Assembly: GCA_030745835.1 (NCBI GenBank) | Contig: JASLNU010000077.1 | Location: forward strand, 4,521-68,520 | Length of the DNA: 64,000 bases | Reading direction: 5' to 3' | From: Rhodospirillales bacterium | GTDB taxonomy: Bacteria; Pseudomonadota; Alphaproteobacteria; Rhodospirillales; UBA2165 | Shown here: piece after piece, positions 1 through 64,000 of the stretch | Numbering within the stretch: the first letter of the stretch is position 1 | Layout of the letters: each line of letters begins with the position of its first letter | Notes under the pieces: generated by a model | What the model was told of the DNA's origin: nothing | Database searches by the model: none | Seen by the model: only the letters and a program-made list of their open reading frames with translations | Made by a program: the position numbers and the translations under genes

Positions 1-54
1 TTTCGCGGCTGGTAAATAGTCCTTTCTGCCATCCACCCTTGCGCGCGGAAGCTT

Positions 55-1887
55 CTATTCCGCCGCTTGCAGATAGGACGCCACGTCGACCTCGTCGATC
101 TGTTCCCTCTTCAAGAAGCGCTTGCCGTATTCCTTGTAGACGCCCGATTGCAGGAACAGTCTGAACAGCTCGCCGTCGATATGGGCGTCCTTTTCCATGA
201 AGCCCATGATCTTCACCGATTCCGACAATTTCTTCGGCGCCTTGTAGGGCCGGTCGGCGGCGGTCAGGGCCTCGAAGATATCGGCGATGGCCATGATCCG
301 CGCCGGCACCGACATGTCGACTTCGGAAAGGCCGCGCGGATAGCCGGTGCCGTCCATCTTTTCGTGGTGGCCGCCGGCATATTCGGGCACCCGTTTCAGG
401 TTGCGCGGAAAGGGCAGGCTTTCCAGCATCTTGATGGTCTGGATCATGTGCTCGTTGATCTTGAAGCGGTCCTCGTCGGTGAGGGTGCCGCGCCCGACGC
501 AAAGATTATAGACCTCGCCGAGATTATATTTCCGCTCCGGCACGCGCATGTTGAAGCCCCAGCGGTTGTCGGGGGCGATCAGGTCCTGGGTTTCGCGCTC
601 GATGATATGATCGGCGCGGTCGGCGAGCAGCTTCTCGGCGACCGGCAATTTGGCTTCCGGTTCCCGCTCCTTGCGCCTGGCCTCGTCATAGGAAATGCCG
701 ATACGGTCGGAAATGGTGCGCGTCCATTCCCGGTTCGCGATCTCCCTGGCGCGCTCGATCCTGTCGTCGGCCATGAACTCGCCGCCGACATTGCATTCGG
801 CGATGAATTCGTAGTCGTCGTCGAGGGCGGCCAGCTTGGCGTCCAGGCCGGCCTTCAGTTTCGCATGGTTGCCGCCGTCCAGGCGCGCCCTCAAGTATTC
901 AATCTCGGCATCGCGCTTCAGGACCTCGAAGCGCATGCGCACCTCGTGGATGCGGTCATAGATGGTCTCCAGCTTGGTTGCCTTGTCGACCACATATTCG
1001 GGCGTCGTCACCTTGCCGCAATCGTGCAGCCACCCCGCGATGTGCAGCTCGTACCATTCGTCCTCGGTCAGCTCGAAATCCTTGAACGGGCCGTCGGTCT
1101 GATCGCAGGCGGCGCGGGCCAGCATCTTGGTCAGTTCGGGCACCCGCTGGCAGTGGCCGCCGGTATAGGGCGATTTGGCGTCGATGGCGCCGGCAATCAG
1201 CTCGATAAAGGCATCGAGCAGCTGTTTCTGCGCCTCCAGCAGCATCTCATTGTCGAGCGACACGGCGGCCTGCGAGGCGAGGGCGTCGATCAGGGGCTCG
1301 ATCTCGGGATCGAAGGCGATCACATCACCGGTTTTCCGGTCGCGCGCGTTGAGCAATTGCATGACGCCGATGACCATGCCCTCATGGTTCTTCAAGGGCA
1401 CCGTCAGGAACGAGGTGGAACGGTAGCCGGAACGCTCATCGAACGCCTTGGTGCCGGAAAAATCATAGCGGCTGGAGGTGTAGGCATCGGCGATATTGAT
1501 GGTATCGCCCGAATTGGCGGCGGCCGATGCGACGTTGTGCATATTGGGCTCGCCGCTGTCATCCAACAGCATCACTTCGGGAAAATCGATGGCGACGCCG
1601 GTGGTGCCGCCCATCGCGATATCCAGGGTATCGTTGCGCAGGATCTGGAAACAAAGGGTATCGGCCTCGGTCTTGAGATAGAGGGTGCCGGCGTCGGCGT
1701 GGGTGAAATCCTTGGCTTCCAGCAGGATGCGCTCCATCAGGCGGTCGTGGTCATGCTCCGCCGAGAGCGCGATACCGAGATCGATCAGGCGCCGGTAGCC
1801 GGCGAATTCGCCGCTCTGGTCGCCATTCGCCCTGCGATCCCGCGAAGCGCCTTCGGAAATATGATTTGAATCCTGTTCCGTGTTCAT
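55..1887 (-). CDS. GAF domain + HD-GYP domain protein (c-di-GMP phosphodiesterase-type signalling protein)
   Basis: 610-aa ORF. The C-terminal half carries the HD (WLHDCGK) and GYP (HHEKMDGTGYPRGL) signatures. The N-terminal half resembles a GAF domain (LLEAKDFTHADAGTLYL). The opposite-strand 600-aa ORF is a GC shadow. Confidence 0.85.
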   Translation of the reverse strand: MNTEQDSNHISEGASRDRRANGDQSGEFAGYRRLIDLGIALSAEHDHDRLMERILLEAKDFTHADAGTLYLKTEADTLCFQILRNDTLDIAMGGTTGVAIDFPEVMLLDDSGEPNMHNVASAAANSGDTINIADAYTSSRYDFSGTKAFDERSGYRSTSFLTVPLKNHEGMVIGVMQLLNARDRKTGDVIAFDPEIEPLIDALASQAAVSLDNEMLLEAQKQLLDAFIELIAGAIDAKSPYTGGHCQRVPELTKMLARAACDQTDGPFKDFELTEDEWYELHIAGWLHDCGKVTTPEYVVDKATKLETIYDRIHEVRMRFEVLKRDAEIEYLRARLDGGNHAKLKAGLDAKLAALDDDYEFIAECNVGGEFMADDRIERAREIANREWTRTISDRIGISYDEARRKEREPEAKLPVAEKLLADRADHIIERETQDLIAPDNRWGFNMRVPERKYNLGEVYNLCVGRGTLTDEDRFKINEHMIQTIKMLESLPFPRNLKRVPEYAGGHHEKMDGTGYPRGLSEVDMSVPARIMAIADIFEALTAADRPYKAPKKLSESVKIMGFMEKDAHIDGELFRLFLQSGVYKEYGKRFLKREQIDEVDVASYLQAAE

Positions 1888-2083
1888 GGCTCTTGTCCTG
1901 TCTTTGGCCTATCCCTGGCCAGCAATGATTTTAGTAAACATGCGGCTCACTATGCGGCAAAACGGTTGCTAAACGATTGCCAACTGGCCGCTAAATTTGG
2001 CCCACTGCCGCCGAAACCCCGGCGCCGTAGACCGCGCCGGCAAGGGTATCGGCGTTCCGGCCCCCGCGCAACAACGGAGGCAA

Positions 2084-2138
2084 AGCCCGCGTGGGGATGG
2101 CCAGGTTGGCCACGCGGGCGTCGATCTTGGCACCTGTT
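2084..2138 (+). repeat. Intergenic repeat family, copy 1 (AGCCCG..TGGGGATGGCC..GGCCA..CGGGCGTCGATCTTGGCACCTGTT)
   Basis: Near-identical to 38525-38582 and related to 17901-17972, 18289-18344 and 20435-20519 (inverted). Followed by GGTATGAAACGGTA (2148-2161), whose reverse complement is at 18159-18172. Confidence 0.6.
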
Positions 2139-2312
2139 CTTGAAGGGGTATGAAACGGTATGAAAGTACTGGTCAATTTTCCGGAAATATCTCGCACGAG
2201 GAAATGCGCCCTGTACACGGCGGGGTTGCCGGTGGCGGCAACGCAGTTGTGCTTGACGCGGGCGGGCTGATTCTAGTGAATAGCCCAGGCAACTAATCCG
2301 GGACGGACTCCG

Positions 2313-3827
2313 ATGGCGGACAAAAACTTACGGGATTTCATGGCGCGGCTGGAAGCCGCCGGCGAGCTGGTGCGGGTGTCGGAGCCGGTGTCGCCGGTTT
2401 TGGAAATGACCGAGATTCAGACCCGGCTGCTGGCCGAGGGCGGGCCCGCCGTGTTGTTCGAAAACGTCGTCGGCGAGGACGGCCGCAAATACGATATGCC
2501 GATGCTGGTCAATCTGTTCGGCACCGTCAGGCGCGCCGCCTGGGGCATGGGGCGGGAGCCCGATAGTTTAAGGGAATTGGGCGAGACCCTGGCCTTCCTG
2601 CGCCAGCCGGAACCGCCGGGCGGTTTCAAGGAAGCGGTCGGCATGCTGCCGCTGGTCAAGACGGCGCTCTCGATGCGCCCGAAAACGGTGAGCGCCGCGC
2701 CCTGCCAGGAAGTGGTCTGGGAGGGCGATGAGATCGATCTCGGCCGCCTGCCGATCCAGACCTGCTGGCCCGGCGAGCCGGCGCCGCTGATCACCTGGCC
2801 CTTGGTGGTAACGCCGAAGCCGGGCGAGGCTGATGCCGACAATTTCAACATCGGCATCTACCGCCTGCAGGTGACCGGCCCGGACACCACCTATGTGCGC
2901 TGGCTGAAGCACCGGGGCGGCGCCCAGGCGCACGCCGCGCAAGGTGCGCAATCGGCGGAGCCGCTGCCCGCCGCCGTCGTCATCGGCACCGATCCGGCGA
3001 CCATCCTGGCCGCCGTCGCGCCGGTGCCCGACACCATGAGCGAATACCAGTTCGCCGGCCTGTTGCGCGGCGACCGGGTGGCGCTGACCGAATGCAAGAC
3101 GGTGCCGATTAAAGTCCCGGCCGAGGCCGAGATCGTCATCGAGGGGCATGTGTCGCTGACCGAAACCGGCGACGAGGGACCCTATGGCGATCACACCGGC
3201 TATTTCAACGCCGTCGATAAATTCCCGGTGTTCAAGATCAGCGCCATCACCATGCGCCGCGACGCCATCTATTTGTCCACCTTCACCGGGCGGCCGCCGG
3301 ACGAGCCCTCGGTGCTGGGCGAGGCGTTGAACGATGTCTTCGTGCCTTTGTTGATCCAGCAGTTCCCGGAAATCGTCGATTTCTGGCTGCCGCCCGAGGG
3401 CTGTTCCTACCGCCTTGCCGTCGTTTCGATCAAGAAAACCTATCCCGGCCAGGCCAAGCGCATGATGATGGCGGTCTGGTCCTATCTGCGCCAGTTCCTC
3501 TATACCAAGGTGGTGATCATCGTTGACGACGACATCGATGTGCGCAGCTGGAAAGACGTGATCTGGGCCATCACGACGCGCATGGACCCGGTGCGCGACG
3601 TCACCCTGGTCGACGGCACGCCGATCGATTACCTGGACTTCGCCTCGCCCGAGCCCGGCCTCGGCGGCAAGATGGGGCTCGATGCAACCAACAAGTTGCC
3701 GCCCGAAACCAGCCGCGAATGGGGCGTCAAGCTGCGCATGAGCGACGCGGTGATCGCCAAGGTCGATGAAATGTGGGACAAGCTTGGCCTGCCGGGAAGC
3801 GGCAAAGACATCTGGAAGGGAGACTGA
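2313..3827 (+). CDS. ubiD: UbiD-family (prenylated-FMN dependent) aromatic acid decarboxylase
   Basis: 504 aa. The N-terminus [30 protein letters not shown]...AVLFENV and the length are typical of UbiD (3-octaprenyl-4-hydroxybenzoate carboxy-lyase). Confidence 0.85.
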
Positions 3828-3833
3828 ACGCGC

Positions 3834-5171
3834 ATGTCCGGGGAAATGCTGGAAATTCTGCAAGGCCTGCTGGCCCGCGCCAAAAAGGCCGGCGCCGACG
3901 CCGGCGACGCGGTCCATATCGAAAGCCGCTCGCTGTCGGTGGGCCAGCGCTTAGGGGAGCCGGAAAAGCTGGAGCGTTCGGAAAGCGCCGATGTCGGTTT
4001 GCGCGTTTTCGTTGGCAAGAAGCAGGCCATCGTTTCGTCTTCGGACATCGCCGAGGAGACCCTCGCTGAATTGGCGGAACGGGCCGTCGCCATGGCCCGC
4101 GCGGTGCCCGAAGACCCCTATTGCGGGCTCGCCGAGCCCGGTCAATTGGCCACCGATATTCCGGCCCTCGATATGTGCGATCCCGCCGAGCCCAACGCTG
4201 AAACCCTGATCGATTGGGCCAACCGGGCCGAGGACACGGCGCGCGCCGTCGAGGGGGTCAGCAATTCAGAAGGCGCCGAGGCGGGCTGGGGCCGGGCCCA
4301 GGTTTCGGTGATCGCCAGCAACGGCTTTTCACAATCCTATGCCGGCTCCCACTATTCCCTGAGCGCCTCGGTGCTGGCCGGCAGCGGCACCGGGATGGAG
4401 CGCGATTACGATTACACCGGCGCCGTCTATGGCGGCGATCTGGAAACCCCGGAAGAGATCGGCCAAAACGCCGGGGAGCGCACCGTCAAAAGGCTGAACC
4501 CGAAGAAAGTAGCGAGCGGCCAGGTGCCCATCGTCTATGATCCGCGCGTATCCAGGAGCCTGGTCAACCATTTCGCCAACGCCATCAACGGCGCCGCCAT
4601 CGCCCGCGAAACCAGTTTCCTGAAGGATTGCATGGACCAGCGGATATTCCCCGCGACGGTCAATATCATCGACGATCCGCACCGCCACCGGGGCCTCCGC
4701 TCGAAACCCTTCGACGGCGAAGGCGTCGCCAACAAGCGCCGCAATGTGATCGAGGCGGGCACCCTGACCACCTGGTTCCTGGATCTGCGCTCGGCGCGGC
4801 AATTGGGGCTGGAAACCACCGGGCACGCGTCCAGAGGCGCCGGCTCGCCGCCCTCGCCCTCGGCATCCAACCTTTACATGGACAACGGCGATATCGGCCG
4901 CGATGCGCTATTGAAAGACGTCAAATCGGGCCTCTACGTGACCGAACTGATCGGCTTCGGGGTCAACGGCCTGACCGGCGATTACAGCCGCGGCGCCGCC
5001 GGCTTCTGGATCGAGGATGGCGAACTCGCCTACCCGGTCTCAGAAGTGACCATCGCCGGCAACTTGAAGGACATGTTCCTGGAACTGACCGCCGCCGACG
5101 ACCTGAAACTGCGCTACGGCGTCGATGCGCCGACCTTGCGCATCGACGGCATGACCCTGGCCGGGACTTGA
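3834..5171 (+). CDS. pmbA: PmbA/TldD-family metalloprotease
   Basis: 445 aa. The C-terminal region ...GDYSRGAAGFWIEDGELAYPVSEVTIAGNLKDMF... is characteristic of PmbA/TldD. It starts 6 nt after ubiD. Confidence 0.8.
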   Translation: MSGEMLEILQGLLARAKKAGADAGDAVHIESRSLSVGQRLGEPEKLERSESADVGLRVFVGKKQAIVSSSDIAEETLAELAERAVAMARAVPEDPYCGLAEPGQLATDIPALDMCDPAEPNAETLIDWANRAEDTARAVEGVSNSEGAEAGWGRAQVSVIASNGFSQSYAGSHYSLSASVLAGSGTGMERDYDYTGAVYGGDLETPEEIGQNAGERTVKRLNPKKVASGQVPIVYDPRVSRSLVNHFANAINGAAIARETSFLKDCMDQRIFPATVNIIDDPHRHRGLRSKPFDGEGVANKRRNVIEAGTLTTWFLDLRSARQLGLETTGHASRGAGSPPSPSASNLYMDNGDIGRDALLKDVKSGLYVTELIGFGVNGLTGDYSRGAAGFWIEDGELAYPVSEVTIAGNLKDMFLELTAADDLKLRYGVDAPTLRIDGMTLAGT

Positions 5172-5204
5172 CGCCGCTCCGCACCCAAATCGAGAGGTAA
5201 TTCC

Positions 5205-5492
5205 ATGGCGCTGGACAAGGACGCCGTTGCATCAATCGCCAGGCTGGCGCGCATCCGTATCGAAGATGGCGAGCTGGAAACCCTGGCCTTTGAGCTGTCC
5301 CACATCCTCGGCTGGATCGAGCAGTTGGAGGAAGTGGACACCTCGAATGCCGAGCCGATGACCAGCGTCACCGAAATGGACTGGCCGAAGCGCCAAGACA
5401 AAGTGACCGACGGCGACTATGCGGACCGGATACTGGCCAACGCCACCGATCGGTTGGGCCAATTCTATACCGTGCCCAAGGTCGTCGAATGA
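5205..5492 (+). CDS. gatC: Asp-tRNA(Asn)/Glu-tRNA(Gln) amidotransferase subunit C
   Basis: 95 aa ([15 protein letters not shown]...). Its stop overlaps the gatA start (ATGA at 5489-5492). Confidence 0.9.
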
Positions 5493-6967
5493 GTTCCGAA
5501 CTGACAAGTTTGGGCGTATCCGAGGCCCGGGCCGGGCTGGCCGCCGGGGACTTCACCTCGGAAGAGCTGACCCGCGCCAATCTAGCCGCCATCGAAGCCA
5601 GGCGCGGGCTCAACATATTTATCACCGAAACGCCGGAGATCGCCATCGACCGCGCCCGCCAATCCGATGCTAGGCGCGCCGGCGGCGAAACCATCGGCCC
5701 GATGGACGGCGTGCCGATCGCGGTCAAGGATCTGTTCTGCACCGAAGATGTCCTGACCACCGCCGCGTCGCACATCCTCGATGGTTTCACGCCGCCTTAC
5801 GAATCCACCATATCGGGCAATCTGCGCGCCGCCGGCGCGGTGATGCTGGGCAAGACCAATATGGACGAGTTCGCCATGGGCTCGGCCAATGTCACCAGCC
5901 ATTACGGGGCCGTGAAAAATCCATGGAAGCTGGCCGACGGCAAGGACCGGGTGCCGGGCGGCTCGTCCGGCGGCTCGGCGGCGGCGGTGGCGGCGAACAT
6001 GGCGAGTTGCGCCATCGGCTCCGACACCGGCGGCTCGATCCGCCAGCCGGCGTCGTTCTGCGGCATCGTCGGCATGAAGCCGACCTATGGCCGCTGCTCG
6101 CGCTGGGGCATGGTGGCCTTCGCCTCGAGCCTCGATCAGGCCGGACCGATGAGCAAATCTGTCGCCGACGCCGCCATCATGCTCGGCGCCATGGCCGGCC
6201 ATGATGACAAGGATTCGACCAGCGCCGATAAGCCGGTGCCCGATTTCAGCGCCGCCCTCGGCCAGGACCTCAAGGGCCTCCGCGTCGGCATCCCGGCGGA
6301 ATACCGGATGGACGGCATGGCCCGGGAGATCGAGGATTTATGGCAACAGGGGACCCAATGGCTCAAGGATGCCGGCGCCGAGCCGGTCGAGGTGTCGCTG
6401 AAACACACCAAATATGCGCTGCCGGCCTATTATATCGTGGCGCCGGCGGAGGCCTCCTCCAACCTCGCCCGCTATGACGGGGTGCGCTACGGCCTCCGCG
6501 TCGAGGGTGAGGATTTGACCGATATGTACGAGGCCACGCGCGGCCAGGGCTTCGGCGCCGAGGTGCGCCGCCGGGTGATGATCGGCACCTATGTGCTGAG
6601 CGCCGGCTATTACGATGCCTATTACGTCAAGGCGCAGAAGGTGCGGACGCTGATCCTCGGGGAATTCCAGGATGCCTTCGAAGATGTCGATGTATTATTG
6701 ACCCCGACGACGCCCTACCCGGCCTTCGCCATCGGCGAAAAAATGGACGATCCGGTGCAGATGTATCTCAACGACGTATTCACGGTGCCGGCCAGCCTCG
6801 CCGGCCTGCCCGCCATTTCGGTGCCGGGCGGGCTGTCCGCGGAAGGCTTGCCGCTCGGCCTGCACCTGATCGCCAAGCCCTGGGACGAACAAACCCTGTT
6901 CCGCGCAGCGGAAGTTTTGGAACGCGCCGCTGGCTTCGATGCCACGCCGCCCGGCGCCGTCGGGTGA
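5489..6967 (+). CDS. gatA: Asp-tRNA(Asn)/Glu-tRNA(Gln) amidotransferase subunit A
   Basis: 492 aa with the amidase signature [13 protein letters not shown]...[16 protein letters not shown]. Confidence 0.95.
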
Positions 6968-6977
6968 GGAGCAACCC

Positions 6978-8429
6978 ATGACCTATCTAATCGAAGGCGA
7001 AAGCGGCGATTGGGAGGTGGTGATCGGGCTCGAGGTGCATGCCCAGATCACCTCCGAGGCGAAGCTGTTTTCCGGTGCCGCCACCGCCTTTGGCGCCGAG
7101 CCCAACAGCCAGGTCTCCTTGGTCGACGCGGCGATGCCGGGCATGCTGCCGGTGATCAACGAGCATTGCGTCGCCCAGGCGGTGAAAACCGGCCTCGGCC
7201 TCAACGCCGAGATCAACCTGCATTCGGTGTTCGAGCGTAAAAACTATTTTTATCCGGACCTGCCGCAAGGCTATCAGATTTCGCAATTCCAGTACCCGGT
7301 GGTCGGCGCCGGCGTGGTGGTCCTGGACATGCCGGAGGGGCTGCGGGAGATCGGTATCGAGCGGCTGCACATGGAACAGGATGCGGGCAAGTCGCTGCAC
7401 GATCAGGACCCGAAGCGCACTTTTATCGATCTCAACCGGTCGGGCGTGGCGCTTATGGAAATCGTCTCCAAGCCGGACCTCCGGAGCCCGGACGAGGTCG
7501 GCGCCTATTTGCGCAAACTGCGGGCGATCTTGCGTTATCTCGGCACCTGCGACGGCAATATGGAACAAGGGAGCTTGCGCTGCGACGCCAATGTCAGCGT
7601 CCGTCATCCGGGGGAAGAGCTGCGGACGCGCGCCGAGATCAAGAACGTCAATTCGGTGCGCTTCGTGATGCAGGCCATCGAGTTTGAGGCCAGGCGCCAG
7701 GTCGAATTGTACGAAGACGGCGGCGAGGTTACCCAGGAAACCCGGCTGTATGATCCGAATACCGGCGAGACCCGCTCCATGCGCTCGAAAGAGGAAGCCC
7801 ACGACTACCGCTATTTCCCGGACCCGGACCTGCTGCCCCTCGACATTACCCAGGACTTTGTCGACGAAATTTCGGCGACGCTGCCGGAATTGCCGGACGC
7901 CAAGAAGGCGCGTTTCATCGATGCATACGGCCTGAGCGCCGGGGACGCCGCGCAATTGGTGGCGGAACAGGAAACCGCCGATTATTTCGAGGTCGTGGTG
8001 AGCGCCGGCGGCGACGCCAAACTGGCCGCCAACTGGACCATCCACGAATTGTCGGCGGTGCTTAACAAACAAGGGCTCGATATAGGCGACAGCCCGGTCG
8101 ACGCTGAGGCCCTCGGTAAATTGGTCGGCCTGATCGCCGACGGCACCATTTCGGGGCGTATCGCCAAGGACGTGTTCGAGGTGATGATCGATGAGGGCGG
8201 CGACCCCGAGACCATCGTCGCCGATAAGAGCCTGAAACAGATCACCGATACCGGCGAGATCGAAGCCGTGATCGATCAGGTGATCGCCGACAATCCGGAA
8301 CAGGCCGAACAGTTCCGGGGCGGCAACCCGAAGGTCGGCGGCTGGTTCGTCGGCCAGGTGATGCGGGCCACCGGCGGCAAGGCCAACCCCGCCGCCGTCA
8401 ATGAGCTATTGAAGAAAAAGCTGGGTTGA
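6978..8429 (+). CDS. gatB: Asp-tRNA(Asn)/Glu-tRNA(Gln) amidotransferase subunit B
   Basis: [12 protein letters not shown]..., [16 protein letters not shown] and HMEQDAGK motifs. I place the start at the ATG at 6978, preceded by GAGGA, rather than the track's 6939, which overlaps gatA. Confidence 0.95.
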
Positions 8430-8454
8430 GCTGAGCCCCAACTGGGAAAAGCCG

Positions 8455-9189
8455 ATGGCGAGCCCGAAAGACCATTACGATAATTTGCTGGCCGAGCGCT
8501 ATAGCTGGATGTTCGGCGATTTCGATGCGCGCGTGACCGGCGAACGGGAACGCCTGCAAAGCCTCGGCATCGCTCCGATGGACGGCGGGCGCGGCGCCGA
8601 CCTCGGCTGCGGCGCTGGCGTTCACGCCATCGCCCTGGCTGGGCTCGGCTATCAAGTCGAGGCCATCGATTTTTCCGAAACGCTACTGGATGAGCTTGCC
8701 GAACGGCGCGGCGATCTGCCGGTTACGCCGATCCTCGGCGACATGCTGGACGCCGCACGGCTGGTCGATGGGCCGGTGGACGTGGTCCTCTGCATGGGCG
8801 ACACGCTGCCGCACCTGCAAAGCTTGGGCGAGGTGGAACGGCTCTTTGCTGGGTGCGCCGAACTGCTGAAACCCGGCGGGCGCCTGGTCCTCGGCTTCCG
8901 CGATTTGAGCCGTGAAGCGGAAGGCCTCGACCGTTTCATAAGCGTACGCGAGACCGAACACCGCGTCATGACCTGTTTCCTGGAATATGAGGAAGAGCAT
9001 GTGAAGGTGCACGACCTGTTCCACGAATGGCAGGACGGCCATTGGCAGCTGCACAAAAGCATGTACCGGAAATTGCGCTTAGGCCCGGACCGCGCCGCCG
9101 AAATGCTGGCGGCGGCGGGCTTTGAAATGGCGGCGCGCGACGAGACGCGCGGCATGGTGCATCTGGTTGCCGTGCGGCGCCAGGATTAG
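8455..9189 (+). CDS. Class I SAM-dependent methyltransferase
   Basis: 244 aa with motif I ADLGCGAGVHAIALA, then VLCMGDTLPHL and LKPGGRLVLGF. Confidence 0.75.
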   Translation: MASPKDHYDNLLAERYSWMFGDFDARVTGERERLQSLGIAPMDGGRGADLGCGAGVHAIALAGLGYQVEAIDFSETLLDELAERRGDLPVTPILGDMLDAARLVDGPVDVVLCMGDTLPHLQSLGEVERLFAGCAELLKPGGRLVLGFRDLSREAEGLDRFISVRETEHRVMTCFLEYEEEHVKVHDLFHEWQDGHWQLHKSMYRKLRLGPDRAAEMLAAAGFEMAARDETRGMVHLVAVRRQD

Positions 9190-9191
9190 CC

Positions 9192-9305
9192 GTGTCCCGC
9201 CTCAAACCCCACCTCAAGGTTTTCCTCTACGCCGTGATCTTCGGCATGGCCGCCTACGGCGTTATTCAGTTGGGGGTCATGCTGCACCGGTCGATCTTGA
9301 ATTGA
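9192..9305 (+). CDS. Possible 37-aa single-pass membrane peptide (not in the ORF track because it is under 60 aa)
   Basis: GTG start 3 nt after the methyltransferase stop. Translation: (M)SRLKPHLKVFLYAVIFGMAAYGVIQLGVMLHRSILN. It has one hydrophobic helix flanked by basic residues, and codon third positions are mostly G/C as in neighbouring genes. Confidence 0.3.
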   Translation: MSRLKPHLKVFLYAVIFGMAAYGVIQLGVMLHRSILN

Positions 9306-9314
9306 CCCGCAGTT

Positions 9315-11042
9315 CTATTCCTCGCAAAGTCCGGCTTTATGGAGCCCTTCGACGATGCGGCCCCAATCGGCCGGATTTTTGTAAGGCAGTACCCGCGCCT
9401 TTTGCTCGAGGGAGTAATCGGGATTGATCTCGAGAACCTGGCGCCAGATTTCACTTGCGTCGTCGGCGCGCCCGAGATGACCGTAGCAGGAGGCAAGAAG
9501 AACCCTGGAAATATCGGTTTCCGGGTTGCGCCGGATGCGTTGTTGCAGCAAAGGGATGGCGGCCTCAAATTCTCCCTTCAAGGCGTGGGCATGGGCCAAA
9601 AAATGCAGCCAAATGGTATGATGATGGGGATCAAGTCGTATGGCGTTGTTGAGGTTTTCGATAGCCTGGTCATAGTGTCCCGCGTATCCGAGGATATGCC
9701 CGCGCGCGCTCAAGTTCGCTGCATTATTAGGGTCGAGCGCCGTCGCTTGGTTGGCGGCATCAACGGCGCCGTCGATGTCGTGGGACCAGAGCCGGCCCAG
9801 GGCCAGGACACGGTGGGCATCGGCGTCCTGGCCATTGATGCCAACCGCCTCCGCCGCCAGCCGGCAGCCCCGCTCCAGAATCTCCGGCCCCGCGCCGTCC
9901 CAACCGCTCATGAATTGGTTATAGAGCGACATCGCCATTTCCCAGCGCGGCGCCCCGAATTCGGGGTCCAGGGCGATGGATTTTTCGAACATCGCCTGCG
10001 CTTCCCGCGTCGCTTCCGGGGTGAACCGGTAGAGCAGATCGCGGCCCCTCAATAGGTAATCATAGGCTTCCAGATTATCGGTTCCCGGCCCGCCGAGCCG
10101 CGCCTGCTCATCGGGATTGAGCGTCACTTGAAGCGCCTCGATAATATTCCGCGCAACCTCGTCCTGGACGGCGAAGATGTCTTCAAGCTCGCGGTCGTAG
10201 CGGTCCGCCCAAAGATGCGCGCCGTTGGCGCCGTCCACCAATTGCGCCGTGATGCGCACCCGCCCGCCCGCCTTGCGCACGCTGCCTTCGAGCACATAGG
10301 CGACGCCCAGTTCCCTGGCCACCTGGCGGACATCGACTGCCCTGCCCTTATAGGTGAAACTGGAATTGCGGGCGATAACCATCAGCGTCGAGATTTTGGA
10401 CAAATCGGTAATGATGTCTTCGGCAATACCGTCGGAGAAATATTCCTGGGACGCATCGTCGGACAGATTGTCGAAGGGCAGAACGGCGATGGAGGGCCGG
10501 TCGGCGGTTTGAGTTTGTGGCGCCGCCGGCGCGGCGGCAACGGACCCCAGTGCATAGACGCGCACCGGCCTGGAGACATTTTTAACCTCCTGCTCGCCCA
10601 TGTCGCGGTAATCGGCGTCGATGCGGTTGCGCACCGATTCATGGACCATGCCGGAAATACAGATACCGCCGGGCTCGGCCAGGGCTTCGATGCGGGCGGC
10701 TACATTCACCCCCTCGCCGTGGATATCGCGGCCATCGTCGATGATATCGCCGAGATTGACGCCGATGCGGAAATCGAGGCTGCTGGACAGCAGGCCGGCC
10801 TGCAGATCGATGGCGCAGTTGACCGCGTCCTCGACGGTCGGAAATTCGGCCAGGAAGCCGTCGCCGGTCAGCTTGACGACGCGGCCGGAACGGGCACCGA
10901 TGGCCGGCTCAATGACACCGTCGCGGGCCACTTGCCAAGCGGCGACCGTACCTTCGGAATCCTCTTCCATCAGGCGCGTATAGCCGGCCACATCGGCGGC
11001 CAGCACGGCGGCAAGCCGCCGTTGCACAGGCTGATCGCTCAT
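9315..11042 (-). CDS. Class III adenylate/guanylate cyclase fused to a TPR-repeat region
   Basis: 575 aa. The N-terminus LAAVLAADVAGYTRLMEEDSEGT...KLTGDGFLAEF...GEGVNVAARIE is a cyclase catalytic domain. The C-terminal half has repeated TPR-like helices. Confidence 0.85.
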   Translation of the reverse strand: MSDQPVQRRLAAVLAADVAGYTRLMEEDSEGTVAAWQVARDGVIEPAIGARSGRVVKLTGDGFLAEFPTVEDAVNCAIDLQAGLLSSSLDFRIGVNLGDIIDDGRDIHGEGVNVAARIEALAEPGGICISGMVHESVRNRIDADYRDMGEQEVKNVSRPVRVYALGSVAAAPAAPQTQTADRPSIAVLPFDNLSDDASQEYFSDGIAEDIITDLSKISTLMVIARNSSFTYKGRAVDVRQVARELGVAYVLEGSVRKAGGRVRITAQLVDGANGAHLWADRYDRELEDIFAVQDEVARNIIEALQVTLNPDEQARLGGPGTDNLEAYDYLLRGRDLLYRFTPEATREAQAMFEKSIALDPEFGAPRWEMAMSLYNQFMSGWDGAGPEILERGCRLAAEAVGINGQDADAHRVLALGRLWSHDIDGAVDAANQATALDPNNAANLSARGHILGYAGHYDQAIENLNNAIRLDPHHHTIWLHFLAHAHALKGEFEAAIPLLQQRIRRNPETDISRVLLASCYGHLGRADDASEIWRQVLEINPDYSLEQKARVLPYKNPADWGRIVEGLHKAGLCEE

Positions 11043-11150
11043 TTGCTTCCCTGCATGCCCGATTGGACGGGCATTTTATTCCGGCCATTGTAGCGAAAGA
11101 CGCGTCGCTGGCAACGACGGCGACGACGGCGCCTCTGTGCCGCCCGTGTT

Positions 11151-12035
11151 TTAGACCAGCTTCTTCAGCCCCAGTATGGCGCGTGCCTCTTCCGCCGTCG
11201 CCGGTTCCTTGCCGAGGGTGCGCAGGATTCCGACGCCGCGTTCGACCAGCGCCGCATTGCTCGGCGCCGGCACGCCCTTGTCGAGATAGAGGTTATCTTC
11301 CATGCCGACCCGGACATGGCCGCCGAGCAGCGCCGATTGGGCGAGCATCGGAAATTCGCCGGCGCCGATGCCGAACGACGCCCAATGGGCGCCGGCGGGC
11401 AGATGATCGCGCATGAACATCATGTGATCGGTCGTTTGCTCCAGCCCCCAGGGAATGCCGAGGCAAATCTGATAGAGCGGCGGCGCCTCGATGACGCCGT
11501 CGGCGACCATCTTGTTGGCCAACCGCAAGTGGCCGGTGTCGAAGACTTCGATCTCCGGCTTGGCGCCGACGCGCTTGGCGGTCTCGGCCATGCGTTTGAG
11601 ATGCTCGGGCGTGTTGATAATCACGAAATCGCCGAAATTCATGCTGCCGTAATCGAGGGTGCAGATTTCAGGCTTGTTTTCTTCGACATGCTGCATGCGG
11701 ATATCGGGGGTCTGCACGGCCGAGGTGCCGGCGGCGTCATTGGCGTCCGGCGCGCTCGGCGTAAAACGGGCGCCGTGGCCGCAGGTCAGATTGATCACCA
11801 CATCGGTGCCGTCGTCGCGGATGCGCTCGACGACCTCTTTATAAAGCTCCGGCGCCATGCTCGGCGCGCCGGTTTCGGGATCGCGGACATGGATATGCAC
11901 GACGGCGGCGCCCGCCTTGGCCGCCTCGATGCCGGAATTGGCAATTTCTTCGGGGGTAATCGGCAGGCCGGGATGCTTCTTCGGCGGCGTCACCGAGCCG
12001 GTGAGCGCACAGGTTAAAATCGTCTTCGCGGCCAT
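11151..12035 (-). CDS. BKACE-family (3-keto-5-aminohexanoate cleavage, DUF849) enzyme
   Basis: 294 aa: ILTCALTGS, HIHVRDPETG, GGHVRVGMEDNLY. Confidence 0.85.
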   Translation of the reverse strand: MAAKTILTCALTGSVTPPKKHPGLPITPEEIANSGIEAAKAGAAVVHIHVRDPETGAPSMAPELYKEVVERIRDDGTDVVINLTCGHGARFTPSAPDANDAAGTSAVQTPDIRMQHVEENKPEICTLDYGSMNFGDFVIINTPEHLKRMAETAKRVGAKPEIEVFDTGHLRLANKMVADGVIEAPPLYQICLGIPWGLEQTTDHMMFMRDHLPAGAHWASFGIGAGEFPMLAQSALLGGHVRVGMEDNLYLDKGVPAPSNAALVERGVGILRTLGKEPATAEEARAILGLKKLV

Positions 12036-12179
12036 CTCTCATTGCTCCCTGGTTGATAGGCTGATCCGGGCGATTGTAGCGGAAGTCTCCGGCCAGGCAA
12101 CGCCGGGGAGGCGGCGCGTTGAAATTGAGTGTCTGGCAGCCTAGTATTTTGCCCCCCATATGCTGGAGAAAGACCCATC

Positions 12180-13499
12180 ATGGATACAGGCATCGCTTCA
12201 ACCGTCGGCCTGAACCTCGACTACCAGACCGGCTTCGGCAACGAATTTCAGACCGAAGCCGTGGCCGGCGCCCTGCCTGAGGGCAGGAATTCACCGCAGA
12301 AGGCGCCCCTCGGGCTCTATGCGGAGATCATCTCGGGCACCGCCTTCACGGCGCCCCGGGCCGACAATCAGCGCACCTGGTTCTACCGCATCCGGCCGTC
12401 GGTGGTGCACAAGCCGTTCCGGCAGGTGGACGCCAAGCACTTACGCGGCGCGCCCTTCGACGATGCCCCCGCCAATCCCAGCCAGATGCGCTGGAACCCG
12501 CCTGCCATTCCCGAAGCGCCGACCGACTTTATCGACGGCCTGATGACCCTCTGCGGCGGCGGCGATGCGATGGCCGGCGGCGGACTGGCGGTGCATATCT
12601 ACGCCGCCAATACCTCGATGACCGAGCGGTTTTTCTACAACGCCGACGGTGAGTTTCTGATCGTGCCCCAGATGGGCCGCATACTGCTGCGAACCGAAAT
12701 GGGCAATCTGGAATTCGGGCCCGGTGAGATCGGGCTCGCGCCGCGCGGCGTCAAGTTCCACGTCGAACTGCCGGACGGCGAGGCGCGCGGCTATGTCGCC
12801 GAGAATTTCGGCGCCGCCCTGCGCTTGCCCAACCTTGGCCCGATCGGTTCCAACGGGCTCGCCAATCCGCGCGACTTCAAAACGCCGGTGGCGGCCTTCG
12901 AGGACCGCGAGGGAGATTTTACCCTGACAGCTAAGTTCGAGGGCAATCTGTGGGACGCCGAGATCGGTCATTCGCCGCTCGACGTGGTCGGCTGGCACGG
13001 CAACCTGGCGCCTTATAAATACAACCTCGCCGATTTCATGGTTATCAACACGGTCAGTTTCGACCATTGCGATCCGTCCATCTTCACGGTGCTGACCTCG
13101 CAGTCGGCGACGCCGGGCACCGCCAATCTGGATTTCGTCATCTTCCCGCCGCGCTGGATGGTCGGCGAGGACACCTACCGGCCGCCCTGGTTCCACCGCA
13201 ATTACATGAGCGAGTTCATGGGCCTGATTACCGGCGCCTATGACGGCCGCGAGGAAGGTTTCGTTCCCGGCGGATCGAGCCTGCACAACCGCATGACGCC
13301 GCACGGCAACGATGCCGAGGTCTATGAAAAGGCGAGCACCGAAAAGCTTGAGCCCACCTACCTCGCCGATACCATGGCCTTCATGTTCGAAACCCACCTC
13401 GCCTACCGGCCGACCCGCTTCGCCCTCGAAACACCGCTTTTGCAGAAGAATTATTTCGAAACCTGGCAAGGGCTGAAAAGGCATTTCAAGGGTGGATAG
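12180..13499 (+). CDS. hmgA: Homogentisate 1,2-dioxygenase
   Basis: [46 protein letters not shown] is the canonical HmgA N-terminus. I chose the ATG at 12180, with GGAGA about 10 nt upstream. The track's GTG at 12129 is an alternative. Confidence 0.9.
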
Positions 13500-14718
13500 T
13501 CCGGCAAATCCCGGCGCCGATGAGGCGCGCGCCTTCGATCTCAATGCCATCGGCGACGAATTCCTGGAAAACCCGTTTCCCATGTACCGGGCCTTGCGCG
13601 AACATGCGCCGATCCACATCAACCCGGACGGCACCTATTTCCTGACCCGCTATGACGACGTCATGGCCGGCTATCGCCACCGGGCGATGAGTTCCGATAA
13701 GAAAGTCGATTTCAAACCCAAGTTCGGCGGCGGCCCGCTTTACACCCACCACACCACTTCCCTGGTGTTCAACGATGATCCCTACCACAAGCGGGTGCGC
13801 AAGCTCCTGGCCGGCGCCTTTTCGCCGCGCCAGCTTGCGGCCCTGACCCCGGTGATCGAAGACATTGTCGAGAAAATGCTGGACGATGTCGCCGAGATGG
13901 GCAGCTTCGATGCGGTCACCGACTACGCCTTGCGCCTGCCGACCGAGATTATCGCCGATATGCTGGGCGTGCCCGAAGCCCACCGGCACCTAATGCACGG
14001 CTATTCAAACCTGATCCTGGGCGCCCTCGATCCCATCGTGCCGCCGGCCAAGATGGCGGCAGGCCACCAAGCGGTGGAGGAATTCGGCGCCCTGCTCGCC
14101 GACCTGATCGATCACCGCAGGAAACACCCCGGCGAAGGCGAGCGCGGCGAAGTGTTGGCCGCGCTGATCTTCGGCGAGATCGACGGCGAGAAACTGAGCG
14201 ACGAGGAATTGGTGCAGAACTGTATCTTCCTGTTGAACGCCGGCCACGAAACGACGGCCAGCATGGTCGGCCATGGGCTCGCCACCTTGCTCGAAAATCC
14301 GGTTGAATTGCGGCGACTGCAGGGTGATCCGGGCCTGATCGAACCGGCGGTGGAGGAGTTCTTGCGCCTGCAAAGCCCGCTGCAGATCGGCCACCGCAAG
14401 GCCACCGAGGATGTGGAATTTTCATCGGCCACCATCCCCGCCGGCGCCTTCATCCATCTTTGTATCGCCGGCGCCAACCGCGATCCGGAAGTCTTCGACG
14501 ATCCGGAAAATGTCGATATCGGGCGCGATCCAAATCCGCAGATTTCGTTCGGCGCCGGCCAGCATGTCTGCATGGGCAATACGCTGGGCCGTATCGAGGG
14601 GCGGATCGCCATCGGCCGCTTCGTCGAGCGCTTTGCCAAGATGCGCCAGGCCGGCGAGAAGCGTTATCACGGCCGCGCCAAATTCCGCGGCTTGAAAACC
14701 TTGCCGATGGAAGTGTAA
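13492..14718 (+). CDS. Cytochrome P450
   Basis: 408 aa with the haem-thiolate loop [14 protein letters not shown], the I-helix LLNAGHETT and EEFLR (ExxR). The GTG start overlaps the hmgA stop by 8 nt. Confidence 0.9.
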
Positions 14719-14758
14719 CGGGAATAGCGCGCAAGGGTTGGCATGGCCGGATAATACG

Positions 14759-15889
14759 TTAGCGCCCCAGCACCTGGTGCAGCAGTTCGACGGCGGCGAT
14801 GTGGTCGGCGATCAGGCCTTCCATATAGTCTTGCGGCGTCGCCAGCCCGGTTTGCGCCGACATTTTGGCCGGACCGCGTCCGAAACCGCAGGGCGCGGCG
14901 ATGCCGAAGTCGGGAATATGAGTTTTGATCAATTGCATTTGCCGGCGCATGCCGCCCTCTTCATGGAGGGCGTGGATCAGGCCCATATAGACGCGGGCGC
15001 CGCCGGTCTCCAAATCCGCCAGGGGCGCGGTATAGGCTTCGTCGGTGCCGGCAACGGTCGGCATGTGCAGGAAATCGACGGGCCGCCCGGACGCGGCGAC
15101 ACCGGCGTTGCACAATAATACGCAGCCGGTGAGGTCGCTCGGCTGGCGCACCGGCCAGCCGGTCGCGGTGCCGTAGCAGGCATGATATCCGAGCGCCACC
15201 TGGCGCGGGATATGGGCAGAGACGTCATGCGCCGGGGCGAACAGTTCGGTGACCATATCCTTGACCGCCGGCGTCGGCCCGCCTTCTTCTTCGAGCGCCC
15301 GCTCGATCAACGTGTCCTCGATGGCGCAGTCCCACTGGATGGCCAGATCACCATGCGGGATGTTTTCGAAGATGGTCGTCACCTCGTGGTGCAGTGCCTC
15401 GGTGAAACCGTCGCGGATGCGCGGATAGTCGTCGGGATCCTGGAAAAACAGGCGGATGCCGCTGGCCGTCAGGGGGATCGAAACCTGGAAGCGGACGCCG
15501 GCGGGAATGACGCCTTCACCGCGCAAGGTCTTAAAAACGAAATAGGAGTTGATGGCGTCGCGGGCATAGCCGAGGCGCCATCCGGGATCGCCGAAGCGCA
15601 CCTGTTTGACCCCCGGCTTGACCTTGAACAGCCATTTCGCCTCAGCGCCAAGCTGTCTGCCGCTCGAGGCTTCGACGCCTTCGGCGGTCATCGGGCGTTC
15701 GATGGTTTCGATGTCGGGATGGCCATGAAAGACGCGATAGGCCAGATGATTGATCCAAAAGGTGCGATCGCCGATCTCGCCGTCGGGGATAAACGGCATC
15801 CACGCGCCGAGCGGCGGGCCGATGGCGCGGAACACTTGTTCGGTGGTGTCGTAGGGAACGCTGCCCACCAGCATCAGATCTTCGGCCAC
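14759..15889 (-). CDS. Conserved hypothetical protein, possibly with a MetE/UROD-like (cobalamin-independent methyltransferase) fold
   Basis: 376 aa with coding-like composition. GYHACYG and APCGFGRG resemble the His/Cys zinc-ligand motifs of the MetE-like superfamily. The functional call is tentative. Confidence 0.55.
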   Translation of the reverse strand: MAEDLMLVGSVPYDTTEQVFRAIGPPLGAWMPFIPDGEIGDRTFWINHLAYRVFHGHPDIETIERPMTAEGVEASSGRQLGAEAKWLFKVKPGVKQVRFGDPGWRLGYARDAINSYFVFKTLRGEGVIPAGVRFQVSIPLTASGIRLFFQDPDDYPRIRDGFTEALHHEVTTIFENIPHGDLAIQWDCAIEDTLIERALEEEGGPTPAVKDMVTELFAPAHDVSAHIPRQVALGYHACYGTATGWPVRQPSDLTGCVLLCNAGVAASGRPVDFLHMPTVAGTDEAYTAPLADLETGGARVYMGLIHALHEEGGMRRQMQLIKTHIPDFGIAAPCGFGRGPAKMSAQTGLATPQDYMEGLIADHIAAVELLHQVLGR

Positions 15890-15930
15890 GTTCTACCTCC
15901 CGTCATGCGCCCGCCCGAAGCGACGATAAG

Positions 15931-16737
15931 TTAGCCGCCCGGTTTGAGCGCCTTCCAGACCTTCTTGGTGGTATCGCTCATTAATATGTCGTGCTGATTG
16001 CCGAGGCAGGCGCGCAGGCCCGGCATCGATTCGACACGCAGCTTGAACCGGCAAGCCTTGATCGCCCGGGTCAGCAGGCGCGCGGTTTCCGGCTGTTTCG
16101 CCGCGGCATCCGCAGCAACCACCTCATTCCAGACCGGTTCGATCCGATCCGCGCCGACATGCCGGCTCAAGGGCAGCCGGTTGATCATCTGATTGAGGTA
16201 TTCGGTGGCGGTCAAGCTCGCCCGGTCGCCATGCATGGCGCCATCGGCGAGGGGACGGAGGGCGCCCGTGTAGCGTTCGATCTCTCGCCGGCTCAGCGGG
16301 TTGGTATCACCGGCCGCGGCAACCGGAACGGCGGACGCCAACGGACCGACGGAAAGCGCGGCGGTCTCGATGTTCAACCCGGCGTCGCGGAGCGCGGCCT
16401 CGGGCAGGCGCACCAGCACCGAAGTGAAGGAGCGCACCGAGCGCATCGTGACCCGGTGGGCGATCGCCAGCGAGCGCCTGAGGCTGTCCGGCCCGGTGGC
16501 GGTCACCGTTATTTCGGTTCCTTTCGCAGGCGTATACGCGGTGCCCGGCTCGGGCACGTCGCGCTGCTGCTGCAGACAGACGGCGGAAATCTCGGCGCTG
16601 CAGGTGCCGCCGGCGCAGGTCAGCGGCACCGGCTTGGCCGATGCCACCAGCCCCAAAATCTGCGGCGCGGCCTCAAGTCCGGTTGCGGCAACGAGGAAAG
16701 GAAGGGCGGCAAATATTGCAACGGCTTTGGGATACAT
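15931..16737 (-). CDS. Secreted hypothetical protein
   Basis: Signal-peptide-like N-terminus MYPKAVAIFAALPFLVAATGLEAA and several Cys residues. I recognise no family. Confidence 0.6.
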   Translation of the reverse strand: MYPKAVAIFAALPFLVAATGLEAAPQILGLVASAKPVPLTCAGGTCSAEISAVCLQQQRDVPEPGTAYTPAKGTEITVTATGPDSLRRSLAIAHRVTMRSVRSFTSVLVRLPEAALRDAGLNIETAALSVGPLASAVPVAAAGDTNPLSRREIERYTGALRPLADGAMHGDRASLTATEYLNQMINRLPLSRHVGADRIEPVWNEVVAADAAAKQPETARLLTRAIKACRFKLRVESMPGLRACLGNQHDILMSDTTKKVWKALKPGG

Positions 16738-16826
16738 CGATACCTCCACATCTGCAATTCCAGCGGATTATGCCCTAGTTTACACGCAAACCAGATTGCA
16801 GGGAAACGGGTAAGTTCCCAGCGCCG

Positions 16827-17750
16827 TTAGCCGAGCGCGGCGAACAATTCCTCGCCCAGCTCGGCGCGCGCTTCATCGACGACGGGCTGCACGGCTTGCT
16901 TGAAGGCGGCGCGCTCGGCATCGGTCATGTCCAGGGGCTCGATTCCGGCGGCGCGCAATTGGGCCATCATCTCCGCATCCTCGGCGGCGGCGAAACCGCG
17001 CTGGGCGCTGGTGGCGATCCCGGCGGCCTCTTCCATTGCGGCGCGCATATCGGCGGGCCGGGCATCGAAAATCTGTTTATTGCAAAGCAGCAGCGAGACA
17101 CCGAACAGGTGCCCGGACAGGGTGAAGTACGGGTGGTGCTTGTGGACGCCGAACTGATAGCTGTTGGTCAGCGGGTTTTCCTGGGCGTCGACCTCGCCCG
17201 AGGCCACTGCCGCCGGATAATCGGCGACATCGATAAACACCGGCTCGAACCCCAGCCGGCGGAACGATTTCTGGTGCAGCTCGGAGTTCATGGAACGAAT
17301 TTTGAGGCCCTGGCAATCGGCCGGGCTGCGCAGCGGCCGCGCGTTGTTGGAGAAATGCCGAAAGCCGTTGTCCCAGAAGGCGAGCACGCGAAAACCGGTG
17401 TTTTCGGCGAACCGGGCCTTTAACAGTTCGCCGAGCCCGCCGTCGAGGGCGGCGTAGGCCTTTTCCCGGCTGTCGATCAGGAACGGCAGATCGAAGACGC
17501 CGATTTCCGGCACCCTTCCCGCCAGATAGCTGGAAGCGAAATAGCACATGGTCAGCTGGCCGGTTTCCACCAGATCCAGCAGATCGGCGGCCTTGGCGCC
17601 CGGGGTTTCGGTGATGTTGGCTTCCAGCTGGAACAGAACGCGGGCCCCAAGGCGGGTAACAAGCTCGTTGCCGAATACCTCGGCGCCCCGGGTGTGCACC
17701 GAAGCGTCCCCCTGGTAGCGTCCGAAATTGATGGTGATGGTGGGCATCAA
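16827..17750 (-). CDS. TRAP-transporter DctP-family solute-binding protein homologue lacking a signal peptide (orphan)
   Basis: 307 aa. ...FASSYLAGRVPEIGVFDLPFL...RVLAFWDNGFRHFSN... matches DctP-family binding proteins. The ORF begins MMPTITINFG with an in-frame TAA 6 nt upstream, so no leader peptide is possible. There is no adjacent dctQ or dctM. Confidence 0.8.
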   Translation of the reverse strand: MMPTITINFGRYQGDASVHTRGAEVFGNELVTRLGARVLFQLEANITETPGAKAADLLDLVETGQLTMCYFASSYLAGRVPEIGVFDLPFLIDSREKAYAALDGGLGELLKARFAENTGFRVLAFWDNGFRHFSNNARPLRSPADCQGLKIRSMNSELHQKSFRRLGFEPVFIDVADYPAAVASGEVDAQENPLTNSYQFGVHKHHPYFTLSGHLFGVSLLLCNKQIFDARPADMRAAMEEAAGIATSAQRGFAAAEDAEMMAQLRAAGIEPLDMTDAERAAFKQAVQPVVDEARAELGEELFAALG

Positions 17751-17786
17751 TTATTCCTTATCACTGGCCGGCAAAATTTCCGGATG

Positions 17787-17893
17787 CGACATATTTCGGC
17801 AATTTGAGGCATGGACATCCTGGTCATTTATAGACATTTGTGGACATTCGCGGACATTTCCCAAGGGTTTTCACCACAGAGACGGTGAGACGC
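17787..17893 (+). repeat. Mosaic intergenic element, left module A (GCGACATATTTCG + five 10-bp-phased GGACAT-type boxes)
   Basis: Aligns with 37038-37132. Boxes GGACAT 17813, GGTCAT 17822, AGACAT 17832, GGACAT 17842 and GGACAT 17852 are each followed by a short T-tract. Confidence 0.6.
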
Positions 17894-17900
17894 AAAGGGC

Positions 17901-17972
17901 ACAGCCCCAACGAAAAATTATTGGGGGATGGCATGGCTGGCCACGCGGGCGTCCGGTCGGGCACGGGAACCA
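17901..17972 (+). repeat. Intergenic repeat family, copy 2
   Basis: ACAGCCCC..TGGGGGATGGCATGGCTGGCCACGCGGGCGTCCGGTCGGGCACGGGAAC is the same consensus as copies 1, 3, 5 and 6. Confidence 0.55.
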
Positions 17973-18015
17973 GTATTCTTCTCGCACCGCACCAGATAAT
18001 TTTCTCACCGTCTTT

Positions 18016-18043
18016 CCCCCTCCCCACTCCGAGGGGGAGGGCC
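18016..18043. repeat. G/C hairpin (CCCTCCCC-loop-GGGGAGGG), REP-like
   Basis: 8-bp stem 18018-18025 / 18034-18041 with an 8-nt loop. A similar hairpin, CTTCCCCC..GGGGGAAG, lies at about 18394-18423. Confidence 0.5.
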
Positions 18044-18251
18044 GGGGTGGGGGGGCAAAACCCAGCATCGCGCCAAGACCGACGCCCGCCTGGCCAACCA
18101 TTCCACGCCTAAGCGGGCTGCATCGATTTCCCACCATACCGGATCACCATCATTCCTACCGTTTCATACCTATTTATACCGCTCCAACGGGTCAAGCCCG
18201 CCGCGCCAGCGCACCGCATATTCTTGAAGTAAATGAAGAAGGTTGAGTATA

Positions 18252-18266
18252 GAACAAAAAAGGAAC
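18252..18266 (+). promoter_or_regulatory. GAAC-N7-GAAC motif (form of the alphaproteobacterial LexA/SOS operator)
   Basis: Exact GAACaaaaaagGAAC. It sits in a 35-nt block (GTATAGAACA...GAACAA.TGCAAG.AAA) that is conserved at 37226-37260. Confidence 0.35.
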
Positions 18267-18288
18267 AATTGCAAGGAAATATGATAGA

Positions 18289-18344
18289 AGCAGCCCGGCT
18301 GGGGATGGCCGGGTCGGCCAGCCGGGCGTGAGGTACACTCGGAA
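18289..18344 (+). repeat. Intergenic repeat family, copy 3 (left bracket of the low-GC cassette)
   Basis: AGCAGCCCGGCTGGGGATGGCCGGGTCGGCCAGCCGGGCGTGAGGTACACTCGGAA. The reverse complement of 20435-20519 shares both ends (AGCAGCCCG ... ACTCGGAA). Confidence 0.6.
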
Positions 18345-18630
18345 ATATATTATGCAGGTGTAATACAAAACCTCCTCATTGCTTGTGGCGCCCCCATCCC
18401 GGCCTTCCCCCATGGCGGGGGGAAGCGCTATTTCGTGACAACGGTACACACATTTCACGGTTATTAGCCCTCTATTAGTATACTGTACCTAAAATAGCAT
18501 TCGCTCCTAATCAAGGGTGGCCACCATAGCAAGATTACGTTGCCGTATGACGTGAGAAGGTAGGTGAAAAAATTCAGTTCCAGATTATTTTTGAAAAATC
18601 AATTCCTACCGCCAAAGGGAAATCGTTCAA

Positions 18631-19497
18631 ATGCAATTCAACGACCTTTTAGAGAACCAGAGTATCGACCCGGAAACCGTTCTGGTGTTACGCCACCGTC
18701 CGTCCGAGCCGAAGCTGCGGGAAGTGTTTCCTTGGCTGGCGGCCGAGCGTCCAGAACTTTTTAACGCCTATCAACGCATTCAAACTCTTAAAGTGGAAAA
18801 ATCCATGATGAGGGCGAGTTACGTTGCTTCTTTCATCGGGCACGAGTCGGGGAAAGGACTGTTCGTTGGATTGTATCGAAGGGGCCGTTGGCGCCCGTTG
18901 AGCTATGAAGCGTATTGGAGAATGCGCTCCAGCAAGGATTTACGAAAATTTGGGCACGGCGGATTTGCAGGCGAGCGGGAGGCAATTCAATGGTTTAATC
19001 TACGCTTAACGGATTGCTACTCGGATTGGAAAGGACGGCTCGTCGTCAACTGGCCTCCGCCGGAACGTTCATGGTGGCGTTGGGCGGGCCGAAATCAATT
19101 CGCGGTTCATGCAATCCACGAAGAAAGCTTACTCGATCCACCGATGCCGGAGTGGGACAAACTGGATCTGACTTGGAACCAATTGGATGTTCTGCCCTCG
19201 AACCTCCAAGCGGCTCTTCGTCAATGGCGCGGTATCTATTACATCTTCGATGAAGAAAATAAAAAGGGATACGTGGGGGCTGCCTTTGGCCAAGACAATA
19301 TTTTGGGAAGGTGGCTTAACTATGCGAAATCCGGTCACGGCGGAAATAAAAAGCTTCGCAAGCGTGATCCGAGTAAGTTTCGTTTTACGATCCTACAGCG
19401 CGTATCTCCAGACATGGAATCCCAGGATGTCCAAAGACTTGAAGCATCATGGAAGGACCGTCTCCATACCAGAGAGTTTGGTATGAACGAGAACTGA
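18631..19497 (+). CDS. GIY-YIG nuclease-domain protein with an uncharacterised ~190-aa N-terminal domain
   Basis: 288 aa. The C-terminal GIYYIFDEENKKGYVGAAFGQDNILGRWLNY...FRFTILQ...RLEASWKDRLHT...MNEN supplies GIY, Y(V)G, Arg, Glu and Asn of the GIY-YIG core. GC content is lower than the flanks. AAGGGA lies 11 nt upstream of the ATG. Confidence 0.8.
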   Translation: MQFNDLLENQSIDPETVLVLRHRPSEPKLREVFPWLAAERPELFNAYQRIQTLKVEKSMMRASYVASFIGHESGKGLFVGLYRRGRWRPLSYEAYWRMRSSKDLRKFGHGGFAGEREAIQWFNLRLTDCYSDWKGRLVVNWPPPERSWWRWAGRNQFAVHAIHEESLLDPPMPEWDKLDLTWNQLDVLPSNLQAALRQWRGIYYIFDEENKKGYVGAAFGQDNILGRWLNYAKSGHGGNKKLRKRDPSKFRFTILQRVSPDMESQDVQRLEASWKDRLHTREFGMNEN

Positions 19498-19548
19498 TTA
19501 TCAAGTTTCTGGAATTCTTTTTCCTTTGACAATCATTGGAGGGTAGGA

Positions 19549-20106
19549 ATGGATTGGGACCGATTTGATAAAGCCCTATTTCGTTGCCTAAACGACATAG
19601 AGATTGTGAAAGCGCAGAGAACGGCGCACCAGGTGTTAAGGAAAACGGTTTCTAATTCGCGTGATGTTCGCTCTGGTTTTCCAGGTCTTGTAAATGCAGC
19701 ATTTAGTTTTTCGACTCAAGGGGTATTAGCTTTAATTTTGGAAAAACAAACTACGAAGGGACGGTCTGGATTTTGGTGGGTTCACCGTGAAGCGTTAAAT
19801 CACGTTTCCGGATATTCACCTGAACAGGAAGATATCGACTTTCTCAATGAATTTTCCTCAGCGATTAAGGTGTTAAGAGATAAATCCTTGTTTCACATTA
19901 GTGAAATTACGCTCCACGACCCGAAGACATTTCGGCAAAATACCGGTCTTACCTACAGAAAGATGGACAAAGCGATTTCAGTTTCGTTGGCCACGATGCG
20001 TGAAATTTTGAAACTTCGCCGTGGCTCAACCACCTGGAGTTCTGGAACTCTTGATGTAGCCACACTCCATTATGATGGCTCGGACATCCCAAGCATTTTT
20101 GACTAA
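19549..20106 (+). CDS. Hypothetical protein with an R-x5-H (HEPN-like) motif
   Basis: 185 aa and AT-rich, with GGAGGG 7 nt upstream of the ATG, lying 51 nt downstream of the GIY-YIG gene. The motif LRDKSLFH (R110...H116) resembles the R[ND]xxxxH HEPN signature. I recognise no other family features. Confidence 0.5.
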   Translation: MDWDRFDKALFRCLNDIEIVKAQRTAHQVLRKTVSNSRDVRSGFPGLVNAAFSFSTQGVLALILEKQTTKGRSGFWWVHREALNHVSGYSPEQEDIDFLNEFSSAIKVLRDKSLFHISEITLHDPKTFRQNTGLTYRKMDKAISVSLATMREILKLRRGSTTWSSGTLDVATLHYDGSDIPSIFD

Positions 20107-20298
20107 ATAGTCTTAGATTTATATTCGATTAGAACGTTGTATATATTTCATTTCGAGCTTGAAAATTGTTAGGTTTAAGAAGGAGTGGAGATACTGACAG
20201 AGTGGAAAGATGTCAGATAACTTGAGCCCCGAAATTGATGGTCAAAAGCGATATAAAATTCTTTTAGAGCACTATAGATGGGAACAATCGTCCTTTTA

Positions 20299-20327
20299 GA
20301 GCATAGGGGTCATGAGCATAGGGGTCA
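20299..20327. repeat. Tandem direct repeat GAGCATAGGGGTCA x2 (15-bp period)
   Basis: Copies at 20299-20312 and 20314-20327. CTTTTAGAGCA also occurs twice (20261, 20293). Confidence 0.5.
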
Positions 20328-20434
20328 GGTCTTGAATCGTGAATTTGCCTTCCTCCACGCTTCGACAATCTTGCTGCCGGAACGTGCCTTATTAACGCTG
20401 TGAGTTGTCAAGTCCGATCCCCGCATGAACTGAG

Positions 20435-20519
20435 TTCCGAGTCTAGCCGGACGGCCAATCGGCCAACCATGCCATCCCCGATTGGCCTGCTCCCGTGGGC
20501 CAACCCCATGCGGGCTGCT
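20435..20519 (-). repeat. Intergenic repeat family, copy 4 (long form, inverted; right bracket of the low-GC cassette)
   Basis: The reverse complement reads AGCAGCCCGCATGGGGTTGGCCCACGGGAGCAGGCCAATCGGGGATGGCATGGTTGGCCGATTGGCCGTCCGGCTAGACTCGGAA. It is near-identical to 38599-38687 and abuts or overlaps the glcB stop codon. Confidence 0.6.
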
Positions 20520-22692
20520 ACCCTGCTGCCGCCTTGGCCTCCCGCCGCCTTGCGTGCAGGATCGGTTCGGTGTAGCCGTTGGGCTGCTGCAAGCCCTTGA
20601 ACACCAGATCGGTGGCCGCCTGGAAGCCGACCGAGGCGCCGAAATCGGGGGCCATGGGACGGTAACCCGGATCGCCGGAATTCTGCCGGTCGACGACGGC
20701 GGCCATGCGCTGCATGGTCTCGGTCACCTGATCTTCGGTGCAAATGCCATGATGCAGCCAGTTGGCGATATGCTGGCTGGAGATACGTAAGGTGGCGCGG
20801 TCTTCCATCAGGCCGACATCGTTGATATCGGGCACCTTGGAACAGCCGACGCCCTGTTCGACCCAGCGGATGACGTAACCCAAAATGCCCTGCGCGTTGT
20901 TGTCCAATTCTTCCTGGATTTCCTGCTCCGACAGATTGGCGCCGCCCAAAAGCGGGATGGTCAGGATATCGTCGATATCGGCGCGCGGCCGATCCATCAA
21001 TTCATCCTGGCGCGCGGCGACGTCAACCTGGTGGTAGTGGATGGCGTGCAGGGTCGCCGCCGTCGGCGACGGCACCCAGGCGGTGTTGGCGCCGGCCATC
21101 GGGTGGCCTTGCTTGGCGTCCATCATCTGCTTCATTTCATCGGGCATCGCCCACATGCCCTTGCCGATCTGGGCGACCCCCTTGAAACCGGTCTCCAACC
21201 CGACATCGACGTTCCAATCTTCGTAAGCCGCGATCCAGGGTTCGCCCTTGATGACGTTTTTGCGCAGGAACGAACCGGCCTCCATGCTGGTATGGATTTC
21301 ATCGCCGGTGCGGTCGAGGAAACCGGTATTGATGAAGACCACGCGCTCGGCGACGGCACGCACGCATTCCTTGAGGTTGAGCGTGGTCCGCCGTTCCTCG
21401 TCCATGATGCCGATCTTCATGGTGTTCGGTTGAAGCCCCAGCGCCGTTTCGACGCGGCCGAAGATTTCCGCCGTGAAGGCGGCTTCCTCGGGGCCGTGCA
21501 TCTTGGGCTTGACCACATAGATGCTGCCCGAGCGGCTGTTCCGGTATTTGCCGCCGGCTTTCAGATCGTGGATGCAGATCAGGCCGGTCAGCATGGCGTC
21601 GAGCATGCCTTCCGGCACCTCGCCGCCGCCACTGGTCTCGACCGCGTCGGTATACATGTGGTGCCCGACATTGCGGATCAGAAGCAAACTGCGGCCAGGC
21701 AGGGTAAGGCCGCCGCCATCCGGCGCCGTGTATTCCCGGTCCGCTTCCAGGCGGCGGGTCATCATGGCGCCGCCTTTCTCGAAGCTATCCTCGAGATCGC
21801 CTTTCATCAGGCCGAGGAGGTTGCCATAGGCGAGCGCCTTGTCCTCGGCATCGACCGCCGAGATCGAATCCTCGAGATCCTGGATGGTGGTGATCGCCGC
21901 CTCGAGCGCGATATCCTTGACGCCGGCGGCGTGGTCCTTGCCGATCGCGTCGGTAGCATCGATCTGAATTTCGATGTGCAGGCCGTGATGGCGGAGAAGG
22001 ATCGCCGACGGCGCGCCCGCATCGCCAACATGGCCGGCGAACTGGTCCGCCGCCGCGAGCCCGGTTTCGCCGCCGCCGCCGAGGCTTACCGACAAGGCGC
22101 CGCCAACCACCGCGTAGCCGGCGGCGTCCCGGTGGCTGCCCTGGGCCAAGGGCACGGCCTGATCGAGAAAATCGGCGGCGAATTCGATCACACGGGCGCC
22201 GCGCACCGGGTTGTAGGCGCCGGCCCTTTCCGCGCCGCCGTCTTCGGAAATCACGTCGGTGCCGTAAAGGGCGTCATAAAGGCTGCCCCACCTGGCGTTG
22301 GCGGCGTTGAGGGCGAAACGGGCATTGGTCACCGGCACCACCAGCTGCGCCCCGGCGATGCTGGCGATTTCGGCATCGACATTCGCTGTCGTTACCTTGA
22401 AATCGCCGCCCTCGGGCAACAGATAGCCGATATCGGCGAGGAATTGCTTGTAGGCGGCGGCGTCATGGGGCTGGCCCCTGCGCTCCTGGTGCCAGGCATC
22501 GATCTTAGCTTGCAGATCGTCGCGTTTGTCCATCAGCGCCTTGTTTTTCGGCGCCAGATCGCCGACCATCTCTTCGAACGATGCCCAAAACGCATCCGCG
22601 TCGATGCCGGTGCCCGGCGCGATATCATCGGCGACCAGATCGGCGAGATTTTTGGCGATGGAAAGGCCGCCCTTTTGCACCCGTTCGGTCAT
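20518..22692 (-). CDS. glcB: Malate synthase G
   Basis: 724 aa. The N-terminus [36 protein letters not shown] and overall collinearity with GlcB support the call. Confidence 0.95.
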
Positions 22693-22721
22693 AATGATCT
22701 CTCCAACTCAATTCCTAATGT

Positions 22722-23366
22722 TCATTGCGCGGCCAGGGCGTTAGCACCCACCAGCTTGATGATTTCATCGCCGCTGGTGACGGTACCGATGGCATAGTCC
22801 ACCGTCTTCAGCGTCGCGTCGTGCAGGGTTTGCTCGCCGCCGACGCATTCCTCGGGCACGACGATATAATAGCCGTTGAAAAAGCCGTCGCGGATGGTCG
22901 AATCGACGCAGATGTTGGTGGCAACGCCGGTCACCACCAGCGTCTTGACGCCGTGGCCGCGCAGGTAATCGTCGAGCCTGGTGCCGTGAAAAGCGCTGAA
23001 ACGGTGTTTCTGGATGACGATCTCGCCGTCACCCGGCGACATTTCGTAGAAATCGGCCCCCCAGGTGCCCTCGGCACAGAGAACGCCTTCATTGCTCCGG
23101 TGTTGGATTTTGGCCAGGTGACTGTCGGACAGATATTTATGGTCGTAGATGGCAACGATCCAGACCACGGTCATGCCGGTTTCGCGGGCCAGATCGACCA
23201 GACGGTTGATGTTGTCGGCAATCACCTTATTGGGGCTCATATCCAAGCCGCGCGTCCGGTGCAGGTATCCTCCCTCGGCACAGAAATCGTTCTGCATGTC
23301 GACCACCAGCAGCGCCGTATGGTCGGGTTTGAGCTGGTCTTCCAGCTCCGAAAGAATGCTGCGCAT
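22722..23366 (-). CDS. Isochorismatase-family cysteine hydrolase
   Basis: 214 aa: TALLVVDMQNDFC..., VTGVATNICVDST (catalytic Cys). Confidence 0.85.
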   Translation of the reverse strand: MRSILSELEDQLKPDHTALLVVDMQNDFCAEGGYLHRTRGLDMSPNKVIADNINRLVDLARETGMTVVWIVAIYDHKYLSDSHLAKIQHRSNEGVLCAEGTWGADFYEMSPGDGEIVIQKHRFSAFHGTRLDDYLRGHGVKTLVVTGVATNICVDSTIRDGFFNGYYIVVPEECVGGEQTLHDATLKTVDYAIGTVTSGDEIIKLVGANALAAQ

Positions 23367-23479
23367 GTGCCGGTCACTCCCTAATCCTTCAGCGGCTAAG
23401 CCTAGCCGATGGGGATTGTGGAGTCACGCCATCCGGGTCATTCTGACGCCCAAGAAGCCGATAAATATTGAGGAGGGCA

Positions 23480-24379
23480 ATGATGCCGGACACGACATCG
23501 GATATCGTCTATCAAGGCTACACGGCGGAGCAGCTGTCGGCGAATATGGCGGTCCATAAAAGCGTTGAAAATCTGGGTGCCTATATGAAGGAATCGGCTG
23601 AGCTGGCGGCCGAGGCCCGCACCAAAGTTTCCGGCGTATTCGACATCGCCTATGGGGTTGGCGATTTACAGAAATTGGATATCTACGCACCGGAAGGCGC
23701 CTCTGGGGGCAATGGGCGGGCGCCGGTGCTGATCGATATCCACGGCGGCGGCTGGACCCAGGGCACCAAGCAAACCCGCAGCCTTCCGGCGCCCGCAATC
23801 GTCGGGCGCGGCGTCATCTGGGTGCCCATCGATTACGGCCTGGCGCCGGGTCACGGCATGGCGGAGATCGTCGATCATATACGCCAGGCGGTTGCCTGGG
23901 TGCATGGCAATATCGCCGATTTTGGCGGCGATGCGGAGCGCCTGTTCGTGTCCGGCAATTCCGCCGGCGGCCATTTGACCGGAACCACGGTGATGCCCGG
24001 CTGGCATGATCGCTATGGTATTCCCGAAGACGCGGTCAAGGGCGCCTGCGCCCTGTCCGGGGTGTTCGATCTGGAAGCCCTGGTGCGCGCCGCCAAGGGT
24101 CCCAACGAAGCCTTGAACATGGATCTGGAAACCGCGCACGCCCTGAGCCCGATCCGCCATTTACCCGCCGCCGCGGGGCCGCTGATCATTGGCTATGGCG
24201 AGCCGGAACTGGACGAGTTTAAGCGTCAATCGAGCAGCTTCGCCGCCGCTTGGGCCGACGCCGGCCTCGATGTCACCGAGATCCAGGTCCCCGGCGCCCA
24301 CCACTTCGCCATGTCACGGCAACTGGCCGACGCGAGCGGTGAATTGCATCAAGCGGTGATGGATATGATAGGTGTCTAA
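23480..24379 (+). CDS. Alpha/beta hydrolase (esterase/arylformamidase-like, fold-3)
   Basis: IDIHGGGWTQG oxyanion motif and the GNSAGGHL nucleophile elbow. I chose the ATG at 23480, 4 nt after AGGAGG. The track start is a TTG at 23468. Confidence 0.8.
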   Translation: MMPDTTSDIVYQGYTAEQLSANMAVHKSVENLGAYMKESAELAAEARTKVSGVFDIAYGVGDLQKLDIYAPEGASGGNGRAPVLIDIHGGGWTQGTKQTRSLPAPAIVGRGVIWVPIDYGLAPGHGMAEIVDHIRQAVAWVHGNIADFGGDAERLFVSGNSAGGHLTGTTVMPGWHDRYGIPEDAVKGACALSGVFDLEALVRAAKGPNEALNMDLETAHALSPIRHLPAAAGPLIIGYGEPELDEFKRQSSSFAAAWADAGLDVTEIQVPGAHHFAMSRQLADASGELHQAVMDMIGV

Positions 24380-24399
24380 ACAGGCTTCCGAGCAGGGTT

Positions 24400-26391
24400 T
24401 CAGGACTCCACCGAGGTCGAGGCCGAATCCCGCATCCTTTGCACCATCATGCCCACGAGGCGGCGCAGGACCGGATCGAATTTCTGCAGCCGGTCCATTC
24501 TGATCTTCAATTCCTTACTGGGAATGACCGTAACCGCTGTCTTGGACGCGGCGCGGACGGTGGCCATGCGCGGCTCGGAATCGATCAGCGCCATTTCACC
24601 GATGATCGCTCCCTGCCCGACATGTGCGATAACCACTTGGGCGTCACCCGCTTTCTTTAAGATATCGACATTGCCGGTCAGGATCAGGTAGGCGGCGTCG
24701 CCGGGCTCGCCCTCGCGGAATATGATATCGCCCTCGTCATATTCCAGGCGGGCCAGGGGTTCGTCGGAAACGCCCTTGGCGTCTTTCTTGCCTTCGGGCA
24801 CCGGACCCTCGCCATTTGCGGGGTCTTTTTCTTGGTCATTTTCTGGGGCTTTTTCGGGATCGGCGACCTTTTTCACCTTGGCATCATCCTTGGCCGCCGG
24901 AGAAATCGAAGTTTTGCCGTCGTTTTGCTGATGGCTGATAAGGAGGTCGTATATCCGCTTGCCAAAGCGCTGGCGCCACTCTTCCGGCAGCCCGGTCTTC
25001 AACAGGCGGTCGCGGATTCCGGCGGCGGCGGTGATGATTTCTTCCTGGCTGGCGCCATATTCGACCAGTTGCACGACCGAGGTGACGCCGGCCAGAAGAT
25101 TGGCCAGGCAGGCAATGATATGGTCCTGCGACTTGGCGCCGAAATCGGTTCCGCACAAATCGAGAAGATAGCCGAGCTTGGTGGCGATCGCCGGAAGTAG
25201 GGAGATCATGCTGTCGATGGCATTTTCCGAACTTTCGTCCTCGTACTCATCGCGCAGCACGCTTTTCGCGCGCAAGGTGGCGGCTTCGCACAATGGCCCT
25301 GAGTTGGCGAAAAGCTTGTTGCCGATCATGTGCTTGATCAGTTCGCGAAAAGCATCCTGTTCGTCCTCGCGGGCGCCCTTGGTCAAGAGCGCGATGCCCG
25401 ACAAGGAGCGGCCGACCCGTTCCATCAGCACCATTTGCGTCCACGGCATGGCGTTTCGGCCCATCAGCGCGCTCAGCCGTTCGAGGGGGGCGCTGGTATC
25501 CTCGCTGATCGAATAGGTGCCGGCGCAAATCTGCACCATGGTTTGCAAGGCGCTGGCCAGATTACGCTGAAATCCAAGAATTTCCTGCGCCGCTTCGGAA
25601 CTGTCGAGGACTTCCGCAATGGCTTCGTCCAGGAGGGCCAGGGCGGCGGCATCTTTTGCTTTTTCGGCAAGCTCGACCGACGCCATGAGCTTTCCTTCCC
25701 AGTCGGCGGAGCGGGAAATTTGCCTGGCGAGGGCGCCGCGGATGATGTAGTCGCGGACACCGGCATCTTTTTCCTTGGCGGCGGCTTCGATAACCTTCTT
25801 GATGCCGCCTTCCTTGAACATTTTCTGGTAGCTGTCCAAATCCTTGATGGTTTCGGCGCGTGCCACCATTTGGCCGGCCATCTTGTCCAGAAAGTCCATG
25901 CACTCGAGGGATTTTTTTCCGGTCTTTTTTACCCAGATACCACCGATGCACTGTAGTGCCTGGTTGCATAGATCGTCGTTGCGCTTGAGGGTCCGGATAT
26001 TGGTGTGATCGTGGATCAGTTCGATCGGCGTCAGGCCCTGTTCATCCAAATATGGGCGGAACAAACGGCCCATCAGAAGGCGCGCCTCGATGCCGTAAAA
26101 ATCGTCAAGTTTCTCGCAAACCGGAGAATCATCCACCGGCGTGATGGTAACCGCCTTGTCGCCGCGGTTGCCGGCCTCTTCATGCCAGACCAATATTTCC
26201 TTGGTCTGGCCGCGATCCTCGGTCACCTTGGCGGCGTCGAACTTGCCGCTGGCCAAGAGGTTTTGGCCTTCCTCGATGGCACGCAGTTTCGAGGCCGCAT
26301 CGGTATATATGGTCCAGCGACCGTCTTCCTGAACATGAATTTCGTATCTGACGTCGAAACCCTCGGGCACCCTAATCTCCTCAGCCACCAA
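24400..26391 (-). CDS. Cyclic-nucleotide-binding domain protein with a large unassigned N-terminal region
   Basis: 663 aa. The C-terminal ~120 aa is a cNMP-binding domain (DIIFREGEPGDAAYLILTGNVDI...GAIIGEMALID..PRMATVRA). It is preceded by a Lys/Asp/Glu/Pro-rich linker and about 500 aa of mostly helical sequence that I cannot assign. Confidence 0.75.
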   Translation of the reverse strand: MVAEEIRVPEGFDVRYEIHVQEDGRWTIYTDAASKLRAIEEGQNLLASGKFDAAKVTEDRGQTKEILVWHEEAGNRGDKAVTITPVDDSPVCEKLDDFYGIEARLLMGRLFRPYLDEQGLTPIELIHDHTNIRTLKRNDDLCNQALQCIGGIWVKKTGKKSLECMDFLDKMAGQMVARAETIKDLDSYQKMFKEGGIKKVIEAAAKEKDAGVRDYIIRGALARQISRSADWEGKLMASVELAEKAKDAAALALLDEAIAEVLDSSEAAQEILGFQRNLASALQTMVQICAGTYSISEDTSAPLERLSALMGRNAMPWTQMVLMERVGRSLSGIALLTKGAREDEQDAFRELIKHMIGNKLFANSGPLCEAATLRAKSVLRDEYEDESSENAIDSMISLLPAIATKLGYLLDLCGTDFGAKSQDHIIACLANLLAGVTSVVQLVEYGASQEEIITAAAGIRDRLLKTGLPEEWRQRFGKRIYDLLISHQQNDGKTSISPAAKDDAKVKKVADPEKAPENDQEKDPANGEGPVPEGKKDAKGVSDEPLARLEYDEGDIIFREGEPGDAAYLILTGNVDILKKAGDAQVVIAHVGQGAIIGEMALIDSEPRMATVRAASKTAVTVIPSKELKIRMDRLQKFDPVLRRLVGMMVQRMRDSASTSVES

Positions 26392-26597
26392 ATTATTTAT
26401 TTAATGTTTATAGCGGAAAATCATTTCCCTATAATGAACTAGCGTCAACTATAAATGATAACTGGTAATTCTACTTACAATAGGTTACGCGGCCAAAACC
26501 TACGCCACGAAAAACCGCTAGGGCGAAGCGGAACCTTTTGCGCGCACCGAATGCACGGCAATAAAATCCACTCCCGGGTCAAAGATTGGAAACGCCA

Positions 26598-27494
26598 ATG
26601 AACACCTTGCCGAAAATAGGATGGATCGGCCTCGGCAAAATGGGCCTTCCGATGGCCGGCCAACTGGCCGGCGCCGGATATCCGCTTACCGTTTTTAATC
26701 GGACGGCGGCCAAATGTGCACCGCTGACGGAACGCGGCGCCGAAGCCGCGGAGACGGTTGCCGCCGCCGCATCGGGCGCCGGCATCGTCATCTCGATGGT
26801 GTCCGACGATACCGCCCTCGAAGCGGTGGCGCTGGGCGCCGACGGCATATTCGCCAATGCGGAACAAGGAACGCCGTTCATCGATATGAGCACGGTTTCG
26901 CCGGCGATATCGGCGAACATCGCCGCGGCCGCGGCCGAAGCCGGCCTTCCCTACCTCAGGGCGCCGGTCAGCGGCTCGGTGGCGGTGGCCGAGCAAGGCG
27001 CGCTGGTGATCCTGGCATCGGGGCCGGAATCGGCGTTCGAGCAATGCCGGCCGGTCTTCGAGACGATCGGCGGCAAGATATTCTACATCGGCGGCGACGA
27101 TCAGGCGCGCTATCTGAAGCTCAGCATCAACATCATGGTCGGCATCACCTCGATGATGATGGGCGAGGCGCTGGCCTTCGGCGAAAGCGGCGGCCTCGAT
27201 TGGCGGCAGATGATCGATATCATCGCCGCCAGCGCGGTCGGCGCGCCGGTCATCCAATACAAGCTGGAGACCCTCAAGAACCGGGATTTTGCGCCTGCCT
27301 TCACGGCGCGGCAGATGGCCAAGGATTTTGACCTGGCCCTAAGCACGGCGAACGCGGCAAACCTGCCGCTGCCGATCACCGCCCTGGTGCGCCAGCATTG
27401 GAGCGCCATGATCGGCAGCGGACACGGCGAAAGGGATTACTTTGCCTATGTGGAGATGTTGGAGGAGATGGCCGGCCTGAAACCAAAAACATGA
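26598..27494 (+). CDS. NAD(P)-dependent oxidoreductase, 3-hydroxyisobutyrate/6-phosphogluconate dehydrogenase-like
   Basis: Rossmann motif IGWIGLGKMGLPMAGQL and the ...KDFDLAL... motif of the HIBADH family. Confidence 0.85.
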   Translation: MNTLPKIGWIGLGKMGLPMAGQLAGAGYPLTVFNRTAAKCAPLTERGAEAAETVAAAASGAGIVISMVSDDTALEAVALGADGIFANAEQGTPFIDMSTVSPAISANIAAAAAEAGLPYLRAPVSGSVAVAEQGALVILASGPESAFEQCRPVFETIGGKIFYIGGDDQARYLKLSINIMVGITSMMMGEALAFGESGGLDWRQMIDIIAASAVGAPVIQYKLETLKNRDFAPAFTARQMAKDFDLALSTANAANLPLPITALVRQHWSAMIGSGHGERDYFAYVEMLEEMAGLKPKT

Positions 27495-27598
27495 CGAAAA
27501 TGGCCGAAATCGAGATCATATAGTCGATTAGGGAGCAGTCTCCAGAAGCCTGAAATACCGTCAGGAATCCGGCCGCCTCTTGAATTGCGGCAATAAAT

Positions 27599-27621
27599 CG
27601 CCTATTATCAATTGATAGGCG
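27599..27621. promoter_or_regulatory. Imperfect palindrome CGCCTAT-TATCAATTG-ATAGGCG upstream of the flagellin gene
   Basis: 7-bp arms with an inner CAATTG, about 90 bp upstream of the start at 27712. Its function is unknown. Confidence 0.25.
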
Positions 27622-27711
27622 TGCTGTTCGATCAGAATGACCGTTCCGCGCCGGTCCGGGCCAGAATGGCGCCGGACAATCGCAGAAACGCGAAGACGGA
27701 GAAACCGTTAA

Positions 27712-28530
27712 ATGGTTACCGCCATTAATCTATCGGCGGCGACGGCTACCAACCTGCTGGCGCTGCAGCGGACCACGGATGCGATCGCCAGGACGCAGGA
27801 GCGTCTTGCGACTGGTTTGAAAGTCAATTCCGCGATCGACAATTCGGTTGCATTTTTCGATGCGGCGACGCTGAGCGGGCGGGCAACCGACCTGCAACTC
27901 CTTAAAAATGATGTGGATCAGGCGGTCAGCACCGTGCAAACGGCGGTCGACGGCATCGAGGCGATCGAGGATATCGTCGAGGAAATGAAAGGGCTGGCAC
28001 TCAGCGCGAAAAGCGATTCAAGCTCCACCAACCGGTCCAAGGCCGCCGTCCAATTCAACGATCTCAGATCGCAGCTCGACAACCTGGCCAATGATTCCAT
28101 CTACAAGGGCACCAACCTCTTAACCGGTTCACCGGCAAACCTGAAGGTCACCTTCAGCGAGGACGGGTCTTCGACCCTGACCGTTTCCGGCATCGCTTCC
28201 GATTCCTCGGCCCTGTCGATCACCACCGCCGCATCCGACTGGACCGCCGACACCAATGTCGATTTCGCCATCAACGATCTGGACAGCGCCTTGACCACGC
28301 TGAGGTCCAGCGCCCTGACCTTGGGCTCGAACGCCGACGTCATTTCCTTGCGCCTCGATTTCGCCGACACGCTGATCACCACCCTCGAAAAAGGCGCCGG
28401 CAAGTACATCAATGCCGATCTGAACGCGGAATCGGCAAACCTGCTGACGCTCCAGACCCGGCTGCAACTGGGCACCATCGGGCTCTCGATCGCCCAGCAA
28501 AGCGAACAGGCGGTCTTCAAGCTGTTCTAG
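27712..28530 (+). CDS. Flagellin (short, Caulobacter-type)
   Basis: 272 aa. It has a conserved N-terminal (LLALQRT...RLATGLKVNSAIDN) and C-terminal (ADLNAESANLLTLQTRLQLGTIGLSIAQQSEQAVFKLF) flagellin D0/D1 signature. Confidence 0.85.
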   Translation: MVTAINLSAATATNLLALQRTTDAIARTQERLATGLKVNSAIDNSVAFFDAATLSGRATDLQLLKNDVDQAVSTVQTAVDGIEAIEDIVEEMKGLALSAKSDSSSTNRSKAAVQFNDLRSQLDNLANDSIYKGTNLLTGSPANLKVTFSEDGSSTLTVSGIASDSSALSITTAASDWTADTNVDFAINDLDSALTTLRSSALTLGSNADVISLRLDFADTLITTLEKGAGKYINADLNAESANLLTLQTRLQLGTIGLSIAQQSEQAVFKLF

Positions 28531-28534
28531 CGCA

Positions 28535-28550
28535 TTATCCGGCCGGATAA
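28535..28550. terminator. Perfect 16-bp palindrome TTATCCGGCCGGATAA just after the flagellin stop
   Basis: It starts 5 nt after the stop codon and has no T-tract, so it could be a weak terminator or a protein site. Confidence 0.25.
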
Positions 28551-28653
28551 ACCACGCCGGAACGGGCGGGGGCCCTTCAATCGGCCGCACCCGGGTGCTA
28601 GACTGGCCGCCGCGCGAAGCGCAAACTGTAATTCGAACGGGTTGCCAAGGGGG

Positions 28654-29727
28654 ATGCAAGGGGGAACGATCGTGGCGGAACCGGAAAACCAGGCCGAACG
28701 CGAAGCCTATTACGCCAAGATCGACAAGACCGATATGTCGCCGCTATGGACCACCACCCTGGTACCGCCCCTGCCCAAGGATTTCGTCCGCGCCGTGCCC
28801 CATCTTTGGGATTTTGACAACCAACTGCGGCCCTTGCTGATCGAGGCCGGCGGCTTGATCACCGCCTTTGAGGCCAACCGGCGGGTTTTGTCGCTGGAAA
28901 ATCCGGGCCTCGACCAGCCGCCGCGGATTCTCGAAAGCCTCTATGCCGGCTTGCAGATGATCCTGCCCGGCGAATGCGCGCCGGCGCACAAGCACACGCC
29001 GTCGGCGCTGCGCTTCATCTTAGAGGGCGAGGGCGCCTGGACCGCCGTTTCCGGCGAAAAATCCTACATGAAGCCGGGCGATTTTATCATCACGCCGTCG
29101 ATGACCTGGCACGATCACGGCCATGACGGCGACGGCCCCTTTTTCTGGATGGACGGGCTGGATATCCCGATGGTCGCCGCCTTCGGCCCGATGTTCTTCG
29201 AGGGCTACCCGGAAGACCGCGCGCCGTTGCACCGCCCGCCCGGCGACAGCCGCGCCCGCTACGGCGCCAACATGCGCCCGGCCGGCGAAAGCTGGGACAA
29301 TCCGGAATCGCCGATCTTCCACTATCCGTACGAACCTTCGCGCGAAGCCCTCGAGGAATTGCGCAAAAACGACGAATGGGACCCTTATGCCGGCATCAAG
29401 CTGGAATATATCGATCCGACCACCGGCGGCAGCGCCATGCCGACCATGTCCACCTTCCTGCAACTCCTGCCCAAGGGCTTCAAGACCGAGGCATACCGAA
29501 GCACCGAAAACACCGTGTTTTCCCCGGTCGAGGGAACGGGCCGCATCATCGCCGGCGAACCGGGCGCCGAGAAAACCATCGAATGGAAGCCCCGCGATAT
29601 TTTCGCTATCCCCTGCTGGGTTGCCTACCGGCTGGAGGCGGACACCGAGGCCACCCTGTTCAGCTACACCGACCGGACGGCGCAAGTGAAACTTGGCCTC
29701 TGGCGCGAACTGCGCGGCAATGCCTGA
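28654..29727 (+). CDS. Gentisate 1,2-dioxygenase-like bicupin dioxygenase
   Basis: EREAYYAKIDKTDMSPLW..., AHKHTPSALRFILEGEGAWTAV and WHDHGHDG are typical of gentisate or 1-hydroxy-2-naphthoate dioxygenases. The start is uncertain (TTG 28642, ATG 28654 or GTG 28672). Confidence 0.75.
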   Translation: MQGGTIVAEPENQAEREAYYAKIDKTDMSPLWTTTLVPPLPKDFVRAVPHLWDFDNQLRPLLIEAGGLITAFEANRRVLSLENPGLDQPPRILESLYAGLQMILPGECAPAHKHTPSALRFILEGEGAWTAVSGEKSYMKPGDFIITPSMTWHDHGHDGDGPFFWMDGLDIPMVAAFGPMFFEGYPEDRAPLHRPPGDSRARYGANMRPAGESWDNPESPIFHYPYEPSREALEELRKNDEWDPYAGIKLEYIDPTTGGSAMPTMSTFLQLLPKGFKTEAYRSTENTVFSPVEGTGRIIAGEPGAEKTIEWKPRDIFAIPCWVAYRLEADTEATLFSYTDRTAQVKLGLWRELRGNA

Positions 29728-29790
29728 CTGGAAACGACTGAGCGCCACACAACGCGGCGTAATAAACCTTCAATACTGGAAACACCCGAT

Positions 29791-32127
29791 ATGAACGAAC
29801 GCATAGGAGACCCCGTCCGGCGCAAGGAAGACAAGCGCTTGATCACCGGCCAAGGCTGTTTCAGCGATGATTTCAACCAGCCCGGCCAGCTTTACGCCCA
29901 GGTCGTGCGCTCGCCGCACGCCCATGCCGCCATCCGCGGCATCGATACCGCCGATGCCGCCGCCCAGCCCGGCGTCGTCGCCGTCTTCACCGGCGCCGAT
30001 TTAGAGGCCGACGGGCTCAAACCGATTCCCCACAACCCGGTGCCGACCTCGGGCCTGGATATCACGCTGGTCAACCGGGACGGGTCGAAGATGGTTATCT
30101 GCCCCCATTTTGTCCTGACCACCGACCGTGTCCGTTATGTCGGCGAGTCGGTCGCCCTGGTCATTGCCGAAACGCTGGCCGCCGCCAAGGACGGCGCCGA
30201 GCGGGTTGCCGTCGATTACCAGCCCCTGCCCCCGGTCACGGTCACCAAGGACGCGGTCGAGGCGGACGCGCCGATACTTTACGACGGCCATGATTCCAAT
30301 CTCTGTATCGACGCCGATGTCGGCGACAGGCAAGCCGCCGAGGCCGCTTTCGCCGAGGCCGCGCACGTGGTCAAGTTCGAAACCTGGATCGGGCGCGTCA
30401 CCGGCGTGCCGATGGAGCCGCGCGCCGCGGTCGGCGTTTATGACGAGGATACCGGGCGCTACACCCTCTATGCCGGCGGCGGCAGCATCGTCCGCCCGAA
30501 AATGGAACTGGCTCATATCCTTGGGATCGAGCCCGACATGGTGCGCGTGGTGGCGAAGGAGGTCGGCGGCAATTTCGGCACCCGTAATTCCTTTTTCCCG
30601 GAATTCGCAATGATGCCCTGGGCGGCGAAAAAGCTGGGCCGCCCGGTGAAATGGACGGCCGAGCGTTCCGAATCCTTCCTCACCGATTACCAGGGCCGCG
30701 ATCTGCATGTGGAAGCCGAATTGGCGCTCGACGAGGATGGCAATTTCCTGGGATTGCGCGGTTCCAACATCGGAAATATCGGCGCCCACACCATATCCCT
30801 GGTGCCGCTGACCAAGGGCGTCGAGATCATGACCGGCGTCTATCGCATTCCGGCGGCATATTTCCGGGCGCGCGGCGTGCATTCCAACACGGCTCCGATC
30901 AATCCGTATCGCTCCGCCGGCCGGCCCGAGGTGATCTATGTCATCGAGCGGCTGGTCGATCTGGCGGCGCGCGAATGCGGCTTCGATGCGATCGAATTGC
31001 GCCGCCGCAACATGATCAAGCCCGACGAAATGCCCTATGCCAACGGCCTCGGCATGACCTACGATTCCGGCGCTTACGAGCAGGTGATGGACCAGGCCAT
31101 CGGCCTTTCCGACCTGCCCGGTTTTGCGGCGCGTAAAGCGGCATCGGCGAAGCGCGGCCTCCATCGCGGCCTCGGCATCGCCGCCTATATGGAAACCTCC
31201 ACCGGGGCGCCGCGCGAACGCACCGAGATGACCGTGCATCCCGAAGGCGGGATCGACGTCGTGATCGGCACCCTGTCCAGCGGCCAGGGCCATGAAACCA
31301 GCTTCGCCCAACTGATCACCGAATGGCTGGACGTGCCCATCGACGCGGTCAGCCTGATCACCGGCGACACCGACATCGTGGAGGTCGGCGGCGGCACCCA
31401 TTCGGGCCGCTCGATGCGGCTTGCCAGCGTCGTCATCGGCATGGCCACCGAGGTGATCATCGAAAAAGGCAAGCACATCGCAAGCCACGTCCTGGAGGCA
31501 TCCGAAACCGATATGGAATTCACCGATGGCCGCTTCGGCATCAAGGGCACCGACCGCTCCCTCGATATATTCGAGGTCGCCAAGGCGGCGATGGAGCGGC
31601 ACGATTTGCCCGAGGATCTGCAAGGGCCGCTGACCGGCGAGGGCGATTTCACCCAGACCAAGCCGGCCTATCCCTTCGGCTGCCACATCTGCGAGGTCGA
31701 GGTCGACGCCGACACCGGCCAGGTCGAGATCGTCCGCTATGTCGGCGTCGACGACGTCGGGCGGGCCATCAATCCCCTGATCCTGCACGGCCAGGCCCAT
31801 GGCGGCATCGTCCAGGGCCTCGGCCAGGCGCTTTTGGAAAGCACCGCTTACGATGCCGAGACCGGGCAGATGCACGGCGGCTCGTTCATGGATTACGCGA
31901 TGCCGCGGGCCGGCAACATGCCGTCCTTCATCGTCGAGATTTCCGAAGTGCCGACGCCGATCAACCCGCTCGGCATCCGCGCCGGCGGCGAGGGCGGCAC
32001 GACGCCGGCCCTCGGCGTCTTGGTCAACGCTATTGTCGATGCCTTGGCCGAATTCGGCGTCCGCCACGTGGAAATGCCGACGACGCCGGAAAAGGTCTGG
32101 CGCGCCATCCAAGTGGCGAGGGCATGA
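29791..32127 (+). CDS. Xanthine dehydrogenase/CO dehydrogenase-family molybdopterin-binding large subunit
   Basis: 778 aa: RKEDKRLITGQGCFSDD..., GGGFG-type motif (VGGNFG), ...RSAGRPE..., GGEGGTTPA. No adjacent FAD or 2Fe-2S subunit genes. Confidence 0.9.
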   Translation: MNERIGDPVRRKEDKRLITGQGCFSDDFNQPGQLYAQVVRSPHAHAAIRGIDTADAAAQPGVVAVFTGADLEADGLKPIPHNPVPTSGLDITLVNRDGSKMVICPHFVLTTDRVRYVGESVALVIAETLAAAKDGAERVAVDYQPLPPVTVTKDAVEADAPILYDGHDSNLCIDADVGDRQAAEAAFAEAAHVVKFETWIGRVTGVPMEPRAAVGVYDEDTGRYTLYAGGGSIVRPKMELAHILGIEPDMVRVVAKEVGGNFGTRNSFFPEFAMMPWAAKKLGRPVKWTAERSESFLTDYQGRDLHVEAELALDEDGNFLGLRGSNIGNIGAHTISLVPLTKGVEIMTGVYRIPAAYFRARGVHSNTAPINPYRSAGRPEVIYVIERLVDLAARECGFDAIELRRRNMIKPDEMPYANGLGMTYDSGAYEQVMDQAIGLSDLPGFAARKAASAKRGLHRGLGIAAYMETSTGAPRERTEMTVHPEGGIDVVIGTLSSGQGHETSFAQLITEWLDVPIDAVSLITGDTDIVEVGGGTHSGRSMRLASVVIGMATEVIIEKGKHIASHVLEASETDMEFTDGRFGIKGTDRSLDIFEVAKAAMERHDLPEDLQGPLTGEGDFTQTKPAYPFGCHICEVEVDADTGQVEIVRYVGVDDVGRAINPLILHGQAHGGIVQGLGQALLESTAYDAETGQMHGGSFMDYAMPRAGNMPSFIVEISEVPTPINPLGIRAGGEGGTTPALGVLVNAIVDALAEFGVRHVEMPTTPEKVWRAIQVARA

Positions 32128-32216
32128 GCGGCGCGATGGGTCCAAACAAATTCACAGACTCGGGCCGCCGGTTGGTTTACATTTGAACCCGATAACCGTG
32201 AATCGGGGGAGCAAGC

Positions 32217-33302
32217 ATGCCGGATCAAACCGTAATCGAACCCTTGCACGGGTCGAGGCGCGGCGGCCAGGCGATTGAAAGCCTGTGGTACACGCGCTGC
32301 CCGGTGCCGACCGCCAGTTCGATCGCCATCGATCACGGCTGGCTGGACGCCGAATTCGCCGACGAAGGCATCACCATCTCGTCCTTGCGCGCATCCGAAG
32401 CGCGCGAAGTGCGCGAATCCCACTTTGATCACCGGCAAGCGGATTCCTTCCGCCAAGGCGGCAATATACCACCGATCTGGACCCGCGCCGGCGGCGGCGA
32501 CATGGCGCTCATCGGGCTTACCTGGGTGGAGGAATACCAGGCGGTGCTCGCCCTGCCCGAATCCGGGATCAAGAATGTGCGCGGGCTCAAGGGCCGGCGC
32601 ATCGGGATTCCCAAGCGGGTCAATGACCAAATCGATTTTTTCCGTGCCATGTGCCTGCGCGGCGTGCTGACCGCGCTTGCCATCGAGGGGATGGACGAAA
32701 AAGATGTGGAACTGGTTTATCTTCCGGTCGAGGAGACCTATATCGGCGCCGACGCCGCCTCCCACAGCGGCACCCTTTGGGCCGGCGGCAACCGCGCCCG
32801 CCGTCAGAAGGCCGATAGCTTCGCCCTGATCAGGGGCGAGGTGGATGCCATTTATACGATTGGCGCGACGGGAGCCCATATGGCGGCATCCCTCGGCGCG
32901 GTCGAAGTCGCCGAGTTCGGCTTTAACGCCGATCCGGCGATAAGCGGCGGCAACGAAACACCGGCGGCGCTGACGGTAAGCGGCGCGCTGTTGCGCGAAC
33001 GCCCCGATCTGGTGGCGCGCTATATGAAGCAGTTGCTATTAGCGGCGCGCTGGGCCGAGGACAACCCGTGGGCCACGGCCGCAATCGTTGCCGCCGATGT
33101 CGGCGCCCCCCTGGAATGGGCCGGAGCGGCTTATGGTCCAGATTTCCACGCCAAGTTTGCGCCGGGCCTCGACGACGATTGGATCGCCGGCCTTAAGGCG
33201 CAAAAGGATTTCCTTTTGAAATGGGCCTTCATCGAAGGCGATTTCGATATCGACGATTGGATCGATTCGGGGCCCTTGGAAATGGCCCGCGCGATGCTTT
33301 GA
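32217..33302 (+). CDS. Cytoplasmic SsuA/NMT1-fold protein resembling DszB (2'-hydroxybiphenyl-2-sulfinate desulfinase) family
   Basis: 361 aa with no signal peptide. WYTRCPVPTA, ...SHF..., ...SFRQGGNIPP..., LKGRRIGI, DVELVYLP and TVSGALLRERPDLV...ARWAEDN parallel my recollection of DszB (YSNCPVPNA, VHF, YTRFGGEIPP, LAGRRIGV, DVELVPI, TVSSGLVRQRPGLV...GLWARDH). Confidence 0.55.
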   Translation: MPDQTVIEPLHGSRRGGQAIESLWYTRCPVPTASSIAIDHGWLDAEFADEGITISSLRASEAREVRESHFDHRQADSFRQGGNIPPIWTRAGGGDMALIGLTWVEEYQAVLALPESGIKNVRGLKGRRIGIPKRVNDQIDFFRAMCLRGVLTALAIEGMDEKDVELVYLPVEETYIGADAASHSGTLWAGGNRARRQKADSFALIRGEVDAIYTIGATGAHMAASLGAVEVAEFGFNADPAISGGNETPAALTVSGALLRERPDLVARYMKQLLLAARWAEDNPWATAAIVAADVGAPLEWAGAAYGPDFHAKFAPGLDDDWIAGLKAQKDFLLKWAFIEGDFDIDDWIDSGPLEMARAML

Positions 33303-33377
33303 GCGGCGCGCTTGGAGGCGGTTTCCGCCGCGGCTTAGGCGCCGGGCAGCGAAGAGTATTGATACGGCGGAGGAACC

Positions 33378-34726
33378 ATGGCAGGCGGTAAAGGTCCGGT
33401 GAGCAAGCCGAGGCGCACTGTCATCATGGGTGCGGCGGGGCGCGATTTCCATAATTTCAACATGGTCTATCGCGGCGATCCTGGCGCCGAGGTGCTGGCC
33501 TTCACGGCGGCGCAAATCCCCGGTATCGAGGGCCGCCGCTACCCGCCCGAGCTTGCCGGCCCGCTCTACCCCGATGGCATCCCGATCATCGAGGAAGCCG
33601 GCCTGACCGATTTCTGCGGCGCGCACGGGGTCAGCGAGATTGTCTTCGCCTATTCCGATGTCGAGTACGCCACCGTCATGCATCATGCCTCGCGGGCGCT
33701 CGCCGCCGGCGCCGACTTCATCCAGTTGGGTCCGGCGCGCACGATGATCGATGCGGCCAAGCCGGTGATCGCGGTATCGGCGATCCGCACCGGCTGCGGC
33801 AAGTCGCAGACCACCCGGCACCTGTCCAGGTTCCTGCGCGGCCGCGGCCTCGGGGTCGCCGTCATCCGCCATCCCATGCCCTATGGAGATCTCGCCGCCC
33901 AGGCGGTGCAGCGCTTCGCCAGCCTCCATGACCTGGCGGCGGCGGACTGCACCATCGAAGAGCGCGAGGAGTACGAACCCCACATCGCCGAGGGGACGCT
34001 GGTTTTTGCCGGCGTCGATTACCAAACCATCGGCGAAGCGGCCGCCAAGGAGGCCGATATCCTGCTCTGGGACGGCGGCAACAACGATTTTCCGTTCTAC
34101 CGGCCGGACCTGCATATCGTGCTCGCCGACGCCCTGCGCCCGGGCCAGGAAACCACCCACCATCCCGGCGAGGCGGTGTTGCGCATGGCCGATATCGCGG
34201 TCATCGCCAAGTCCGACGCCGCCGAAGCCGGCGCCATCGATGAGGTAACGCGCAATATCCGCGCCATTGTCCCCGATGTGCCGCTGGTCCATGCCGCATC
34301 GCCGGTGGTGCTGGATGACGCCGGCGCGGTTCATGGCAGGCGCGCCCTGGTGGTCGAGGACGGCCGACCCTGACCCATGGCGGCATGGCCCATGGCGCCG
34401 GGCTCATCGCGGCGCGCGAGGCCGGCGCCGGGGCCATCGTCGATCCCCGGAGTTCGGCGGCGCCGGCCATCGCCGAGGTCTATGAACGCTATCCCCATCT
34501 GGGGCCGGTGCTGCCTGCGGTCGGCTACGGCGCGGCGCAGGTGGCGGCGCTCGAGGCAACCATCGATGCCGCCGATGCCGAGGTGGTCGTCGCCGCGACG
34601 CCGATCGACCTGGCCCGCCTGATCGATGTCGGGAAGCCGATCATCCGGGCGCGCTATGCCTATGCCGATATCGATGCCCCCACCCTCACCGGCCTGGTCG
34701 GCGCGTTTCTGGATGGTATGAATTAA
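33378..34726 (+). pseudogene. COG2403-like predicted GTPase / cyclic 2,3-diphosphoglycerate synthetase-family gene, interrupted by a 1-nt frameshift
   Basis: Two ORFs (33378-34373 and 34385-34726) join into one reading frame if one C is added at 34362-34366 (GGCCGACC -> GGCCCGACC). That gives ...ALVVEDG-PTLTHGGMAHGAGLIAAREAG.... The downstream frame has no stop between 34355 and 34385. Confidence 0.6.
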
Positions 34727-34802
34727 TACCAAGGCGCGGTCTTTCGAAGCGGCTTCGTTGCTGGTAAAAGCGCCGAAACCAAGCCAGGGAAGGAAGCCAC
34801 CC

Positions 34803-35885
34803 ATGTTCTATCGATGCGCCCCCCATGCCCCCGCCACCGATCACGGCCACGGCATCCAAGTCGGCCAGGGCAAGAAGCATTTTACCGTCGACATCCATTG
34901 CCACGTGGCGGTGCCGGCGGCCGACGCCGCCCTCGAAGGCGCCGAGCCGTCGCAAAGGCAGAAAGCCAATGCCGAGCGCAACCCGCTGACCGCCGAGATC
35001 AACGCCCGCCAGGCCGAAAGCATCGCCGCCAACCTGACCGACCCCAAGGTGCGCCTCAAAGACATGGACCGCGACGGCATCGACGTGCAGGCCATATCGC
35101 CATCGCCGTTCCATTACAATTACGGCTATCCGGCGGACGCGACCCGGGAATCGTGCCGCATCATCAATGACCGGGTGGCCGAAATCGTGGCTGCGCACCC
35201 GGACCGCTTCGTCGGCATGGGCACGGTGCCGTTGCAGGACGCCGGCATGGCGGTCGCCGAAATGAACCGCTGCATCGATGATCTCGGCCTCAAGGGGATC
35301 GAGATTTCGACCAATGTCGACGGCAAGGAACTGACCCGCGCCGGCCTCGAAAGCTTTTTCGCCCGCGCCGAGGAAACCGGCACCCTGATCTTCATGCACC
35401 CGATCGGCACCAGCTTCACCGAACGCATGGACGACCATTATTTCCGCAACCTGATCGGCCATCCCCTGGAAAGCGCGCTGGCCGTCGGGCATCTGGTCTT
35501 CGACGGCTATCTCGACCGCTATCCCGGCCTTAAAATCTGCATCGCCCATGGCGGCGGCTATATCCCTTCCTATTGGGGCCGCTTCGATCACCCCTGGGAG
35601 CGGCGCGATGATTGCCGCGTAAATATCGGCACGACGCCGATGGAGCATGTGAAGAAGCTCTATTTCGACACTGTCGTCTTCAACGAGCCGCAGCTGCGCC
35701 ACCTTATCGAGGTCTGGGGGCCCGATCACATCGTCATGGGCACCGACTATCCGTTCGACATGGCCCAGCCCGATCCGGTCGGCCACGTCGATTCGGTCCA
35801 GGGCCTGAGCGACGCCGACAAGGCCCGGGTCATGGGCGGCAACGCCGCGAAGCTGCTCGGCATCGAAGTTCCGGCGGCGGCATAA
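34803..35885 (+). CDS. Amidohydrolase-2 (ACMSD/LigW/gamma-resorcylate decarboxylase-like) family protein
   Basis: FTVDIHCHV metal motif, ...LIFMHP..., IAHGGGYIPSYWGRFDH and VMGTDYPFD. I chose the ATG at 34803 after GGGAAGGAAG. Confidence 0.85.
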   Translation: MFYRCAPHAPATDHGHGIQVGQGKKHFTVDIHCHVAVPAADAALEGAEPSQRQKANAERNPLTAEINARQAESIAANLTDPKVRLKDMDRDGIDVQAISPSPFHYNYGYPADATRESCRIINDRVAEIVAAHPDRFVGMGTVPLQDAGMAVAEMNRCIDDLGLKGIEISTNVDGKELTRAGLESFFARAEETGTLIFMHPIGTSFTERMDDHYFRNLIGHPLESALAVGHLVFDGYLDRYPGLKICIAHGGGYIPSYWGRFDHPWERRDDCRVNIGTTPMEHVKKLYFDTVVFNEPQLRHLIEVWGPDHIVMGTDYPFDMAQPDPVGHVDSVQGLSDADKARVMGGNAAKLLGIEVPAAA

Positions 35886-35901
35886 GGGCGGCCATCGGGA
35901 A

Positions 35902-36888
35902 TCAAGGTATCAATAGCGTCGAGCCGGTGGTCTTGCGCGCCGCCGCGTCGCGGTGCGCCTTGGCGGCCTCGCGCAACGGGTAGGTCTGCCCGATGCGGAC
36001 CTTCACGGCGCCTGACTTGATCATCCGGAACAGGTGCCGGGCGCTGGCTTTGCGCACCTCGTGGCTGGTCATGTAATTGAGGCCGGCGGCGCGCGTAAAA
36101 TAAGCCGATTTCTGCGTTCCCTCTCGGGCCAGATCCAACGGCGGCGGCGTTCCAGACGCGCTGCCGAAATTGACGACCAGGCCACGCCGCCGGACACTGT
36201 CCAGCGACGATTGCCACAGATCCTTGCCGATCGAATCGTAGACCACATCGACGCCGACCCCCTTGGTGATGCGCATCACCGCATCGGTTAGGTCCTGCGG
36301 TTTCTTGACGACGATCGGATGTTTACAGCCGTGGCGCCTGGCGAGGCGTGCTTTTTCCTCGGTACCGACGGCACCGATGACGGTGGCGCCGACCGCCTTG
36401 GCCCACTGGCAGGCGATCAACCCGACGCCGCCGGCGGCCGCATGAAAGACGATGGTTTCGCCCTTTTTCAGCTTGTGCGTTTGGTTGAACAGAAATTGCA
36501 CCGTACATCCCTTGGAAATCGCGGCGGCGGCGGTTCGCTCGTCGATATAGGCGGGCAGTTTGATCAACGCGGCGGCGGAAATCAGCCTCGCCTCGGCGTA
36601 AGAGCCTTGCGGTCCGCCGCCGGCATAGCCGACGCGGGTCCCTGGCTTCAAACCCTTGACCCGGCGCCCGACCGCCTCGATGACGCCGGCGCCTTCGACG
36701 CCCAATCCGGCGGGCAGGCCGGGGAGCGGATAAAGGCCGCTCCGGAAATAGGTCTCGACCATGTTGAAGCCGATCGCCGTGTGGCGCAGCAACACTTCAC
36801 CCGGGCCGGGATCGGCAAGCTCAACCTGTTCCCACTTCATCACCGACGGCGCGCCAGTCTTATAAATACGGAATGCATGGGTCTTCAC
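35902..36888 (-). CDS. qor: NADPH:quinone oxidoreductase (zeta-crystallin/MDR family)
   Basis: 328 aa: ...GVEGAGVIEAVG..., VFHAAAGGVGLIACQWAKAVGATVIG. Confidence 0.85.
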   Translation of the reverse strand: MKTHAFRIYKTGAPSVMKWEQVELADPGPGEVLLRHTAIGFNMVETYFRSGLYPLPGLPAGLGVEGAGVIEAVGRRVKGLKPGTRVGYAGGGPQGSYAEARLISAAALIKLPAYIDERTAAAAISKGCTVQFLFNQTHKLKKGETIVFHAAAGGVGLIACQWAKAVGATVIGAVGTEEKARLARRHGCKHPIVVKKPQDLTDAVMRITKGVGVDVVYDSIGKDLWQSSLDSVRRRGLVVNFGSASGTPPPLDLAREGTQKSAYFTRAAGLNYMTSHEVRKASARHLFRMIKSGAVKVRIGQTYPLREAAKAHRDAAARKTTGSTLLIP

Positions 36889-37037
36889 GGGGCTCTCCTC
36901 ACTAATATTTGATTCTGATTGCGGCGATCATAAATCGAAACATTCCTCGAGGCCACAATCGGGGTTTTCGATTGCCGGGGCTGATGATGCGCGAACCTGT
37001 CCCCCGCCGAAGCCATGTGCGAAGCGCATGGCTTGGT

Positions 37038-37132
37038 GCGACATATTTCGCCGTAACGGGCATAGGCATCATTGGCTTTTATAGGCATTTGTTGGCTTTT
37101 CCGGGCATTTGAAGCAGAGAGACAGCGGACCG
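37038..37132 (+). repeat. Mosaic intergenic element, left module B (GCGACATATTTCG + 10-bp-phased GGCAT/GGCTT boxes with T-tracts)
   Basis: Aligns with 17787-17893. Boxes at 37065, 37074, 37084, 37094 and 37104. Confidence 0.6.
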
Positions 37133-37134
37133 TG

Positions 37135-37164
37135 GTAGGGGCCGGGTTTGAAACCCGCCCCTAC
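37135..37164. repeat. REP-like hairpin GTAGGGGCCGGGTTTGAAACCCGCCCCTAC
   Basis: Near-perfect 14-15 bp inverted repeat with one bulge. It translates to the spurious VGAGFETRPY. Confidence 0.6.
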
Positions 37165-37231
37165 GGCCAGCCGGCAAGCGCGCCATCGAAACCGGCCCAT
37201 TCACGATCTCAAATCAGCGTTTTACAGTATA

Positions 37232-37246
37232 GAACATATAGCGAAC
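37232..37246 (+). promoter_or_regulatory. GAAC-N7-GAAC motif (form of the alphaproteobacterial LexA/SOS operator)
   Basis: Exact GAACatatagcGAAC, in the block conserved with 18246-18280, 131 nt upstream of the start at 37377. Confidence 0.35.
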
Positions 37247-37376
37247 AAATGCAAGAAAAAACCGGCCTTTCCGGTGCGCCCGCAAGGTGCCTTGCGGAGC
37301 CCGAGGCAAGATGGCGTAATAGGCGCGCGAATCTAGAAGCATGGCGGGGGGAGGCCCCAAGGAATAAAGGCATCCG

Positions 37377-38522
37377 ATGTTCGACATCGACCAGGAGCAG
37401 CGCCGCGGCGCCGCCTACGAGGCCGCGCGCGGGCGCTATAACACGACCACCGAACTGATTGCCGATGCGCAAAAGCGGCTCGGCGACCAGCGCTGGGACT
37501 ATATCGCCGGCGGCACCGAATCCGAAGCCTCGCTGAAGCGCAACCGGATGGGCATCGACAGCCTGGCCCTGCGCCCGCGGGTCATGCGCAATGTCTTGAA
37601 TACCGATACCAGTCGCGAATTTTTGGGCCGCCGCCAGCGCCTGCCGCTGTTCCTGGCGCCGGTCGGCGGGCTGCACACCATCTGCGACGGCGGCGCCGCA
37701 TTGCCGGCGCGGGCGGCGCGCGAATTCGGTGTCGATTTCATGCAATCCAGCGTCACCGAACCGGGCATGCAGGAGGTCAGCGCCGAAGCGGGCGATCATT
37801 GGCTGTTCCAGCTCTATGTGTTCGGCGATTTCAACTGGATCCGGGATTATATGCTGCGCAGCATCGATCTCGGCGTCAAGGGATTTTGCGTCACCGTCGA
37901 TAGCGATCATTACAGCCGCCGCGAACGCAACCTGATCCGACATCTAGACGCCCGCGCCGACAACCCGCGCGGCCGCGGCGATCCCAAATGGCGCCAGCAA
38001 TTCGACTGGGATGTGTTCGACAAGATGCGCCAGGTTTCCGACATACCGCTGATGCTGAAGGGCATCATGCGCCCCGAAGACGCCGAACTGTGCACCCAGC
38101 ACGGCGTCGATGTGGTCTACATCTCCAACCATGGCGGGCGCCAGTTGGACCACGGCCTCGGCAGCATCGAGGTGTTGCCCGAAATCGTCGAGGCGGTGGC
38201 CGGGCGCGCCCGTGTCGTCATCGACGGCGGCTTCCTGCGCGGCACCGATATCCTGAAGGCACTGATCCTCGGCGCCGACATGGTGGCGCTGGGCAAATTG
38301 CAGGCGATCGCCGTCGGCGCCGCCGGCGAAGCCGGCGTCCACCGCATGCTGGAAATCCTGGAAGAAGAAATCAGCATCGACATGAAACTCTTGGGCGTCA
38401 ACAAACTGGACGATCTCGACGCCAGTTACCTGACCAATGCCCAGCCCACCGAAGCCCCTTCGGTCTTCTCCACCTTCCCGCTGCTGCGCTATTGGGGGAT
38501 GCGGGAGAAGGGGGAGTTGTAG
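37377..38522 (+). CDS. FMN-dependent alpha-hydroxy acid dehydrogenase/oxidase (L-lactate dehydrogenase/glycolate oxidase family)
   Basis: 381 aa: ...LMLKGI..., VYISNHGGRQLD, VVIDGGFLRGTDILKALILGADMVALG. Confidence 0.85.
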   Translation: MFDIDQEQRRGAAYEAARGRYNTTTELIADAQKRLGDQRWDYIAGGTESEASLKRNRMGIDSLALRPRVMRNVLNTDTSREFLGRRQRLPLFLAPVGGLHTICDGGAALPARAAREFGVDFMQSSVTEPGMQEVSAEAGDHWLFQLYVFGDFNWIRDYMLRSIDLGVKGFCVTVDSDHYSRRERNLIRHLDARADNPRGRGDPKWRQQFDWDVFDKMRQVSDIPLMLKGIMRPEDAELCTQHGVDVVYISNHGGRQLDHGLGSIEVLPEIVEAVAGRARVVIDGGFLRGTDILKALILGADMVALGKLQAIAVGAAGEAGVHRMLEILEEEISIDMKLLGVNKLDDLDASYLTNAQPTEAPSVFSTFPLLRYWGMREKGEL

Positions 38523-38524
38523 GC

Positions 38525-38582
38525 ACAGCCCGCCTGGGGATGGCCGGGTCGGCCAGACGGGCGTCGATCTTGGCACCTGTTT
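38525..38582 (+). repeat. Intergenic repeat family, copy 5
   Basis: ACAGCCCGCCTGGGGATGGCCGGGTCGGCCAGACGGGCGTCGATCTTGGCACCTGTT. It starts 3 nt after the preceding stop codon and is near-identical to copy 1. Confidence 0.6.
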
Positions 38583-38598
38583 ATATTTTAGCCACCAA

Positions 38599-38687
38599 CA
38601 GCCGCGCGGGCGGGGGATGGCCCACGGGAACAGGCCAATCGGGGTTGGCATGGTTGGCCGATTGGCCGTCCGGCATGGCACTTGTCC
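38599..38687 (+). repeat. Intergenic repeat family, copy 6 (long form)
   Basis: Contains the hairpin GGCCAATCGG-(15 nt)-CCGATTGGCC. It matches the reverse complement of 20435-20519 almost base for base. Confidence 0.6.
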
Positions 38688-38778
38688 AAATTTTGGCGGC
38701 CCAATATCCGTCCGCGCTCCGATGTGGCGCTCCGCTTATTTGCGAAAGGCGTGGCCGGAGCATCTCTCTCCGAATCAT

Positions 38779-38864
38779 CGGGACGGCCGATTGGCCAACC
38801 GGACCATCCAGTCGCGAATCTCCGGGGCGGCCGATTGGCCAACCCGGCCAATCCCCAATCGGCC
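38779..38864. repeat. Intergenic repeat family, copy 7 (degenerate, partly inverted; two CGGCCGATTGGCCAAC units)
   Basis: GGACGGCCGATTGGCCAACCGG...GGCGGCCGATTGGCCAACCCGGCCAATCCCCAATCGGCC. Confidence 0.5.
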
Positions 38865-38890
38865 TAAAGTTTTTACTTTACCCATTATTG

Positions 38891-39331
38891 TCACGCCGCC
38901 GCGTCAGCAACACTGAGCTCCAACCGTTTGCCGAGGATCGCAAGCGCGTCTTCGAGGCGCGTGATCTTGGTTTTATGGCGCGGGCTCAGCATGCGCCGTA
39001 CTTCGGCTTCGCCCACGCCGAGCGCCTTGGCGAGGGCGACCCTGGTTGTGCCGGATTCGCGAAACGCTTGGTTGAGCGCCGCCTTCGCCGCGATCAGGAC
39101 GCCCGGGCGCACCAGCGACCGCCCACGTGCCGGCGAGGGTTTGGGCAGGGCTTCTCCCTCGACCAGCAAGCCGGCGATCATTTCTTCCAGGCAGTCCTGC
39201 GCTTCCTCAAGGGCTTCGTCCCGGGTTGCGCCGTCGGTGGCGCCCCAACCGAAGTCGGGAAAAGAGACGACGAACCTGCCATCTTCATCCTCGGTAAGCT
39301 TGGCGGGGTATGCGAGCGAGATAGTGGTCAT
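38891..39331 (-). CDS. hicB: HicB-family antitoxin (RNase H-like fold + C-terminal HTH)
   Basis: 146 aa. The N-terminus is YPAKLTEDEDGRFVVSFPDFGWGATDGATRDEALEEAQDCLEE. The C-terminus is an HTH (ESGTTRVALAKALGVGEAEVRRML). Confidence 0.85.
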   Translation of the reverse strand: MTTISLAYPAKLTEDEDGRFVVSFPDFGWGATDGATRDEALEEAQDCLEEMIAGLLVEGEALPKPSPARGRSLVRPGVLIAAKAALNQAFRESGTTRVALAKALGVGEAEVRRMLSPRHKTKITRLEDALAILGKRLELSVADAAA

Positions 39332-39342
39332 GATCCGGTATC

Positions 39343-39565
39343 CTAAAGTTCGGTTCGGTCGAGCCCCAAATCCTTCAACATGGAACGGAGTAGCCCTTCG
39401 CCGATTTCCTTTTTCAAATCCTTAATCGTCGTGCGCCGGTTCCCGAAATTTAGGGTGGCGTGGGAACCCTTGCCGCGATTTTGGTTGATGCTGATGGCCA
39501 CGCCCCGATAAATCCGTGGGCCGGGCAATCTTACGAAGGCGGCGAATAAGCTCGTTGCCGTTCAT
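39343..39565 (-). pseudogene. hicA: HicA-family mRNA-interferase toxin, frameshifted
   Basis: The N-terminus MNGNELIRRLRKIAR (ATG at 39565) lies in one frame. The C-terminal ...RIYRGVAISINQNRGKGSHATLNFGNRRTTIKDLKKEIGEGLLRSMLKDLGL lies in another. The frames switch within CGGCCCACGG (about 39504-39513). Confidence 0.7.
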
Positions 39566-39686
39566 GCATGTATCGTACAAAATTGTACGAATTAAGTCGA
39601 GTGCGGAATAGAAACATCGCACCTGCCCCGGTTAAACCGGGGCATGACGACAATTACGGGCCGCAGTTAAGGCTGCCTAAGCCCGC

Positions 39687-40208
39687 TTACATGTTGGTAT
39701 CGTGGATGCCGGCGATGAAGTTTTTGACGCGGGTTCGGGTGCGCGCGCCGTCGTCGGTCTTGTCGTCGGCCAGCAGGTAGTATTTGGCGATGGTCGCGGC
39801 CAGGTAGGCGACATTGCGCGTCTCTTCGAACTTGGAGGCGGGAACCGTGGCCAGCGCCATGGCCGCTTCGCGCTCGCTCTTGGCCTTGCCGTCTTTGATA
39901 TTGCGCGCGGTATTTTGGATGATGCCCTGGGTTCCCTTACCTATCCGATCGGCGCCCTCGGCGTTGAAGGCCTTCAACACAATATCGATAAGCTGTTTCG
40001 CTTCCCGGTCCATGCGCGCCGGATTTTCGGCGCCCTGCATGCTTTCCTTGATCCCCAGTTTTTTCGCCATCCAGATGTAAATGGCGAGGCCGACGGTGGC
40101 GACGGCGAGGATCAATTGAATCGTCGGCTGCGACTGGAAAACCAGAACGGCCAAGGCCAACGCGACGATCAGAAGCAGCGTTAAAACGATGCGAAGCAGC
40201 AGGCTCAT
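39687..40208 (-). CDS. Hypothetical membrane protein (two N-terminal TM helices + helical soluble domain)
   Basis: 173 aa: MSLLLRIVLTLLLIVALALAVLVF...LILAVATVGLAIYIW.... I recognise no family. Confidence 0.6.
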   Translation of the reverse strand: MSLLLRIVLTLLLIVALALAVLVFQSQPTIQLILAVATVGLAIYIWMAKKLGIKESMQGAENPARMDREAKQLIDIVLKAFNAEGADRIGKGTQGIIQNTARNIKDGKAKSEREAAMALATVPASKFEETRNVAYLAATIAKYYLLADDKTDDGARTRTRVKNFIAGIHDTNM

Positions 40209-40317
40209 GGATCCTCAACAAATCTGTTCATCAAACATCCCCGCCGACGGTCATAAGGCACACCGCGCCCGCGCGGCAACTGTGGGAAGTATCTATAGCG
40301 GTAGCGCCCAATGGGCC

Positions 40318-41886
40318 CTAGGAAGCTCCGCCCGAGGCGATTTTCCGGAGCGCCAGTTTATCGATTTTGCCGACCGTGGTTTTGGGAACCTCGTCGACGA
40401 TATCGATGGCGGCGGGAACCTTGTATTTGGCGAGGTTTTCCCGGCAGTAATCCAACAGATCATCGGCGCTGACCTCGGCACCGGGTTTCAGCACGACGCA
40501 GGCCTTGATGATTTCACCCCGGTATTCGTCGGGCACGCCGACCGCCGCCGCTTCGTGAACGGCGGGGTTCGAATAAAGGACCTCATCGATTTCGCGGGGA
40601 TAAACGTTATAGCCGCCGACAATCGCCATGTCCTTTTTGCGGTCGCGAATGAACAGGTCGCCGTCTTCGTCGAACTCGCCGATATCGCCGGTATAGAGCC
40701 AGCCGCCACGCAACGCCGCCGCCGTTTCCTCGGGCCGGTTGCGGTAGCCGGACATGATCTGCGGGCCACGGGCGCGGATCTCGCCCTGTTCCCCCGGCCC
40801 CAATATCTTGGCGCCGGTTTCGACATCGACAATTTGAATTTCCGTCTGCGGGATCGGTTTGCCGACCGAGCCGGGCCTGATCGCCTCGGCCTCGCCGATA
40901 TAGGTCAGGACCGGGCCCGCCTCGCTTTGACCGTAGCCTTCCAGGATCGGGCAGCCGGTCAGTTCCTGCCAGCGTTTCAAGGTTTCCTCGGGCAACGGCG
41001 CCGACCCGGAATAGGCCGTCACCAGGGAGGTGAAATCGCGGTTTTCGAAGCCCTCGAACCCCATCAGCCCGTTAAACACGGTCGGCCCGGCCGGCAGGCG
41101 GGTGATTTTTTCGTTCTCGATGGTGTCTAGCACCAAGGCCGGATGATAGCGCGGCAGGATCACCAGCCGTCCCCGGCAATAGGCGGTCAGATGCAGGCAC
41201 ATGGAACTGGCGAACACGTGGAACAACGGCATCACGCAGAGCACCGTTTCGTTGTCCGGGCGGGTCGGCAGGACAGCTTCGCGCTGCGAGATATTCACCG
41301 ACATCTGGCCGTGGGAAATATTGACGCCCTTGGGCAGGCCGGTGGTGCCGCCGGTATATTGCAAGGTGGCGAGGGTCTCGGGGCCGGGCAATTGGTCTGG
41401 CAATTTGGCCTGCCCGTCATCGCGCCATTTATCCAAAAGCCGGCCTTCCTTGCCGCCCACCAGAATACCCTCGGCGATCCCGATTTCCTTTACCAGAGGT
41501 TCGACCACGGCCGCCGTTTGTTCATCATGGATCACCGCCGCCGGATCGGAATCCTTCAAAATATGGGTCATTTCGCGGGCCGTATAGATCGGATTGACGG
41601 GCACCGCCTGGGCGCCGGCGGCATGGATGGCGAACAGGGCGACGGCCATTTCGATGGAGTTGCCGCAGACCAGGGCAACCCGCCCGCCGCGGACGCCAAG
41701 CTCCAGAAGTTCAGACGCAAAGCCGCCGACGCAACGGATATATTGGCTGTAGGTAAGGTCCCTTCCCTCGAAACTGAGGGCGTGCGCGGCGCCGGCTTTT
41801 TGGCCAGATTCGGCAAGCATATGGACGACGGTATCATGAACTTTCGGCAACTCGTTGTTCACGTTACTCCCCCTAGAATTGATCAA
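40318..41886 (-). CDS. AMP-dependent acyl-CoA synthetase/ligase
   Basis: 522 aa: LQYTGGTTGLPKGV (AMP-binding motif), GYGQSE, TGDIGEFDEDGDLFIRDRKKD, GKIDK. Confidence 0.9.
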   Translation of the reverse strand: MINSRGSNVNNELPKVHDTVVHMLAESGQKAGAAHALSFEGRDLTYSQYIRCVGGFASELLELGVRGGRVALVCGNSIEMAVALFAIHAAGAQAVPVNPIYTAREMTHILKDSDPAAVIHDEQTAAVVEPLVKEIGIAEGILVGGKEGRLLDKWRDDGQAKLPDQLPGPETLATLQYTGGTTGLPKGVNISHGQMSVNISQREAVLPTRPDNETVLCVMPLFHVFASSMCLHLTAYCRGRLVILPRYHPALVLDTIENEKITRLPAGPTVFNGLMGFEGFENRDFTSLVTAYSGSAPLPEETLKRWQELTGCPILEGYGQSEAGPVLTYIGEAEAIRPGSVGKPIPQTEIQIVDVETGAKILGPGEQGEIRARGPQIMSGYRNRPEETAAALRGGWLYTGDIGEFDEDGDLFIRDRKKDMAIVGGYNVYPREIDEVLYSNPAVHEAAAVGVPDEYRGEIIKACVVLKPGAEVSADDLLDYCRENLAKYKVPAAIDIVDEVPKTTVGKIDKLALRKIASGGAS

Positions 41887-41929
41887 CGCTCAAACGGAAT
41901 TGCCGGTTCGTCTCCCGCCGGTATTCGGC

Positions 41930-43873
41930 TTACCACCCCGGAGGACGGGAAATCGCAAGGTGGGAACGGACCTCTTCCTCAGTCGGAATCCGGTCCGGCT
42001 TGATATCCTTGCCGAGAGGATTGACCTGGAAGGCGGCGGTTCCCTCGGGGAAGCCCTTCTGACGCAGAACGTCGCGCGCCACCTTGGTCTTCTCCTCGTC
42101 GATCCGGTAATCGGCCGCTTCGGCGTCGATTTCCTCGATCACCACGCCATAATATTCCTCGGCCGCTTCCATGGTCAGCCATTCGTCGATGACATCGGCC
42201 AGAACCAGTTCCGGTTCGCGGTCCAGGGGATTGCCGAAGCCGCCGCCACCCGACGAGCCGTAGAAAATCTTGTCGCCCTTCTTGAGCCTGACGCCGGTCG
42301 CATACATACCGGCGTCGAACTCTTCATCGGTTCCCTTGTTGATAATCAGGGTCGAACCGCCGCCATTGAGACCGCCCGAGATACCGAACGGCGTATGGAT
42401 TTCGCGGTCACCGTGAATGGTCATGGTGATGTCGGTTTGGATGACCAACTCGCGGATCAGGCCGAAGCCGCCGCGCCGGAAGCCATGGCCGCAACTGTCG
42501 GGGCGCGCCTCGTAGCGGTCGAAAATGACCGGGAACCAGCGTTCTTCAAGCTCCTGCGGAATGGTCCTGGCGTTGCAGAAGCGCATGAAGATCAAGGATT
42601 TGCCGTCCTTGAAGGTGCGCGCGTTCTCGCCGCCGACGGCCCAGGTATATTGGATGAAGTCCTTCTTGGTCCTCGGGTTGTAACCACCCATGCAAAGGTT
42701 GGTCAGGCTGACCGCCGCCGGATAAACCCGCCACGGCTGATCCTTGGCCATGACCCCCGCCAAACAGGCGATGGTCACCGCCTCGATCTTATCGAAGGCG
42801 CCCGAGCAGTAACCGGTGGTCGGCGCCGGGAAGACCACATCGACGCAGGTGCCCGGCTTCGAGATGATTTCAAGGTTGCGGATGATGCCGTGGTTGAGCG
42901 GGAACAACTGCGGGAAGCAGATCATAAAACCGAGATAGTTGCCGCCGATCAAGGTCGCCCGGCTGCCGCCCCAGGAGGCTTTCGGCTGGGGATCGGAATC
43001 GGTCCAATCGAAGGACAGCTTTGAGCCCGTCTTGGTCAGTTTGCAATGAACCCGGATCGGCGGTTTGCCTTCGGCCATGACATCCTGATCGCCGAAATCC
43101 TCGAATTCCCATTCACCGTCGGGCAGCGATTCCAGTTCCGCCAGCATCATCCGTTCGGAATAATTGAACTGCTCTTCATAGGCCTGGAAAAGGGTTTCCT
43201 TGCCGTACTTTTCACACAGTTCGACAACCCGGGCGTCGATCAGTTTGGCGGCTTCGAATTGCGCCTTCATATCGGCCCGCCGTTCGACGGCGCCGCGAAT
43301 GTTAATTTCGATCAGGCTGAACAGCTCTTCGTCGAGCTCATTGTTCTTGAACAGACGGATCGGCGGGATGCGTATGCCCTCGGCGTAACAGGTGGTCGCC
43401 TCGGGGTTGAAGGTGCCCGGCATCGGCCCCCCCATATCGGCCCAGTGAATAACCGTGCACGAGAACGAGACGATTTCGCCTTCGTAGAAAATCGGGCGGA
43501 TCATGCGCACGTCGTTGACGTGCGAGCCGGTGCGGTAGGGATCACTGAAAATATAGGTATCCCCGGGCTTCATCGTATCCTTCGGGATATCCTTGAAGAG
43601 TTCGGTCACCGACGGTTCGAACGATGCATAGTGGGCGGCGGCGTCGGTATGGCCGTGCGCCACCAAGCGGGCGTCCTTGGTCAACAAGGCGTTGGAGCGG
43701 TCGCGGCCCATGCCGATCACCGGGTGATAGGCGATCCGCTCGATGGTCGTCGACGCCTCGTAGCAGGCCGCCACAAAGGCGTTGCGCAGCACCTCGAAGG
43801 TGATCAGGTCCATCTGAAGACCTTCGATGTTCGACAATTTTTCCTTGACGTCGATTTCTGCTTGAGCAGCCAT
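41930..43873 (-). CDS. hyuB: Hydantoinase B/oxoprolinase-family protein
   Basis: 647 aa: DLITFEVLRNAF..., ...GGGGFGNPLDREPELVLADV.... Confidence 0.9.
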   Translation of the reverse strand: MAAQAEIDVKEKLSNIEGLQMDLITFEVLRNAFVAACYEASTTIERIAYHPVIGMGRDRSNALLTKDARLVAHGHTDAAAHYASFEPSVTELFKDIPKDTMKPGDTYIFSDPYRTGSHVNDVRMIRPIFYEGEIVSFSCTVIHWADMGGPMPGTFNPEATTCYAEGIRIPPIRLFKNNELDEELFSLIEINIRGAVERRADMKAQFEAAKLIDARVVELCEKYGKETLFQAYEEQFNYSERMMLAELESLPDGEWEFEDFGDQDVMAEGKPPIRVHCKLTKTGSKLSFDWTDSDPQPKASWGGSRATLIGGNYLGFMICFPQLFPLNHGIIRNLEIISKPGTCVDVVFPAPTTGYCSGAFDKIEAVTIACLAGVMAKDQPWRVYPAAVSLTNLCMGGYNPRTKKDFIQYTWAVGGENARTFKDGKSLIFMRFCNARTIPQELEERWFPVIFDRYEARPDSCGHGFRRGGFGLIRELVIQTDITMTIHGDREIHTPFGISGGLNGGGSTLIINKGTDEEFDAGMYATGVRLKKGDKIFYGSSGGGGFGNPLDREPELVLADVIDEWLTMEAAEEYYGVVIEEIDAEAADYRIDEEKTKVARDVLRQKGFPEGTAAFQVNPLGKDIKPDRIPTEEEVRSHLAISRPPGW

Positions 43874-43883
43874 TTTAGCCTCC

Positions 43884-45941
43884 TTACTGATCTACATTAA
43901 TGACGAGATTGCCGTACTTGTCGACGCTGCAATGGGTTCCCGGCGGCATCACGGTTGTGGTATCGGGCTGTTCGATAACCGCCGGTCCGTCAAATTCCGC
44001 GCCCGGCGGCAATTTACCGCGCTCGTAGATGTCGGCTTCGAGAAAGTCATGACCCTTAAACCACACCTGGCGGTTCGGCTTCCTGGCGTCTTCCAGGGAT
44101 CCGGCTTCTTCGATTTCCGGCAGGTTTGGCTTGATGATCTCACCTTTTGCCACGACCCGCAAATTGACGACTTCGACGGGGGCGTAACCGGGCGGCAGAT
44201 TGTAGCCGTACTCGGCCTGCATATCGTCCATGAAATTCCGGGTGATGCCTTCCAGGTCCTTAAGCTCCCCATCGGGGAGATCGACCGTGAAAAAACGGCT
44301 TTGCGAGAAGTATTTGACATCGACATAGCGCTCGACCGAAACCATGTCTTTTTCGATGCCCTCCTTGGCCAGAATCCGATGGGATTTTTCCACCAGATTA
44401 CCGACTTCCTGGTTGAGTTCATCGAAATCGAGTTCTTCCTCGGTCTTGTGAATGGGCGTCGTGAATTCGTGTTTAACGTCGACCCGGATGGCGCCGAAAG
44501 CCGAGGCATAACCCGGCAGCGGCGGCACCACGACGGTCGGCGAGCCGATCTCGCGGGCCAGGTCACAGGCATACAACGCGCCACCGCCGCCATAGGGCAC
44601 GATGGCGAATTCACGGGGGTCCCAGCCACGCGACACGGTCTGGATACGCATCGCCATCATCAGGGCGCTCAACGCCACCATATAGGTGTTGGCGGCGGCT
44701 TCCTTGACGTCCCAGCCATAGTGATCGCCGACTTTTTTCTGCACCGCCTGGAAAGACAGATCGCCATCGACCTTCATTTCACCGCCCAGGAAATATTCCG
44801 GATCGATGCGCCCCAGGACGATCTGGCTGTCGGTGTTGGTGGCTTCCTCGCCGCCCTGGCCGTAACAGGCCGGGCCCGGCACGGCGCCCATGCTTTGCGG
44901 GCCGACGTTCAAGATTCCGCCGTTATCGACCCAGCTGATGCTGCCGCCGCCGGAACCGATATAAACGGTATCCACCGAGGGCAGGCAACAGGGCACGTTC
45001 CACAGGATTTTCCATTCGTGGGTGATCGCCGGCGAGCCTTGATAAATCATCGACACATTGTTGGTGGTGCCGCCGGTCTCGAAGGCGATAACGTTGTCAA
45101 AACCGGCCAACGAGCCGATATAACCGGCCATGCCGACGGCGCCCGACACCGGCGATGAGTGGAAGGTCTTGGCCGGGAACTTGATCGCCTCGTCCATGCC
45201 GATGACACCGCCGCCCGACGTGGTAATCAGCAACGGGCCGTCATATCCCCAATCGTCCTGGAGACGTTTGGCCAATCCGCCCAAATAGTTTTTCAGGATC
45301 GGCGAAATATAGGCGTTCAATACGGTCGTACAGGTGCGTTCGAACTCCAGCATTTGCGGCAGCACTTCGTGGCTCAGGGTGACATCCACATCGGGAAGTT
45401 CTTGTGCCAAAATCTCGCGGGTGCGCAGCTCGTGAACCGGGTTCATGAAAGAATCCATGTAAACGACGGCGATCGATTCGATCCCCCGCTTTTTACATTT
45501 TCGCGCCGCCAGAAGGACATCTTCCTCGTTGATCTCGGTGATCACGTCGCCATAGGGCCCGACCCGTTCCCTGACCGGCATCACGTTGCGCCTCGGAATA
45601 ATCAGCTCCGGCGGGTCCCAATCAAGCTCGAAAGCCGAGATCCTTTCGGCCCGGCCACCGCCCAAAACATCGCGGAAACCATCGGTCGTGATCAATGCCG
45701 TTTGAACGCCCTTGCGCTCGAGGATGGCGTTGGTCGAAACGGTGGCGCCGTGGCGGAACGATAACACTTCGTCGCCCGAAATTCCGGCCCGTTTGAGGCC
45801 ATTGATGACACCATCGAAAAAGGTCGGCGGCGTCGACGCCACCTTGCCGAGCTTCTGCTCGCCGGTCTCCATGTTGATGCAAATAACGTCGGTAAAAGTA
45901 CCGCCGATGTCGGTGCCAACGACCCATTGTTTCTCAGCCAT
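43884..45941 (-). CDS. hyuA: Hydantoinase A/oxoprolinase-family protein
   Basis: 685 aa: VGTDIGGTFTDV..., ...ITTSGGG..., ...FETGGTT.... It lies 10 nt upstream of hyuB. Confidence 0.9.
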   Translation of the reverse strand: MAEKQWVVGTDIGGTFTDVICINMETGEQKLGKVASTPPTFFDGVINGLKRAGISGDEVLSFRHGATVSTNAILERKGVQTALITTDGFRDVLGGGRAERISAFELDWDPPELIIPRRNVMPVRERVGPYGDVITEINEEDVLLAARKCKKRGIESIAVVYMDSFMNPVHELRTREILAQELPDVDVTLSHEVLPQMLEFERTCTTVLNAYISPILKNYLGGLAKRLQDDWGYDGPLLITTSGGGVIGMDEAIKFPAKTFHSSPVSGAVGMAGYIGSLAGFDNVIAFETGGTTNNVSMIYQGSPAITHEWKILWNVPCCLPSVDTVYIGSGGGSISWVDNGGILNVGPQSMGAVPGPACYGQGGEEATNTDSQIVLGRIDPEYFLGGEMKVDGDLSFQAVQKKVGDHYGWDVKEAAANTYMVALSALMMAMRIQTVSRGWDPREFAIVPYGGGGALYACDLAREIGSPTVVVPPLPGYASAFGAIRVDVKHEFTTPIHKTEEELDFDELNQEVGNLVEKSHRILAKEGIEKDMVSVERYVDVKYFSQSRFFTVDLPDGELKDLEGITRNFMDDMQAEYGYNLPPGYAPVEVVNLRVVAKGEIIKPNLPEIEEAGSLEDARKPNRQVWFKGHDFLEADIYERGKLPPGAEFDGPAVIEQPDTTTVMPPGTHCSVDKYGNLVINVDQ

Positions 45942-46146
45942 CTTAAATTCTCCCCGCTAACATCTTCCTTGATCGGATCAGTTCAGAGTCCAATTGGGTC
46001 AACCTCAGCCACCAAGTTCCTTAAAAGGAACGCCATTCGGCTCCAAAAGAGAACGCTATTCTCTTTTAGGCATCTTTGTCAATCACTTGCCGTAAAAAAA
46101 TCTAGATTTTTGTCATCAACCGGTTATTGGAGGTGAAATTCGGAAC

Positions 46147-46190
46147 GGCCGGCGGAATATTTCTTGGCAAATTAGAAATTTCCGCCGGCC
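46147..46190 (-). terminator. Stem-loop GGCCGGCGGAA-(22 nt)-TTCCGCCGGCC downstream of the ABC binding-protein gene
   Basis: 11-bp GC-rich stem, 28 nt after the stop at 46218. The U-tract is weak. Confidence 0.35.
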
Positions 46191-46217
46191 AGCCGAATTC
46201 AACAACCGGATGCGCCG

Positions 46218-47147
46218 CTATTTTTTCCGTTTAGGCGGCAGATATTTCGCGGCATTTCCCTTGGTCGCGATGATGTGCTTGATGAAGACTTTCTGTTCAT
46301 GCTTCTTGCCGGAAAGCCAGTCGTTCATGATATTGACGCCCAATTTGCCCCAAACCATCGGGCTGACGACAACCGTCATATCGATGCTGCCTTTGATCAC
46401 CGCCTTGAGCGCCGGCGGCACACCATTGAGGCCGGTGATGATGACATTGGCTTTCTTGCCGGCGGTCGCAACCGCCTGACCGGCGCCCATGGCAATTTCG
46501 TCATTGCCGGCGTAAATAACCCTGACGTCGGGGTGGGCGACCAGAATATCCTCGGCCTGATTGAGGCCGCGCTCGCGGGTCAGGGCACCGGTTTGCTCAT
46601 AGACGATCTTCATGCCCGACTGTTTGCCCATGCTTTCTTTGAATCCGTCCGCCAGATCCTTGAACACATTGGCGCCCGCCGGGCCTGAAATCATCGCGAT
46701 TTTACCTTTGCCGCCCGCCTTACCGGCGGCCCATTGGCCGATGTCGCGGCCAATCAGTTTTGAATCCATGGCGACAAACAGTGTCTGATATTTGGATTTT
46801 GAACCGCGCGCGATGGAAATGATCGGGATCCCGGCATCATGGGCTGATTTATAGGCGGCGCCGGTGGCGATCGCATCAATCGGCGAGATCAGGATACCGT
46901 CAACTTTTTGGGCGACCAGATCCATGACACCGTTGACCTGCTTGTTGACATCTTCGTTGGCGGTAACGACACGGATTTTCCAGCCCAATTTCCTGGCCTG
47001 AATTTCGATGCCTTTGCGCATCACGATATAAAAGGGATTGGTGTCCGACGCCAAGGCGACGCCAATCGTTTTACCGGCGGCTTGCACCGCGGGCGAAGCC
47101 GCCAAAATGGCGGCCAGGCCGATAATCAGAGCCAATAATTTCTTCAT
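46218..47147 (-). CDS. Sugar ABC transporter periplasmic binding protein (RbsB-like)
   Basis: 309 aa with signal peptide MKKLLALIIGLAAILAASPAVQAA and a type I PBP pattern (KTIGVALASDTNPFY...). Confidence 0.85.
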   Translation of the reverse strand: MKKLLALIIGLAAILAASPAVQAAGKTIGVALASDTNPFYIVMRKGIEIQARKLGWKIRVVTANEDVNKQVNGVMDLVAQKVDGILISPIDAIATGAAYKSAHDAGIPIISIARGSKSKYQTLFVAMDSKLIGRDIGQWAAGKAGGKGKIAMISGPAGANVFKDLADGFKESMGKQSGMKIVYEQTGALTRERGLNQAEDILVAHPDVRVIYAGNDEIAMGAGQAVATAGKKANVIITGLNGVPPALKAVIKGSIDMTVVVSPMVWGKLGVNIMNDWLSGKKHEQKVFIKHIIATKGNAAKYLPPKRKK

Positions 47148-47216
47148 GCTAATCCTCCAGTTAAGATTGATGGGTGTTTGGTTCAGGTTGATATAATTCT
47201 TGCTTTGATATCCCGG

Positions 47217-48218
47217 TCAGGTTCGCCTGGATTTGATCTGGTCGGCGGCGGCGGCGGCGATAATCACCAGCCCGACGGCAACGCGTTGCCAATAGGAGTG
47301 CACGTTCAACAGGTTCAAGCCGTTTGCCAACACCATCATAATGAACACGCCGATCATACTCTTGTAAAGTTTACCGACCCCGCCATGCAGGGCGGCGCCG
47401 CCGAGGACGACGGCGGCAATCGACGTCAGTTCGTAAAATTCGCCGGCGGTCGGTTGGCCGGACTGTAGGCGCGAGGCCAGCATGACCCCGGCGACGCCGC
47501 CAAGGACGCCACACCAGACGTAAGCCGAGGTCACAACCCGCTTTACCTGAATACCGGCCAGGAATGCCGCCTCGGTGTTGCCGCCGGTGGCAAACAAGCG
47601 CCGCCCATAGGCCGTAAAATGCAACAACCAGTTAAATATGATGAACAAAATAACCGGCACCCAGATCAAGTAATGAATGCCGAGAAAACGGCCGCTGCCG
47701 AGTTCGAGGAAAATTTCCGGCAACCCATCCTCGCCGACGATCGGGCGGCCGTCGGTAATCAGCAACACGACACCGCGCACAATGACCATCGTCCCTAGCG
47801 TCGCGATAAAGGTATTCACCTTCAAATGCGATACAATGATGCCGTTGACGTAGCCAACCGCGGCGCCCGCCGCGATCCCGGCGGCGATCCCCAGCGGAAC
47901 ATTGGTTTCCAGCATAACCCAGGCGGAAACGCAGCCCGATAGCGCCACAATAGATCCAACCGACAGATCAAAACCGCCGGAAATTATGACGTATGTCATC
48001 CCCATCGCGACGATGGCCATCACCGACGCCTGCAAAAGAATATTGGAAAGGTTGACCGGCGATAAAAACCGATCGGAGAGCAGCGCCGTCCCCAAACAAA
48101 GCACAACCAGCGCCATCAACGGCATTTGGTCCAGAACCGAGACCAGCGTAAACCGTTTTTCGCCGGCTTCGAGCGCGACCGGCGCGGCCACGCTTTGATT
48201 TTCGCTACCGTTCGTCAT
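47217..48218 (-). CDS. Sugar ABC transporter permease (RbsC/AraH-like)
   Basis: 333 aa, multi-TM, with the motif ...GGFDLSVGS.... Confidence 0.85.
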   Translation of the reverse strand: MTNGSENQSVAAPVALEAGEKRFTLVSVLDQMPLMALVVLCLGTALLSDRFLSPVNLSNILLQASVMAIVAMGMTYVIISGGFDLSVGSIVALSGCVSAWVMLETNVPLGIAAGIAAGAAVGYVNGIIVSHLKVNTFIATLGTMVIVRGVVLLITDGRPIVGEDGLPEIFLELGSGRFLGIHYLIWVPVILFIIFNWLLHFTAYGRRLFATGGNTEAAFLAGIQVKRVVTSAYVWCGVLGGVAGVMLASRLQSGQPTAGEFYELTSIAAVVLGGAALHGGVGKLYKSMIGVFIMMVLANGLNLLNVHSYWQRVAVGLVIIAAAAADQIKSRRT

Positions 48219-49687
48219 CCGCCCAAAGCTTCCCTCAGATAACCTTCACTATATTCGCCTGATTCTCGGGACATACGGGCGACGATATCACCTTGCCGCA
48301 TGGCCAGGATATTATCACTCATATTGATAACCTCTACCATTTCAGAAGAAGCAAACAGCACACCGCCGCCTTGTTCGGTGAAATCTCTCATTAGCCTGTG
48401 GATGCGTGCCTTGGCGCCGACATCAATGCCGTCGGTCGGTTTATCGAGCAACAACACCTTGGGATTTCCCATCAGCCAGCGGGCAAAAATCACTTTCTGC
48501 TGATTACCGCCGGAAAGAAAACGAACCAATTTTTTCGGATCACGCGGCCGGATATCCAAAGTCTCCATCAGATCGTCGACGACATTGTTGATCCTTTTCA
48601 TGTCGAGCCGCCAGCCGTTCGATACCTCTGAAAGATGGGGCAAAACGATATTGTCGCGCACGCTTAAATCATACATCAGCGCTTTTCGCCGCTCGCCCGG
48701 CACCATTCCAATACCGTTATTAATGGCATCTTTCGGTTTTCTGAGGTTCAAATTATTGCCGGCAATGGTCAACGAGGTGGCGCTATCGCCGGCGCCGAAA
48801 AGCTTCTGCAAATATTCGGGCGTGCCGCTGCCAAGCAGCCCGGCCAATCCCAGCACTTCGCCACGGCGCAAGTTAAGCTCGCCATCATATTCAATAAGCG
48901 GATCGCCGAACTCTAGTTTATGGGGGTGATGCAATTCCTGCAGATCGCGGCCGGTCATCAAGCGGATAATATTTTCCTTCTCGATTTCACCGCGTATCGA
49001 GACATCAACGACTTTCCCGTCCCGCAATGTCGTGCAGCGGTCGGAAAGTTCGACGACTTCCTCGAGCCTGTGCGACACATAGATAATGCCGACCTTCTGC
49101 TCTTTAAGCGAATGAATGATTTCGAACAACCGCTCCGCTTCCCGGTGTTCAAGCGAAGCCGTCGGTTCGTCGAGGATCAGTATCCTGGCCTGATACAGAA
49201 GCGCCTTGGCGATAACCACCAACTGCCGTTCGGCGAAAGGCAACCTATTCACGGAAATATCGAGCGGGCCATGGTAGTTCAATCTTTTCAACGCTTCACC
49301 CGCCCGCTCCCGCATGCGGCGGCGGTCGAGCGCCGGAATAAAACCCAACCATCTTGTTGACGGTATTTCCCCGAGCGTAACGTTTTCAGCTACCGTCGCA
49401 TCGGGAACCAATTGCATTTCCTGAGGGATAATAACGATACCGGCATTCAGGGCTTCTCTCGGATCGGTTATTTCCGATGGCGCGCCATCAATGATTATTT
49501 CACCGGAATCCTTTTTATAAATTCCTCCCAGAATTCTAATAAGGGTCGATTTGCCGGCGCCGTTTTCACCGACCAGCGTGTGCACTTCGCCCGCCGCCAG
49601 ATCAAACGAAACCTTATTCAGCGCCTGGGTGCCGTAAAACTGCTTGGATATTTCGCGGACGGCCAACAGGTCCGTGTTATCAGCCAA
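48215..49687 (-). CDS. Sugar ABC transporter ATP-binding protein (duplicated ATPase, RbsA-like)
   Basis: 490 aa: Walker A GENGAGKST, signature LSGGNQQK, and two NBD halves. Its stop overlaps the permease start. Confidence 0.9.
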   Translation of the reverse strand: MADNTDLLAVREISKQFYGTQALNKVSFDLAAGEVHTLVGENGAGKSTLIRILGGIYKKDSGEIIIDGAPSEITDPREALNAGIVIIPQEMQLVPDATVAENVTLGEIPSTRWLGFIPALDRRRMRERAGEALKRLNYHGPLDISVNRLPFAERQLVVIAKALLYQARILILDEPTASLEHREAERLFEIIHSLKEQKVGIIYVSHRLEEVVELSDRCTTLRDGKVVDVSIRGEIEKENIIRLMTGRDLQELHHPHKLEFGDPLIEYDGELNLRRGEVLGLAGLLGSGTPEYLQKLFGAGDSATSLTIAGNNLNLRKPKDAINNGIGMVPGERRKALMYDLSVRDNIVLPHLSEVSNGWRLDMKRINNVVDDLMETLDIRPRDPKKLVRFLSGGNQQKVIFARWLMGNPKVLLLDKPTDGIDVGAKARIHRLMRDFTEQGGGVLFASSEMVEVINMSDNILAMRQGDIVARMSRESGEYSEGYLREALGG

Positions 49688-49745
49688 TCTCCCGTCTCCC
49701 TCGTCTTCGATAAGGTTATATTTTTTGTTAGACCTTGATCAATAA

Positions 49746-49758
49746 AGAATAGTATTCT
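49746..49758. promoter_or_regulatory. Palindrome AGAATA-G-TATTCT in the divergent promoter region (candidate TetR operator)
   Basis: Perfect 6-bp arms between the ABC operon (start 49687, minus strand) and the tetR-family gene (start 49830, plus strand). Confidence 0.3.
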
Positions 49759-49829
49759 CTAATAAGAAACAAAGAGTCAACCGGTAGATTCCGTTCGGCT
49801 CAGACAATTATAATACGATTAGGTAGCAG

Positions 49830-50426
49830 ATGGCCCAGGTTAAAAAGACATCGGTGCGCGACGCCATTTTGGAAAGTGCGACGGAACTTTTCACCGAACA
49901 CGGTTATTCCAATACGACACTCGCCGATATCGCCCGCGACGCCGCCATCACCATGTCAAATATATACAACTACTACGACTCGAAGCTCGATGTTTTGTAC
50001 GCCATTTACGAACCCTGGCTGGACCAACGGATCGAATATGTGGCGCAGGAAACAGATAAAATCGAAGACCCTAGGGAAAAAATGCGTTTTCTGTTGAAGT
50101 ATTTGTTCAGCGATCTGCCCGCCGACACCAATTGTTTCGCCAACAACTTCATGCAAGCCATCGTCACCCGGAAATCGGAAGAGAATTACTCTCGCGATCT
50201 GCTTCTGCGGTCCGAGGAAAAAATATCCGGGATCATTCGAAAAGCAGTGCCGGATACGGTCAAGGACGCCCTCGCCGATAACATTTTGACCCACCTCCTG
50301 TTTATGGCCCATGACGGTTTTGTCATCAATTACGCCCTCAACGGGCCGTCGCGCCGGGTCGACGCCATTGTCGATCTGCTTTGCAATCTGATTTTCAGTT
50401 CGGCCGCCGCCGATACTTCCTCTTGA
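49830..50426 (+). CDS. TetR/AcrR-family transcriptional regulator
   Basis: 198 aa with the N-terminal HTH ...FTEHGYSNTTLADIARDAAITMSNIYNYY. Confidence 0.85.
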   Translation: MAQVKKTSVRDAILESATELFTEHGYSNTTLADIARDAAITMSNIYNYYDSKLDVLYAIYEPWLDQRIEYVAQETDKIEDPREKMRFLLKYLFSDLPADTNCFANNFMQAIVTRKSEENYSRDLLLRSEEKISGIIRKAVPDTVKDALADNILTHLLFMAHDGFVINYALNGPSRRVDAIVDLLCNLIFSSAAADTSS

Positions 50427-50437
50427 CGGGAATTGCC

Positions 50438-51406
50438 ATGGCACGGAAGGAACCTTTCCAGCCGAACCCCGAACAATTGAAACTGGCGCCCGATATTAGC
50501 GGCCGGGAAATCAACGGCGTCGGTGAAAGCGGGCGAAGACGGCCAACCCGCATTTATTGGCACGACCCGGACACCATCGCCCACGGCAAGATGCAGCTTT
50601 GGTTTTATTCGCAAAACAACAGCGCGCGCGCCGCCGAAGCCCGGCGCATCGCTTATCAAATCGACGCCCTGCCGTTGCCCGATATCGCCGGCAAAAAAGA
50701 ACAGGCGCCGGCCGGAGAATGGACCGCCAAGGTGAAGGAGCTGGCGCTCCGGGCGAGCGCCGAATCGGTGGGCATCGCCAGAATGCGGCCCGAGTGGCTG
50801 TTCGAGGGAAGCGACCTCGACTACCGCTGGATCATCATCGTCGCCATGAAGATGGACTTCGACAACCTGGCCCAGGCGCCGAGCGTCACCACTTCCGTCG
50901 AAACCATGGCCCAATATAGCCGGGGCGCGAAGATCGCCAAAACGGTCGCCGGCTGGATCAGGGAGCGGGGCTGGGACGCCCACCCGCATTGCGGTCCGGC
51001 ATCGGGACCGGTGTTGCTGATCCCGGCGGCCATCGAAGCCGGCATCGGTCAGCTTGGCAAACACGGCTCGATGATCAGCCGGCAACACGGCTCCAACTTC
51101 CGCCTGGCCGGGATCATGACCGATCTTCCGCTGATCGCCGATGAGCCGGCCGACTTCGGTTCCGACGATTTTTGCCAGAGCTGCAAAATCTGCATCGACG
51201 CCTGTCCGCCGCTGGCGATCGGCAATGAAAAGCAAATGGTCCGGGGCGATCGAAAATGGTATACCGACTTCGACAGGTGCGTTTACTATTTCAACGAAAA
51301 TATGAGCTGTGCCATCTGCCTCGCGGTCTGCCCCTGGAGCAAACCCGGCGCCGCCCCGAAACTGGCCGAAAAAATGCTGCGCAGAAGGCAAAAGGCGGGC
51401 GCCTGA
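50438..51406 (+). CDS. 4Fe-4S dicluster protein of the epoxyqueuosine reductase (QueG)/reductive dehalogenase superfamily
   Basis: Core AGIGQLGKHGSMISRQHGSNFRLAGIMTDLPL, then CQSCKICIDACP and C-x10-CAICLAVCP. I chose the ATG at 50438 (MARKEP...), 12 nt after the tetR stop. Confidence 0.65.
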   Translation: MARKEPFQPNPEQLKLAPDISGREINGVGESGRRRPTRIYWHDPDTIAHGKMQLWFYSQNNSARAAEARRIAYQIDALPLPDIAGKKEQAPAGEWTAKVKELALRASAESVGIARMRPEWLFEGSDLDYRWIIIVAMKMDFDNLAQAPSVTTSVETMAQYSRGAKIAKTVAGWIRERGWDAHPHCGPASGPVLLIPAAIEAGIGQLGKHGSMISRQHGSNFRLAGIMTDLPLIADEPADFGSDDFCQSCKICIDACPPLAIGNEKQMVRGDRKWYTDFDRCVYYFNENMSCAICLAVCPWSKPGAAPKLAEKMLRRRQKAGA

Positions 51407-51528
51407 AATTATCCTCCGATCCGGCCTTGCATGTTGGATGTCAAGGAGCGGTTGGTGCCCATGTTCCGTTTTCCGTTGTTGCGGATGGCGGCGCGTCATC
51501 GCAAAGGTCGGGACGGCCAAGCCCGCCC

Positions 51529-51560
51529 GGCCGGGGGATTATCGCGATAACCCCCCGGCC
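51529..51560. terminator. Long inverted repeat GGCCGGGGGATTATCG/CGATAACCCCCCGGCC
   Basis: 16-bp arms with one mismatch, about 120 nt downstream of the stop at 51406. There is no clear T-tract. Confidence 0.3.
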
Positions 51561-51659
51561 TGCCTATCCTTCTTCCTCGAAAAATATGCAGAACCAACAT
51601 GCTAGCGCATTATCCGGCGTTCCGTCATCCCTGATCAAGCGTTTTCCGGAGAAATTCCC

Positions 51660-52865
51660 ATGACATCGCATGCGCGCACCCGGCGGTTGGCCGAACAGGA
51701 GTGGATGTTCGACCGGATCATCCAGGCCAACGGCCCCGATTTCTATTGGCCGATGACCGAGGAGACCCTAGTCTCGGCCGGCATGGACGCCGCCGGCGAT
51801 ATCGGCGCCGCCCGCTCGGCGATCAAGGCTGCCGGTGACGTCACGCCGGTGATGGCGAGTATCGGCGAAAAGCGGCGAGCCATGGCCGAGAAGGCGGAAG
51901 CGGACGGCCATCCCGAGACGGCTTGTGAAAATTATTTCACCGCCGCCGCCTGTTACATGATGGCGCAGGGTCCGATCCACGAGGACGACAACGAACTCAA
52001 TCTCAGGCTGAACGAAAGTAAAAACGCCTGCTACGACAGGTTCATCGCCCTTGCCGGGCGTCCGATCGAGCGCGTCGAAATCCCCTTCGAGGACGGCTCG
52101 CTACCCGGCATCCTCCATCTTCCGCCCGATGCCTCCGGCCCGGTGCCGTGTATCGTCCTGCTCGGTGGACTGGACAATTTCAAGGAAATTCTGGTGCGCG
52201 GCCACCACGACAAGATCGTTGATCGCGGCATGGCCGTGCTCACCTTCGACGGCCCCGGCCAGAACGACGCGCTGATCAGCCGAAAGATTCGGTGTGACGC
52301 GGATAATTTCATTCCCGCCGGCATCAACGCGATGGACTACCTCCTGACCCGGCCCGAGATCGACGCCGACAGGATCGGCATCGCCGGGGTCAGCATGGGA
52401 TCCTTCTGGCTCGTCCAGATCCTGGCCAACGATCCCCGCTACAAGGCTGGAGCGGGGTTCTACATCTGCCACGAACCGGGCATGGGCACGATCTTCGACG
52501 TCGCCATCCCGGTGTTCAAGGACCGCTACATGTGGATGGCGGGATATAACGACGAGGCCGCATTCGACAAATTCGCCAAGACGCTGACCCTGGAGGGGTT
52601 GGGCGCCAAGATCAACCGCCCGGTTCTTTTCGTCGCCGGCGAGAAGGACGAGCTCAGCCCCATCGAACACACCTACGCGCTGTGCGAGGACATCGCGGCG
52701 CCGACCACCGTGGCCGTGTTCAAGGGCGAGGTCCACGGCGTGACCGACCATCTCGACGTGCGCGCGCTGATCGCCGATTGGATGAAGGACCGGTTCGACG
52801 GCAAGCCTCTGGAATCGAGCCGCATCCTGATCGACGCCCGGGCCGGAAGCGAAACCATTTTCTAG
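51660..52865 (+). CDS. Alpha/beta hydrolase (FrsA/DHPON-hydrolase-like)
   Basis: 401 aa with the nucleophile elbow GVSMGSF and a helical N-terminal cap domain. Confidence 0.7.
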   Translation: MTSHARTRRLAEQEWMFDRIIQANGPDFYWPMTEETLVSAGMDAAGDIGAARSAIKAAGDVTPVMASIGEKRRAMAEKAEADGHPETACENYFTAAACYMMAQGPIHEDDNELNLRLNESKNACYDRFIALAGRPIERVEIPFEDGSLPGILHLPPDASGPVPCIVLLGGLDNFKEILVRGHHDKIVDRGMAVLTFDGPGQNDALISRKIRCDADNFIPAGINAMDYLLTRPEIDADRIGIAGVSMGSFWLVQILANDPRYKAGAGFYICHEPGMGTIFDVAIPVFKDRYMWMAGYNDEAAFDKFAKTLTLEGLGAKINRPVLFVAGEKDELSPIEHTYALCEDIAAPTTVAVFKGEVHGVTDHLDVRALIADWMKDRFDGKPLESSRILIDARAGSETIF

Positions 52866-53043
52866 TATCCGCTGTCACAAACCCCCGGCTCGATTCTAGG
52901 GATGCTTGAACTTCGTGAGCCCGATGGTTATGTTTTCGCGTCACCACCTTTATCGAACCGGTGGTGTCATGATCGCCCGGCAATCAGATATTGGTTATCG
53001 GGTTTGATTAAACGAATACATATATTTTGGGGGGATTATTATC

Positions 53044-54066
53044 ATGCAAATTCATCGGATTAATGCCACGCTTGCCGGGGCTTTCCTTGGTATTGCGCTT
53101 GTCGCCGGCGCCGCTTCCTTCGACGCCGCCGCGGCCAAGGAGTTGAAGCTCGCCAGCTTTACGCCGGCGCCCCATCATCTGAACAAGCACGTCTTCGGGC
53201 CGTTGGCCAAGAAAGTCGCCGCGGCCACCGGCGGTTCGCTGACCATCAAGCTGTTCGTCGGCGGCTCGCTGGGCAAGGGACCGATCCAGCAGTACAAGCG
53301 CGTGGTCGAGAGGGTCGCCGACATGACCTTCGGCGTCCACGCCTATACGGCGACCTTGTTCCCGCGCACGTTGATCGCCGGACGGCCGGGACTGGGCAAT
53401 ACCTCCGACGAGGTCACCCGCCGGCTGTGGCGGGTTTACGACAAATATTTCAAGGGCGAATACAAGCGGGTCAAGGTGCTGGGCATCTGGTCGAACTGGC
53501 CTGCCGTCCTGATTTCGCGGACCAAGCCGGTGCGCACTCTAGCCGACGTCAAGGGGATGAAGCTGCGGGTGACGTCGACCTCGGACGACCCCCAAGTCAA
53601 GGCGTGGGGCGCGGTTCCACAGCATATGGGGATGACCGATGTCTACAACGCGATGTCCAACGGCATCATCGACGCCGTCTATATCGCGCCCAGCGTGCTC
53701 TATCGGCCGTGGAACTTCAGCGAACCCGCAAAGTTCGTTACCGAAGGAATGACCGGCCCGTCCAACCTGTTCTTCCTGCTGATGAACAAGCAGAGCTGGG
53801 ACGGCCTGAGCAAGCCTCATCAGACGGCGCTGGACAAGCTGACCGGCGCCGGTTTCAGCGTCGAGACCGCGAGGTCGTGGCAGGGTGCCGATATCCGGGC
53901 GCTGAAGGCGGCAAAGGGTGGCAAGAACGTCGAATTCATCAAGCTCACCCCGGCCCAGGCGGCGGCGTTCGACAAGGTTTCGATGGCGGCGGTCAAGAAG
54001 GATTTGGCGGCGCTCGAGAAAAAGGGCATCAACGCCAATGAAATCTACCAGGCCATGCTCAAGTAA
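53044..54066 (+). CDS. dctP: TRAP transporter solute-binding subunit
   Basis: 340 aa with a signal peptide (...GIALVAGAASFDAAAA) and DctP-family core. Confidence 0.85.
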   Translation: MQIHRINATLAGAFLGIALVAGAASFDAAAAKELKLASFTPAPHHLNKHVFGPLAKKVAAATGGSLTIKLFVGGSLGKGPIQQYKRVVERVADMTFGVHAYTATLFPRTLIAGRPGLGNTSDEVTRRLWRVYDKYFKGEYKRVKVLGIWSNWPAVLISRTKPVRTLADVKGMKLRVTSTSDDPQVKAWGAVPQHMGMTDVYNAMSNGIIDAVYIAPSVLYRPWNFSEPAKFVTEGMTGPSNLFFLLMNKQSWDGLSKPHQTALDKLTGAGFSVETARSWQGADIRALKAAKGGKNVEFIKLTPAQAAAFDKVSMAAVKKDLAALEKKGINANEIYQAMLK

Positions 54067-54120
54067 CCGCAGGCCGAACTTCGAAGGCGCAAGAAAAACT
54101 TGCCCGTTCGCGATCACCTC

Positions 54121-54630
54121 ATGGATCACGCCCTCGGTTTTATCGAGCGCGTGGTCCGTATTATCGCGCTGTGGTTCGGCGGCGTAGTGCTGTTCATCAT
54201 GATGGGGCTGACCGTCGTCGACGTCATATTCCGCGACGTGCTCAACGCTCCCATATTCGGTGCCGAGGACCTGTCGCGGCTGGCCCTGTTGATCGTTGTC
54301 GCCACGGCCGTGGCCTATTCGGGGCGCACCGGCGGGCAGGTCGCGGTCGAGCTTTTTAGCGACGCGTTGGGACCGGGTATCACCCGGTGGACGGACAAGT
54401 TGGTCCGTCTGATCGGGGCGGCGATGTTTACCGTGCTCGCCTGGCGTCTGCTCATCAACGGACGCGACGCTGCGATCTACGGCGAAACCTCTCAGGGGCT
54501 TTTGCTGTCCCATGGTCCCTTCTATTACATCCTCGCCGCCGGCATGGGTCTCTATGCGCTGGTGCTGGCCGTCGAGATATTCGCCAAGACCGGCGACGGC
54601 GAAGCACCGCCGTCGGAAGAGGGTCTCTAG
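54121..54630 (+). CDS. dctQ: TRAP transporter small permease subunit
   Basis: About 169 aa with four TM segments. I chose the ATG at 54121 (the track gives a TTG at 54100). Confidence 0.8.
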   Translation: MDHALGFIERVVRIIALWFGGVVLFIMMGLTVVDVIFRDVLNAPIFGAEDLSRLALLIVVATAVAYSGRTGGQVAVELFSDALGPGITRWTDKLVRLIGAAMFTVLAWRLLINGRDAAIYGETSQGLLLSHGPFYYILAAGMGLYALVLAVEIFAKTGDGEAPPSEEGL

Positions 54631-54639
54631 GGACGCGCC

Positions 54640-55946
54640 ATGTCGGGCACGCTGATCGGAACCATCGGGCTTCTGGCCCTGTTCGTCCTCCTCGTCCTTC
54701 GCATGCCGGTGGCGATGGCCATGCTGGTCGTCGGCTTCGTCGGCACCGTGGCGATGAACGGCCTCAACGCGGCCTTCGCCACGCTTTCCGGCGAGACCTT
54801 CGAATTCTCGACCTTTTATGCGCTGCTGGTGGTGCCGCTGTTCATCCTGATGGGCAATTTGGCCGGGGTGTCGGGGATGAGCCGCGATCTCTACGGCGCG
54901 GCTTACGCCTGGTTCGGTCACTGGCGGGGCGGCTTGGCATCGGCGACGATCGCCGGCTGCGCCGGGTTCGCCGCGATGAGTGGCTCATCGATCGCCGCGG
55001 CGGTAACCATGGGCCGGGTCGCGCTCCCCGAGATGAAGCGCTTCGGCTACGACGATGCGCTGGCCACCGGCAGTGTCGCCGCCGGCGGCACGCTGGGCAT
55101 CTTGATCCCGCCGTCGGTCGGCATGGTGGTCTATGCCATCCTGACCGAGCAGTCGATCGGCAAGCTGTTCATCGCCGGTGTCTTCCCCGGCCTTTTGCTG
55201 ACCGCGTTGTTCCTGATCGCCATCGCCACGATGACGCGGCTGTGGCCGCACCTCGGTCCGGCCGGCTCGAAAACCGGCCTTGGCGAGAAGCTGGCCAGCC
55301 TGCGCCGCGCCAGCACCATGGTCGGCATCGTCGTGGTTTTACCATCGGCGGCATCTATGTCGGCGCCTTCACGCCGATCGAAGCGGCCGGCGTTGGCGCC
55401 TTCCTGGTCTTGATCGTCGCCCTCGTGCGGCGCACCTTGACCGTGGAGCAGCTGAAATTCGTGGTCCTCCAGACGCTGCGGACGACGGCCACCGTGTTCA
55501 TGATCCTGATCGGCGCCCATGTGTTCAATCCGTTCATGGCGCTGACCGAGGTTCCGGCCAATCTGGTCAGTTTCCTGACCGGCCTCGCCGTCGGCGACCT
55601 CGGTATCCTGCTCATCATTCTCGCCACCTACACGCTCCTCGGCACCTTCCTCGAAGGTTTCGCCATGCTGGTGCTCACGCTCCCCGTGGTTTACCCGCTG
55701 ATCCTCGAGATGGGGCTGAGCCCGATCTGGTTCGGCGTCGTCTGCGTGATCGTCCTCGAAATGGGACTGATAAGCCCGCCCGTGGGGATCAACGTCTTCG
55801 TCGTCAAGAGCATCGCGCCCGATGTGCCGATGGGTGCGATCTTCCGCGGCATCATGCCCTTCTGGCTGGCGATGATCATCTGCCTCGGCATCCTGGTCGC
55901 GGTACCGGAGATCGCGCTCTACCTGCCCAACACCATGTTCGACTAG
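54640..55946 (+). pseudogene. dctM: TRAP transporter large permease subunit, interrupted by a 1-nt frameshift in a T-run
   Basis: The N-terminal 233 aa are in frame 1 (54640-~55337). The C-terminal ...FTIGGIYVGAFTPIEAAGVGAF...LPNTMFD is in frame 0 (55338-55946). GTGGTTTTACC at 55333-55343 would restore VVV(F/L)TIGG if the T4 run were T5. Confidence 0.8.
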
Positions 55947-56012
55947 GCCACCGCGGCCGTTGCCAACTTTGCGGCCAAATAACTTTTTTTGGTCAGCTTG
56001 TGATGCGGCGGG

Positions 56013-56726
56013 CTAGAGTCCCAGATAGGCTTCCTGGATTCCGGGTTCGTTGCGCAAGCGGTCGCTGGGGCCGTCCAAGGCGATTTCGCCGCTTTCCAGG
56101 ACGAAGGCGTGATCGGCGATTTGCAGGGTTCGGTGAACATCCTGCTCGGCTATTAATATGGTCAAGCCGGTGCGGCGCAGCTCTTCGATGATCTCGAATA
56201 TCTGCCTAGCCACGACCGGTGCGAGACCCAGGGACGGCTCATCCAGCAACAGCACTTTCGGTTCGGCCATCAACCCCCGTCCCAAGGCCAGCATCTGCTG
56301 TTCGCCGCCCGACAGGGTGCCGCCCGCCTGGGCCTTGCGGTTGAGAAAACGGGGGAACAGTTCATAAATTTTGGCCAGGTTCTCCGCCGTATTGCCCCGC
56401 GCCCGCGCCGTAAACGCGCCGATCCTCAGATTTTCCTCGACCGTCATATCGGAAAAAATCAGCCGCCCCTCGGGCACCATGACGATGCCGAGATCGACCC
56501 GTTGATCGGTCGATAACGCCGCGATCGGACGGCCATCAAAACTGATGCTCCCCGCGACCACCGGCAACAGGCCGGCAATGGTCCTGAGGGTCGTGCTTTT
56601 GCCGGCCCCATTGCTGCCGATCAGGGCGGTTACACTGCCCGCGGCGGCGGTCAAATCAATACCGTGCAGAATCCGCACCGGACCATAGCCGCCGACCACG
56701 CCAGAAAGCTGCAATTGCGCCGACAT
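56013..56726 (-). CDS. livF: Branched-chain amino acid ABC transporter ATP-binding protein
   Basis: 237 aa: GSNGAGKST, LSGGEQQMLA. Confidence 0.9.
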   Translation of the reverse strand: MSAQLQLSGVVGGYGPVRILHGIDLTAAAGSVTALIGSNGAGKSTTLRTIAGLLPVVAGSISFDGRPIAALSTDQRVDLGIVMVPEGRLIFSDMTVEENLRIGAFTARARGNTAENLAKIYELFPRFLNRKAQAGGTLSGGEQQMLALGRGLMAEPKVLLLDEPSLGLAPVVARQIFEIIEELRRTGLTILIAEQDVHRTLQIADHAFVLESGEIALDGPSDRLRNEPGIQEAYLGL

Positions 56727-57454
56727 CAGGCGGCCCCCCCGATATAGGCTTCCAGGACACGCGGATCCTTGGCCACTGCCGCCGGCGTTCCCTCGGCAAT
56801 CATCTCGCCATGGTGAAGCACAATGATGCGGTCGGAGAGCCCCATCAGCGCCTGCATGACATGCTCGATGATCAATATGGTCAGCTCGTAGCTGTCTTTA
56901 AGGCGGCGGATAACCGCCAACATCTCCTTGACCTCCGATGGCGTCAGGCCGGCCATCACTTCGTCCAGCATGAGGAGGCGCGGGCCGGTCGCCAGCGCCT
57001 TGGCGACCTCCAACCGCTTCTGGCCCGACAGCGTCAGGGTTCCGGCGGCTTGATCCGCCCGCTCGGCCAAGCCGATCTCATCGAGGACCTGCCGGGCGCG
57101 GATTTCCGCTTCGGCTTTTGAACTTTTATGATCGCGCCCGAACAATACCGCCGTCATCACATTGTCCAAAACGGTCAAATTCCGGAACGGGCGCACGATC
57201 TGAAAAGTCCGGGCGGCGCCCAAGCGGCAGACCCGGTTTGGCCTGAGCCCCTTAAGACTTTGGCCGGCCATTATCATTTCGCCCTTGTTCGGCCGCGCAT
57301 GCCCGGCAATGAGGCTAAACAGCGTCGTTTTGCCGGCACCGTTGGCGCCCATAATGCCGACGATTTCGCCGCTCTCGACGGAAAAGCTGATATCCTGAAG
57401 CGCTTGCAGGCCGCCGAAGGATTTGCTGACGTCTATGATATCGAGCAAACTCAT
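56726..57454 (-). CDS. livG: Branched-chain amino acid ABC transporter ATP-binding protein
   Basis: 242 aa: GANGAGKTT, LSGQKRLEVA. Confidence 0.9.
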   Translation of the reverse strand: MSLLDIIDVSKSFGGLQALQDISFSVESGEIVGIMGANGAGKTTLFSLIAGHARPNKGEMIMAGQSLKGLRPNRVCRLGAARTFQIVRPFRNLTVLDNVMTAVLFGRDHKSSKAEAEIRARQVLDEIGLAERADQAAGTLTLSGQKRLEVAKALATGPRLLMLDEVMAGLTPSEVKEMLAVIRRLKDSYELTILIIEHVMQALMGLSDRIIVLHHGEMIAEGTPAAVAKDPRVLEAYIGGAA

Positions 57455-58359
57455 GAAACCTTGCTCCGCCGCTCCGAGAGATATCCGACAATACCGTACG
57501 GTACGGTGAGAACGAAACCGATGAGCAAGATGCCCAAAATAATCAAATAGAGTTGCGGCGCATTGGCCCAGAGCAGTTCCGACAATATGACCAGCAGGCC
57601 GGCCCCGAGCAGTGGTCCCCTGGCGTCGTCGCTGCCGCCGATGATGGCCATGCTGACAATGGTGAAAGACAGCAGCGGATTGAAAACCTGCAAGGTCTCG
57701 AAATAGGTTGAGCGCAGCGCCATCAAGGCCCCGACCATGCCTGGGATGATCGCCGATATGGTATAAGCGGCGGTCTTGTAGCGGGCCACCGGGATACCGA
57801 TGGTTTCCGCCGCGACTTCATCCTCGCGGATGGCCAGCAGCCCCTGGCCAAAGCGGGAACGCCTGAGCGCCCAGGCGAGCAAGGTGGCGGCGACGGCAAG
57901 GAACAGCATGGCGTAGTAGATTTCCTCGGTCGAAGGCGCGCCGAACAGCAGGCGGCTGGCCTTTCCCAAACCCACTTCCACGTTGACGACGATAAATTTT
58001 ACCAGCTCGGCGATTCCGAAGGTCAGGATGACGAAATAGGGCCCCCGCACCCGGAGCACCGGCGTGCCGATGATAAAGGCGAATAGGCCGGCCAAAATCC
58101 CGGCCAGGGGAATCGCGACGAGCAACGGAATGGCCTGCCAGGTAACCACCGTGGTGTAGGCGCCGAGCCCGTAAAAAACGACATGACCAAGGGAAATATA
58201 TCCGGTCATGCCGGAAAGAATGACCCAGCTTTGCGTCAAGGCGATCCACATACAAAGGGTCAGGGCGACGGTCAGCGTATAGGCGCCGACCAGCCCCGGC
58301 AGGGCGACCGCCAGCAGGACCAGCGCGGCAAAGGAAATCCCGAGCCCCCGGCCACTCAC
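57451..58359 (-). CDS. livM: Branched-chain amino acid ABC transporter permease
   Basis: 302 aa and multi-TM. Its start and stop overlap both neighbours. Confidence 0.85.
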   Translation of the reverse strand: MSGRGLGISFAALVLLAVALPGLVGAYTLTVALTLCMWIALTQSWVILSGMTGYISLGHVVFYGLGAYTTVVTWQAIPLLVAIPLAGILAGLFAFIIGTPVLRVRGPYFVILTFGIAELVKFIVVNVEVGLGKASRLLFGAPSTEEIYYAMLFLAVAATLLAWALRRSRFGQGLLAIREDEVAAETIGIPVARYKTAAYTISAIIPGMVGALMALRSTYFETLQVFNPLLSFTIVSMAIIGGSDDARGPLLGAGLLVILSELLWANAPQLYLIILGILLIGFVLTVPYGIVGYLSERRSKVS

Positions 58360-59246
58360 CTGACCATCCTCCAGCCGCCCAAGAAACCCTGCGGACGGAC
58401 CAGCAGGATAAGGACGAAAACGCCGTAGAGCAGGACCGATTCATAGGTCGGCGAGGTCAGCGCGACGCCGTAAATCTGAAGAAAGCCGAGAAAATACCCG
58501 GCCGCTATGCCGCCGGTCAGATTACCCAGACCGCCCAGAATAATGACCACAAAGGCGGCGATGGTGAACGGAAATCCCATGAAGGGCGAGATTTGTTCGG
58601 TCATGCTGAGAAGGACCCCGGCCAGGCCGGTCAATCCGAAACCGAGGCAGAAGCTGACCAGTTGCACCCTCTTGATCTTGACGCCGACGATTGCCGCCGC
58701 CATCGGGTTCTGGATCAGGGCCTTGATGGCAAGACCGTAAATATTGATACGCAGGAATATGATCACCAGGAAGCAGATGATCAGCGTGACGATCAGCGTC
58801 ACCAGACGGTTCACGGTCATCGAGGCGCCGCCGAATTCATAGACGGTGTCCATATATTGATAAGCCCTCGGCGACGCCGTGAAGGCGAAGGAGGCGATGT
58901 TTTGAATAACCACCGAGACGCCGAAAAATATCAGAAGCGAGTTGGCTTCGATGCGCTCGATCATCAGGTCCGAGCCGAGTTGGCGCTGGAATAATCCGTA
59001 ATAAACGGCGGCGCCAATGGCCGCCGCCAGGGCCGCCGCGATAAACATCGAAACCAGCGGCGAGACATCGGCCAGGGTGAACAGCCAGTAAGCGACATAG
59101 GCGCCGATCATGATGATATCGCCATGCGCGATATTGAGCAGCCGCATGGTGCCGTAAACCAGGTTAAGCCCCAAGGCTATCAACGCATAAGCCGATCCCA
59201 GCACCAAAGCGGCGAACAGCAATTGGCCCGAGAAAAATACGTCCAT
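58356..59246 (-). CDS. livH: Branched-chain amino acid ABC transporter permease
   Basis: 296 aa and multi-TM: ...LNIAHGDIIMIGAY.... Confidence 0.85.
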   Translation of the reverse strand: MDVFFSGQLLFAALVLGSAYALIALGLNLVYGTMRLLNIAHGDIIMIGAYVAYWLFTLADVSPLVSMFIAAALAAAIGAAVYYGLFQRQLGSDLMIERIEANSLLIFFGVSVVIQNIASFAFTASPRAYQYMDTVYEFGGASMTVNRLVTLIVTLIICFLVIIFLRINIYGLAIKALIQNPMAAAIVGVKIKRVQLVSFCLGFGLTGLAGVLLSMTEQISPFMGFPFTIAAFVVIILGGLGNLTGGIAAGYFLGFLQIYGVALTSPTYESVLLYGVFVLILLVRPQGFLGGWRMVR

Positions 59247-59262
59247 TTCACTCTATTCTCGG

Positions 59263-59337
59263 AAAAAAAGGGGCCACTCATCCTTTTTGGAATGTAACCA
59301 AGATGCCAAAAAGATGAGCGACCCCCTTTTTGTTTTG
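59263..59337 (-). terminator. Long imperfect hairpin flanked by A- and T-tracts between the binding-protein gene and livH (intra-operon attenuator/terminator)
   Basis: GGGGCCACTCATCCTTTTTGG-(15 nt)-CCAAAAAGATGAGCGACCCC. On the minus strand it is followed by TTTTTTT. Confidence 0.5.
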
Positions 59338-59349
59338 TCGTGGCGCCGG

Positions 59350-60519
59350 CTAACGTTTCATGAACTTGCTGGTGGCGATCTTTTTCGGCCAGATCAGCTC
59401 CATTTTCCCGGCCTGTTGTTGCAGAAAGGCAACCGGCGTTATGGAGTTTTCGATACCCTTGAATTTGACCGGGCCATTGATCGTGTCGAAGGTATCGTTG
59501 GAGATCACCCGGCGCAGCTTATCCTTGTCTAGTCCCGCCTTGGCGACCGCCTGTTCAAGGATTTCCAGCGACATATAGGCAATAGCGGTATCCAGATAGT
59601 CCGGATTCATGCCTTTGTATTTGGCCTTGTAAGCTTCGAAAAAAGGCTTCGCCCGCGGCCAGGCTTTTTGCGCCGGGCTCCAGTGCCCCATGGTGACGAT
59701 ACCGTTGGCAAACTTGCCGAAAGCCTTGCCGAAGGCGTCGATGGTCGGGCCGACCAGCAGAAACTGGAACGGCGCATCGATGCCGATGCCCTTGGCCTGT
59801 CCCATATAGAGGAACGAATCCGCCGGATAAGCCAGGCCGATCACGGCGTCCACCTTGGCCTTTTTGATCGCCGTCAACATGGTCGTCATATCCTTGACGT
59901 CGGGCGGATATTGTTCGTTGACCTTGACTTCGATCCCGGCCTTTTTGAGCGCCGGCAAAAGAAATTGCCGGTTTTCGGACGAGAACGGCAGCACGTTGGA
60001 AATTACCGCCGCCGACTTGATGCCGTTGGCTTTGAGCAATTTAACCAATTCGGCCGCCACCCGATCGGGGAACATCGGTGTCGGGAACCAGATATTGCCG
60101 GGTTTGATCTGGCGGACGGCGACCGACGCCGCCGTGTTGCCGACCATCGGGAAATTGTACTTCTGCACGACGCCGGCGACATTCAGGTGATGCGGCGTTC
60201 CCCACGGGGCGATCAAAAGATCGACCTTGTCATCGGTGATCAGCTTCTCGTAAATCTGCGCCGATTTGGTCGGGTTGGATTCATCATCGTACCAGATCAG
60301 CTTGATCGGACGCCTGGTTCCGGCGACGTTCAGGCCGCCGGCCTTATTGACCAAGTCGGCCCAAAGCTCATACGCCGAAATTTGCGACGGCGCCGCCTTT
60401 GAAAACAGCCCGGTTTTGGCTATCGAATAACCAATCCGGATCGGTTCAGCCGCCTGCACGGCGAAACTGAACATAATGAGAGCAAACCCTAATACGAATA
60501 ACTTCAGTTTTTGTGACAT
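59350..60519 (-). CDS. LIV-type (type I PBP) ABC transporter substrate-binding protein
   Basis: 389 aa with signal peptide ...MFSFAVQAA and the start of the mature protein EPIRIGYSIAKTG. Confidence 0.85.
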   Translation of the reverse strand: MSQKLKLFVLGFALIMFSFAVQAAEPIRIGYSIAKTGLFSKAAPSQISAYELWADLVNKAGGLNVAGTRRPIKLIWYDDESNPTKSAQIYEKLITDDKVDLLIAPWGTPHHLNVAGVVQKYNFPMVGNTAASVAVRQIKPGNIWFPTPMFPDRVAAELVKLLKANGIKSAAVISNVLPFSSENRQFLLPALKKAGIEVKVNEQYPPDVKDMTTMLTAIKKAKVDAVIGLAYPADSFLYMGQAKGIGIDAPFQFLLVGPTIDAFGKAFGKFANGIVTMGHWSPAQKAWPRAKPFFEAYKAKYKGMNPDYLDTAIAYMSLEILEQAVAKAGLDKDKLRRVISNDTFDTINGPVKFKGIENSITPVAFLQQQAGKMELIWPKKIATSKFMKR

Positions 60520-60552
60520 ATTTCCATCTCCTGGTTTTACTTGAATTTAAAC

Positions 60553-61338
60553 TTAAACCGCCGAATAGACGCTCTTCGGTAAATAATGAAGGACACGCCT
60601 CTCCAATAGAACAACGGCGCCATAGGCGACAATTCCGACCACCGTCAACATGAAGATCGAGACGAAGACCAACGCCGTGTTGCCGGAGCCCTCGCCGAAA
60701 ATAAGCAGATATCCCAATCCGACGCTGCCACCGACCATTTCACCGACAACGACGCCGATCACTGACAGGGTGGCGGCGATGCGCAACCCGGAAAACAGGG
60801 GCGGCAGGGCGTCGTGAAATTCGATCAGCCTGAATATTTGCCACCTATCGGCGCTGAAGGTGCGCGCCAGATTAATCAAATCGGGATCGACGGTGCGGAT
60901 CGCGCCGAGAACATTGACCATGATCGGGAAGAATACGATCAATACCGCCACCAGAATTTTGGGGTAAACGGTAAATCCGAACCACAAAACGAACAATGGC
61001 GCAAAGGCCACCTTGGGCGCGATCTGCAAGGCCAGGATATATGGCGAAAGAATAAATTCGGCGCGCACCGAAATGCCCAAAATGTAACCGATAGTCATCC
61101 CGAGCAATGATCCGATGATAAATCCGGCCAAGGTTTCCAAGGCCGTAATACCGGTATGAAAGACCAGTTGTTCGGTTTGAAAGGCGCGCATGAATTCGTT
61201 GAAAACCGAAGAAGCGGTCGGAATGATGTAGGGCGGAATACCGAGCATACCGGGGCCCCATTCCCAGGCGGCGAGGAAGGCAAGCAGCACGGCTATGCTC
61301 GCCATCACGCCTCCGCGAAAAGACCTGGCCGTCTCCAT
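60553..61338 (-). CDS. NitT/TauT-family ABC transporter permease
   Basis: 261 aa and multi-TM, resembling SsuC/TauC. Confidence 0.85.
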   Translation of the reverse strand: METARSFRGGVMASIAVLLAFLAAWEWGPGMLGIPPYIIPTASSVFNEFMRAFQTEQLVFHTGITALETLAGFIIGSLLGMTIGYILGISVRAEFILSPYILALQIAPKVAFAPLFVLWFGFTVYPKILVAVLIVFFPIMVNVLGAIRTVDPDLINLARTFSADRWQIFRLIEFHDALPPLFSGLRIAATLSVIGVVVGEMVGGSVGLGYLLIFGEGSGNTALVFVSIFMLTVVGIVAYGAVVLLERRVLHYLPKSVYSAV

Positions 61339-61371
61339 CCCTGGCCGCTCCTTCGGAATTCGAAACGACGG

Positions 61372-62364
61372 TTATTGGATGAATTGATTGGTATACAAAT
61401 CATCCAAGGGCTGCGCCTTACGCACAATGCCGCTTTTGACGTAGAACTTTTGTAGACTGGCAAGACGCGCCCGGTCCATGGCGCCTATTTTTTTCTGACC
61501 GGGATAGACGTACTTATTATACATCGCGAAGACGCTCTTAATGTATTTGTCCTTGCCCTTGTTCTTGGCGACAAAGGCCGTGTAGTCCTTGGTTGCCTGG
61601 TCGGGATCGTTCATGATGCCGGCCATGCCCTTGAGCGTCGCCCGCACCAGTTTTTGCACCAGGGCTGGATTTTCCTTGATCGTTTTATCGGCGACCAGGA
61701 TCGCTTGCGCCATGCTTTTGAAGTAGTCGTCGGCCGGAAAGATTTTGACTTTCTTGCCGGCGCCGATGGCGATCGCCGTCCAGTCGGGAACGCTGGCCAT
61801 GGCGTCCGCCTTGCCGGCCATGAACAGTTTCCACACACCGGCGGGACCGGCGGCTTGGGCATTGATATCCTTGCGCGACAGGCCCTGACTGGCGAGCATC
61901 CCGAGGAGCGCGTAGAAAGTCGTATCCTGGAAGGCAAGCGTGGTGACGGTCTTACCCTTGAGGTCGGCGGGGCCGTTGATTCCCCGGTCGGCATGCGCGG
62001 TTAGATGCATTAAAGAGCCACCGCCCAAAACCGCGACGGCTTTGACCGGAATGCCGTTGGGACGGACGATCATCGATGTGTCACCGATACCGCCGCCGAC
62101 AACCGCATTACCGGCGCCAACCTGCTTGGCGACATCGACGCCGCCACGGGCCATCTGGAACTTGACGTTGAGACCTTCCGATTTGTAATAACCCCTTGCC
62201 TTGGCGAGCATCCAGGGTGCAAAGGCCGGCAGGAACGGCGGCGCCGGCAACAAATAAGTAACGTCTTCGGCCTGAGCCTTCTGGACATTACTCGCCGCCA
62301 GCAAGGTAGCAACCGCAACAACCGGAATGATGAACATTTTAGTTAGGACACTTTGCTTAGACAT
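61372..62364 (-). CDS. NitT/TauT-family (NMT1/SsuA-like) ABC transporter substrate-binding protein
   Basis: Signal peptide MSKQSVLTKMFIIPVVAVATLLAAS.... The ATG at 62364 has GGAGGA 6 nt upstream. Confidence 0.8.
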   Translation of the reverse strand: MSKQSVLTKMFIIPVVAVATLLAASNVQKAQAEDVTYLLPAPPFLPAFAPWMLAKARGYYKSEGLNVKFQMARGGVDVAKQVGAGNAVVGGGIGDTSMIVRPNGIPVKAVAVLGGGSLMHLTAHADRGINGPADLKGKTVTTLAFQDTTFYALLGMLASQGLSRKDINAQAAGPAGVWKLFMAGKADAMASVPDWTAIAIGAGKKVKIFPADDYFKSMAQAILVADKTIKENPALVQKLVRATLKGMAGIMNDPDQATKDYTAFVAKNKGKDKYIKSVFAMYNKYVYPGQKKIGAMDRARLASLQKFYVKSGIVRKAQPLDDLYTNQFIQ

Positions 62365-62416
62365 TATTTCCTCCATTGCTGATTAATTATCTCCACAAGG
62401 TACTTTATTTTTGGTC

Positions 62417-63238
62417 TTAAATCTTTACTTCATGTGCCATTTCATCGACACGCAGTAATTCCATCAAGCGGGTGACATATTCACCGACCCGGTTCGCCAT
62501 ATCGTGCCGGCGCGCCATCGGATTGGCGCGTTCGGGCAGGTCGACGTTGATTTCCTCTATGATCGTTCCGGGTCTCGGGCTCATCACCAGAATCCGGTCC
62601 GAAAGCGTCGCCGATTCCATAAGGTCATGGGTGATGAAAAGCGCCGTCTTTTTTTCCGACGCCAGGGTCTTGGCCAAATCCTGCTGCAACACCATTTTGG
62701 TCTGTGCATCGAGGGCCGAGAACGGCTCGTCCAGCAAAAGCACCTTGGGATCGACCGCCAAGGTGCGCGCCAGAGCCGCTCTTTGGCGCATGCCGCCGGA
62801 TAGTTGATGCGGATAACTATCCTCGAACCCGTCCAACCGGCATTTATGCAAAAGATCGAGCGCCTTTTCCTTGCGGGCCTTGGCGGGCACGCCCTGGATT
62901 TCCAAACCCAATTCCACGTTTTTGCAGATCGTGCGCCAAGGCAGGAGCAAATCCTTTTGCAGCATGAAGCCGACATGGGAATTGGGCTTGTCGACTATTT
63001 CGCCGTCCATAAAGACCTCTCCCAGGCTCGGCTGGTAAAGCCCCGAACCCATATTCAACAGCGTGCTTTTGCCGCAGCCGCTGGGCCCGATCAGGGACAC
63101 CACCTCGCAGTCCCTGATAGACAGGCTGACATTTTTTACCGCCGTCAGCACATCGCTGCCGTCGCCTCCCTTTATCGGGAAGTGCCGGGTGACATCGCGG
63201 AATTCGAGCCTGATATCAGCCATACTGTTACCCGCCAA
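62417..63238 (-). CDS. NitT/TauT-family ABC transporter ATP-binding protein
   Basis: 273 aa: GPSGCGKST, LSGGMRQRAALAR, LLLDEPFSALD. Confidence 0.9.
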   Translation of the reverse strand: MAGNSMADIRLEFRDVTRHFPIKGGDGSDVLTAVKNVSLSIRDCEVVSLIGPSGCGKSTLLNMGSGLYQPSLGEVFMDGEIVDKPNSHVGFMLQKDLLLPWRTICKNVELGLEIQGVPAKARKEKALDLLHKCRLDGFEDSYPHQLSGGMRQRAALARTLAVDPKVLLLDEPFSALDAQTKMVLQQDLAKTLASEKKTALFITHDLMESATLSDRILVMSPRPGTIIEEINVDLPERANPMARRHDMANRVGEYVTRLMELLRVDEMAHEVKI

Positions 63239-63240
63239 GG

Positions 63241-64000
63241 CTATTCGCCGTCGGCTGCCTCCTTCTCGAGAAGAAGATTGAGGACGCGTTCCGGTGAAAA
63301 CGGCAAGTTGCGCAATCTGATTCCGGCGGCGTTGGTCAGCGCGTTGGCGACCGCCGCCGGCACCGTCACCAGCGTAATCTCGCCGACGCCCTTGGCGCCG
63401 AACGGACCGTCCGGTTCCGGATATTCGACAATATCGGTATGAATTTGATAAGGAATTTCAGCCGCACCCGGAACTTTGTAATCCATCAAGGTCGGGTTCG
63501 CGAGGCGGCCGTCATCCCAGACCATTTCCTCGACCAAGGTATAACCGAGGCCCTGCGCGAAACCGCCGTCCACTTGCCCCTCGACCAGTCCGGGATTGAT
63601 CGCCGTTCCGACATCGACGGCATACCAGACTTCGGTTGCCCTGGCCTTGCCGGTGGTCCGGTCAATATCCATTTCCGCGACCGTTGCCGCAAAAGTGAAA
63701 ACGCCGATATTGGTGAACGGAATGCCCTTGGCGGCGGCCCGTTTTGGATCGATAGTCGGCTGATCGAATACCAAGGTGTGGGAGCCGACGATGGGTCCGC
63801 CGGTCCCCCAATGGGTCATCGCCGCAACCTCAAAGAAAGACACTTCCTTGTTGGCCCCCTTGATGCCGGCCATGCCGCCATCGCGAAGCTCCACATTCTC
63901 GACCTCGCTTTCGAGGATAATCGCGGCGTACTCCTTGATCTGACGGGCAACCTCCTCGGAGGCGCCGACAACCGCCCGGCCCGTGGTATAGGTCACGCGG
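63241..64000 (-). CDS. Xanthine dehydrogenase-family molybdopterin-binding subunit, C-terminal part (gene continues beyond the window)
   Basis: ...VDVGTAINPGLVEGQVDGGFAQGLG... and PFGAKGVGE motifs. The stop lies 2 nt upstream of the ABC ATPase start. Confidence 0.8.
   Translation of the reverse strand, partial: RVTYTTGRAVVGASEEVARQIKEYAAIILESEVENVELRDGGMAGIKGANKEVSFFEVAAMTHWGTGGPIVGSHTLVFDQPTIDPKRAAAKGIPFTNIGVFTFAATVAEMDIDRTTGKARATEVWYAVDVGTAINPGLVEGQVDGGFAQGLGYTLVEEMVWDDGRLANPTLMDYKVPGAAEIPYQIHTDIVEYPEPDGPFGAKGVGEITLVTVPAAVANALTNAAGIRLRNLPFSPERVLNLLLEKEAADGE

Follow-up and report, generated by a model that had tools for sequence, protein, structure and literature searches.

Two families of defence genes are the closest described relatives of the genes analysed here. 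Uzume is a single-gene GIY-YIG anti-phage system attributed to Millman et al. 2022. Since the name Uzume is absent from the original preprint of these authors, its single-gene status is taken from later papers. The HEPN proteins of the AbiU2 family (PF18734), which includes the lactococcal AbiU locus, are associated with defence islands and restriction-modification (R-M) systems (Anantharaman et al. 2013, PMC3710099). HEPN proteins share the signature R-x4-6-H, in which a polar residue (N, D or H) follows the arginine, and this motif sits where a long helix ends and the following loop begins (PMC3710099). Resistance to T4 and T7 was reported for an integron cassette of Vibrio mimicus MB461 that carries a stand-alone AbiU2-domain gene (HNPBCG_15845; bioRxiv 10.64898/2026.03.17.712381).

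We analysed a locus carrying one homologue of each family, side by side, in a contig of Rhodospirillales. The host is an abundant, uncultured marine alphaproteobacterium. In what follows, the window is the whole stretch of DNA that was analysed, i.e., 64,000 nucleotides.

A lineage-specific insertion between glcB and dctP

The start codon of dctP (17750) and the stop codon of glcB (20518) are separated by 2,767 bp in the window, with the following features:

17751..20517, no strand: the lineage-specific insertion in full, delimited by the start codon of dctP and the stop codon of glcB
17751..18288, no strand: non-coding DNA (GC 0.535) that contains two REP-like units
17924-17974, plus strand: REP-like unit inside this stretch
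18081-18121, minus strand: REP-like unit inside this stretch
18289..18344, plus strand: left bracketing unit, a REP-like hairpin with a 10-bp stem (-29.4 kcal/mol, z -2.7)
18345..18630, plus strand: leader of ORF1, AT-rich (GC 0.448), presumed promoter region from its composition
18631-19497 (18631..19497), plus strand: ORF1, uzuA homologue of 288 aa, whose N-terminal domain (1-190) is uncharacterised and whose C-terminal domain (201-288) is a GIY-YIG nuclease
19549-20106, plus strand: ORF2, 185 aa, divergent AbiU2-family HEPN protein
20107..20434, no strand: non-coding 3' tail of the core, AT-rich (GC 0.415)
20435..20519, minus strand: right bracketing REP-like composite unit, which begins directly at the glcB stop codon
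2084-2135, 38526-38580, 38613-38674 and 38781-38860: further repeat copies in the window

We compared the glcB-dctP junction with that of three sister species and found an empty site in all of them, with neither repeats nor cargo. In two of these genomes (L023 and L027) the stop codon of glcB and the start codon of dctP overlap as TAATG, and in the third (L067) they are 8 nt apart. Given the overlap in the sister species, all 2,767 bp are specific to the lineage. The segment is foreign DNA, an insertion, which agrees with an earlier note on this locus, made from the sequence alone, that had called it non-core and compositionally foreign. Contigs from the same population, all of them retrieved with the ORF2 sequence itself, are 99.9-100% identical.

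The core of the insertion (18345-20434) has a GC content of 0.462, against 0.604 across the window, and this is the minimum when 2,090-bp windows are taken across the 64 kb; away from the locus, the lowest value is 0.506. The GC content at third codon positions (GC3) is 0.81 for dctP and glcB, 0.54 for ORF1, and 0.41 for ORF2, and the dissimilarity of the last two suggests that these genes have differing histories. As described in the earlier note, the core is AT-richer than its surroundings and the two ORFs lie on the same strand, 51 nt apart, each with its own Shine-Dalgarno sequence (AAGGGA 5' of ORF1, GGAGG 5' of ORF2). Considering this spacing and that no terminator-like site was found in the insert, including between the two ORFs, they are probably co-transcribed. 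Matches to promoters in the insert are no more numerous than in shuffled controls.

We also searched the non-coding parts of the insertion. The stretch at 17751-18288 probably now bears the promoter of dctP, and it contains a sigma-70-like match (18274..18246, minus strand) that is a consensus match only. In the leader of ORF1, the Rfam scan gave no family and no credible ORF was found. The 3' tail, where the end of the acquired DNA may have decayed, holds a short tandem repeat (GAGCATAGGGGTCA x2); neither credible small ORFs nor remnants of the genes adjoining ORF2 homologues elsewhere were found in it. The sole Rfam hit in the insert is sub-threshold and due to chance, and hence an antitoxin RNA or a retron-like ncRNA is absent from it.

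ORF1 is a homologue of UzuA

ORF1 matches the PADLOC profile of UzuA, PDLC03973, over its full length (E 9e-78, 259.6 bits, residues 1-288 on positions 3-278 of 278), and a second UzuA model, PDLC03974, with an E-value of 3.7e-39. The Pfam profile of GIY-YIG (PF01541) matches residues 201-280 (E 1.9e-5) with a score of 25.3 bits, which exceeds the gathering cutoff of 22.6. The nuclease core is complete, as the earlier note had recognised: GIY at 201-203, YVG at 214-216, R227, E271, and N288 are all present. Across 120 homologues of ORF1, the positions G201, Y203, Y214, G216, R227, E271, N286, and N288 are conserved at 98% or more. A sequence search for solved structures returned nothing relevant for ORF1. 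Judged by these sequence matches, ORF1 is UzuA, a member of the published single-gene Uzume system. The earlier note knew of no named system with the pairing of ORF1 and ORF2.

Homologues of UzuA form more than 2,150 clusters at around 60% identity, in Planctomycetota, Acidobacteriota, and Alphaproteobacteria, and are carried by 260 plasmids. They were solitary in 9 of the 9 contexts that we sampled, and no conserved neighbour was found across them. These contexts include a Shedu/AbiE island, ABC-transporter and tad-pilus operons in which the gene is a solo insertion, and transposase or conjugation regions of plasmids. ORF1 thus has in common with Uzume the end-to-end profile match, the length class, and the C-terminal GIY-YIG domain, while its homologues share the habit of a solitary gene in defence islands or on mobile DNA. 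Nothing substantive in the sequence sets it apart. It differs in its source, a marine Rhodospirillales population that is uncultured, and in being followed by a HEPN gene, which the described Uzume system lacks.

ORF2 is a divergent HEPN protein of the AbiU2 family

ORF2 contains LRDKSLFH (R110-D-K-S-L-F-H116), where a polar residue follows the arginine. Searched alone against Pfam, NCBIfam, PADLOC, and PHROGs, it gave nothing usable; weak NCBIfam matches to HdrA and NadS were dismissed as noise. A profile search with ORF2 gave 65 relatives, and 45 of the 59 that were aligned match PF18734 (HEPN_AbiU2), with a best E-value of 7e-13 and most of the model covered. The assignment of ORF2 to AbiU2 is therefore indirect, by way of relatives matching PF18734, as ORF2 itself has no Pfam match. 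The alignment by hhalign of the profile of the ORF2 subfamily with that of the relatives from the profile search has a probability of 99.9% (E 1.5e-32). In the 59 sequences, which are around 20-25% identical, no columns other than R110 and H116 are invariant. The AF2 model of ORF2 is all-alpha with a pLDDT of 96, and places the R-D-x4-H motif where a long helix gives way to the next loop; an earlier model built from 5 sequences (pLDDT 49) was set aside. A relevant solved structure was not found in a sequence-profile search of the PDB.

From its relatives and its motif, we class ORF2 as a divergent HEPN protein of the AbiU2 family. The earlier note had seen that the R-x4-6-H signature fits HEPN RNases, and the invariance of R110 and H116 bears it out, but it could place ORF2 in no family. 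We predict that ORF2 is a metal-independent RNase with R110-x5-H116 as its catalytic motif. In common with the AbiU2 family, it is an all-alpha protein of around 185 aa, the invariant R-[DN]-x4-H of its group aligns with the family motif IRDKTHFHID, and its relatives are found in defence-island or R-M settings such as those listed for AbiU2 (PMC3710099). Unlike the family, ORF2 and its 6 closest relatives fall short of the Pfam model and have no PADLOC model, and ORF2 adjoins neither a Sel1-repeat partner nor an AbiU1-like gene.

The subfamily is a rare and divergent AbiU2-HEPN clade missed by Pfam and PADLOC. It has 5 close clusters among 5.8 billion proteins, scans of metagenomes and viruses gave no new loci, and ORF2 was not found in plasmid and phage collections. 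At the locus, we saw neither a regulator nor an antitoxin that could serve the HEPN protein. The V. mimicus MB461 cassette resembles ORF2 by its description, being mobile and encoding one small HEPN-AbiU2 protein, although that gene is in an integron and an integron context is absent around ORF2. By analogy, we regard it as the foremost functional precedent for a stand-alone action of ORF2.

The bracketing repeats are REP-like

The core is bracketed by inverted repeat copies, 18289-18344 on the plus and 20435-20519 on the minus strand, which both read AGCAGCCCG...ACTCGGAA with the AGCAGCCCG end outward, as the earlier note had reported. These repeats are members of a REP-like family of intergenic hairpins. 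The left unit aligns with 6 other copies in the window, the right unit has 95% identity over 62 nt to the copy at 38613-38674, and the intergenic stretch between glcB and dctP holds four copies. Like REP and BIME, they are GC-rich imperfect palindromes of around 35-40 nt, located directly after stop codons, single or clustered, in either orientation, and their stem sequences vary compensatorily between copies. What sets the family apart is its restriction to this genome, and it was matched to no described REP.

Since the family is found at other intergenic sites, the bracketing copies are probably not the ends of a transposon. The earlier note had described them as bracketing the cassette, with two caveats that hold here: the repeat also occurs elsewhere, and no direct repeat that would be a target-site duplication was found at the cassette borders. 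The cassette is unlikely to be the cargo of a small non-autonomous mobile element, REPIN- or MITE-like and mobilised in trans, with the inverted repeats as its ends. Such an element would fit the inverted orientation with the same end outward and the absence of both repeats and cargo from the site in sister species. It would also fit the inner end TA[C/G]ACTCGGAA, common to the two bracketing copies only and lying exactly at the boundaries in GC/AT composition, but this 11-mer coincidence is within chance by count (at least 2 matches in 27 of 100 shuffles). The missing target-site duplication speaks against it, as does a generic family that is solitary or clustered at other gene ends (2084-2135, 38526-38860) and has two more copies outside the bracket in the same intergenic stretch. 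Furthermore, the arms are unequal (56 vs 85 nt) and only 74-86% complementary over 22-31 nt, and the GC content of the repeats is host-like (0.67-0.73) against 0.46 for the cargo.

Probably two independent genes rather than one system

The pairing of UzuA with ORF2 is not conserved. An AbiU2-like neighbour of UzuA was found in 0 of the 9 independent contexts (8 loci by sensitive HMM search, 3 plasmid loci by annotation). The five informative contexts of the ORF2 subfamily have different neighbours in each case: an FRG/PDC-S15 gene (E 3e-73) with HNH, type I RM, and GmrSD nearby in the locus L001, a SIR2 gene in the locus L002, and unknowns. Hence, the families of ORF1 and ORF2 do not co-localise, an outcome that the earlier note had named beforehand as contradicting its proposal of one module. 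Its further suggestion of an undescribed defence or toxin system gives way to two named families, Uzume and AbiU2.

One could still conceive of ORF1 and ORF2 as a single cooperating system, i.e., a new variant of Uzume, in which a DNase and an RNase effector would respond to a common trigger or the HEPN protein would modulate UzuA. In Lactococcus, AbiU2 is proposed to modulate AbiU1. We find such a system quite improbable. The 51-nt same-strand spacing without a terminator match is consistent with it, as is the co-inheritance of the pair at 100% identity in all population contigs, which were retrieved via ORF2. In L001, moreover, the ORF2 homologue is directly downstream, on the same strand, of a candidate single-gene defence protein of around 290 aa (FRG/PDC-S15), and apart from the window no further locus has a defence-like upstream gene in full view. 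Against it, more than 2,150 UzuA clusters stand beside 5 close ORF2 clusters with no co-occurrence at the family level, no AbiU2-like ORF was detected around UzuA elsewhere, the neighbours of ORF2 relatives are unrelated, the GC3 of the two genes is unlike, and, in the literature, one gene suffices for Uzume. L001 and the window, being two cases, hint that an ORF2-type gene behind a single-gene defence candidate is a non-random arrangement. A broader idea, that AbiU2-like HEPN genes of this rare subfamily are "piggy-back" modules cooperating with the various single-gene nuclease-type defence genes that precede them, is a long shot. The cases at hand are UzuA in the window and FRG/PDC-S15 in L001. 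If true, ORF2-type genes might add an RNase-based abortive-infection arm or regulate the upstream nuclease, and the window would hold a new two-component variant of Uzume.

It is very unlikely that one or both genes have no role in defence and are selfish or housekeeping instead, with ORF1 as a homing-type GIY-YIG endonuclease and ORF2 as an inactive relic or as a toxin left from a degraded toxin-antitoxin pair. GIY-YIG domains do occur in homing endonucleases, and ORF1 matches TIGR01453 weakly (E 2.8e-4), far short of its cutoff; UzuA homologues are also solo insertions in housekeeping operons or on plasmids, and the HEPN gene has no visible partner antitoxin. However, the UzuA match is full-length and extends over the N-terminal domain, a part absent from homing endonucleases, both ORFs are intact with conserved catalytic residues, homologues elsewhere have defence genes as neighbours, and an intron or intein context is absent.

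The defence role put forward in the earlier note thus remains the best reading. We consider it likely that the locus is a small, horizontally acquired defence islet, with two independent single-gene anti-phage modules adjacent by chance. The foreign DNA landed exactly between the translationally coupled glcB and dctP, and REP-like hairpins of the genome itself are found on both sides in the intergenic space thus created. The GIY-YIG domain of UzuA would cut invading DNA, while its N-terminal domain of around 190 aa presumably serves in target recognition or regulation. Independently, ORF2 would act as a stand-alone metal-independent RNase via R110 and H116 and, upon a phage trigger, confer protection of the abortive-infection type. 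Both genes would then have an anti-phage phenotype in this host.

Implications

The locus is probably an ordinary small defence island made of two named families, and not a new two-gene system. It is a clean negative, in which an apparent new DNase-plus-RNase system, recognised by eye, resolves into known components. Current defence finders would detect only one of the two genes, and the ORF2 subfamily could extend the models of defence genes. The comparison with the empty site gives an unusually exact view of a defence islet landing between translationally coupled housekeeping genes. As a well-delimited natural uzuA locus, it is a candidate for testing the mechanism of Uzume.

An AT-rich insertion between glcB and dctP

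The segment between glcB and dctP, the gene of a TRAP binding protein, carries two same-strand genes separated by 51 nt:

18631-19497, + strand, ORF1, 288 aa, AAGGGA 5' of the start codon
19549-20106, + strand, ORF2, 185 aa, GGAGG 5' of the start codon

The GC content of the core (18345-20434) is 0.462 versus 0.604 in the whole window, the lowest among stretches of 2,090 bp in the 64 kb, and third codon positions have a GC content of 0.54 (ORF1) and 0.41 (ORF2), compared with 0.81 for dctP and glcB on either side. Re-reading the region reproduced all that an earlier note had described from the sequence (ORFs, Shine-Dalgarno motifs, composition, repeats, and borders). We found no terminator match between ORF1 and ORF2 and no ncRNA in the insert, and a common transcript starting in the AT-rich leader is probable for the two genes. 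The tail after ORF2 (20107-20434) has no ORF longer than 41 aa. It contains a tandem duplication of GAGCATAGGGGTCA (two copies with a 15-nt period, 20299-20327) with no apparent function.

The note had advised a comparison of this junction in relatives, and we fetched related loci using the dctP protein as a query. The cassette is absent from three sister species (dctP 72-75% and glcB 83-85% identical), where glcB is directly followed by dctP. The stop of glcB and the start of dctP overlap in TAATG in two of these loci (L023, 7990-8005; L027, 7286-7300) and are 8 nt apart in the third (L067, 640-655). Hence, all of the 2,767 bp found in the window between the dctP start (17750) and the glcB stop (20518) are lineage-specific. 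These arrangements indicate that an insertion of foreign DNA split a translationally coupled glcB-dctP pair; dctP now has to rely on a new promoter. A sigma-70-like consensus match oriented towards dctP lies at 18274..18246 (- strand). In the closest sister MAG (dctP 78% identical), an isochorismatase gene abuts dctP and glcB is absent there (L022, 2322-3952), which implies that the junction was rearranged more than once in the clade. The source population consists of globally sampled marine Rhodospirillales (MAG GCA_030747315.1; TARA samples included), and its contigs, retrieved via the ORF2 sequence, carry the cassette and flanks at 99.9-100% identity.

Both genes belong to named families

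ORF1 is a homologue of UzuA, the protein of the Uzume defence system, and matches its PADLOC model end to end (PDLC03973, E 9e-78; its residues 1-288 cover positions 3-278 of the 278-position profile). Its residues 201-280 form a GIY-YIG domain (Pfam, above the gathering score), and the nuclease residues recognized earlier by eye (GIY 201-203, YVG 214-216, R227, E271, and the terminal N) are all present. Conservation across 120 homologues is 98% or higher at G201, Y203, Y214, G216, R227, E271, N286, and N288. A sequence search with ORF1 found no relevant solved structure. Uzume, credited to Millman et al. 2022, is already published and is listed with single-gene systems having GIY-YIG homology; the literature calls its mechanism unknown or poorly understood. 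The UzuA family comprises more than 2,150 clusters and keeps around 60% identity across Planctomycetota, Acidobacteriota, and Alphaproteobacteria, and UzuA-like GIY-YIG genes were found on 260 PLSDB plasmids (Klebsiella accounts for 143), all of which fits a horizontally mobile defence gene. Some of these plasmid genes lie directly 3' of conjugation (trb) genes or an integrase gene, suggesting frequent carriage by conjugative elements.

ORF2 alone had no match in Pfam, NCBIfam, PADLOC, or PHROGs, and only 4 close relatives were found among 5.8 billion proteins. An exhaustive search with the profile of these five sequences retrieved 65 representatives. In an alignment of 59 sequences, around 20-25% identical to ORF2, R110 and H116 are the only invariant columns (consensus IRDKTHFHID). 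The Pfam profile PF18734 (HEPN_AbiU2) matches 45 of the 59 aligned members (best E 7e-13), covering most of the model; some of these matches exceed the gathering score and others fall just short of it. When the profile of the ORF2 subfamily (7 sequences) was compared with that of the other 51, the match had a probability of 99.9% (E 1.5e-32), and the R and H were aligned. The AlphaFold2 model of ORF2, made with the deeper alignment, is confident and all-helical (pLDDT 96, pTM 0.90); helix 93-114 has R110 at its end, and H116 lies in the next loop. This is the position described for the Rx4-6H motif of the HEPN superfamily, at the helix end or following loop and with a polar residue after R (PMC3710099), which is D111 in ORF2. 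AbiU2 is a HEPN family that retains the motif and is found in R-M operons (PMC3710099). The sequence evidence thus supports the initial guess of a HEPN protein and identifies ORF2 as a divergent AbiU2-type member, i.e. of a named family. As a stand-alone integron cassette with an AbiU2 domain reportedly protects against T4 and T7 (bioRxiv 10.64898/2026.03.17.712381), ORF2 in principle needs no partner.

No conserved pairing of the two families

We examined nine independent contexts of UzuA: a Shedu/AbiE island, solo insertions in an ABC-transporter operon and among tad-pilus genes, a helicase/SbcCD-like island of Symmachiella, the two closest relatives (70% and 65% identity), and three plasmids. 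None of the nine has an AbiU2-like neighbour, whether judged by annotation or by searching the ORFs of all six frames with a sensitive HMM. The neighbours of ORF2 homologues are unrelated to each other and to ORF1. In locus L001 the homologue lies 3' of an FRG-domain protein (PADLOC candidate single-gene system PDC-S15, E 3e-73) and is followed by an HNH nuclease, a resolvase, a type I R-M system, and GmrSD. It adjoins a SIR2 gene in L002, stands between an ABC-type ATPase and a 233-aa protein of no known family in L003-L006, and is overlapped by a 250-aa ORF of no known family in L104. The window's tail has no remnants of these neighbour genes. In the contexts examined the two families thus do not co-localise, an outcome that the earlier note had itself listed as refuting the two-gene module it proposed. 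Two loci are the basis for the idea that the ORF2 subfamily attaches 3' of varying single-gene nucleases and works together with them, which we regard as unlikely.

L001 is densely packed with candidate systems beside the resolvase, the R-M system, and GmrSD; its FRG-domain protein, ORF2 homologue, and HNH-type protein (PDC-M68A-like) form one same-strand run (1943-5078), upstream of which lies a DUF4145-like ORF with RKIRNHFAH. A same-strand 244-aa gene of no known family overlaps the UzuA homologue P0009 (65% identical) by 22 nt (L106, 3345-4927; also L107 and L108). Nearby are a TIR gene of the ThsB type and a 187-aa ORF whose FRNIAAHG (R-x4-H motif) possibly marks another HEPN family. These surroundings imply that some Uzume loci may have lineage-specific accessory genes.

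The repeats around the cassette

Four copies of one repeat lie in the glcB-dctP stretch:

17924-17974, copy outside the bracket
18081-18121, copy outside the bracket
18289-18344, + strand, bracketing copy
20435-20519, - strand, bracketing copy

Both bracketing copies read AGCAGCCCG...ACTCGGAA with the AGCAGCCCG end outward. Carriage of the cassette by a REPIN- or MITE-like element, with a mechanistic role for these two copies, would be in line with the TA[C/G]ACTCGGAA end occurring only in them, exactly at the composition boundaries. However, the count of such matches is not statistically significant, and two of the four copies in this single intergenic stretch are outside the bracket. The caveats already attached to the bracketing also held: no direct repeat indicative of a target-site duplication is present at the cassette borders, and further copies occur at 2084-2135 and 38526-38860, which, like 20435-20519, are directly 3' of stop codons. 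We consider this mode of carriage unlikely. Seven copies from the window can be aligned on the core CAGCCCGnnTGGGGATGGCnnGGTnGGCCAnnCGGGCGTC. The repeats have a host-like GC content (0.67-0.73) and fold to hairpins with a 10-bp stem whose sequences vary compensatorily between copies. They behave as REP-type extragenic palindromes and not as the cassette's own terminal repeats.

At least two sequence subtypes can be told apart in this REP-like hairpin family, which is specific to the genome, and the cluster at 38.5 kb (38526-38860) is BIME-like, with at least four units in both orientations. Two metagenome contigs (L020 and L102) end inside the repeat-bearing 17751-18288.

Two probably independent defence modules

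The best-supported reading is that ORF1 and ORF2 are two independent modules. The GIY-YIG domain of UzuA would cut invading DNA, with specificity or control given by its uncharacterised N-terminal domain, and the AbiU2-like HEPN protein would cut RNA via R110 and H116 in the manner of abortive infection. The data show the family memberships, the foreign origin, and the absence of a conserved pairing; enzymatic activity and phenotype are inferred. The pair had been put forward as a candidate for an undescribed system. Both genes are in named families, and together they make up an ordinary mini defence island. What is new is only a rare AbiU2 subfamily missed by current models and a precisely delimited insertion site.

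Follow-up and report, generated by a model that had tools for sequence, protein, structure and literature searches.

The tryptophan-rich N-terminal domain of the Uzume defense protein UzuA: a putative target-recognition module joined to a GIY-YIG nuclease

Background

A 64,000-nucleotide stretch of DNA from a Rhodospirillales bacterium (NCBI GenBank assembly GCA_030745835.1, contig JASLNU010000077.1; the whole stretch is hereinafter called the window) contains an open reading frame that encodes a GIY-YIG nuclease preceded by a long region rich in tryptophan and arginine. An initial reading of this locus, made from the nucleotide sequence alone (the sequence-only reading), assigned the region to no domain and proposed that it was the specificity or sensor determinant of a cassette. 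The locus raises the question of what this region is, what it might recognize, and whether it acts with partners. The features of the gene are the following.

18631-19497, forward strand: uzuA ORF, 288 amino acids
18631..19125, forward strand: core of the UzuA N-terminal domain, residues 1 to ~165; basic, Trp-rich, alpha/beta; putative reader of DNA or of a modified base
18691-18702, within the N-terminal domain core: RHRP motif
18763-18774, within the N-terminal domain core: NAYQ motif
19051-19083: WPPPERSWWRW block, residues W141-W151
19126..19227, forward strand: UzuA-specific connector, residues 166-199, joining the putative reader to the nuclease
19228..19497, forward strand: GIY-YIG nuclease domain, residues 200-288 plus the stop codon

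Both peptides quoted in the sequence-only reading are found in the ORF 18631-19497.

Results and discussion

The protein is a member of the UzuA family

The entire protein matches the PADLOC model of UzuA, PDLC03973, with an E-value of 9e-78 (259.6 bits; residues 1-288 aligned with positions 3-278 of the 278-position profile), and a second UzuA model, PDLC03974, matches residues 99-288 with an E-value of 3.7e-39. By these matches, the ORF at 18631-19497 encodes a member of the known UzuA (Uzume) family rather than an orphan protein. The protein conforms to Uzume in the full-length profile match, the single gene, the C-terminal location of the GIY-YIG domain and the lack of a conserved partner, and shows no difference in kind, being a marine Rhodospirillales member of the family. 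Uzume is reportedly an anti-phage system, described by Millman et al. in 2022, in which UzuA is the single protein. The name Uzume is absent from the bioRxiv version of the original Uzume paper. In a survey preprint (10.1101/2024.10.26.620412), Uzume is listed as a single-gene defense system with a GIY-YIG domain, and a 2026 review lists its mechanism as unknown (PMC12926258). Our literature search found no paper that describes the N-terminal domain of UzuA or any mechanism of this protein. The original impression that no known domain could be named here was therefore half right: as far as these comparisons go, neither Pfam nor the PDB has a name for the N-terminal domain itself, yet the protein family as a whole is already catalogued.

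The family is large and widely scattered. A word-indexed protein search yielded 2,152 proteins at E<=1e-3, the best 120 of which are all full-length and 58-70% identical to the query; with the N-terminal domain alone, the search yielded 644 representative clusters at the same threshold, that is, at least 644 clusters defined at 50% identity. Homologs with 52-64% identity are patchily distributed across phyla, including Alphaproteobacteria, Acidobacteriota, Planctomycetota, Chloroflexota, Cyanobacteria and Spirochaetota, among others. UzuA homologs are often located on plasmids and in variable regions: 420 plasmid records contain homologs, those of Bacillus thuringiensis among them, and the N-terminal domain is carried by 18 plasmids, 12 of which are conjugative. 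Since the proteins encoded by the B. thuringiensis plasmids, with only ~26% identity, align over residues 3-288, the N-terminal domain appears to belong to the UzuA family as a whole. Proteins of ~170-180 amino acids that seemed to consist of the N-terminal domain alone were considered as a separate architecture and rejected, given that P0152 and P0272, the two examined, turned out to be uzuA genes with a frameshift.

The uzuA gene resides in a small insertion and has no conserved partner

The uzuA gene is located in a segment of low GC content, with the DctP start at one edge and the malate synthase G stop at the other.

16827-17750, reverse strand: DctP gene
17751..20517: low-GC segment with uzuA and ORF2, 2.77 kb, GC 0.34-0.55 compared with ~0.62
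17924..17974, forward strand: REP-like element, left copy; GC-rich, dispersed
19549..20106, forward strand: ORF2, 185 amino acids, a rare uncharacterized protein on the same insertion, downstream of uzuA
20429..20479, reverse strand: REP-like element, right inverted copy, flanking the insertion
20518-22692, reverse strand: malate synthase G gene

In the two closest relatives with available flanks (L094 and L095; 75% identity in DctP and 83% in malate synthase), only 32 bp separate the malate synthase G gene from the DctP gene, and neither uzuA nor ORF2 is present, so the 2.77-kb segment is an insertion. Two copies of the REP-like element, of which there are six in the window against 0.07 expected, bracket the insertion as an imperfect inverted repeat. 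Rfam and tRNA scans of the insertion were empty apart from one sub-threshold Rfam match, and a scan for promoters and terminators detected no more of these than in shuffled sequence. Identical contigs, labelled Rhodospirillales, come from marine metagenomes and metagenome-assembled genomes, including TARA samples. By all appearances, then, the uzuA segment is a small, horizontally acquired defense insertion in the chromosome of a marine member of the Rhodospirillales.

The notion of a cassette did not hold up. The only other gene of the insertion, ORF2, matches no family in Pfam, PADLOC, NCBIfam or PHROGs; none of 80 other genomes has it next to uzuA, and the only five homologs that were found lie apart from uzuA, so we rejected it as a partner, immunity or cassette gene. 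Nor is any other neighbor conserved. Among 290 proteins encoded next to uzuA, the largest recurrent cluster consists of 3 proteins, all from related Acidobacteriota (Pyrinomonadaceae, Blastocatellia), and among the 150 nearest neighbors, each Pfam family is represented in at most 4. The N6_Mtase family occurs in 2 of these 150, in both cases as a type I HsdM, and no methyltransferase was detected in the insertion of the window by inspection of ORFs and Pfam searches. UzuA is a single-gene system that lacks a conserved methyltransferase or any other conserved partner.

Domain architecture of UzuA

The C-terminal part of UzuA is, as first read, a GIY-YIG nuclease. Pfam PF01541 matches residues 201-280 (E = 1.9e-5; 25.3 bits compared with a cut-off of 22.6), and a Foldseek comparison aligns the C-terminal domain with the I-TevI catalytic domain (1ln0, 1mk0) with a TM-score of 0.79 and an rmsd of 1.8-2.0 A. 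Alignment with I-TevI using hhalign gave an E-value of 3e-5 and superimposed the catalytic positions, such that Y203, Y214, R227, H236, E271 and N286 correspond to Y6, Y17, R27, H40, E75 and N90 of I-TevI. Five of these residues, Y203, Y214, R227, E271 and N286, are invariant in the 120 homologs, and H236 is conserved in at least 90%. The GIY and YIG motifs, the conserved Arg, Glu and Asn residues, and the alpha/beta fold of the GIY-YIG superfamily are present. With the active-site residues Y203, Y214, R227, Y231, H236, E271 and N286 intact and the catalytic residues invariant, UzuA is expected to possess an active nuclease.

The 200 residues that precede the nuclease in the sequence-only reading do constitute a distinct N-terminal region, but not a single domain: the domain core extends from residue 1 to ~165 and is followed by a connector of residues 166-199. 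In the fusions to HNH, NOV_C and McrB modules that are discussed below, the N-terminal domain ends at about residue 160-165, and the comparison of architectures showed that the connector is missing from the fusions to other effectors. In the full-length AlphaFold2 model (pLDDT 93.4, pTM 0.86), the connector forms short helices at 182-186 and 190-198, and its residues S166, L168, M172, P173, W175, W182, L185, P189 and W199 are conserved in the GIY-YIG-type members only.

The unusual composition that first drew attention to this region was borne out by the counts. Residues 1-200 contain 12 tryptophans (6.0%, compared with 1.0% in the long ORFs of the window) and 10.5% arginine (compared with 7.2%), and the N-terminal domain is basic, with a pI of 9.5-9.8 (9.5 for residues 1-200). 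At ten of the 12 tryptophan positions, 87% or more of the 120 homologs have kept the residue. Across these 120 full-length sequences (58-70% identity), R21, H22, P24, Q48, F122, W133, W141, W148, R150 and N155 are invariant, and in a set of 100 diverse sequences, R21, H22, P24, Y47, Q48, Q51, F68, F78, G80, F122, W141, W148 and R150 are conserved in at least 90%. The conserved stretches include RHRP, NAYQQ and WPPPERSWWRW. The last of these, which includes the invariant W141, W148 and R150, is conserved in close as well as diverse homologs and so is a core element rather than a linker. The domain is predicted to fold autonomously with high confidence (pLDDT 95.1 and pTM 0.90 for the AlphaFold2 model of the domain alone), adopting an alpha/beta structure with strands at 17-22, 64-70, 75-91, 118-126, 137-140, 149-151 and 158-162. 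The N-terminal domain proved to be neither a housekeeping domain nor a poorly conserved linker.

The assertion that the N-terminal region falls outside the known domain families was upheld by each of the sequence searches. No Pfam domain was assigned to residues 1-200; NCBIfam and PHROGs match only the C-terminal part of the protein; and, among the family libraries (Pfam, NCBIfam, PHROGs, PADLOC), nothing but the UzuA models was detected for the N-terminal domain. Pfam scans of 100 diverse members revealed no consistent family in this domain, and ASCH, EVE, SRA and YTH are absent among the Pfam matches listed (25 of 55 families; 100 members, E<=1). In the same Pfam scan, DUF4123 matches 3 of the 100 diverse members. 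Searches of the PDB with the single sequence and with a profile of the N-terminal domain yielded matches at chance level only. The hhalign comparison of the N-terminal domain profile with E. coli YqfB, an ASCH protein, gave a probability of 0.15%; with a single sequence and not an ASCH family profile as the target, this is a weak test.

Structural comparison gave a slightly different impression. When the model of the domain alone was compared with the PDB using Foldseek, 9 of the 10 top matches were ASCH proteins (ZmASCH, AF2351), with the ASCH structure 3s9x at rank 13 and, among the lower matches, Lon-N, the PUA-like domain of PAPSS ATP-sulfurylase, CRBN, the SRA domain of SUVH6, and MspJI. 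All these scores are weak and below significance, with E-values of 0.04-3.5 and TM-scores of 0.2-0.43. In the viral library BFVD, Foldseek likewise retrieved ASCH, DUF3850 and ASC-1 proteins, also weakly (E of 0.08-3). The modeled fold of the N-terminal domain thus bears, at best, a marginal likeness to the ASCH/PUA-like readers.

The N-terminal domain is fused to other effectors

Among the best 150 representatives of the N-terminal domain, 53 carry a GIY-YIG tail. In others, the same domain is followed by a different C-terminal module: HNH_2 in 9, HNH in 8, NOV_C in 3 (three cluster representatives; NOV_C is PF13020, formerly DUF3883, a PD-(D/E)xK nuclease), and AAA_5 in 1. The AAA_5 case, P0241, is of the McrB type, with the McrB-like AAA+ part beginning directly after the N-terminal domain; it is one truncated protein of 347 amino acids on a 1.5-kb contig. 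An apparent VWA fusion, P0207, was not counted, being a single sequence in which the N-terminal domain is cut at residue 130 and which may be a chimeric assembly. The relevant matches of the partner effectors are the following, where 6yex is a structure that we take to be VcaM4I.

P0241, residues 183-332: E. coli McrB, residues 163-311, E = 9e-52
P0127, residues 192-296: TagI, residues 172-276, and also EcoKMcrA, E = 2e-18
P0182, residues 197-272: 6yex, residues 187-264, E = 2e-4

By these similarities, the closest solved relatives of the partner effectors are modification-dependent restriction proteins, and the UzuA N-terminal domain appears to occupy the N-terminal slot in which these proteins carry their readers. 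The N-terminal segment of E. coli McrB is a DNA-binding domain that reads 5-methylcytosine, and the reader domain of the McrB of Thermococcus gammatolerans is YTH-like; in P0241, the UzuA-type domain is located in the place of the McrB reader domain, before the AAA+ module, although in one truncated example. The HNH partners are direct homologs of the nuclease domains of TagI, EcoKMcrA and 6yex. TagI pairs an SRA domain with HNH, and VcaM4I pairs a PUA-superfamily domain with HNH; the two enzymes depend on modification, prefer DNA with 5mC or 5hmC, and restrict phage T4gt (PMC6765204). The same study screened the fusions of DUF3427 with DUF3883, the McaZI group, as modification-dependent enzymes (PMC6765204). 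The architecture of UzuA thus can be compared with that of the single-chain Type IV enzymes TagI and ScoA3IV (SRA-HNH), VcaM4I and TspA15I (EVE/PUA-HNH), McaZI (DUF3427-DUF3883), and Ahi29725I and Apa233I (winged helix-GIY-YIG). Like these, UzuA combines an N-terminal putative reader of ~150-190 amino acids with a C-terminal nuclease and has no cognate methyltransferase, and its N-terminal domain is shuffled among HNH, PD-(D/E)xK, GIY-YIG and McrB modules; unlike the readers of these enzymes, it has no detectable sequence relationship to the SRA, EVE, ASCH, YTH, DUF3427 or winged-helix domains.

Such shuffling is not without parallel. Modification-dependent restriction enzymes have been described as a modular combination of a sensor with a nuclease (PMC12191111), and the winged-helix readers of 6mA combine with PD-(D/E)XK, HNH, GIY-YIG, PLD and McrB-like NTPase domains, an activity that was predicted from architecture and subsequently confirmed by experiment (PMC11037411). 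However, the swapping of effectors is also known for sensors of proteins and small molecules, so that modularity alone does not prove that the ligand is DNA.

A possible mechanism and its alternatives

Given the fusions in which it takes the reader slot, together with the lack of a conserved methyltransferase or other partner, the N-terminal domain is probably a target-recognition or sensor module. The proposal that the appended domain determines specificity, or acts as the sensor, draws support from the four other effector fusions, from the position of the domain within them, and from its being neither a housekeeping domain nor a poorly conserved linker. More specifically, residues 1 to ~165 would comprise an autonomous nucleic-acid target-recognition module that binds a mark of non-self in double-stranded invading DNA, with a modified base the most likely candidate. 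The residues R21, H22, Y47, Q48, Q51, W141, W148 and R150, along with the basic surface, would be suited to form a pocket for a flipped base. The domain would then tether the C-terminal GIY-YIG nuclease to the invading DNA, which the nuclease would cut nearby, and host DNA would be spared for want of the mark, not through the action of a partner methyltransferase. Under this scheme, UzuA would function as a single-chain Type IV modification-dependent restriction endonuclease. A solitary nuclease without a protective methyltransferase fits the logic of Type IV systems and speaks against a Type II-like enzyme: unlike the Type II GIY-YIG enzymes of the Eco29kI and Hpy188I type, UzuA has no adjacent cognate methyltransferase. 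We infer that the N-terminal domain binds DNA, that its ligand is a modified base, and that cleavage depends on this binding; the complete model, in which the domain reads modified DNA and aims the nuclease in a Type IV-like manner, is one toward which we lean, with modest confidence. A bolder version, that the domain founds a large unnamed family of modified-base readers, either as a derived PUA/ASCH-like barrel or as a new fold, and with a specificity unlike that of the SRA, EVE, YTH and winged-helix domains (for example, for a hypermodified pyrimidine or a 7-deazapurine), can be put forward only tentatively.

The most serious alternative, if an unlikely one, is that the N-terminal domain binds nucleic acid without reading a modification, recognizing instead an unmodified sequence, a DNA structure such as ends, forks, single-stranded DNA or R-loops, or RNA, with the host protected by low expression, compartmentation or activation only upon infection. 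The basic, aromatic-rich character of the domain and its modular association with nucleases would suit such an activity, and neither the sequence and profile searches nor the fold searches matched it significantly to a known reader of modified bases. Nevertheless, the closest characterized relatives of the partner effectors (McrB, TagI/McrA, 6yex) are modification-dependent, and a nuclease directed at unmodified DNA would attack the host where no partner methyltransferase is conserved.

Somewhat less probable still is a scenario in which the N-terminal domain senses a phage protein or a small molecule derived from infection and switches on a non-specific GIY-YIG nuclease, leading to abortive infection. 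Many single-gene defense proteins consist of a sensor and an interchangeable effector, the listing of the Uzume mechanism as unknown (PMC12926258) would accommodate this possibility, and the frameshifted copies of uzuA that recur in some lineages would fit a toxic effector. What is hard to reconcile with such a sensor is that the domain replaces the DNA-binding N-terminal domain in the E. coli type of McrB and takes the position of the SRA or EVE domain in HNH enzymes of the TagI and VcaM4I types; furthermore, its surface is basic and rich in tryptophan and arginine, and Pfam searches revealed no NTPase or oligomerization module of the kind that such sensors typically carry.

That UzuA is a selfish homing endonuclease, or else a repair nuclease with a housekeeping role (similar to UvrC, Cho or SLX1), and uses its N-terminal domain to bind a specific site or damage, is highly improbable. 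In I-TevI and UvrC, the GIY-YIG domain is N-terminal, whereas UzuA has the opposite order of domains and ends with the GIY-YIG domain; it resembles I-TevI in the fold and residues of the catalytic domain, to which I-TevI is the closest match in the Foldseek comparison, but has no NUMOD, zinc-finger or HTH DNA-binding tail. A weak match to the NCBIfam model of group I intron endonucleases (TIGR01453; E = 2.8e-4, 21 bits compared with a cut-off of 56) and the annotation of one plasmid homolog as 'excinuclease ABC subunit C' point in the same direction as the catalytic fold, but they are outweighed by the following: uzuA is a chromosomal gene within an intergenic insertion of low GC content that is missing from relatives, with no intron or intein; no UvrC-specific domain was detected by Pfam or NCBIfam; homologs of 52-64% identity are scattered unevenly over phyla; and the full-length match is to the model of a defense system, UzuA of PADLOC. 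A phage-borne or homing endonuclease was rejected on the counts in phage and viral sequences, the N-terminal domain having no match in 50,697 phage records and relatives being present on only 3 of 2.9 million IMG/VR contigs.

Implications

The preferred reading, that the UzuA N-terminal domain reads modified DNA and directs the GIY-YIG nuclease, is not at odds with what is known of modification-dependent restriction: in enzymes as modular as these, new sensor domains are expected rather than surprising, and more modification sensors are thought to exist (PMC12191111). What the present analysis adds is the recognition that the UzuA N-terminal domain is apparently a mobile part of the restriction-enzyme toolkit, one that sequence comparison traced to neither Pfam nor the PDB. 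Uzume is routinely counted in surveys of defense systems, and the architecture of its N-terminal domain offers a mechanism that can be tested. Should the domain indeed read modified DNA, Uzume, now catalogued as a system of unknown mechanism, would be placed among the Type IV restriction systems, and a further reader would be entered in the architecture-guided catalogue of modification sensors; with its compact size of ~165 amino acids, the domain would also lend itself to engineering or to the detection of DNA modifications. If, moreover, the domain represents a new reader family, Uzume and its HNH, DUF3883 and McrB cousins would add a new branch to Type IV restriction and might provide a new reagent for mapping DNA modifications.

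Lineage-specific insertion between the malate synthase G and DctP genes

Comparison with the empty site in the two closest relatives with flanks, in which malate synthase G and DctP are encoded only 32 bp apart (L094:5968-6001 and L095:5968-6001), shows that the whole 2.77-kb intergenic region that harbors uzuA and ORF2 (17751-20517) is lineage-specific, including the 880-bp non-coding stretch that precedes uzuA. In another relative, with a DctP 78% identical, an isochorismatase gene abuts DctP and malate synthase G is not in between (L093:869-2499), so the DctP junction is variable among the relatives.

Bracketing the insertion is an inverted pair of 51-nt copies, 73% complementary to each other, of a GC-rich REP-like element with the core GGGGATGGCATGGYTGGCC, which is present in six copies in the window, compared with 0.07 expected by chance:

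17924-17974, + strand: copy, one of the bracketing pair
20429-20479, - strand: inverted copy, one of the bracketing pair
2093, 18301, 38536 and 38641: further copies, dispersed in the window

This element could act as a MITE-like carrier or mark a hot spot for insertion.

A second stretch of lower GC content (46000-50500, GC 0.47-0.57) is not a defence island: it encompasses an ordinary operon for a sugar ABC transporter, encoding the periplasmic binding protein, the permease and the ATPase, together with a TetR regulator.

The gene downstream of uzuA

19549-20106, + strand: ORF2, 185 aa

The ORF2 family is very rare, with five proteins (58-65% identity) among the 5.8 billion searched, and has no match in Pfam, PADLOC, NCBIfam or PHROG. 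An arginine and a histidine separated by five residues (R110-x5-H116, within LRDKxLFH) are invariant in this family and resemble the Rx4-6H motif of HEPN domains. The ORF2 homologues are located away from uzuA, one of them adjoining FRG, resolvase and type I HsdM/HsdS genes (L088) and another adjoining a SIR2_2 gene (L089). ORF2 may be an independent defence-island gene. In the AT-rich spacer 3' of ORF2, the 14-mer GAGCATAGGGGTCA is perfectly duplicated in tandem, the copies being 1 nt apart (20299-20327).

Fate of the nuclease half of uzuA

The phage protein family phrog_26160, of unknown function (profile of 278 positions), matches residues 192-288 of the uzuA ORF (19204-19494; profile positions 175-278; E 9e-17). 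The match is confined to the GIY-YIG half; therefore, some phages possess the same nuclease subtype combined with a different N-terminal domain.

In several other genomes, the GIY-YIG part of uzuA is in a different frame from the N-domain:

L175, L176 and L177, 5001-5866: frameshifted uzuA
L085, 6001-6880: frameshifted uzuA

The frameshift is identical in L175-L177 and, being shared by three independent assemblies, is real in this lineage. The frameshifts suggest that the nuclease half of uzuA has been recurrently pseudogenised. Such frameshifted copies give rise to apparent 'stand-alone' N-domain proteins (~170-180 aa) in the databases.

Follow-up and report, generated by a model that had tools for sequence, protein, structure and literature searches.

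The window analyzed here is a stretch of 64,000 nucleotides (64 kb) from a Rhodospirillales contig, in which a 185-aa protein is encoded directly downstream of a gene for a GIY-YIG nuclease. A preliminary description regarded this protein as an orphan whose R-x5-H motif might mark a minimal HEPN RNase, and saw it as the RNase or toxin arm, or the regulator, of a two-component module with the nuclease. The locus raises two questions: which family, if any, the 185-aa protein belongs to, and whether it is functionally tied to its neighbor.

A Two-Gene Islet of Low GC Content

The locus is made up of the following features (position in the window, strand, description, and evidence where applicable):

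16827-17750, minus strand: DctP-type solute-binding-protein gene, neighbor of the islet
17924..17974, plus strand: G+C-rich REP-like repeat copy (similar at 18289-18334; inverted at 20429-20519)
18150..20420, no strand: low-GC two-gene defense islet of about 2.2 kb (GC, GC3, same layout in 23 contigs)
18631..19497, plus strand: uzuA, encoding a 288-aa Uzume protein whose C-terminal domain is a GIY-YIG nuclease (PADLOC, Pfam)
19538..19543, plus strand: Shine-Dalgarno sequence GGAGGG of the HEPN gene, separated from its ATG by 5 nt (sequence reading)
19549..20106, plus strand: gene for the 185-aa minimal HEPN protein, by profiles a divergent AbiU2-family member (ORF, homologs, profiles, AF2)
19741..19743, plus strand: codon for E65 (end of core helix 2), an acidic residue and candidate second member of the active site (E/D in 56/57)
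19876..19896, plus strand: codons R110-D-K-S-L-F-H116, predicted catalytic R-x5-H motif (invariance of R and H)
20107..20517, no strand: non-coding islet tail of 410 bp, low GC, with short tandem repeats (no gene or structured RNA detected)
20518-22692, minus strand: malate synthase G, neighbor of the islet on the other side

The open reading frame (ORF) of the 185-aa protein is as originally described: it lies on the plus strand and starts with ATG, its end coordinate includes the stop codon, and R110 (AGA, 19876-19878) and H116 (CAC, 19894-19896) are read within LRDKSLFH. The remark that this gene has the lowest GC of the window was also borne out, as the minimum 558-nt stretch of the 64 kb (0.398) begins at 19731, inside the ORF. 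Over its whole length the ORF has a GC of 0.434, against 0.604 for the window, and a GC3 of 0.41 (uzuA, 0.54; core genes on either side, 0.81). The GC of the islet is 0.46-0.52, compared with 0.60-0.67 in the flanks. The islet was most likely acquired by horizontal transfer. The GC3 contrast between its two genes may mean that they came from different sources or have been resident for different lengths of time. Two other lower-GC stretches of the window, 46218-50426 and 58356-63238, consist of ordinary operons for ABC transporters (periplasmic binding proteins, permeases, ATPases, and a TetR regulator) and hold nothing related to defense.

The same locus arrangement was present in all 23 contigs examined that encode the identical protein, which stem from many marine samples and include a Rhodospirillales MAG, and the ORF is intact and of full length in every homolog. 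A search for an empty site recovered no pre-insertion site: every long-enough contig encoding the identical DctP-type protein carries the islet too. The repeats flanking the islet were considered as terminal inverted repeats of a cassette, and were rejected as evidence for a mobile cassette. The REP-like repeat (core GGGGATGGCATGGYTGGCC) occurs six times in the window, where 0.07 copies would be expected, and the recurrence of its 19-mer far from the islet, at 2093, 38536, and 38641, identifies it as a genome-wide intergenic repeat that is not cassette-specific. Copies in opposite orientation bracket the islet, and may possibly mark integration or recombination hot spots.

The tail downstream of the HEPN gene contains tandem 14-mers (GAGCATAGGGGTCA, twice, at 20299-20327) and also a repeated CTTTTAGAGCA. 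It holds no ORF longer than 41 aa (those present include a 29-aa ORF at 20210-20299), has no match in Rfam, and shows no stable RNA fold, scoring z = +2.26 relative to shuffles, that is, worse than the shuffled controls. A hidden downstream partner was rejected: neither a credible ORF nor an RNA structure nor an Rfam family turned up in the tail, and the genes that neighbor the homologs have left no remnant in the window. The tail is probably leftover cassette DNA.

Sequence Profiles Place the 185-aa Protein in the AbiU2 HEPN Family

Scanned directly, the 185-aa protein matched nothing in Pfam (even at E ≤ 10), PADLOC, or PHROG, and produced only noise in NCBIfam. A sequence-profile search of the PDB also gave noise only. 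No match was found by tblastn against phage and plasmid collections, and a related-locus search with the close subclade recovered two metagenome loci and no viral ones. The earlier impression that the protein has no recognizable family features holds for such direct scans and fails for its relatives, as detailed below, and the label of an orphan has to be given up. A word-indexed search found five proteins, one of identical sequence and the others with 58-65% identity, and an exhaustive hmmsearch of 1.84 billion representative proteins, for which an alignment of the close subclade served as query, found 65 at E ≤ 1e-3 (relatives were retrieved at E values of 1e-10 to 1e-3), nearly all of them 175-205 aa long.

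By itself, the string R-x5-H is possibly a chance occurrence. Among the five close homologs about 80 positions are invariant, R110 and H116 included, so that the invariance of this pair is uninformative at that depth. In a 57-sequence alignment, in which distant members have 17-25% identity to the query and mean column identity is 30%, they are the only invariant columns, both kept in 57/57 sequences as the proposed conservation check had anticipated; this places the motif beyond chance. The motif consensus across the 57 sequences is IR[DN]K[TS]x[FV]HID, the residue after R110 being D or N in 53/57 (D111 in the 185-aa protein). Two acidic columns, E/D16 (56/56) and E/D65 (56/57), are nearly fixed, and R12, F75, and W76 are nearly invariant. 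HEPN proteins are defined (Anantharaman et al. 2013, PMC3710099) by an Rx4-6H motif in which a polar residue (N/D/H) follows the R, together with an acidic residue further upstream; an Rx4-6H motif with a polar residue directly after the R is what we find here.

When each member of the alignment was scanned against Pfam, 43/57 matched PF18734 (HEPN_AbiU2; best E = 7e-13), and no other Pfam family was matched by more than one of the 57. The cut-off of PF18734 (gathering score, 26.8 bits) was exceeded by five of ten members checked singly, and the nearest relatives, P0006 and P0007, did not match this model. An hhalign comparison of the subclade found in the window (7 sequences) with the other 49 sequences aligned 178 columns (99.9%, E = 5.6e-33) with the motifs in register. 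Given the PF18734 matches of the relatives and this in-register alignment, the 185-aa protein belongs, as judged by sequence profiles, to the AbiU2 HEPN family, in which it is divergent and lies below direct detection by the Pfam model: a direct above-threshold match to HEPN_AbiU2 is lacking, and homology to bona fide members is found over the full domain at the profile level. The HEPN call of the preliminary description was correct, with an invariant R-x5-H and relatives that match PF18734. No PADLOC model gave a credible match to any of the 57 members. An hhalign comparison of the family with one DUF4145-type HEPN-like protein (from locus L001, see below) gave no signal, as expected for a single sequence, and is uninformative.

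Predicted Structure

An AF2 model built from the five close homologs only was poor (pLDDT 49) and was replaced by one built from the 57-sequence alignment, which is all-alpha with a pLDDT of 95.6 and a pTM of 0.90. Its helices span residues 3-33 (H1), 44-63 (H2), 93-114 (H3, with R110), and 136-158 (H4), with an insert at 64-92. The R-x5-H site straddles the C-terminus of helix 93-114 and the loop after it, which contains H116; E65 lies at the C-terminus of helix 2, and helix 1 contains E/D16. A conserved acidic residue in helix 2 is typical of HEPN families (PMC3710099), and E65 may be the second active-site residue. At the level of predicted secondary structure and topology only, the helix order is the HEPN arrangement. 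Foldseek searches of the PDB and BFVD returned generic helical bundles only (E ≥ 0.47), and HepT (6m6w_H) was among the matches at a non-significant level (E = 2.8, TM 0.26). Of the AlphaFold/Foldseek check that had been suggested, the HEPN-like helix topology was recovered in the prediction, and Foldseek did not single out a HEPN fold.

UzuA Is a Neighbor of the HEPN Gene

The product of uzuA matches the PADLOC model UzuA over its full length (PDLC03973, E = 9e-78) and the GIY-YIG family of Pfam (E = 1.9e-5), and Uzume is described as a system of one gene, whose product has a GIY-YIG domain (bioRxiv 10.1101/2024.10.26.620412). The HEPN gene follows on the same strand after a gap of 51 nt; as this gap has no promoter-like and no terminator-like site, the two genes are probably cotranscribed in this lineage. 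The uzuA leader (18597-18610) is complementary over 14 nt to the start region of the HEPN gene (19542-19555), a match that is, by our own estimate, at about the level of chance in 3 kb.

The proposed two-component module did not withstand comparison with other loci. In 80 UzuA loci from distinct species, none of the ORFs in the 4-kb flanks (50 aa or longer) matched the AbiU2-like profile at E ≤ 1 (0/80), and UzuA therefore does not need the HEPN gene. From locus to locus, the gene that follows UzuA changes in strand and size, and no conserved UzuA neighbor emerged among 150 flanking proteins, none of whose clusters exceeded two members. The homologs of UzuA number more than 2,152, as against five close homologs of the 185-aa protein; the relatives' loci sampled outside this lineage, some of them on very short contigs, have no recognized UzuA neighbor and adjoin unrelated genes. 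UzuA is a neighbor and not an obligate partner of the HEPN gene, and the two are most likely independent defense genes sharing an islet, with no co-evolved two-component system between them.

Neighborhoods of the Relatives

The sampled loci of relatives have the following arrangements:

L001: FRG/PDC-S15 gene ahead of the AbiU2-like gene; an HNH effector, a resolvase, and type I R-M in the same island
L002: AbiU2-like gene convergent with a SIR2 gene
L003-L006: AbiU2-like gene, then a gene for a 227-242-aa uncharacterized protein; ABC ATPase upstream in L003
L097, 787-1539: gene for a 250-aa uncharacterized protein that overlaps the stop codon of the AbiU2-like gene by 7 nt
L104: BrnT/BrnA pair about 17 nt upstream of the AbiU2-like gene
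L107: AbiU2-like gene, then genes for a Sel1-repeat protein and Mrr
L110: AbiU2-like gene after a nucleotidyltransferase gene; a 59-aa gene is also there
L112: AbiU2-like gene directly after gyrB

A closely upstream gene on the same strand, often a toxin or defense gene, is present in most of these loci, and no neighbor of the AbiU2-like relatives is related to another across the sample. L001 (1-9602) is a dense defense island around a close homolog, which also encodes the DUF4145-type HEPN-like protein (RKIRNHFAH), a 255-aa protein without an assigned family, and a PDC-M68A-like HNH protein. The 250-aa protein of L097, whose gene overlaps that of the close homolog P0006, has a hydrophobic N-terminal stretch and no family match; the arrangement suggests a lineage-specific operon partner of P0006. 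In L104 (4462-5576) and L105 (244-1358), a BrnT toxin, a CopG-type (BrnA) antitoxin, and the AbiU2-like gene form a three-gene islet amid core metabolic genes, possibly a TA-plus-HEPN operon. In L107-L109 (4382-7646), a gene for a 183-189-aa uncharacterized protein lies upstream, and those for the Sel1-repeat protein (8 repeats, E = 7e-77) and the Mrr restriction enzyme lie downstream; the neighborhood of a Sel1-repeat protein and Mrr, the same as in L107, was listed for AbiU2 in 2013 (PMC3710099).

Comparison with Known Systems

By profiles, the 185-aa protein belongs to the same family as AbiU2/AbiUii of the Lactococcus lactis AbiU locus (PF18734; PMC3710099): both have the motif R[DN]Kxx[FV]H and are small and all-helical, of about the size of the 193-position Pfam model, and the relative in L107 shows the published neighborhood of a Sel1-repeat protein and a restriction enzyme. 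As with AbiUii, the gene is located downstream of a nuclease-type defense gene; here, however, the upstream gene is uzuA and not AbiUi-like, and the locus resides in a marine alphaproteobacterial (Rhodospirillales) MAG instead of on a lactococcal plasmid. The protein further differs from AbiU2 in that it escapes the Pfam model, as do P0006 and P0007, in having about 8 residues inserted near residue 160, and in the replacement of D118, found in 48/50 distant members, by S/T/A/G; the insertion and the replacement are common to it and its nearest relatives. In Lactococcus, AbiUi alone gave resistance, and added AbiUii lowered this resistance (PMC13064643).

AbiV, AbiD/F, and AbiJ are also small single-domain HEPN proteins giving abortive infection, but they belong to other HEPN families with no detectable sequence relationship to the 185-aa protein. 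AbiV is reported as an RNase that probably degrades host rRNA (bioRxiv 10.1101/2024.05.05.592566; PMC13064643, Table 1), and it offers the best functional analogy for how the 185-aa protein probably works. In AbiV, the canonical H is typically missing and another H is used in its place (PMC3710099), whereas the family of the 185-aa protein keeps the canonical R and H.

With Uzume the locus has in common a full-length UzuA, which shares the low-GC islet, and probably one transcript, with the HEPN gene; the 185-aa protein itself stands outside Uzume, as the other UzuA loci carry no AbiU2-like gene. HEPN-MNT (HepT-MntA) has a minimal HEPN toxin, the Rx4-6H active site of which is formed at the dimer interface. 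The HEPN gene of the window differs in having no adjacent MNT nucleotidyltransferase, its neighbors being uzuA and non-coding DNA, and the sole distant relative with a nearby nucleotidyltransferase is that of L110.

Proposed Function

We consider it probable (roughly 60%) that the 185-aa protein is a stand-alone, abortive-infection-type HEPN RNase of the AbiU2 family, horizontally acquired and independent of uzuA in their shared islet. The absolute constraint on R and H, the polar and acidic residues of catalytic type, and the company of defense and toxin genes argue for this reading; such flanking polar and acidic residues contribute to catalysis in characterized HEPN RNases (PMC3710099). By analogy, the protein would act on its own as a metal-independent endoribonuclease, with a homodimer bringing two R-x5-H motifs together (R110 and H116, helped by D111 and probably by E65). 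It would be silent before phage infection, after which it would cut host or phage RNA and thereby stop phage production. We infer the RNase activity, dimerization, phage-defense role, and trigger, and for dimerization, metal independence, RNA target, and trigger the HEPN superfamily provides the model. To our knowledge, no member of the AbiU2 family has been characterized biochemically, has a structure, or has a demonstrated RNase activity, the active site being predicted.

The precedent of AbiUi and AbiUii keeps alive a rival that we find unlikely, in which the HEPN protein dampens, or adds an RNA-directed layer to, the upstream stand-alone effector, here UzuA: a looser, partner-promiscuous form of the earlier regulator-arm idea, patterned on AbiUii/AbiUi. 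In this archetype, the HEPN protein AbiUii is encoded downstream of the nuclease-like AbiUi and lowers resistance when co-expressed (PMC13064643), and the position of the HEPN gene 51 nt behind uzuA, in the same orientation and across a gap free of promoter-like and terminator-like sites, would fit such a role, as would the commonness of same-strand upstream genes such as FRG/PDC-S15 (L001), BrnT/BrnA at about 17 nt (L104), and the nucleotidyltransferase with the 59-aa gene (L110). Specific regulation is, however, hard to reconcile with upstream genes that are mutually unrelated and include the housekeeping gene gyrB (L112) and an ABC ATPase (L003); the 0/80 count makes UzuA independent of the HEPN protein, and the strict invariance of R and H favors an enzyme over a binding-only regulator.

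Less likely again is that the protein is the toxin of an unrecognized toxin-antitoxin pair unrelated to phages, with a small protein or RNA of the islet (e.g., from the 410-bp tail) or UzuA as antitoxin. HEPN domains are common as toxins of toxin-antitoxin systems (PMC3710099), one relative lies beside a nucleotidyltransferase (L110) and one right after BrnT/BrnA (L104), and the tail has short tandem repeats; against this, the islet has no MNT-type nucleotidyltransferase or other antitoxin-like gene, the tail offers neither an ORF above 41 aa nor an Rfam match and folds worse than shuffled controls, and no small neighbor is conserved among the homologs. We give least weight to an inert helical protein or decaying passenger gene, in which R-x5-H would be a relic without present function: this is difficult to square with an ORF that is intact in every homolog and a protein that is identical in 23 contigs from many marine samples, with R and H invariant at about 20% identity, and with a very confident AF2 model and a good Shine-Dalgarno sequence, even though the protein has no direct family match, its close subclade is very rare (5 clusters) and has lost the D118 kept in 48/50 distant members, and the AbiU2 family lacks a biochemical precedent.

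A more speculative and rather improbable idea is that AbiU2-type HEPN genes are promiscuous "rider" modules, which would insert directly downstream of diverse stand-alone toxin or defense effectors (the AbiUi nuclease, the GIY-YIG protein UzuA, FRG/PDC-S15, and BrnT/BrnA might be examples). Cotranscribed with its effector, such a module might temper the toxicity of the effector or add an RNA-targeting back-up layer. If true, it would be a partner-independent defense modulator, and would also explain why AbiUii lowers the activity of AbiUi.

Significance

What is known here is the AbiU2 HEPN family and Uzume; what is new is a divergent AbiU2 subclade member. The locus is otherwise ordinary, a small defense islet with two genes that are most likely independent, and it corrects an over-reading: adjacency to Uzume makes no two-component system. 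The AbiU2 HEPN family is extended, at the level of profiles, to a subclade that neither the Pfam model nor any of the PADLOC models tried picks up, so that such genes go uncounted in defense surveys with those tools. With the probable AbiU2-type RNase described here, the "hypothetical protein" of many marine Rhodospirillales contigs becomes a testable predicted RNase with two named, putatively catalytic residues, and, since the active site of the family is known by prediction only, any expressible AbiU2 member would be informative.

Follow-up and report, generated by a model that had tools for sequence, protein, structure and literature searches.

Why is a protein that would normally be labelled an ABC transporter substrate-binding protein encoded without a signal peptide, among genes for ring-modifying enzymes? 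The question is raised by a 361-aa, ATG-initiated open reading frame in the window, by which we mean the whole 64,000-nucleotide stretch of Rhodospirillales DNA that was analyzed. The original prediction placed the frame at 32217-33302, and the list of open reading frames and the translation agree. It also described the product as leaderless, and indeed no signal peptide was found in the translated N terminus, where residues 1-21 are hydrophilic and the first β-strand begins at residue 22. An N-terminal extension or leader is excluded by an in-frame TGA five codons before the ATG and a Shine-Dalgarno-like site just 5' of it, and with it the upstream start that would have turned the protein into an exported one. 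Likewise, none of the 31 homologs in our alignment A1 has a leader. Judged by its sequence, the target is a soluble cytoplasmic protein without an export signal.

To which characterized protein is the target most closely related? By sequence, the closest solved protein is DszB, the 2'-hydroxybiphenyl-2-sulfinate desulfinase of Rhodococcus (EC 3.13.1.3, PDB 2DE2/2DE3, with the orthologs TdsB and BdsB). The phmmer alignment is full-length, pairing target residues 12-349 with DszB residues 11-352 (E 6.9e-22), and an hmmsearch with the family profile finds DszB at E 1.8e-37, against 5.9e-6 for a local match to the best true SsuA. The AF2 model of the target (pLDDT 89.2 overall, 80-94 around the motifs) superposes on 2DE3, and DszB is its top Foldseek match (E 4.8e-22, TM 0.75/0.78), the runners-up being SsuA proteins at E of about 1e-13 and 16-18% identity. 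The similarity greatly exceeds what chance would give, at an identity to DszB of only about 26%. All of the sequence blocks that the original prediction had quoted are present and in register with the DszB crystal sequence 2DE2: YTRCPVPTA with YSNCPVPNA, SHF with VHF, SFRQGGNIPP with YTRFGGEIPP, LKGRRIGI with LAGRRIGV, DVELVYLP with DVELVPIS, and TVSGALLRERPDLV...WAEDN with TVSSGLVRQRPGLV...WARDH. Like the target, DszB is cytoplasmic, leaderless and about 360 aa long, with the SsuA/NMT1-type bilobal fold; its substrate-induced helix (187-204) corresponds to target residues 171-200, where confidence in the model is lowest (pLDDT 65-73). The prediction of a DszB-like protein rather than a transporter component is thus upheld by both sequence and fold, the nearest characterized homolog being DszB and not a periplasmic binding protein. 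The fold has another enzymatic member in the THI5/NMT1 HMP-P synthase, and Pfam NMT1 is the only above-threshold Pfam match of the target (24.3 bits, cut-off 20.5; residues 90-172, profile positions 57-130 of 216). THI5 structures are distant from it (Foldseek E about 1e-11, 14-15% identity), and THI5 works as a suicide enzyme with PLP and a histidine of its own, in a chemistry and a context unrelated to those of the target.

The computational active-site model of DszB comprises S25, C27, H60, R70 and G73, of which Cys27 is catalytic and essential for activity; the RXGG motif (Arg70...Gly73) binds the sulfinate (PMC6100217), and the His60-Ser25 dyad stabilizes the thiolate. Every residue of this model has an aligned counterpart in the target (T26, C28, H69, R79 and G82), and the Ser/Thr-x-Cys, His and Arg-x-Gly-Gly residues are all in register. 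The Cys/His/Arg correspondence on which the original prediction depended therefore holds, at positions that are nearly invariant across the family. Among 244 relatives, down to 32% identity, the cysteine, histidine, arginine and Gly-Gly are kept in 91-99%: the cysteine in 222 (it is invariant in alignment A1), the histidine in 226, the arginine in 241 and the Gly-Gly pair in about 240. At the position of Thr26 there is threonine in 208 of the 244 and serine in 16, a conservative change relative to Ser25 of DszB. The surroundings of these residues differ. Invariant Arg27, Arg66, Glu67, His72, Asn83, Trp88, Trp103 and Arg134 of the target stand where DszB has Asn26, Gly, Thr, Tyr63, Glu, Leu, Pro and Ser, and from the sequence Arg27, Arg66, Glu67, His72 and Arg134 are assigned to the pocket, which is predicted to be more polar and cationic than that of DszB. 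Because these polar and cationic residues are absent from DszB, the substrate is certainly not the hydrophobic biphenyl sulfinate of DszB; the additional invariant Arg27, Arg66, His72 and Arg134, together with Trp24, Trp88 and Trp103, suggest one that is smaller and more polar than hydroxybiphenyl sulfinate. The leaving group might also differ.

The ring-modifying enzymes that the original prediction had noticed nearby are confirmed; they comprise a gentisate 1,2-dioxygenase, the large subunit of a CoxL-type molybdenum hydroxylase and an Amidohydro_2 protein resembling ACMSD (Table 1), and the target is probably co-transcribed with all three. A scan for promoters and terminators across 27.4-37.4 kb found sites no commoner than in shuffled sequence and did not delimit the operon. 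Between the CoxL-type gene and the target there are 89 nt; no partner CoxS or CoxM gene lies within 10 kb on either side of the target, and no NCBIfam model reaches its cut-off with the CoxL-type protein. The P-loop gene downstream is broken by a 1-nt deletion near 34363 into frames of 331 and 113 aa, and its counterpart in locus L002 is a single 433-aa gene. Other gene callers place the start of the ACMSD-like gene at about 34803. Unlike the DszB system, the window has no gene of the dszA/dszC or SsuD/SfnB type, the neighbors being ring-cleavage and decarboxylase-type enzymes, and the Pfam annotation, which covered 21 kb around the target, revealed no gene for handling sulfite.

Table 1. Positions in the window of the target gene, its start signals, its active-site codons and its neighbors
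Feature	Positions	Strand	Basis and remarks
Gentisate 1,2-dioxygenase (bicupin)	28642-29727	+	TIGR02272 equivalog, 454.6 bits (cut-off 442.1); Cupin_2; first gene of the putative operon
CoxL-type molybdenum hydroxylase large subunit, 778 aa	29791-32127	+	Pfam Ald_Xan_dh_C/MoCoBD_1/MoCoBD_2; best PDB match CoxL 8uem, 1e-148
In-frame TGA	32199-32201	+	Five codons before the ATG; read from the sequence
Shine-Dalgarno-like GGGGGAG	32204-32210	+	Just 5' of the ATG; read from the sequence
Target, DszB-like cytoplasmic protein (CDS)	32217-33302	+	361 aa plus stop; open reading frame, sequence and fold matches to DszB
Thr26-Arg27-Cys28 codons	32292-32300	+	Thr26 aligned with DszB Ser25; Cys28 (TGC, 32298-32300) aligned with catalytic Cys27; alignments
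His69 codon	32421-32423	+	Aligned with DszB His60; alignments
Arg79-Gln80-Gly81-Gly82 codons	32451-32462	+	RXGG motif aligned with DszB Arg70...Gly73; alignments
P-loop protein	33378-34726	+	Weak match to cyclic 2,3-diphosphoglycerate synthetase 9sxb; translations
ACMSD-like Amidohydro_2 metal-dependent decarboxylase/hydrolase	34758-35885	+	Pfam Amidohydro_2, 3.8e-46; best PDB match human ACMSD, 8e-58; last gene of the putative operon

Is the target an isolated oddity? It is not, since the family is present in at least 582 species genomes. Unlike DszB, which is known from fuel-desulfurizing strains, it occurs in marine Rhodospirillales and in hundreds of Proteobacteria, Actinobacteria and Cyanobacteria. 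Every named homolog is labelled "ABC transporter substrate-binding protein", as the original prediction had anticipated, and our literature searches for characterized homologs found no paper on the DszB-like family. Of the 81 loci outside the target's own clade, 48 (59%) have an SsuD-like gene, an SfnB/DszC-like gene or both within 4 kb, and 22 have both; these counts are not phylogenetically independent. As in the DszB system, these neighbors belong to the flavoenzyme superfamilies of DszA (LLM) and DszC (acyl-CoA dehydrogenase fold). C-S chemistry is independently favored by this placement of most family members in sulfur-acquisition loci. The homolog in Variovorax paradoxus is encoded near an LLM oxidoreductase, an acyl-CoA-dehydrogenase-family gene, a sulfurtransferase, metC and a member of the cysteine dioxygenase family, an enzyme type that forms sulfinates. 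On pSymA of S. meliloti, read in strain RCAM1750, two paralogs lie either side of an acyl-CoA-dehydrogenase-like gene, followed by an FAD-dependent monooxygenase; 17 of 90 loci have several paralogs. A 935-aa protein (P0162) joins a full aromatic-ring FAD hydroxylase to a DszB-like domain in what is a putative true fusion. Apparent fusions to sigma-54 (P0151) and acyl-CoA dehydrogenase (P0142) contain fragments of the partner domain only and look like read-through from a neighboring gene. A metagenome scan with the target protein alone found three loci and added nothing.

The target's own clade (58-72% identity) is an exception by context and not by active site. None of its nine loci has a gene of the SsuD, SfnB, DszA or DszC type near the homolog. 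Its members recurrently adjoin Amidohydro_2 genes, and gentisate-type dioxygenases occur in two loci. In one clade locus the homolog is followed directly by a sulfite-oxidase-family (Oxidored_molyb) gene, and in another (L022) by a gene of the formate/nitrite transporter family. Only four positions distinguish clade members from sulfur-context members and no catalytic residue is among them, so the same chemistry is expected in both. The clade neighbors are oriented toward carboxylates (decarboxylase-type Amidohydro_2 enzymes, TctC/TRAP transporters and CoA ligases), which would also fit a reaction of the decarboxylation type. The association with Amidohydro_2 is at the level of the superfamily only, because pairwise identities among the partners from the window, L012 and L091/L007, which we had considered as a shared ortholog, amount to only 26-32%; the nearest PDB entries to the L091-type partner are uncharacterized Amidohydro_2 ("Amidohydrolase") proteins and not ACMSD. 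Two further candidates were set aside. A 747-aa fusion of DszB-like and Amidohydro_2 domains in L012 is an open reading frame that crosses a run of N (34 X residues) and represents merely adjacent genes. A possible maleamate/maleate branch in L091 (Asp_Glu_race, CN_hydrolase and Amidohydro_1) proved with NCBIfam to be a dihydropyrimidinase/hydantoinase cluster, and L091 therefore lends no support to cleavage of an N-heterocyclic ring.

What reaction might the target catalyze? Our proposal, to which we give an even chance of being right, makes it an enzyme in the DszB lineage of the type-II periplasmic-binding-protein (SsuA/NMT1) fold: a C-S lyase (desulfinase) that needs no cofactor and whose substrate is a polar aromatic sulfinate. 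We infer catalysis, and with it a leaving group, a substrate class and a link to the neighboring enzymes, in the following form, by analogy with DszB. An anionic leaving group, most likely sulfinate, on an sp2 (aromatic or heteroaromatic) carbon would be gripped by His69, Arg79 and the backbone of Gly81-Gly82. Cys28 would protonate the ipso carbon, the His69-Thr26 pair would stabilize the thiolate that forms on Cys28, and SO2/bisulfite would depart without a cofactor. The substrate would probably bear a carboxylate too, and stripping the sulfur substituent from such an aromatic acid would allow its ring to be cleaved by the neighboring enzymes.

That the target is a genuine ABC transporter substrate-binding protein, as the public databases label its homologs, has those names and the weak NMT1 and SsuA_fam matches to recommend it, but this reading is already effectively refuted. 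SsuA and TauA of the NitT/TauT importers do share the superfamily fold (Foldseek E about 1e-13); however, SsuA proteins match the family profile only over about 53 residues at the RxGG/"GGNIPP" loop and not in the Cys/His region, the nearest structure to the target is DszB, and the scores of the target fall well below the cut-offs for TIGR01728 SsuA_fam (76.8 versus 163.5 bits) and NF008588 (22.3 versus 299). The target has neither a Sec/Tat signal peptide nor a lipobox, its homologs throughout alignment A1 are leaderless too, an upstream start is impossible, and no permease or ATPase gene lies within 10 kb on either side, in agreement with what the original prediction had said of the adjacent genes. 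The nearest ABC genes (60553-63238) are 27 kb from the target and have an SsuA-family binding protein of their own, encoded on the minus strand at 61372-62376 next to a permease and an ATPase; it begins MEEIMSKQSVLTKMFIIPVVAVATLLAASNVQKAQA, a classical Sec signal peptide. The same fold could serve in the cytoplasm as a non-catalytic ligand binder: a sensor, a substrate chaperone for Amidohydro_2 or SsuD/SfnB enzymes, or a carrier of sulfite or sulfinate by way of the Arg-rich pocket and the cysteine. The fold is primarily a binding fold, the many conserved arginines and histidines are as in oxyanion-binding proteins, the translational coupling with Amidohydro_2 genes is suggestive of a complex of 1:1 stoichiometry, and paralogs are multiplied in some loci. 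Yet the conserved residues are exactly the catalytic ones of DszB, including the essential cysteine, the solved binding proteins of the fold align over the same short stretch only, and no DNA-binding or signaling domain is attached, the sole sigma-54 "fusion" looking like a read-through of two genes. We regard a binder as improbable.

A different leaving group is somewhat easier to imagine, although we still think it unlikely: DszB-like machinery could serve an ipso-protonation lyase that prepares an aromatic acid for gentisate-type ring cleavage by expelling CO2, as a cofactor-free decarboxylase, or nitrite. There is a precedent in the 2,4-dinitrophenol catabolism of Paraburkholderia sp. KU-46, where DnpB, a protein of the PBP2 fold named in its annotation as a nitrate-transporter binding protein, expels nitrite from a Meisenheimer complex without a cofactor (bioRxiv 10.1101/749879). 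By description DnpB resembles the target as proposed here, being cytoplasmic, carrying an ABC-binding-protein label, belonging to a catabolic operon and expelling a small anion from an aromatic-derived substrate without a cofactor, but it is shorter (288 versus 361 aa) and acts on the hydride-Meisenheimer complex made by a partner reductase, and no such nitro-reducing hydride transferase (DnpA-like SDR) is found next to the target or elsewhere in the window. A carboxylate resembles a sulfinate in shape and charge, and the His/Arg/Gly site could accommodate either. The context of the clade is also compatible with this reaction: in three loci an Amidohydro_2 gene overlaps the start codon of the homolog by 11 nt, TctC and TRAP binding proteins, CoA ligases, CoA transferases and gentisate- or 5-aminosalicylate-type dioxygenases recur, and L022 has its formate/nitrite-transporter-family gene. 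Against it, the operon already has a decarboxylase-type Amidohydro_2 enzyme, and the active site is the same in the members in sulfur loci, where expulsion of CO2 or nitrite would have no obvious role. We consider it very improbable that the target assists or matures the neighboring molybdenum enzyme of the CoxL type, for instance by supplying its metal center with sulfur in partnership with the P-loop protein. The target does lie between the CoxL-like and P-loop genes on the same strand with gaps of 75-90 nt, its cysteine is conserved, and molybdenum enzymes of three different families adjoin clade members (in the window, L090 and L094); but these three are unrelated to one another, the CoxL-like neighbor is found only in the window's species among about 100 loci, and the dominant context of the family is SsuD/SfnB and not molybdenum enzymes.

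Returning to the desulfinase proposal, the family could, in a broader and more tentative reading, be the missing third enzyme of a widespread but unrecognized "dsz-like" module in Proteobacteria, Actinobacteria and Cyanobacteria, in which an SfnB/DszC-type flavoenzyme, an SsuD/LLM-type monooxygenase and the DszB-like desulfinase would desulfurize organosulfur compounds of natural origin, whether aromatic or peptide-borne. The target's clade would then have been recruited to carbon catabolism with Amidohydro_2 enzymes and gentisate-type dioxygenases, degrading sulfur-substituted aromatic acids. The desulfinase hypothesis is directly testable, because there are tractable family members on pSymA of Sinorhizobium meliloti, in Variovorax paradoxus and in Comamonas.

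To our knowledge, DszB is the only characterized enzyme of its kind, and it is the slow, rate-limiting step in biological fuel desulfurization. A natural family of this size, combining the catalytic residues of DszB with a pocket that is polar and unlike that of DszB, would extend the known range of cofactor-free C-S (or C-X) cleavage and would supply new scaffolds for enzyme engineering. The substrate-binding-protein label now carried by its named homologs would be corrected. For the biology of these bacteria, the family would point to an unrecognized desulfination step in the assimilation of organosulfur compounds and perhaps also in aromatic catabolism in the sea.

Is the product of the DszB-like gene in the window a transporter protein, or a relative of DszB, the 2'-hydroxybiphenyl-2-sulfinate desulfinase of Rhodococcus? 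In a sequence search DszB was its top match among all PDB chains (E = 6.9e-22, query 12-349 versus DszB 11-352), and among genuine binding proteins the top scorer, SsuA of E. coli, reached only 0.002 over 68 residues. With a family profile the DszB match improved to 1.8e-37 at full length, and SsuA remained at 5.9e-6, a local match of 53 residues. The AlphaFold2 model of the target protein (mean pLDDT 89.2, pTM 0.88) points the same way: its three best predicted structural matches were DszB chains (E 4.8e-22 to 1.4e-21, TM 0.74-0.78, 26% identity), followed by SsuA, TauA, ThiY and THI5 at E 1e-13 or weaker and 12-18% identity. No curated Pfam or NCBIfam model captures the DszB-like family; Pfam detected NMT1 alone, partially and at 24.3 bits, and the score for the NCBIfam SsuA_fam model, 76.8 bits, was below the cut-off of 163.5.

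The target ORF comprises 361 codons with an ATG start preceded by GGGGGAG, and its GC3 (0.76) is in line with adjoining genes. An in-frame TGA at 32199-32201 lies only five codons 5' of the ATG, making a longer form with a leader impossible. Residues 1-21 (MPDQTVIEPLHGSRRGGQAIE) are hydrophilic, the first β-strand of the model is predicted to begin at residue 22, and none of 31 aligned homologues has a hydrophobic N-terminus. The absence of a signal peptide, claimed in the original prediction, is therefore borne out, as is that of adjacent transporter genes, there being no permease or ATPase gene within 10 kb on either side. The window itself holds a real example of what the target has wrongly been called, a complete NitT/TauT-type ABC importer, whose binding protein starts with the textbook Sec signal MEEIMSKQSVLTKMFIIPVVAVATLLAASNVQKAQA, is flanked by permease and ATPase genes, and has no similarity to the target detectable by BLASTP. 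The target is very probably a cytoplasmic DszB homologue and no transporter component, and that it should be a true transporter binding protein is scarcely credible.

Ser25, Cys27, His60, Arg70 and Gly73 make up the active-site model of DszB, Arg70 belonging to a conserved RXGG motif; SO2 is released by electrophilic aromatic substitution, for which Cys27 supplies the proton (PMC6100217). The DszB motifs that the original prediction quoted are correct and align with the target as it proposed, the counterparts being Thr26, Cys28, His69 and Arg79-Gln-Gly81-Gly82. In a set of 244 relatives, with some representatives as low as 32% identity, the catalytic Cys is conserved in 222, the His in 226, the Arg in 241 and the Gly-Gly pair in about 240. 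Target residues 171-200, where model confidence is lowest (pLDDT 65-73), correspond to the substrate-induced helix 187-204 of DszB. However, identity to DszB is only about 26%, and nine near-invariant or invariant family residues beside the catalytic ones (Trp24, Arg27, Arg66, Glu67, His72, Asn83, Trp88, Trp103 and Arg134) are replaced in DszB by Thr, Asn, Gly, Thr, Tyr, Glu, Leu, Pro and Ser, respectively. These family-specific polar and aromatic residues argue, at the level of sequence, for a substrate smaller and more anionic than hydroxybiphenyl sulfinate. The target has the homology and catalytic residues of the DszB type, but neither linkage to dsz genes nor the pocket residues of DszB, and is not a DszB orthologue. 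Its family is best regarded as sister to DszB and widespread, consisting of putative enzymes consistently mislabelled as transporter proteins.

The target protein itself occurs on at least 20 contigs, from a marine Rhodospirillales MAG (GCA_030747315.1) and JGI, ENA and Tara assemblies. A word-indexed search returned 1420 proteins, many 50-72% identical, and all named ones were labelled 'ABC transporter substrate-binding protein'. The UniRef name of an Achromobacter homologue starts "2'-hydroxybiphenyl-", so at least one automatic annotation has already caught the resemblance to DszB. When 1.84 billion cluster representatives were searched exhaustively, 807 matched at E <= 1e-3 and, at the stricter E <= 1e-30, 206. 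Occurrences of the motifs WYTRCP[VI]P[TS] / VRESHF[DN]H were found in at least 582 species genomes, including Comamonas, Variovorax, Polaromonas, Pigmentiphaga, Rhizobium, Agrobacterium, Mesorhizobium, Nostoc and Solirubrobacterales, and on 82 plasmids or chromids, among them S. meliloti pSymA. Our literature search found no study of these proteins, and the link of the family to sulfur-acquisition loci appears to be previously undescribed.

That link emerged from crude gene calls at 80 genome loci, which were clustered and the commonest clusters named by NCBIfam. One common neighbour cluster best matched alkanesulfonate monooxygenase SsuD (NF001939/TIGR03565), with SfnG second, and another the 'SfnB family sulfur acquisition oxidoreductase' (TIGR04022), with DszC second; Dpp-type ABC importers, TctC proteins, SsuC-type permeases, TonB receptors and sigma-54 regulators also recurred. 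By tblastn, an SsuD-like or SfnB-like gene lies within 4 kb in 48 of the 81 loci outside the clade of the target, both in 22, and at least two DszB-like paralogues occur in 17 of 90 loci. At L011, L040, L078, L080, L082 and other loci of the sulfur context, two to four tandem or nearby paralogues are interleaved with several SsuD-like genes, which suggests a set of substrate-specialised enzymes. The S. meliloti operon runs DszB-like, acyl-CoA-dehydrogenase-like, DszB-like, NmrA, FAD-dependent monooxygenase, with a Dpp-type importer adjoining; in Variovorax paradoxus the neighbours are an LLM oxidoreductase, an acyl-CoA-dehydrogenase-family gene, a sulfurtransferase, a cysteine dioxygenase-family protein and metC. 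These neighbours share superfamilies with the DszB partner flavoenzymes DszA (LLM) and DszC (acyl-CoA-dehydrogenase fold), and sulfinates are products of thiol dioxygenases. In the 935-aa homologue P0162, a candidate fusion, the DszB-like domain is C-terminal and preceded by a full-length FAD hydroxylase of the aromatic-ring type (PRK06126 subfamily; 502 bits, cut-off 445). The pairing might, in Rosetta-stone fashion, point to phenolic substrates. Together, the SsuD/SfnB neighbours, the annotated loci and this candidate fusion independently favour, for the family at large, C-S chemistry with substrates that are aromatic or resemble aromatics.

A neighbour-joining tree with DszB as root places the target in a terminal clade together with L007, L012, L022, L090, L091, L092, L094 and L096 (59-72% identity), and here the neighbourhood differs. 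SsuD/SfnB-type genes lie within 4 kb in none of the nine clade loci versus 48/81 elsewhere (Fisher p = 6e-4), and an Amidohydro_2 gene in 4/9 versus 4/81 (p = 0.003), the loci being phylogenetically non-independent in both comparisons; two clade loci have a gentisate-type bicupin. At L091, L007 and the contig of homologue P0042 the Amidohydro_2 gene overlaps the DszB-like gene start by 11 nt, and at L012 it follows directly, an apparent fusion there being an N-run artefact. The Amidohydro_2 partners are only 26-32% identical to one another and so are non-orthologous: that of the window is ACMSD-like, and the L091 type is nearest to uncharacterised 'Amidohydrolase' PDB entries (8sm6-9, 6m1w) and PtmU3. 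Other neighbours of clade members are CoA ligases and CoA transferases (L022, L101, L094), TRAP and TctC carboxylate-binding proteins, and MarR, GntR and TetR regulators. Directly 3' of the DszB-like gene lie, each as a single occurrence, an apparently split formate/nitrite-transporter-family gene (L022:8299-9038) and a frameshifted sulfite-oxidase-family (Oxidored_molyb) gene (L094:9246-9916), which could handle a small anion freed by the enzyme. No more than four alignment positions set the clade apart from sulfur-context members, none near the catalytic motifs; judged from the alignment, the context has altered and the active site has not.

Genes of the putative operon and of the genuine importer in the window
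Feature	Position	Strand	Basis or remark
Gentisate 1,2-dioxygenase	28642-29727	+	TIGR02272 454.6 > 442.1
CoxL-type Mo hydroxylase large subunit, form-II-like	29791-32127	+	best PDB match CoxL 8uem, 1e-148
DszB-like gene (target)	32217-33302	+	ORF and DszB homology
P-loop gene, split by 1-nt deletion	33378-34726	+	weak match to cyclic 2,3-diphosphoglycerate synthetase
ACMSD-like Amidohydro_2 gene	34758-35885	+	human ACMSD, 8e-58
NitT/TauT-type ABC importer, complete	60553-63238	-	real example of the target's wrong annotation
Importer permease	60553-61338	-	
Importer SsuA-family binding protein	61372-62376	-	clear Sec signal peptide
Importer ATPase	62417-63238	-	

The five genes of the window's putative operon are probably co-transcribed, judging from their common strand and gaps of 63-112 nt; scanning for promoters and terminators added no information. 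Among the Pfam-annotated neighbours of the target there is no maleylpyruvate isomerase or hydrolase, within 10 kb of the CoxL-type gene there is no CoxS (2Fe-2S) or CoxM (FAD) subunit gene, and the closest NCBIfam models to the CoxL-type subunit (glyceraldehyde dehydrogenase alpha, CODH) all fell below cut-off. The P-loop gene is read as 331-aa and 113-aa ORFs, a single C being missing near 34363. In one other same-species assembly (L002) that C is present and the gene is undivided, 433 aa long and reading ...EDGPTLTHGGMAHG..., and three more (L001, L003, L004) are frameshifted as in the window. Either the assembly went wrong in a GGCCC run or the frameshift is a genuine pseudogene polymorphism. 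Directly 5' of the operon lies a lone flagellin gene (272 aa, 27712-28530, +), with no other flagellar genes within 10 kb. A HicB-like antitoxin gene (146 aa, ~38891-39500, -) lies between FMN-dependent dehydrogenase and CoA-ligase genes and forms a toxin-antitoxin pair with a 52-aa HicA toxin gene additionally called in some same-species assemblies. GC content dips to 0.49 at 18001-20000 and 0.515 at 48001-50000 from a background of about 0.60-0.65, and these stretches may be islands or RNA genes.

What reaction might the target catalyse? We give about an even chance to a cofactor-free desulfinase-type lyase, in which a polar aryl or heteroaryl sulfinate would be gripped by His69, Arg79 and Gly82, Cys28 would give a proton to its ipso carbon, SO2/bisulfite would leave, and the de-sulfurised aromatic acid would pass to the adjoining ring-processing enzymes. 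The same machinery might instead expel CO2 or nitrite, a reading with a precedent in DnpB, which has the PBP2 fold and is called a 'nitrate-binding protein' but carries out nitrite elimination (bioRxiv 10.1101/749879); set beside the sulfur-acquisition neighbours of the family at large, this reading is rather unlikely. A non-catalytic binding or carrier protein, to be weighed against the conserved Cys, His and Arg, is more doubtful still, and a role as accessory factor of the CoxL-type Mo enzyme encoded next door is very improbable. Desulfinase-type chemistry for the target is plausible, and is testable in model organisms.
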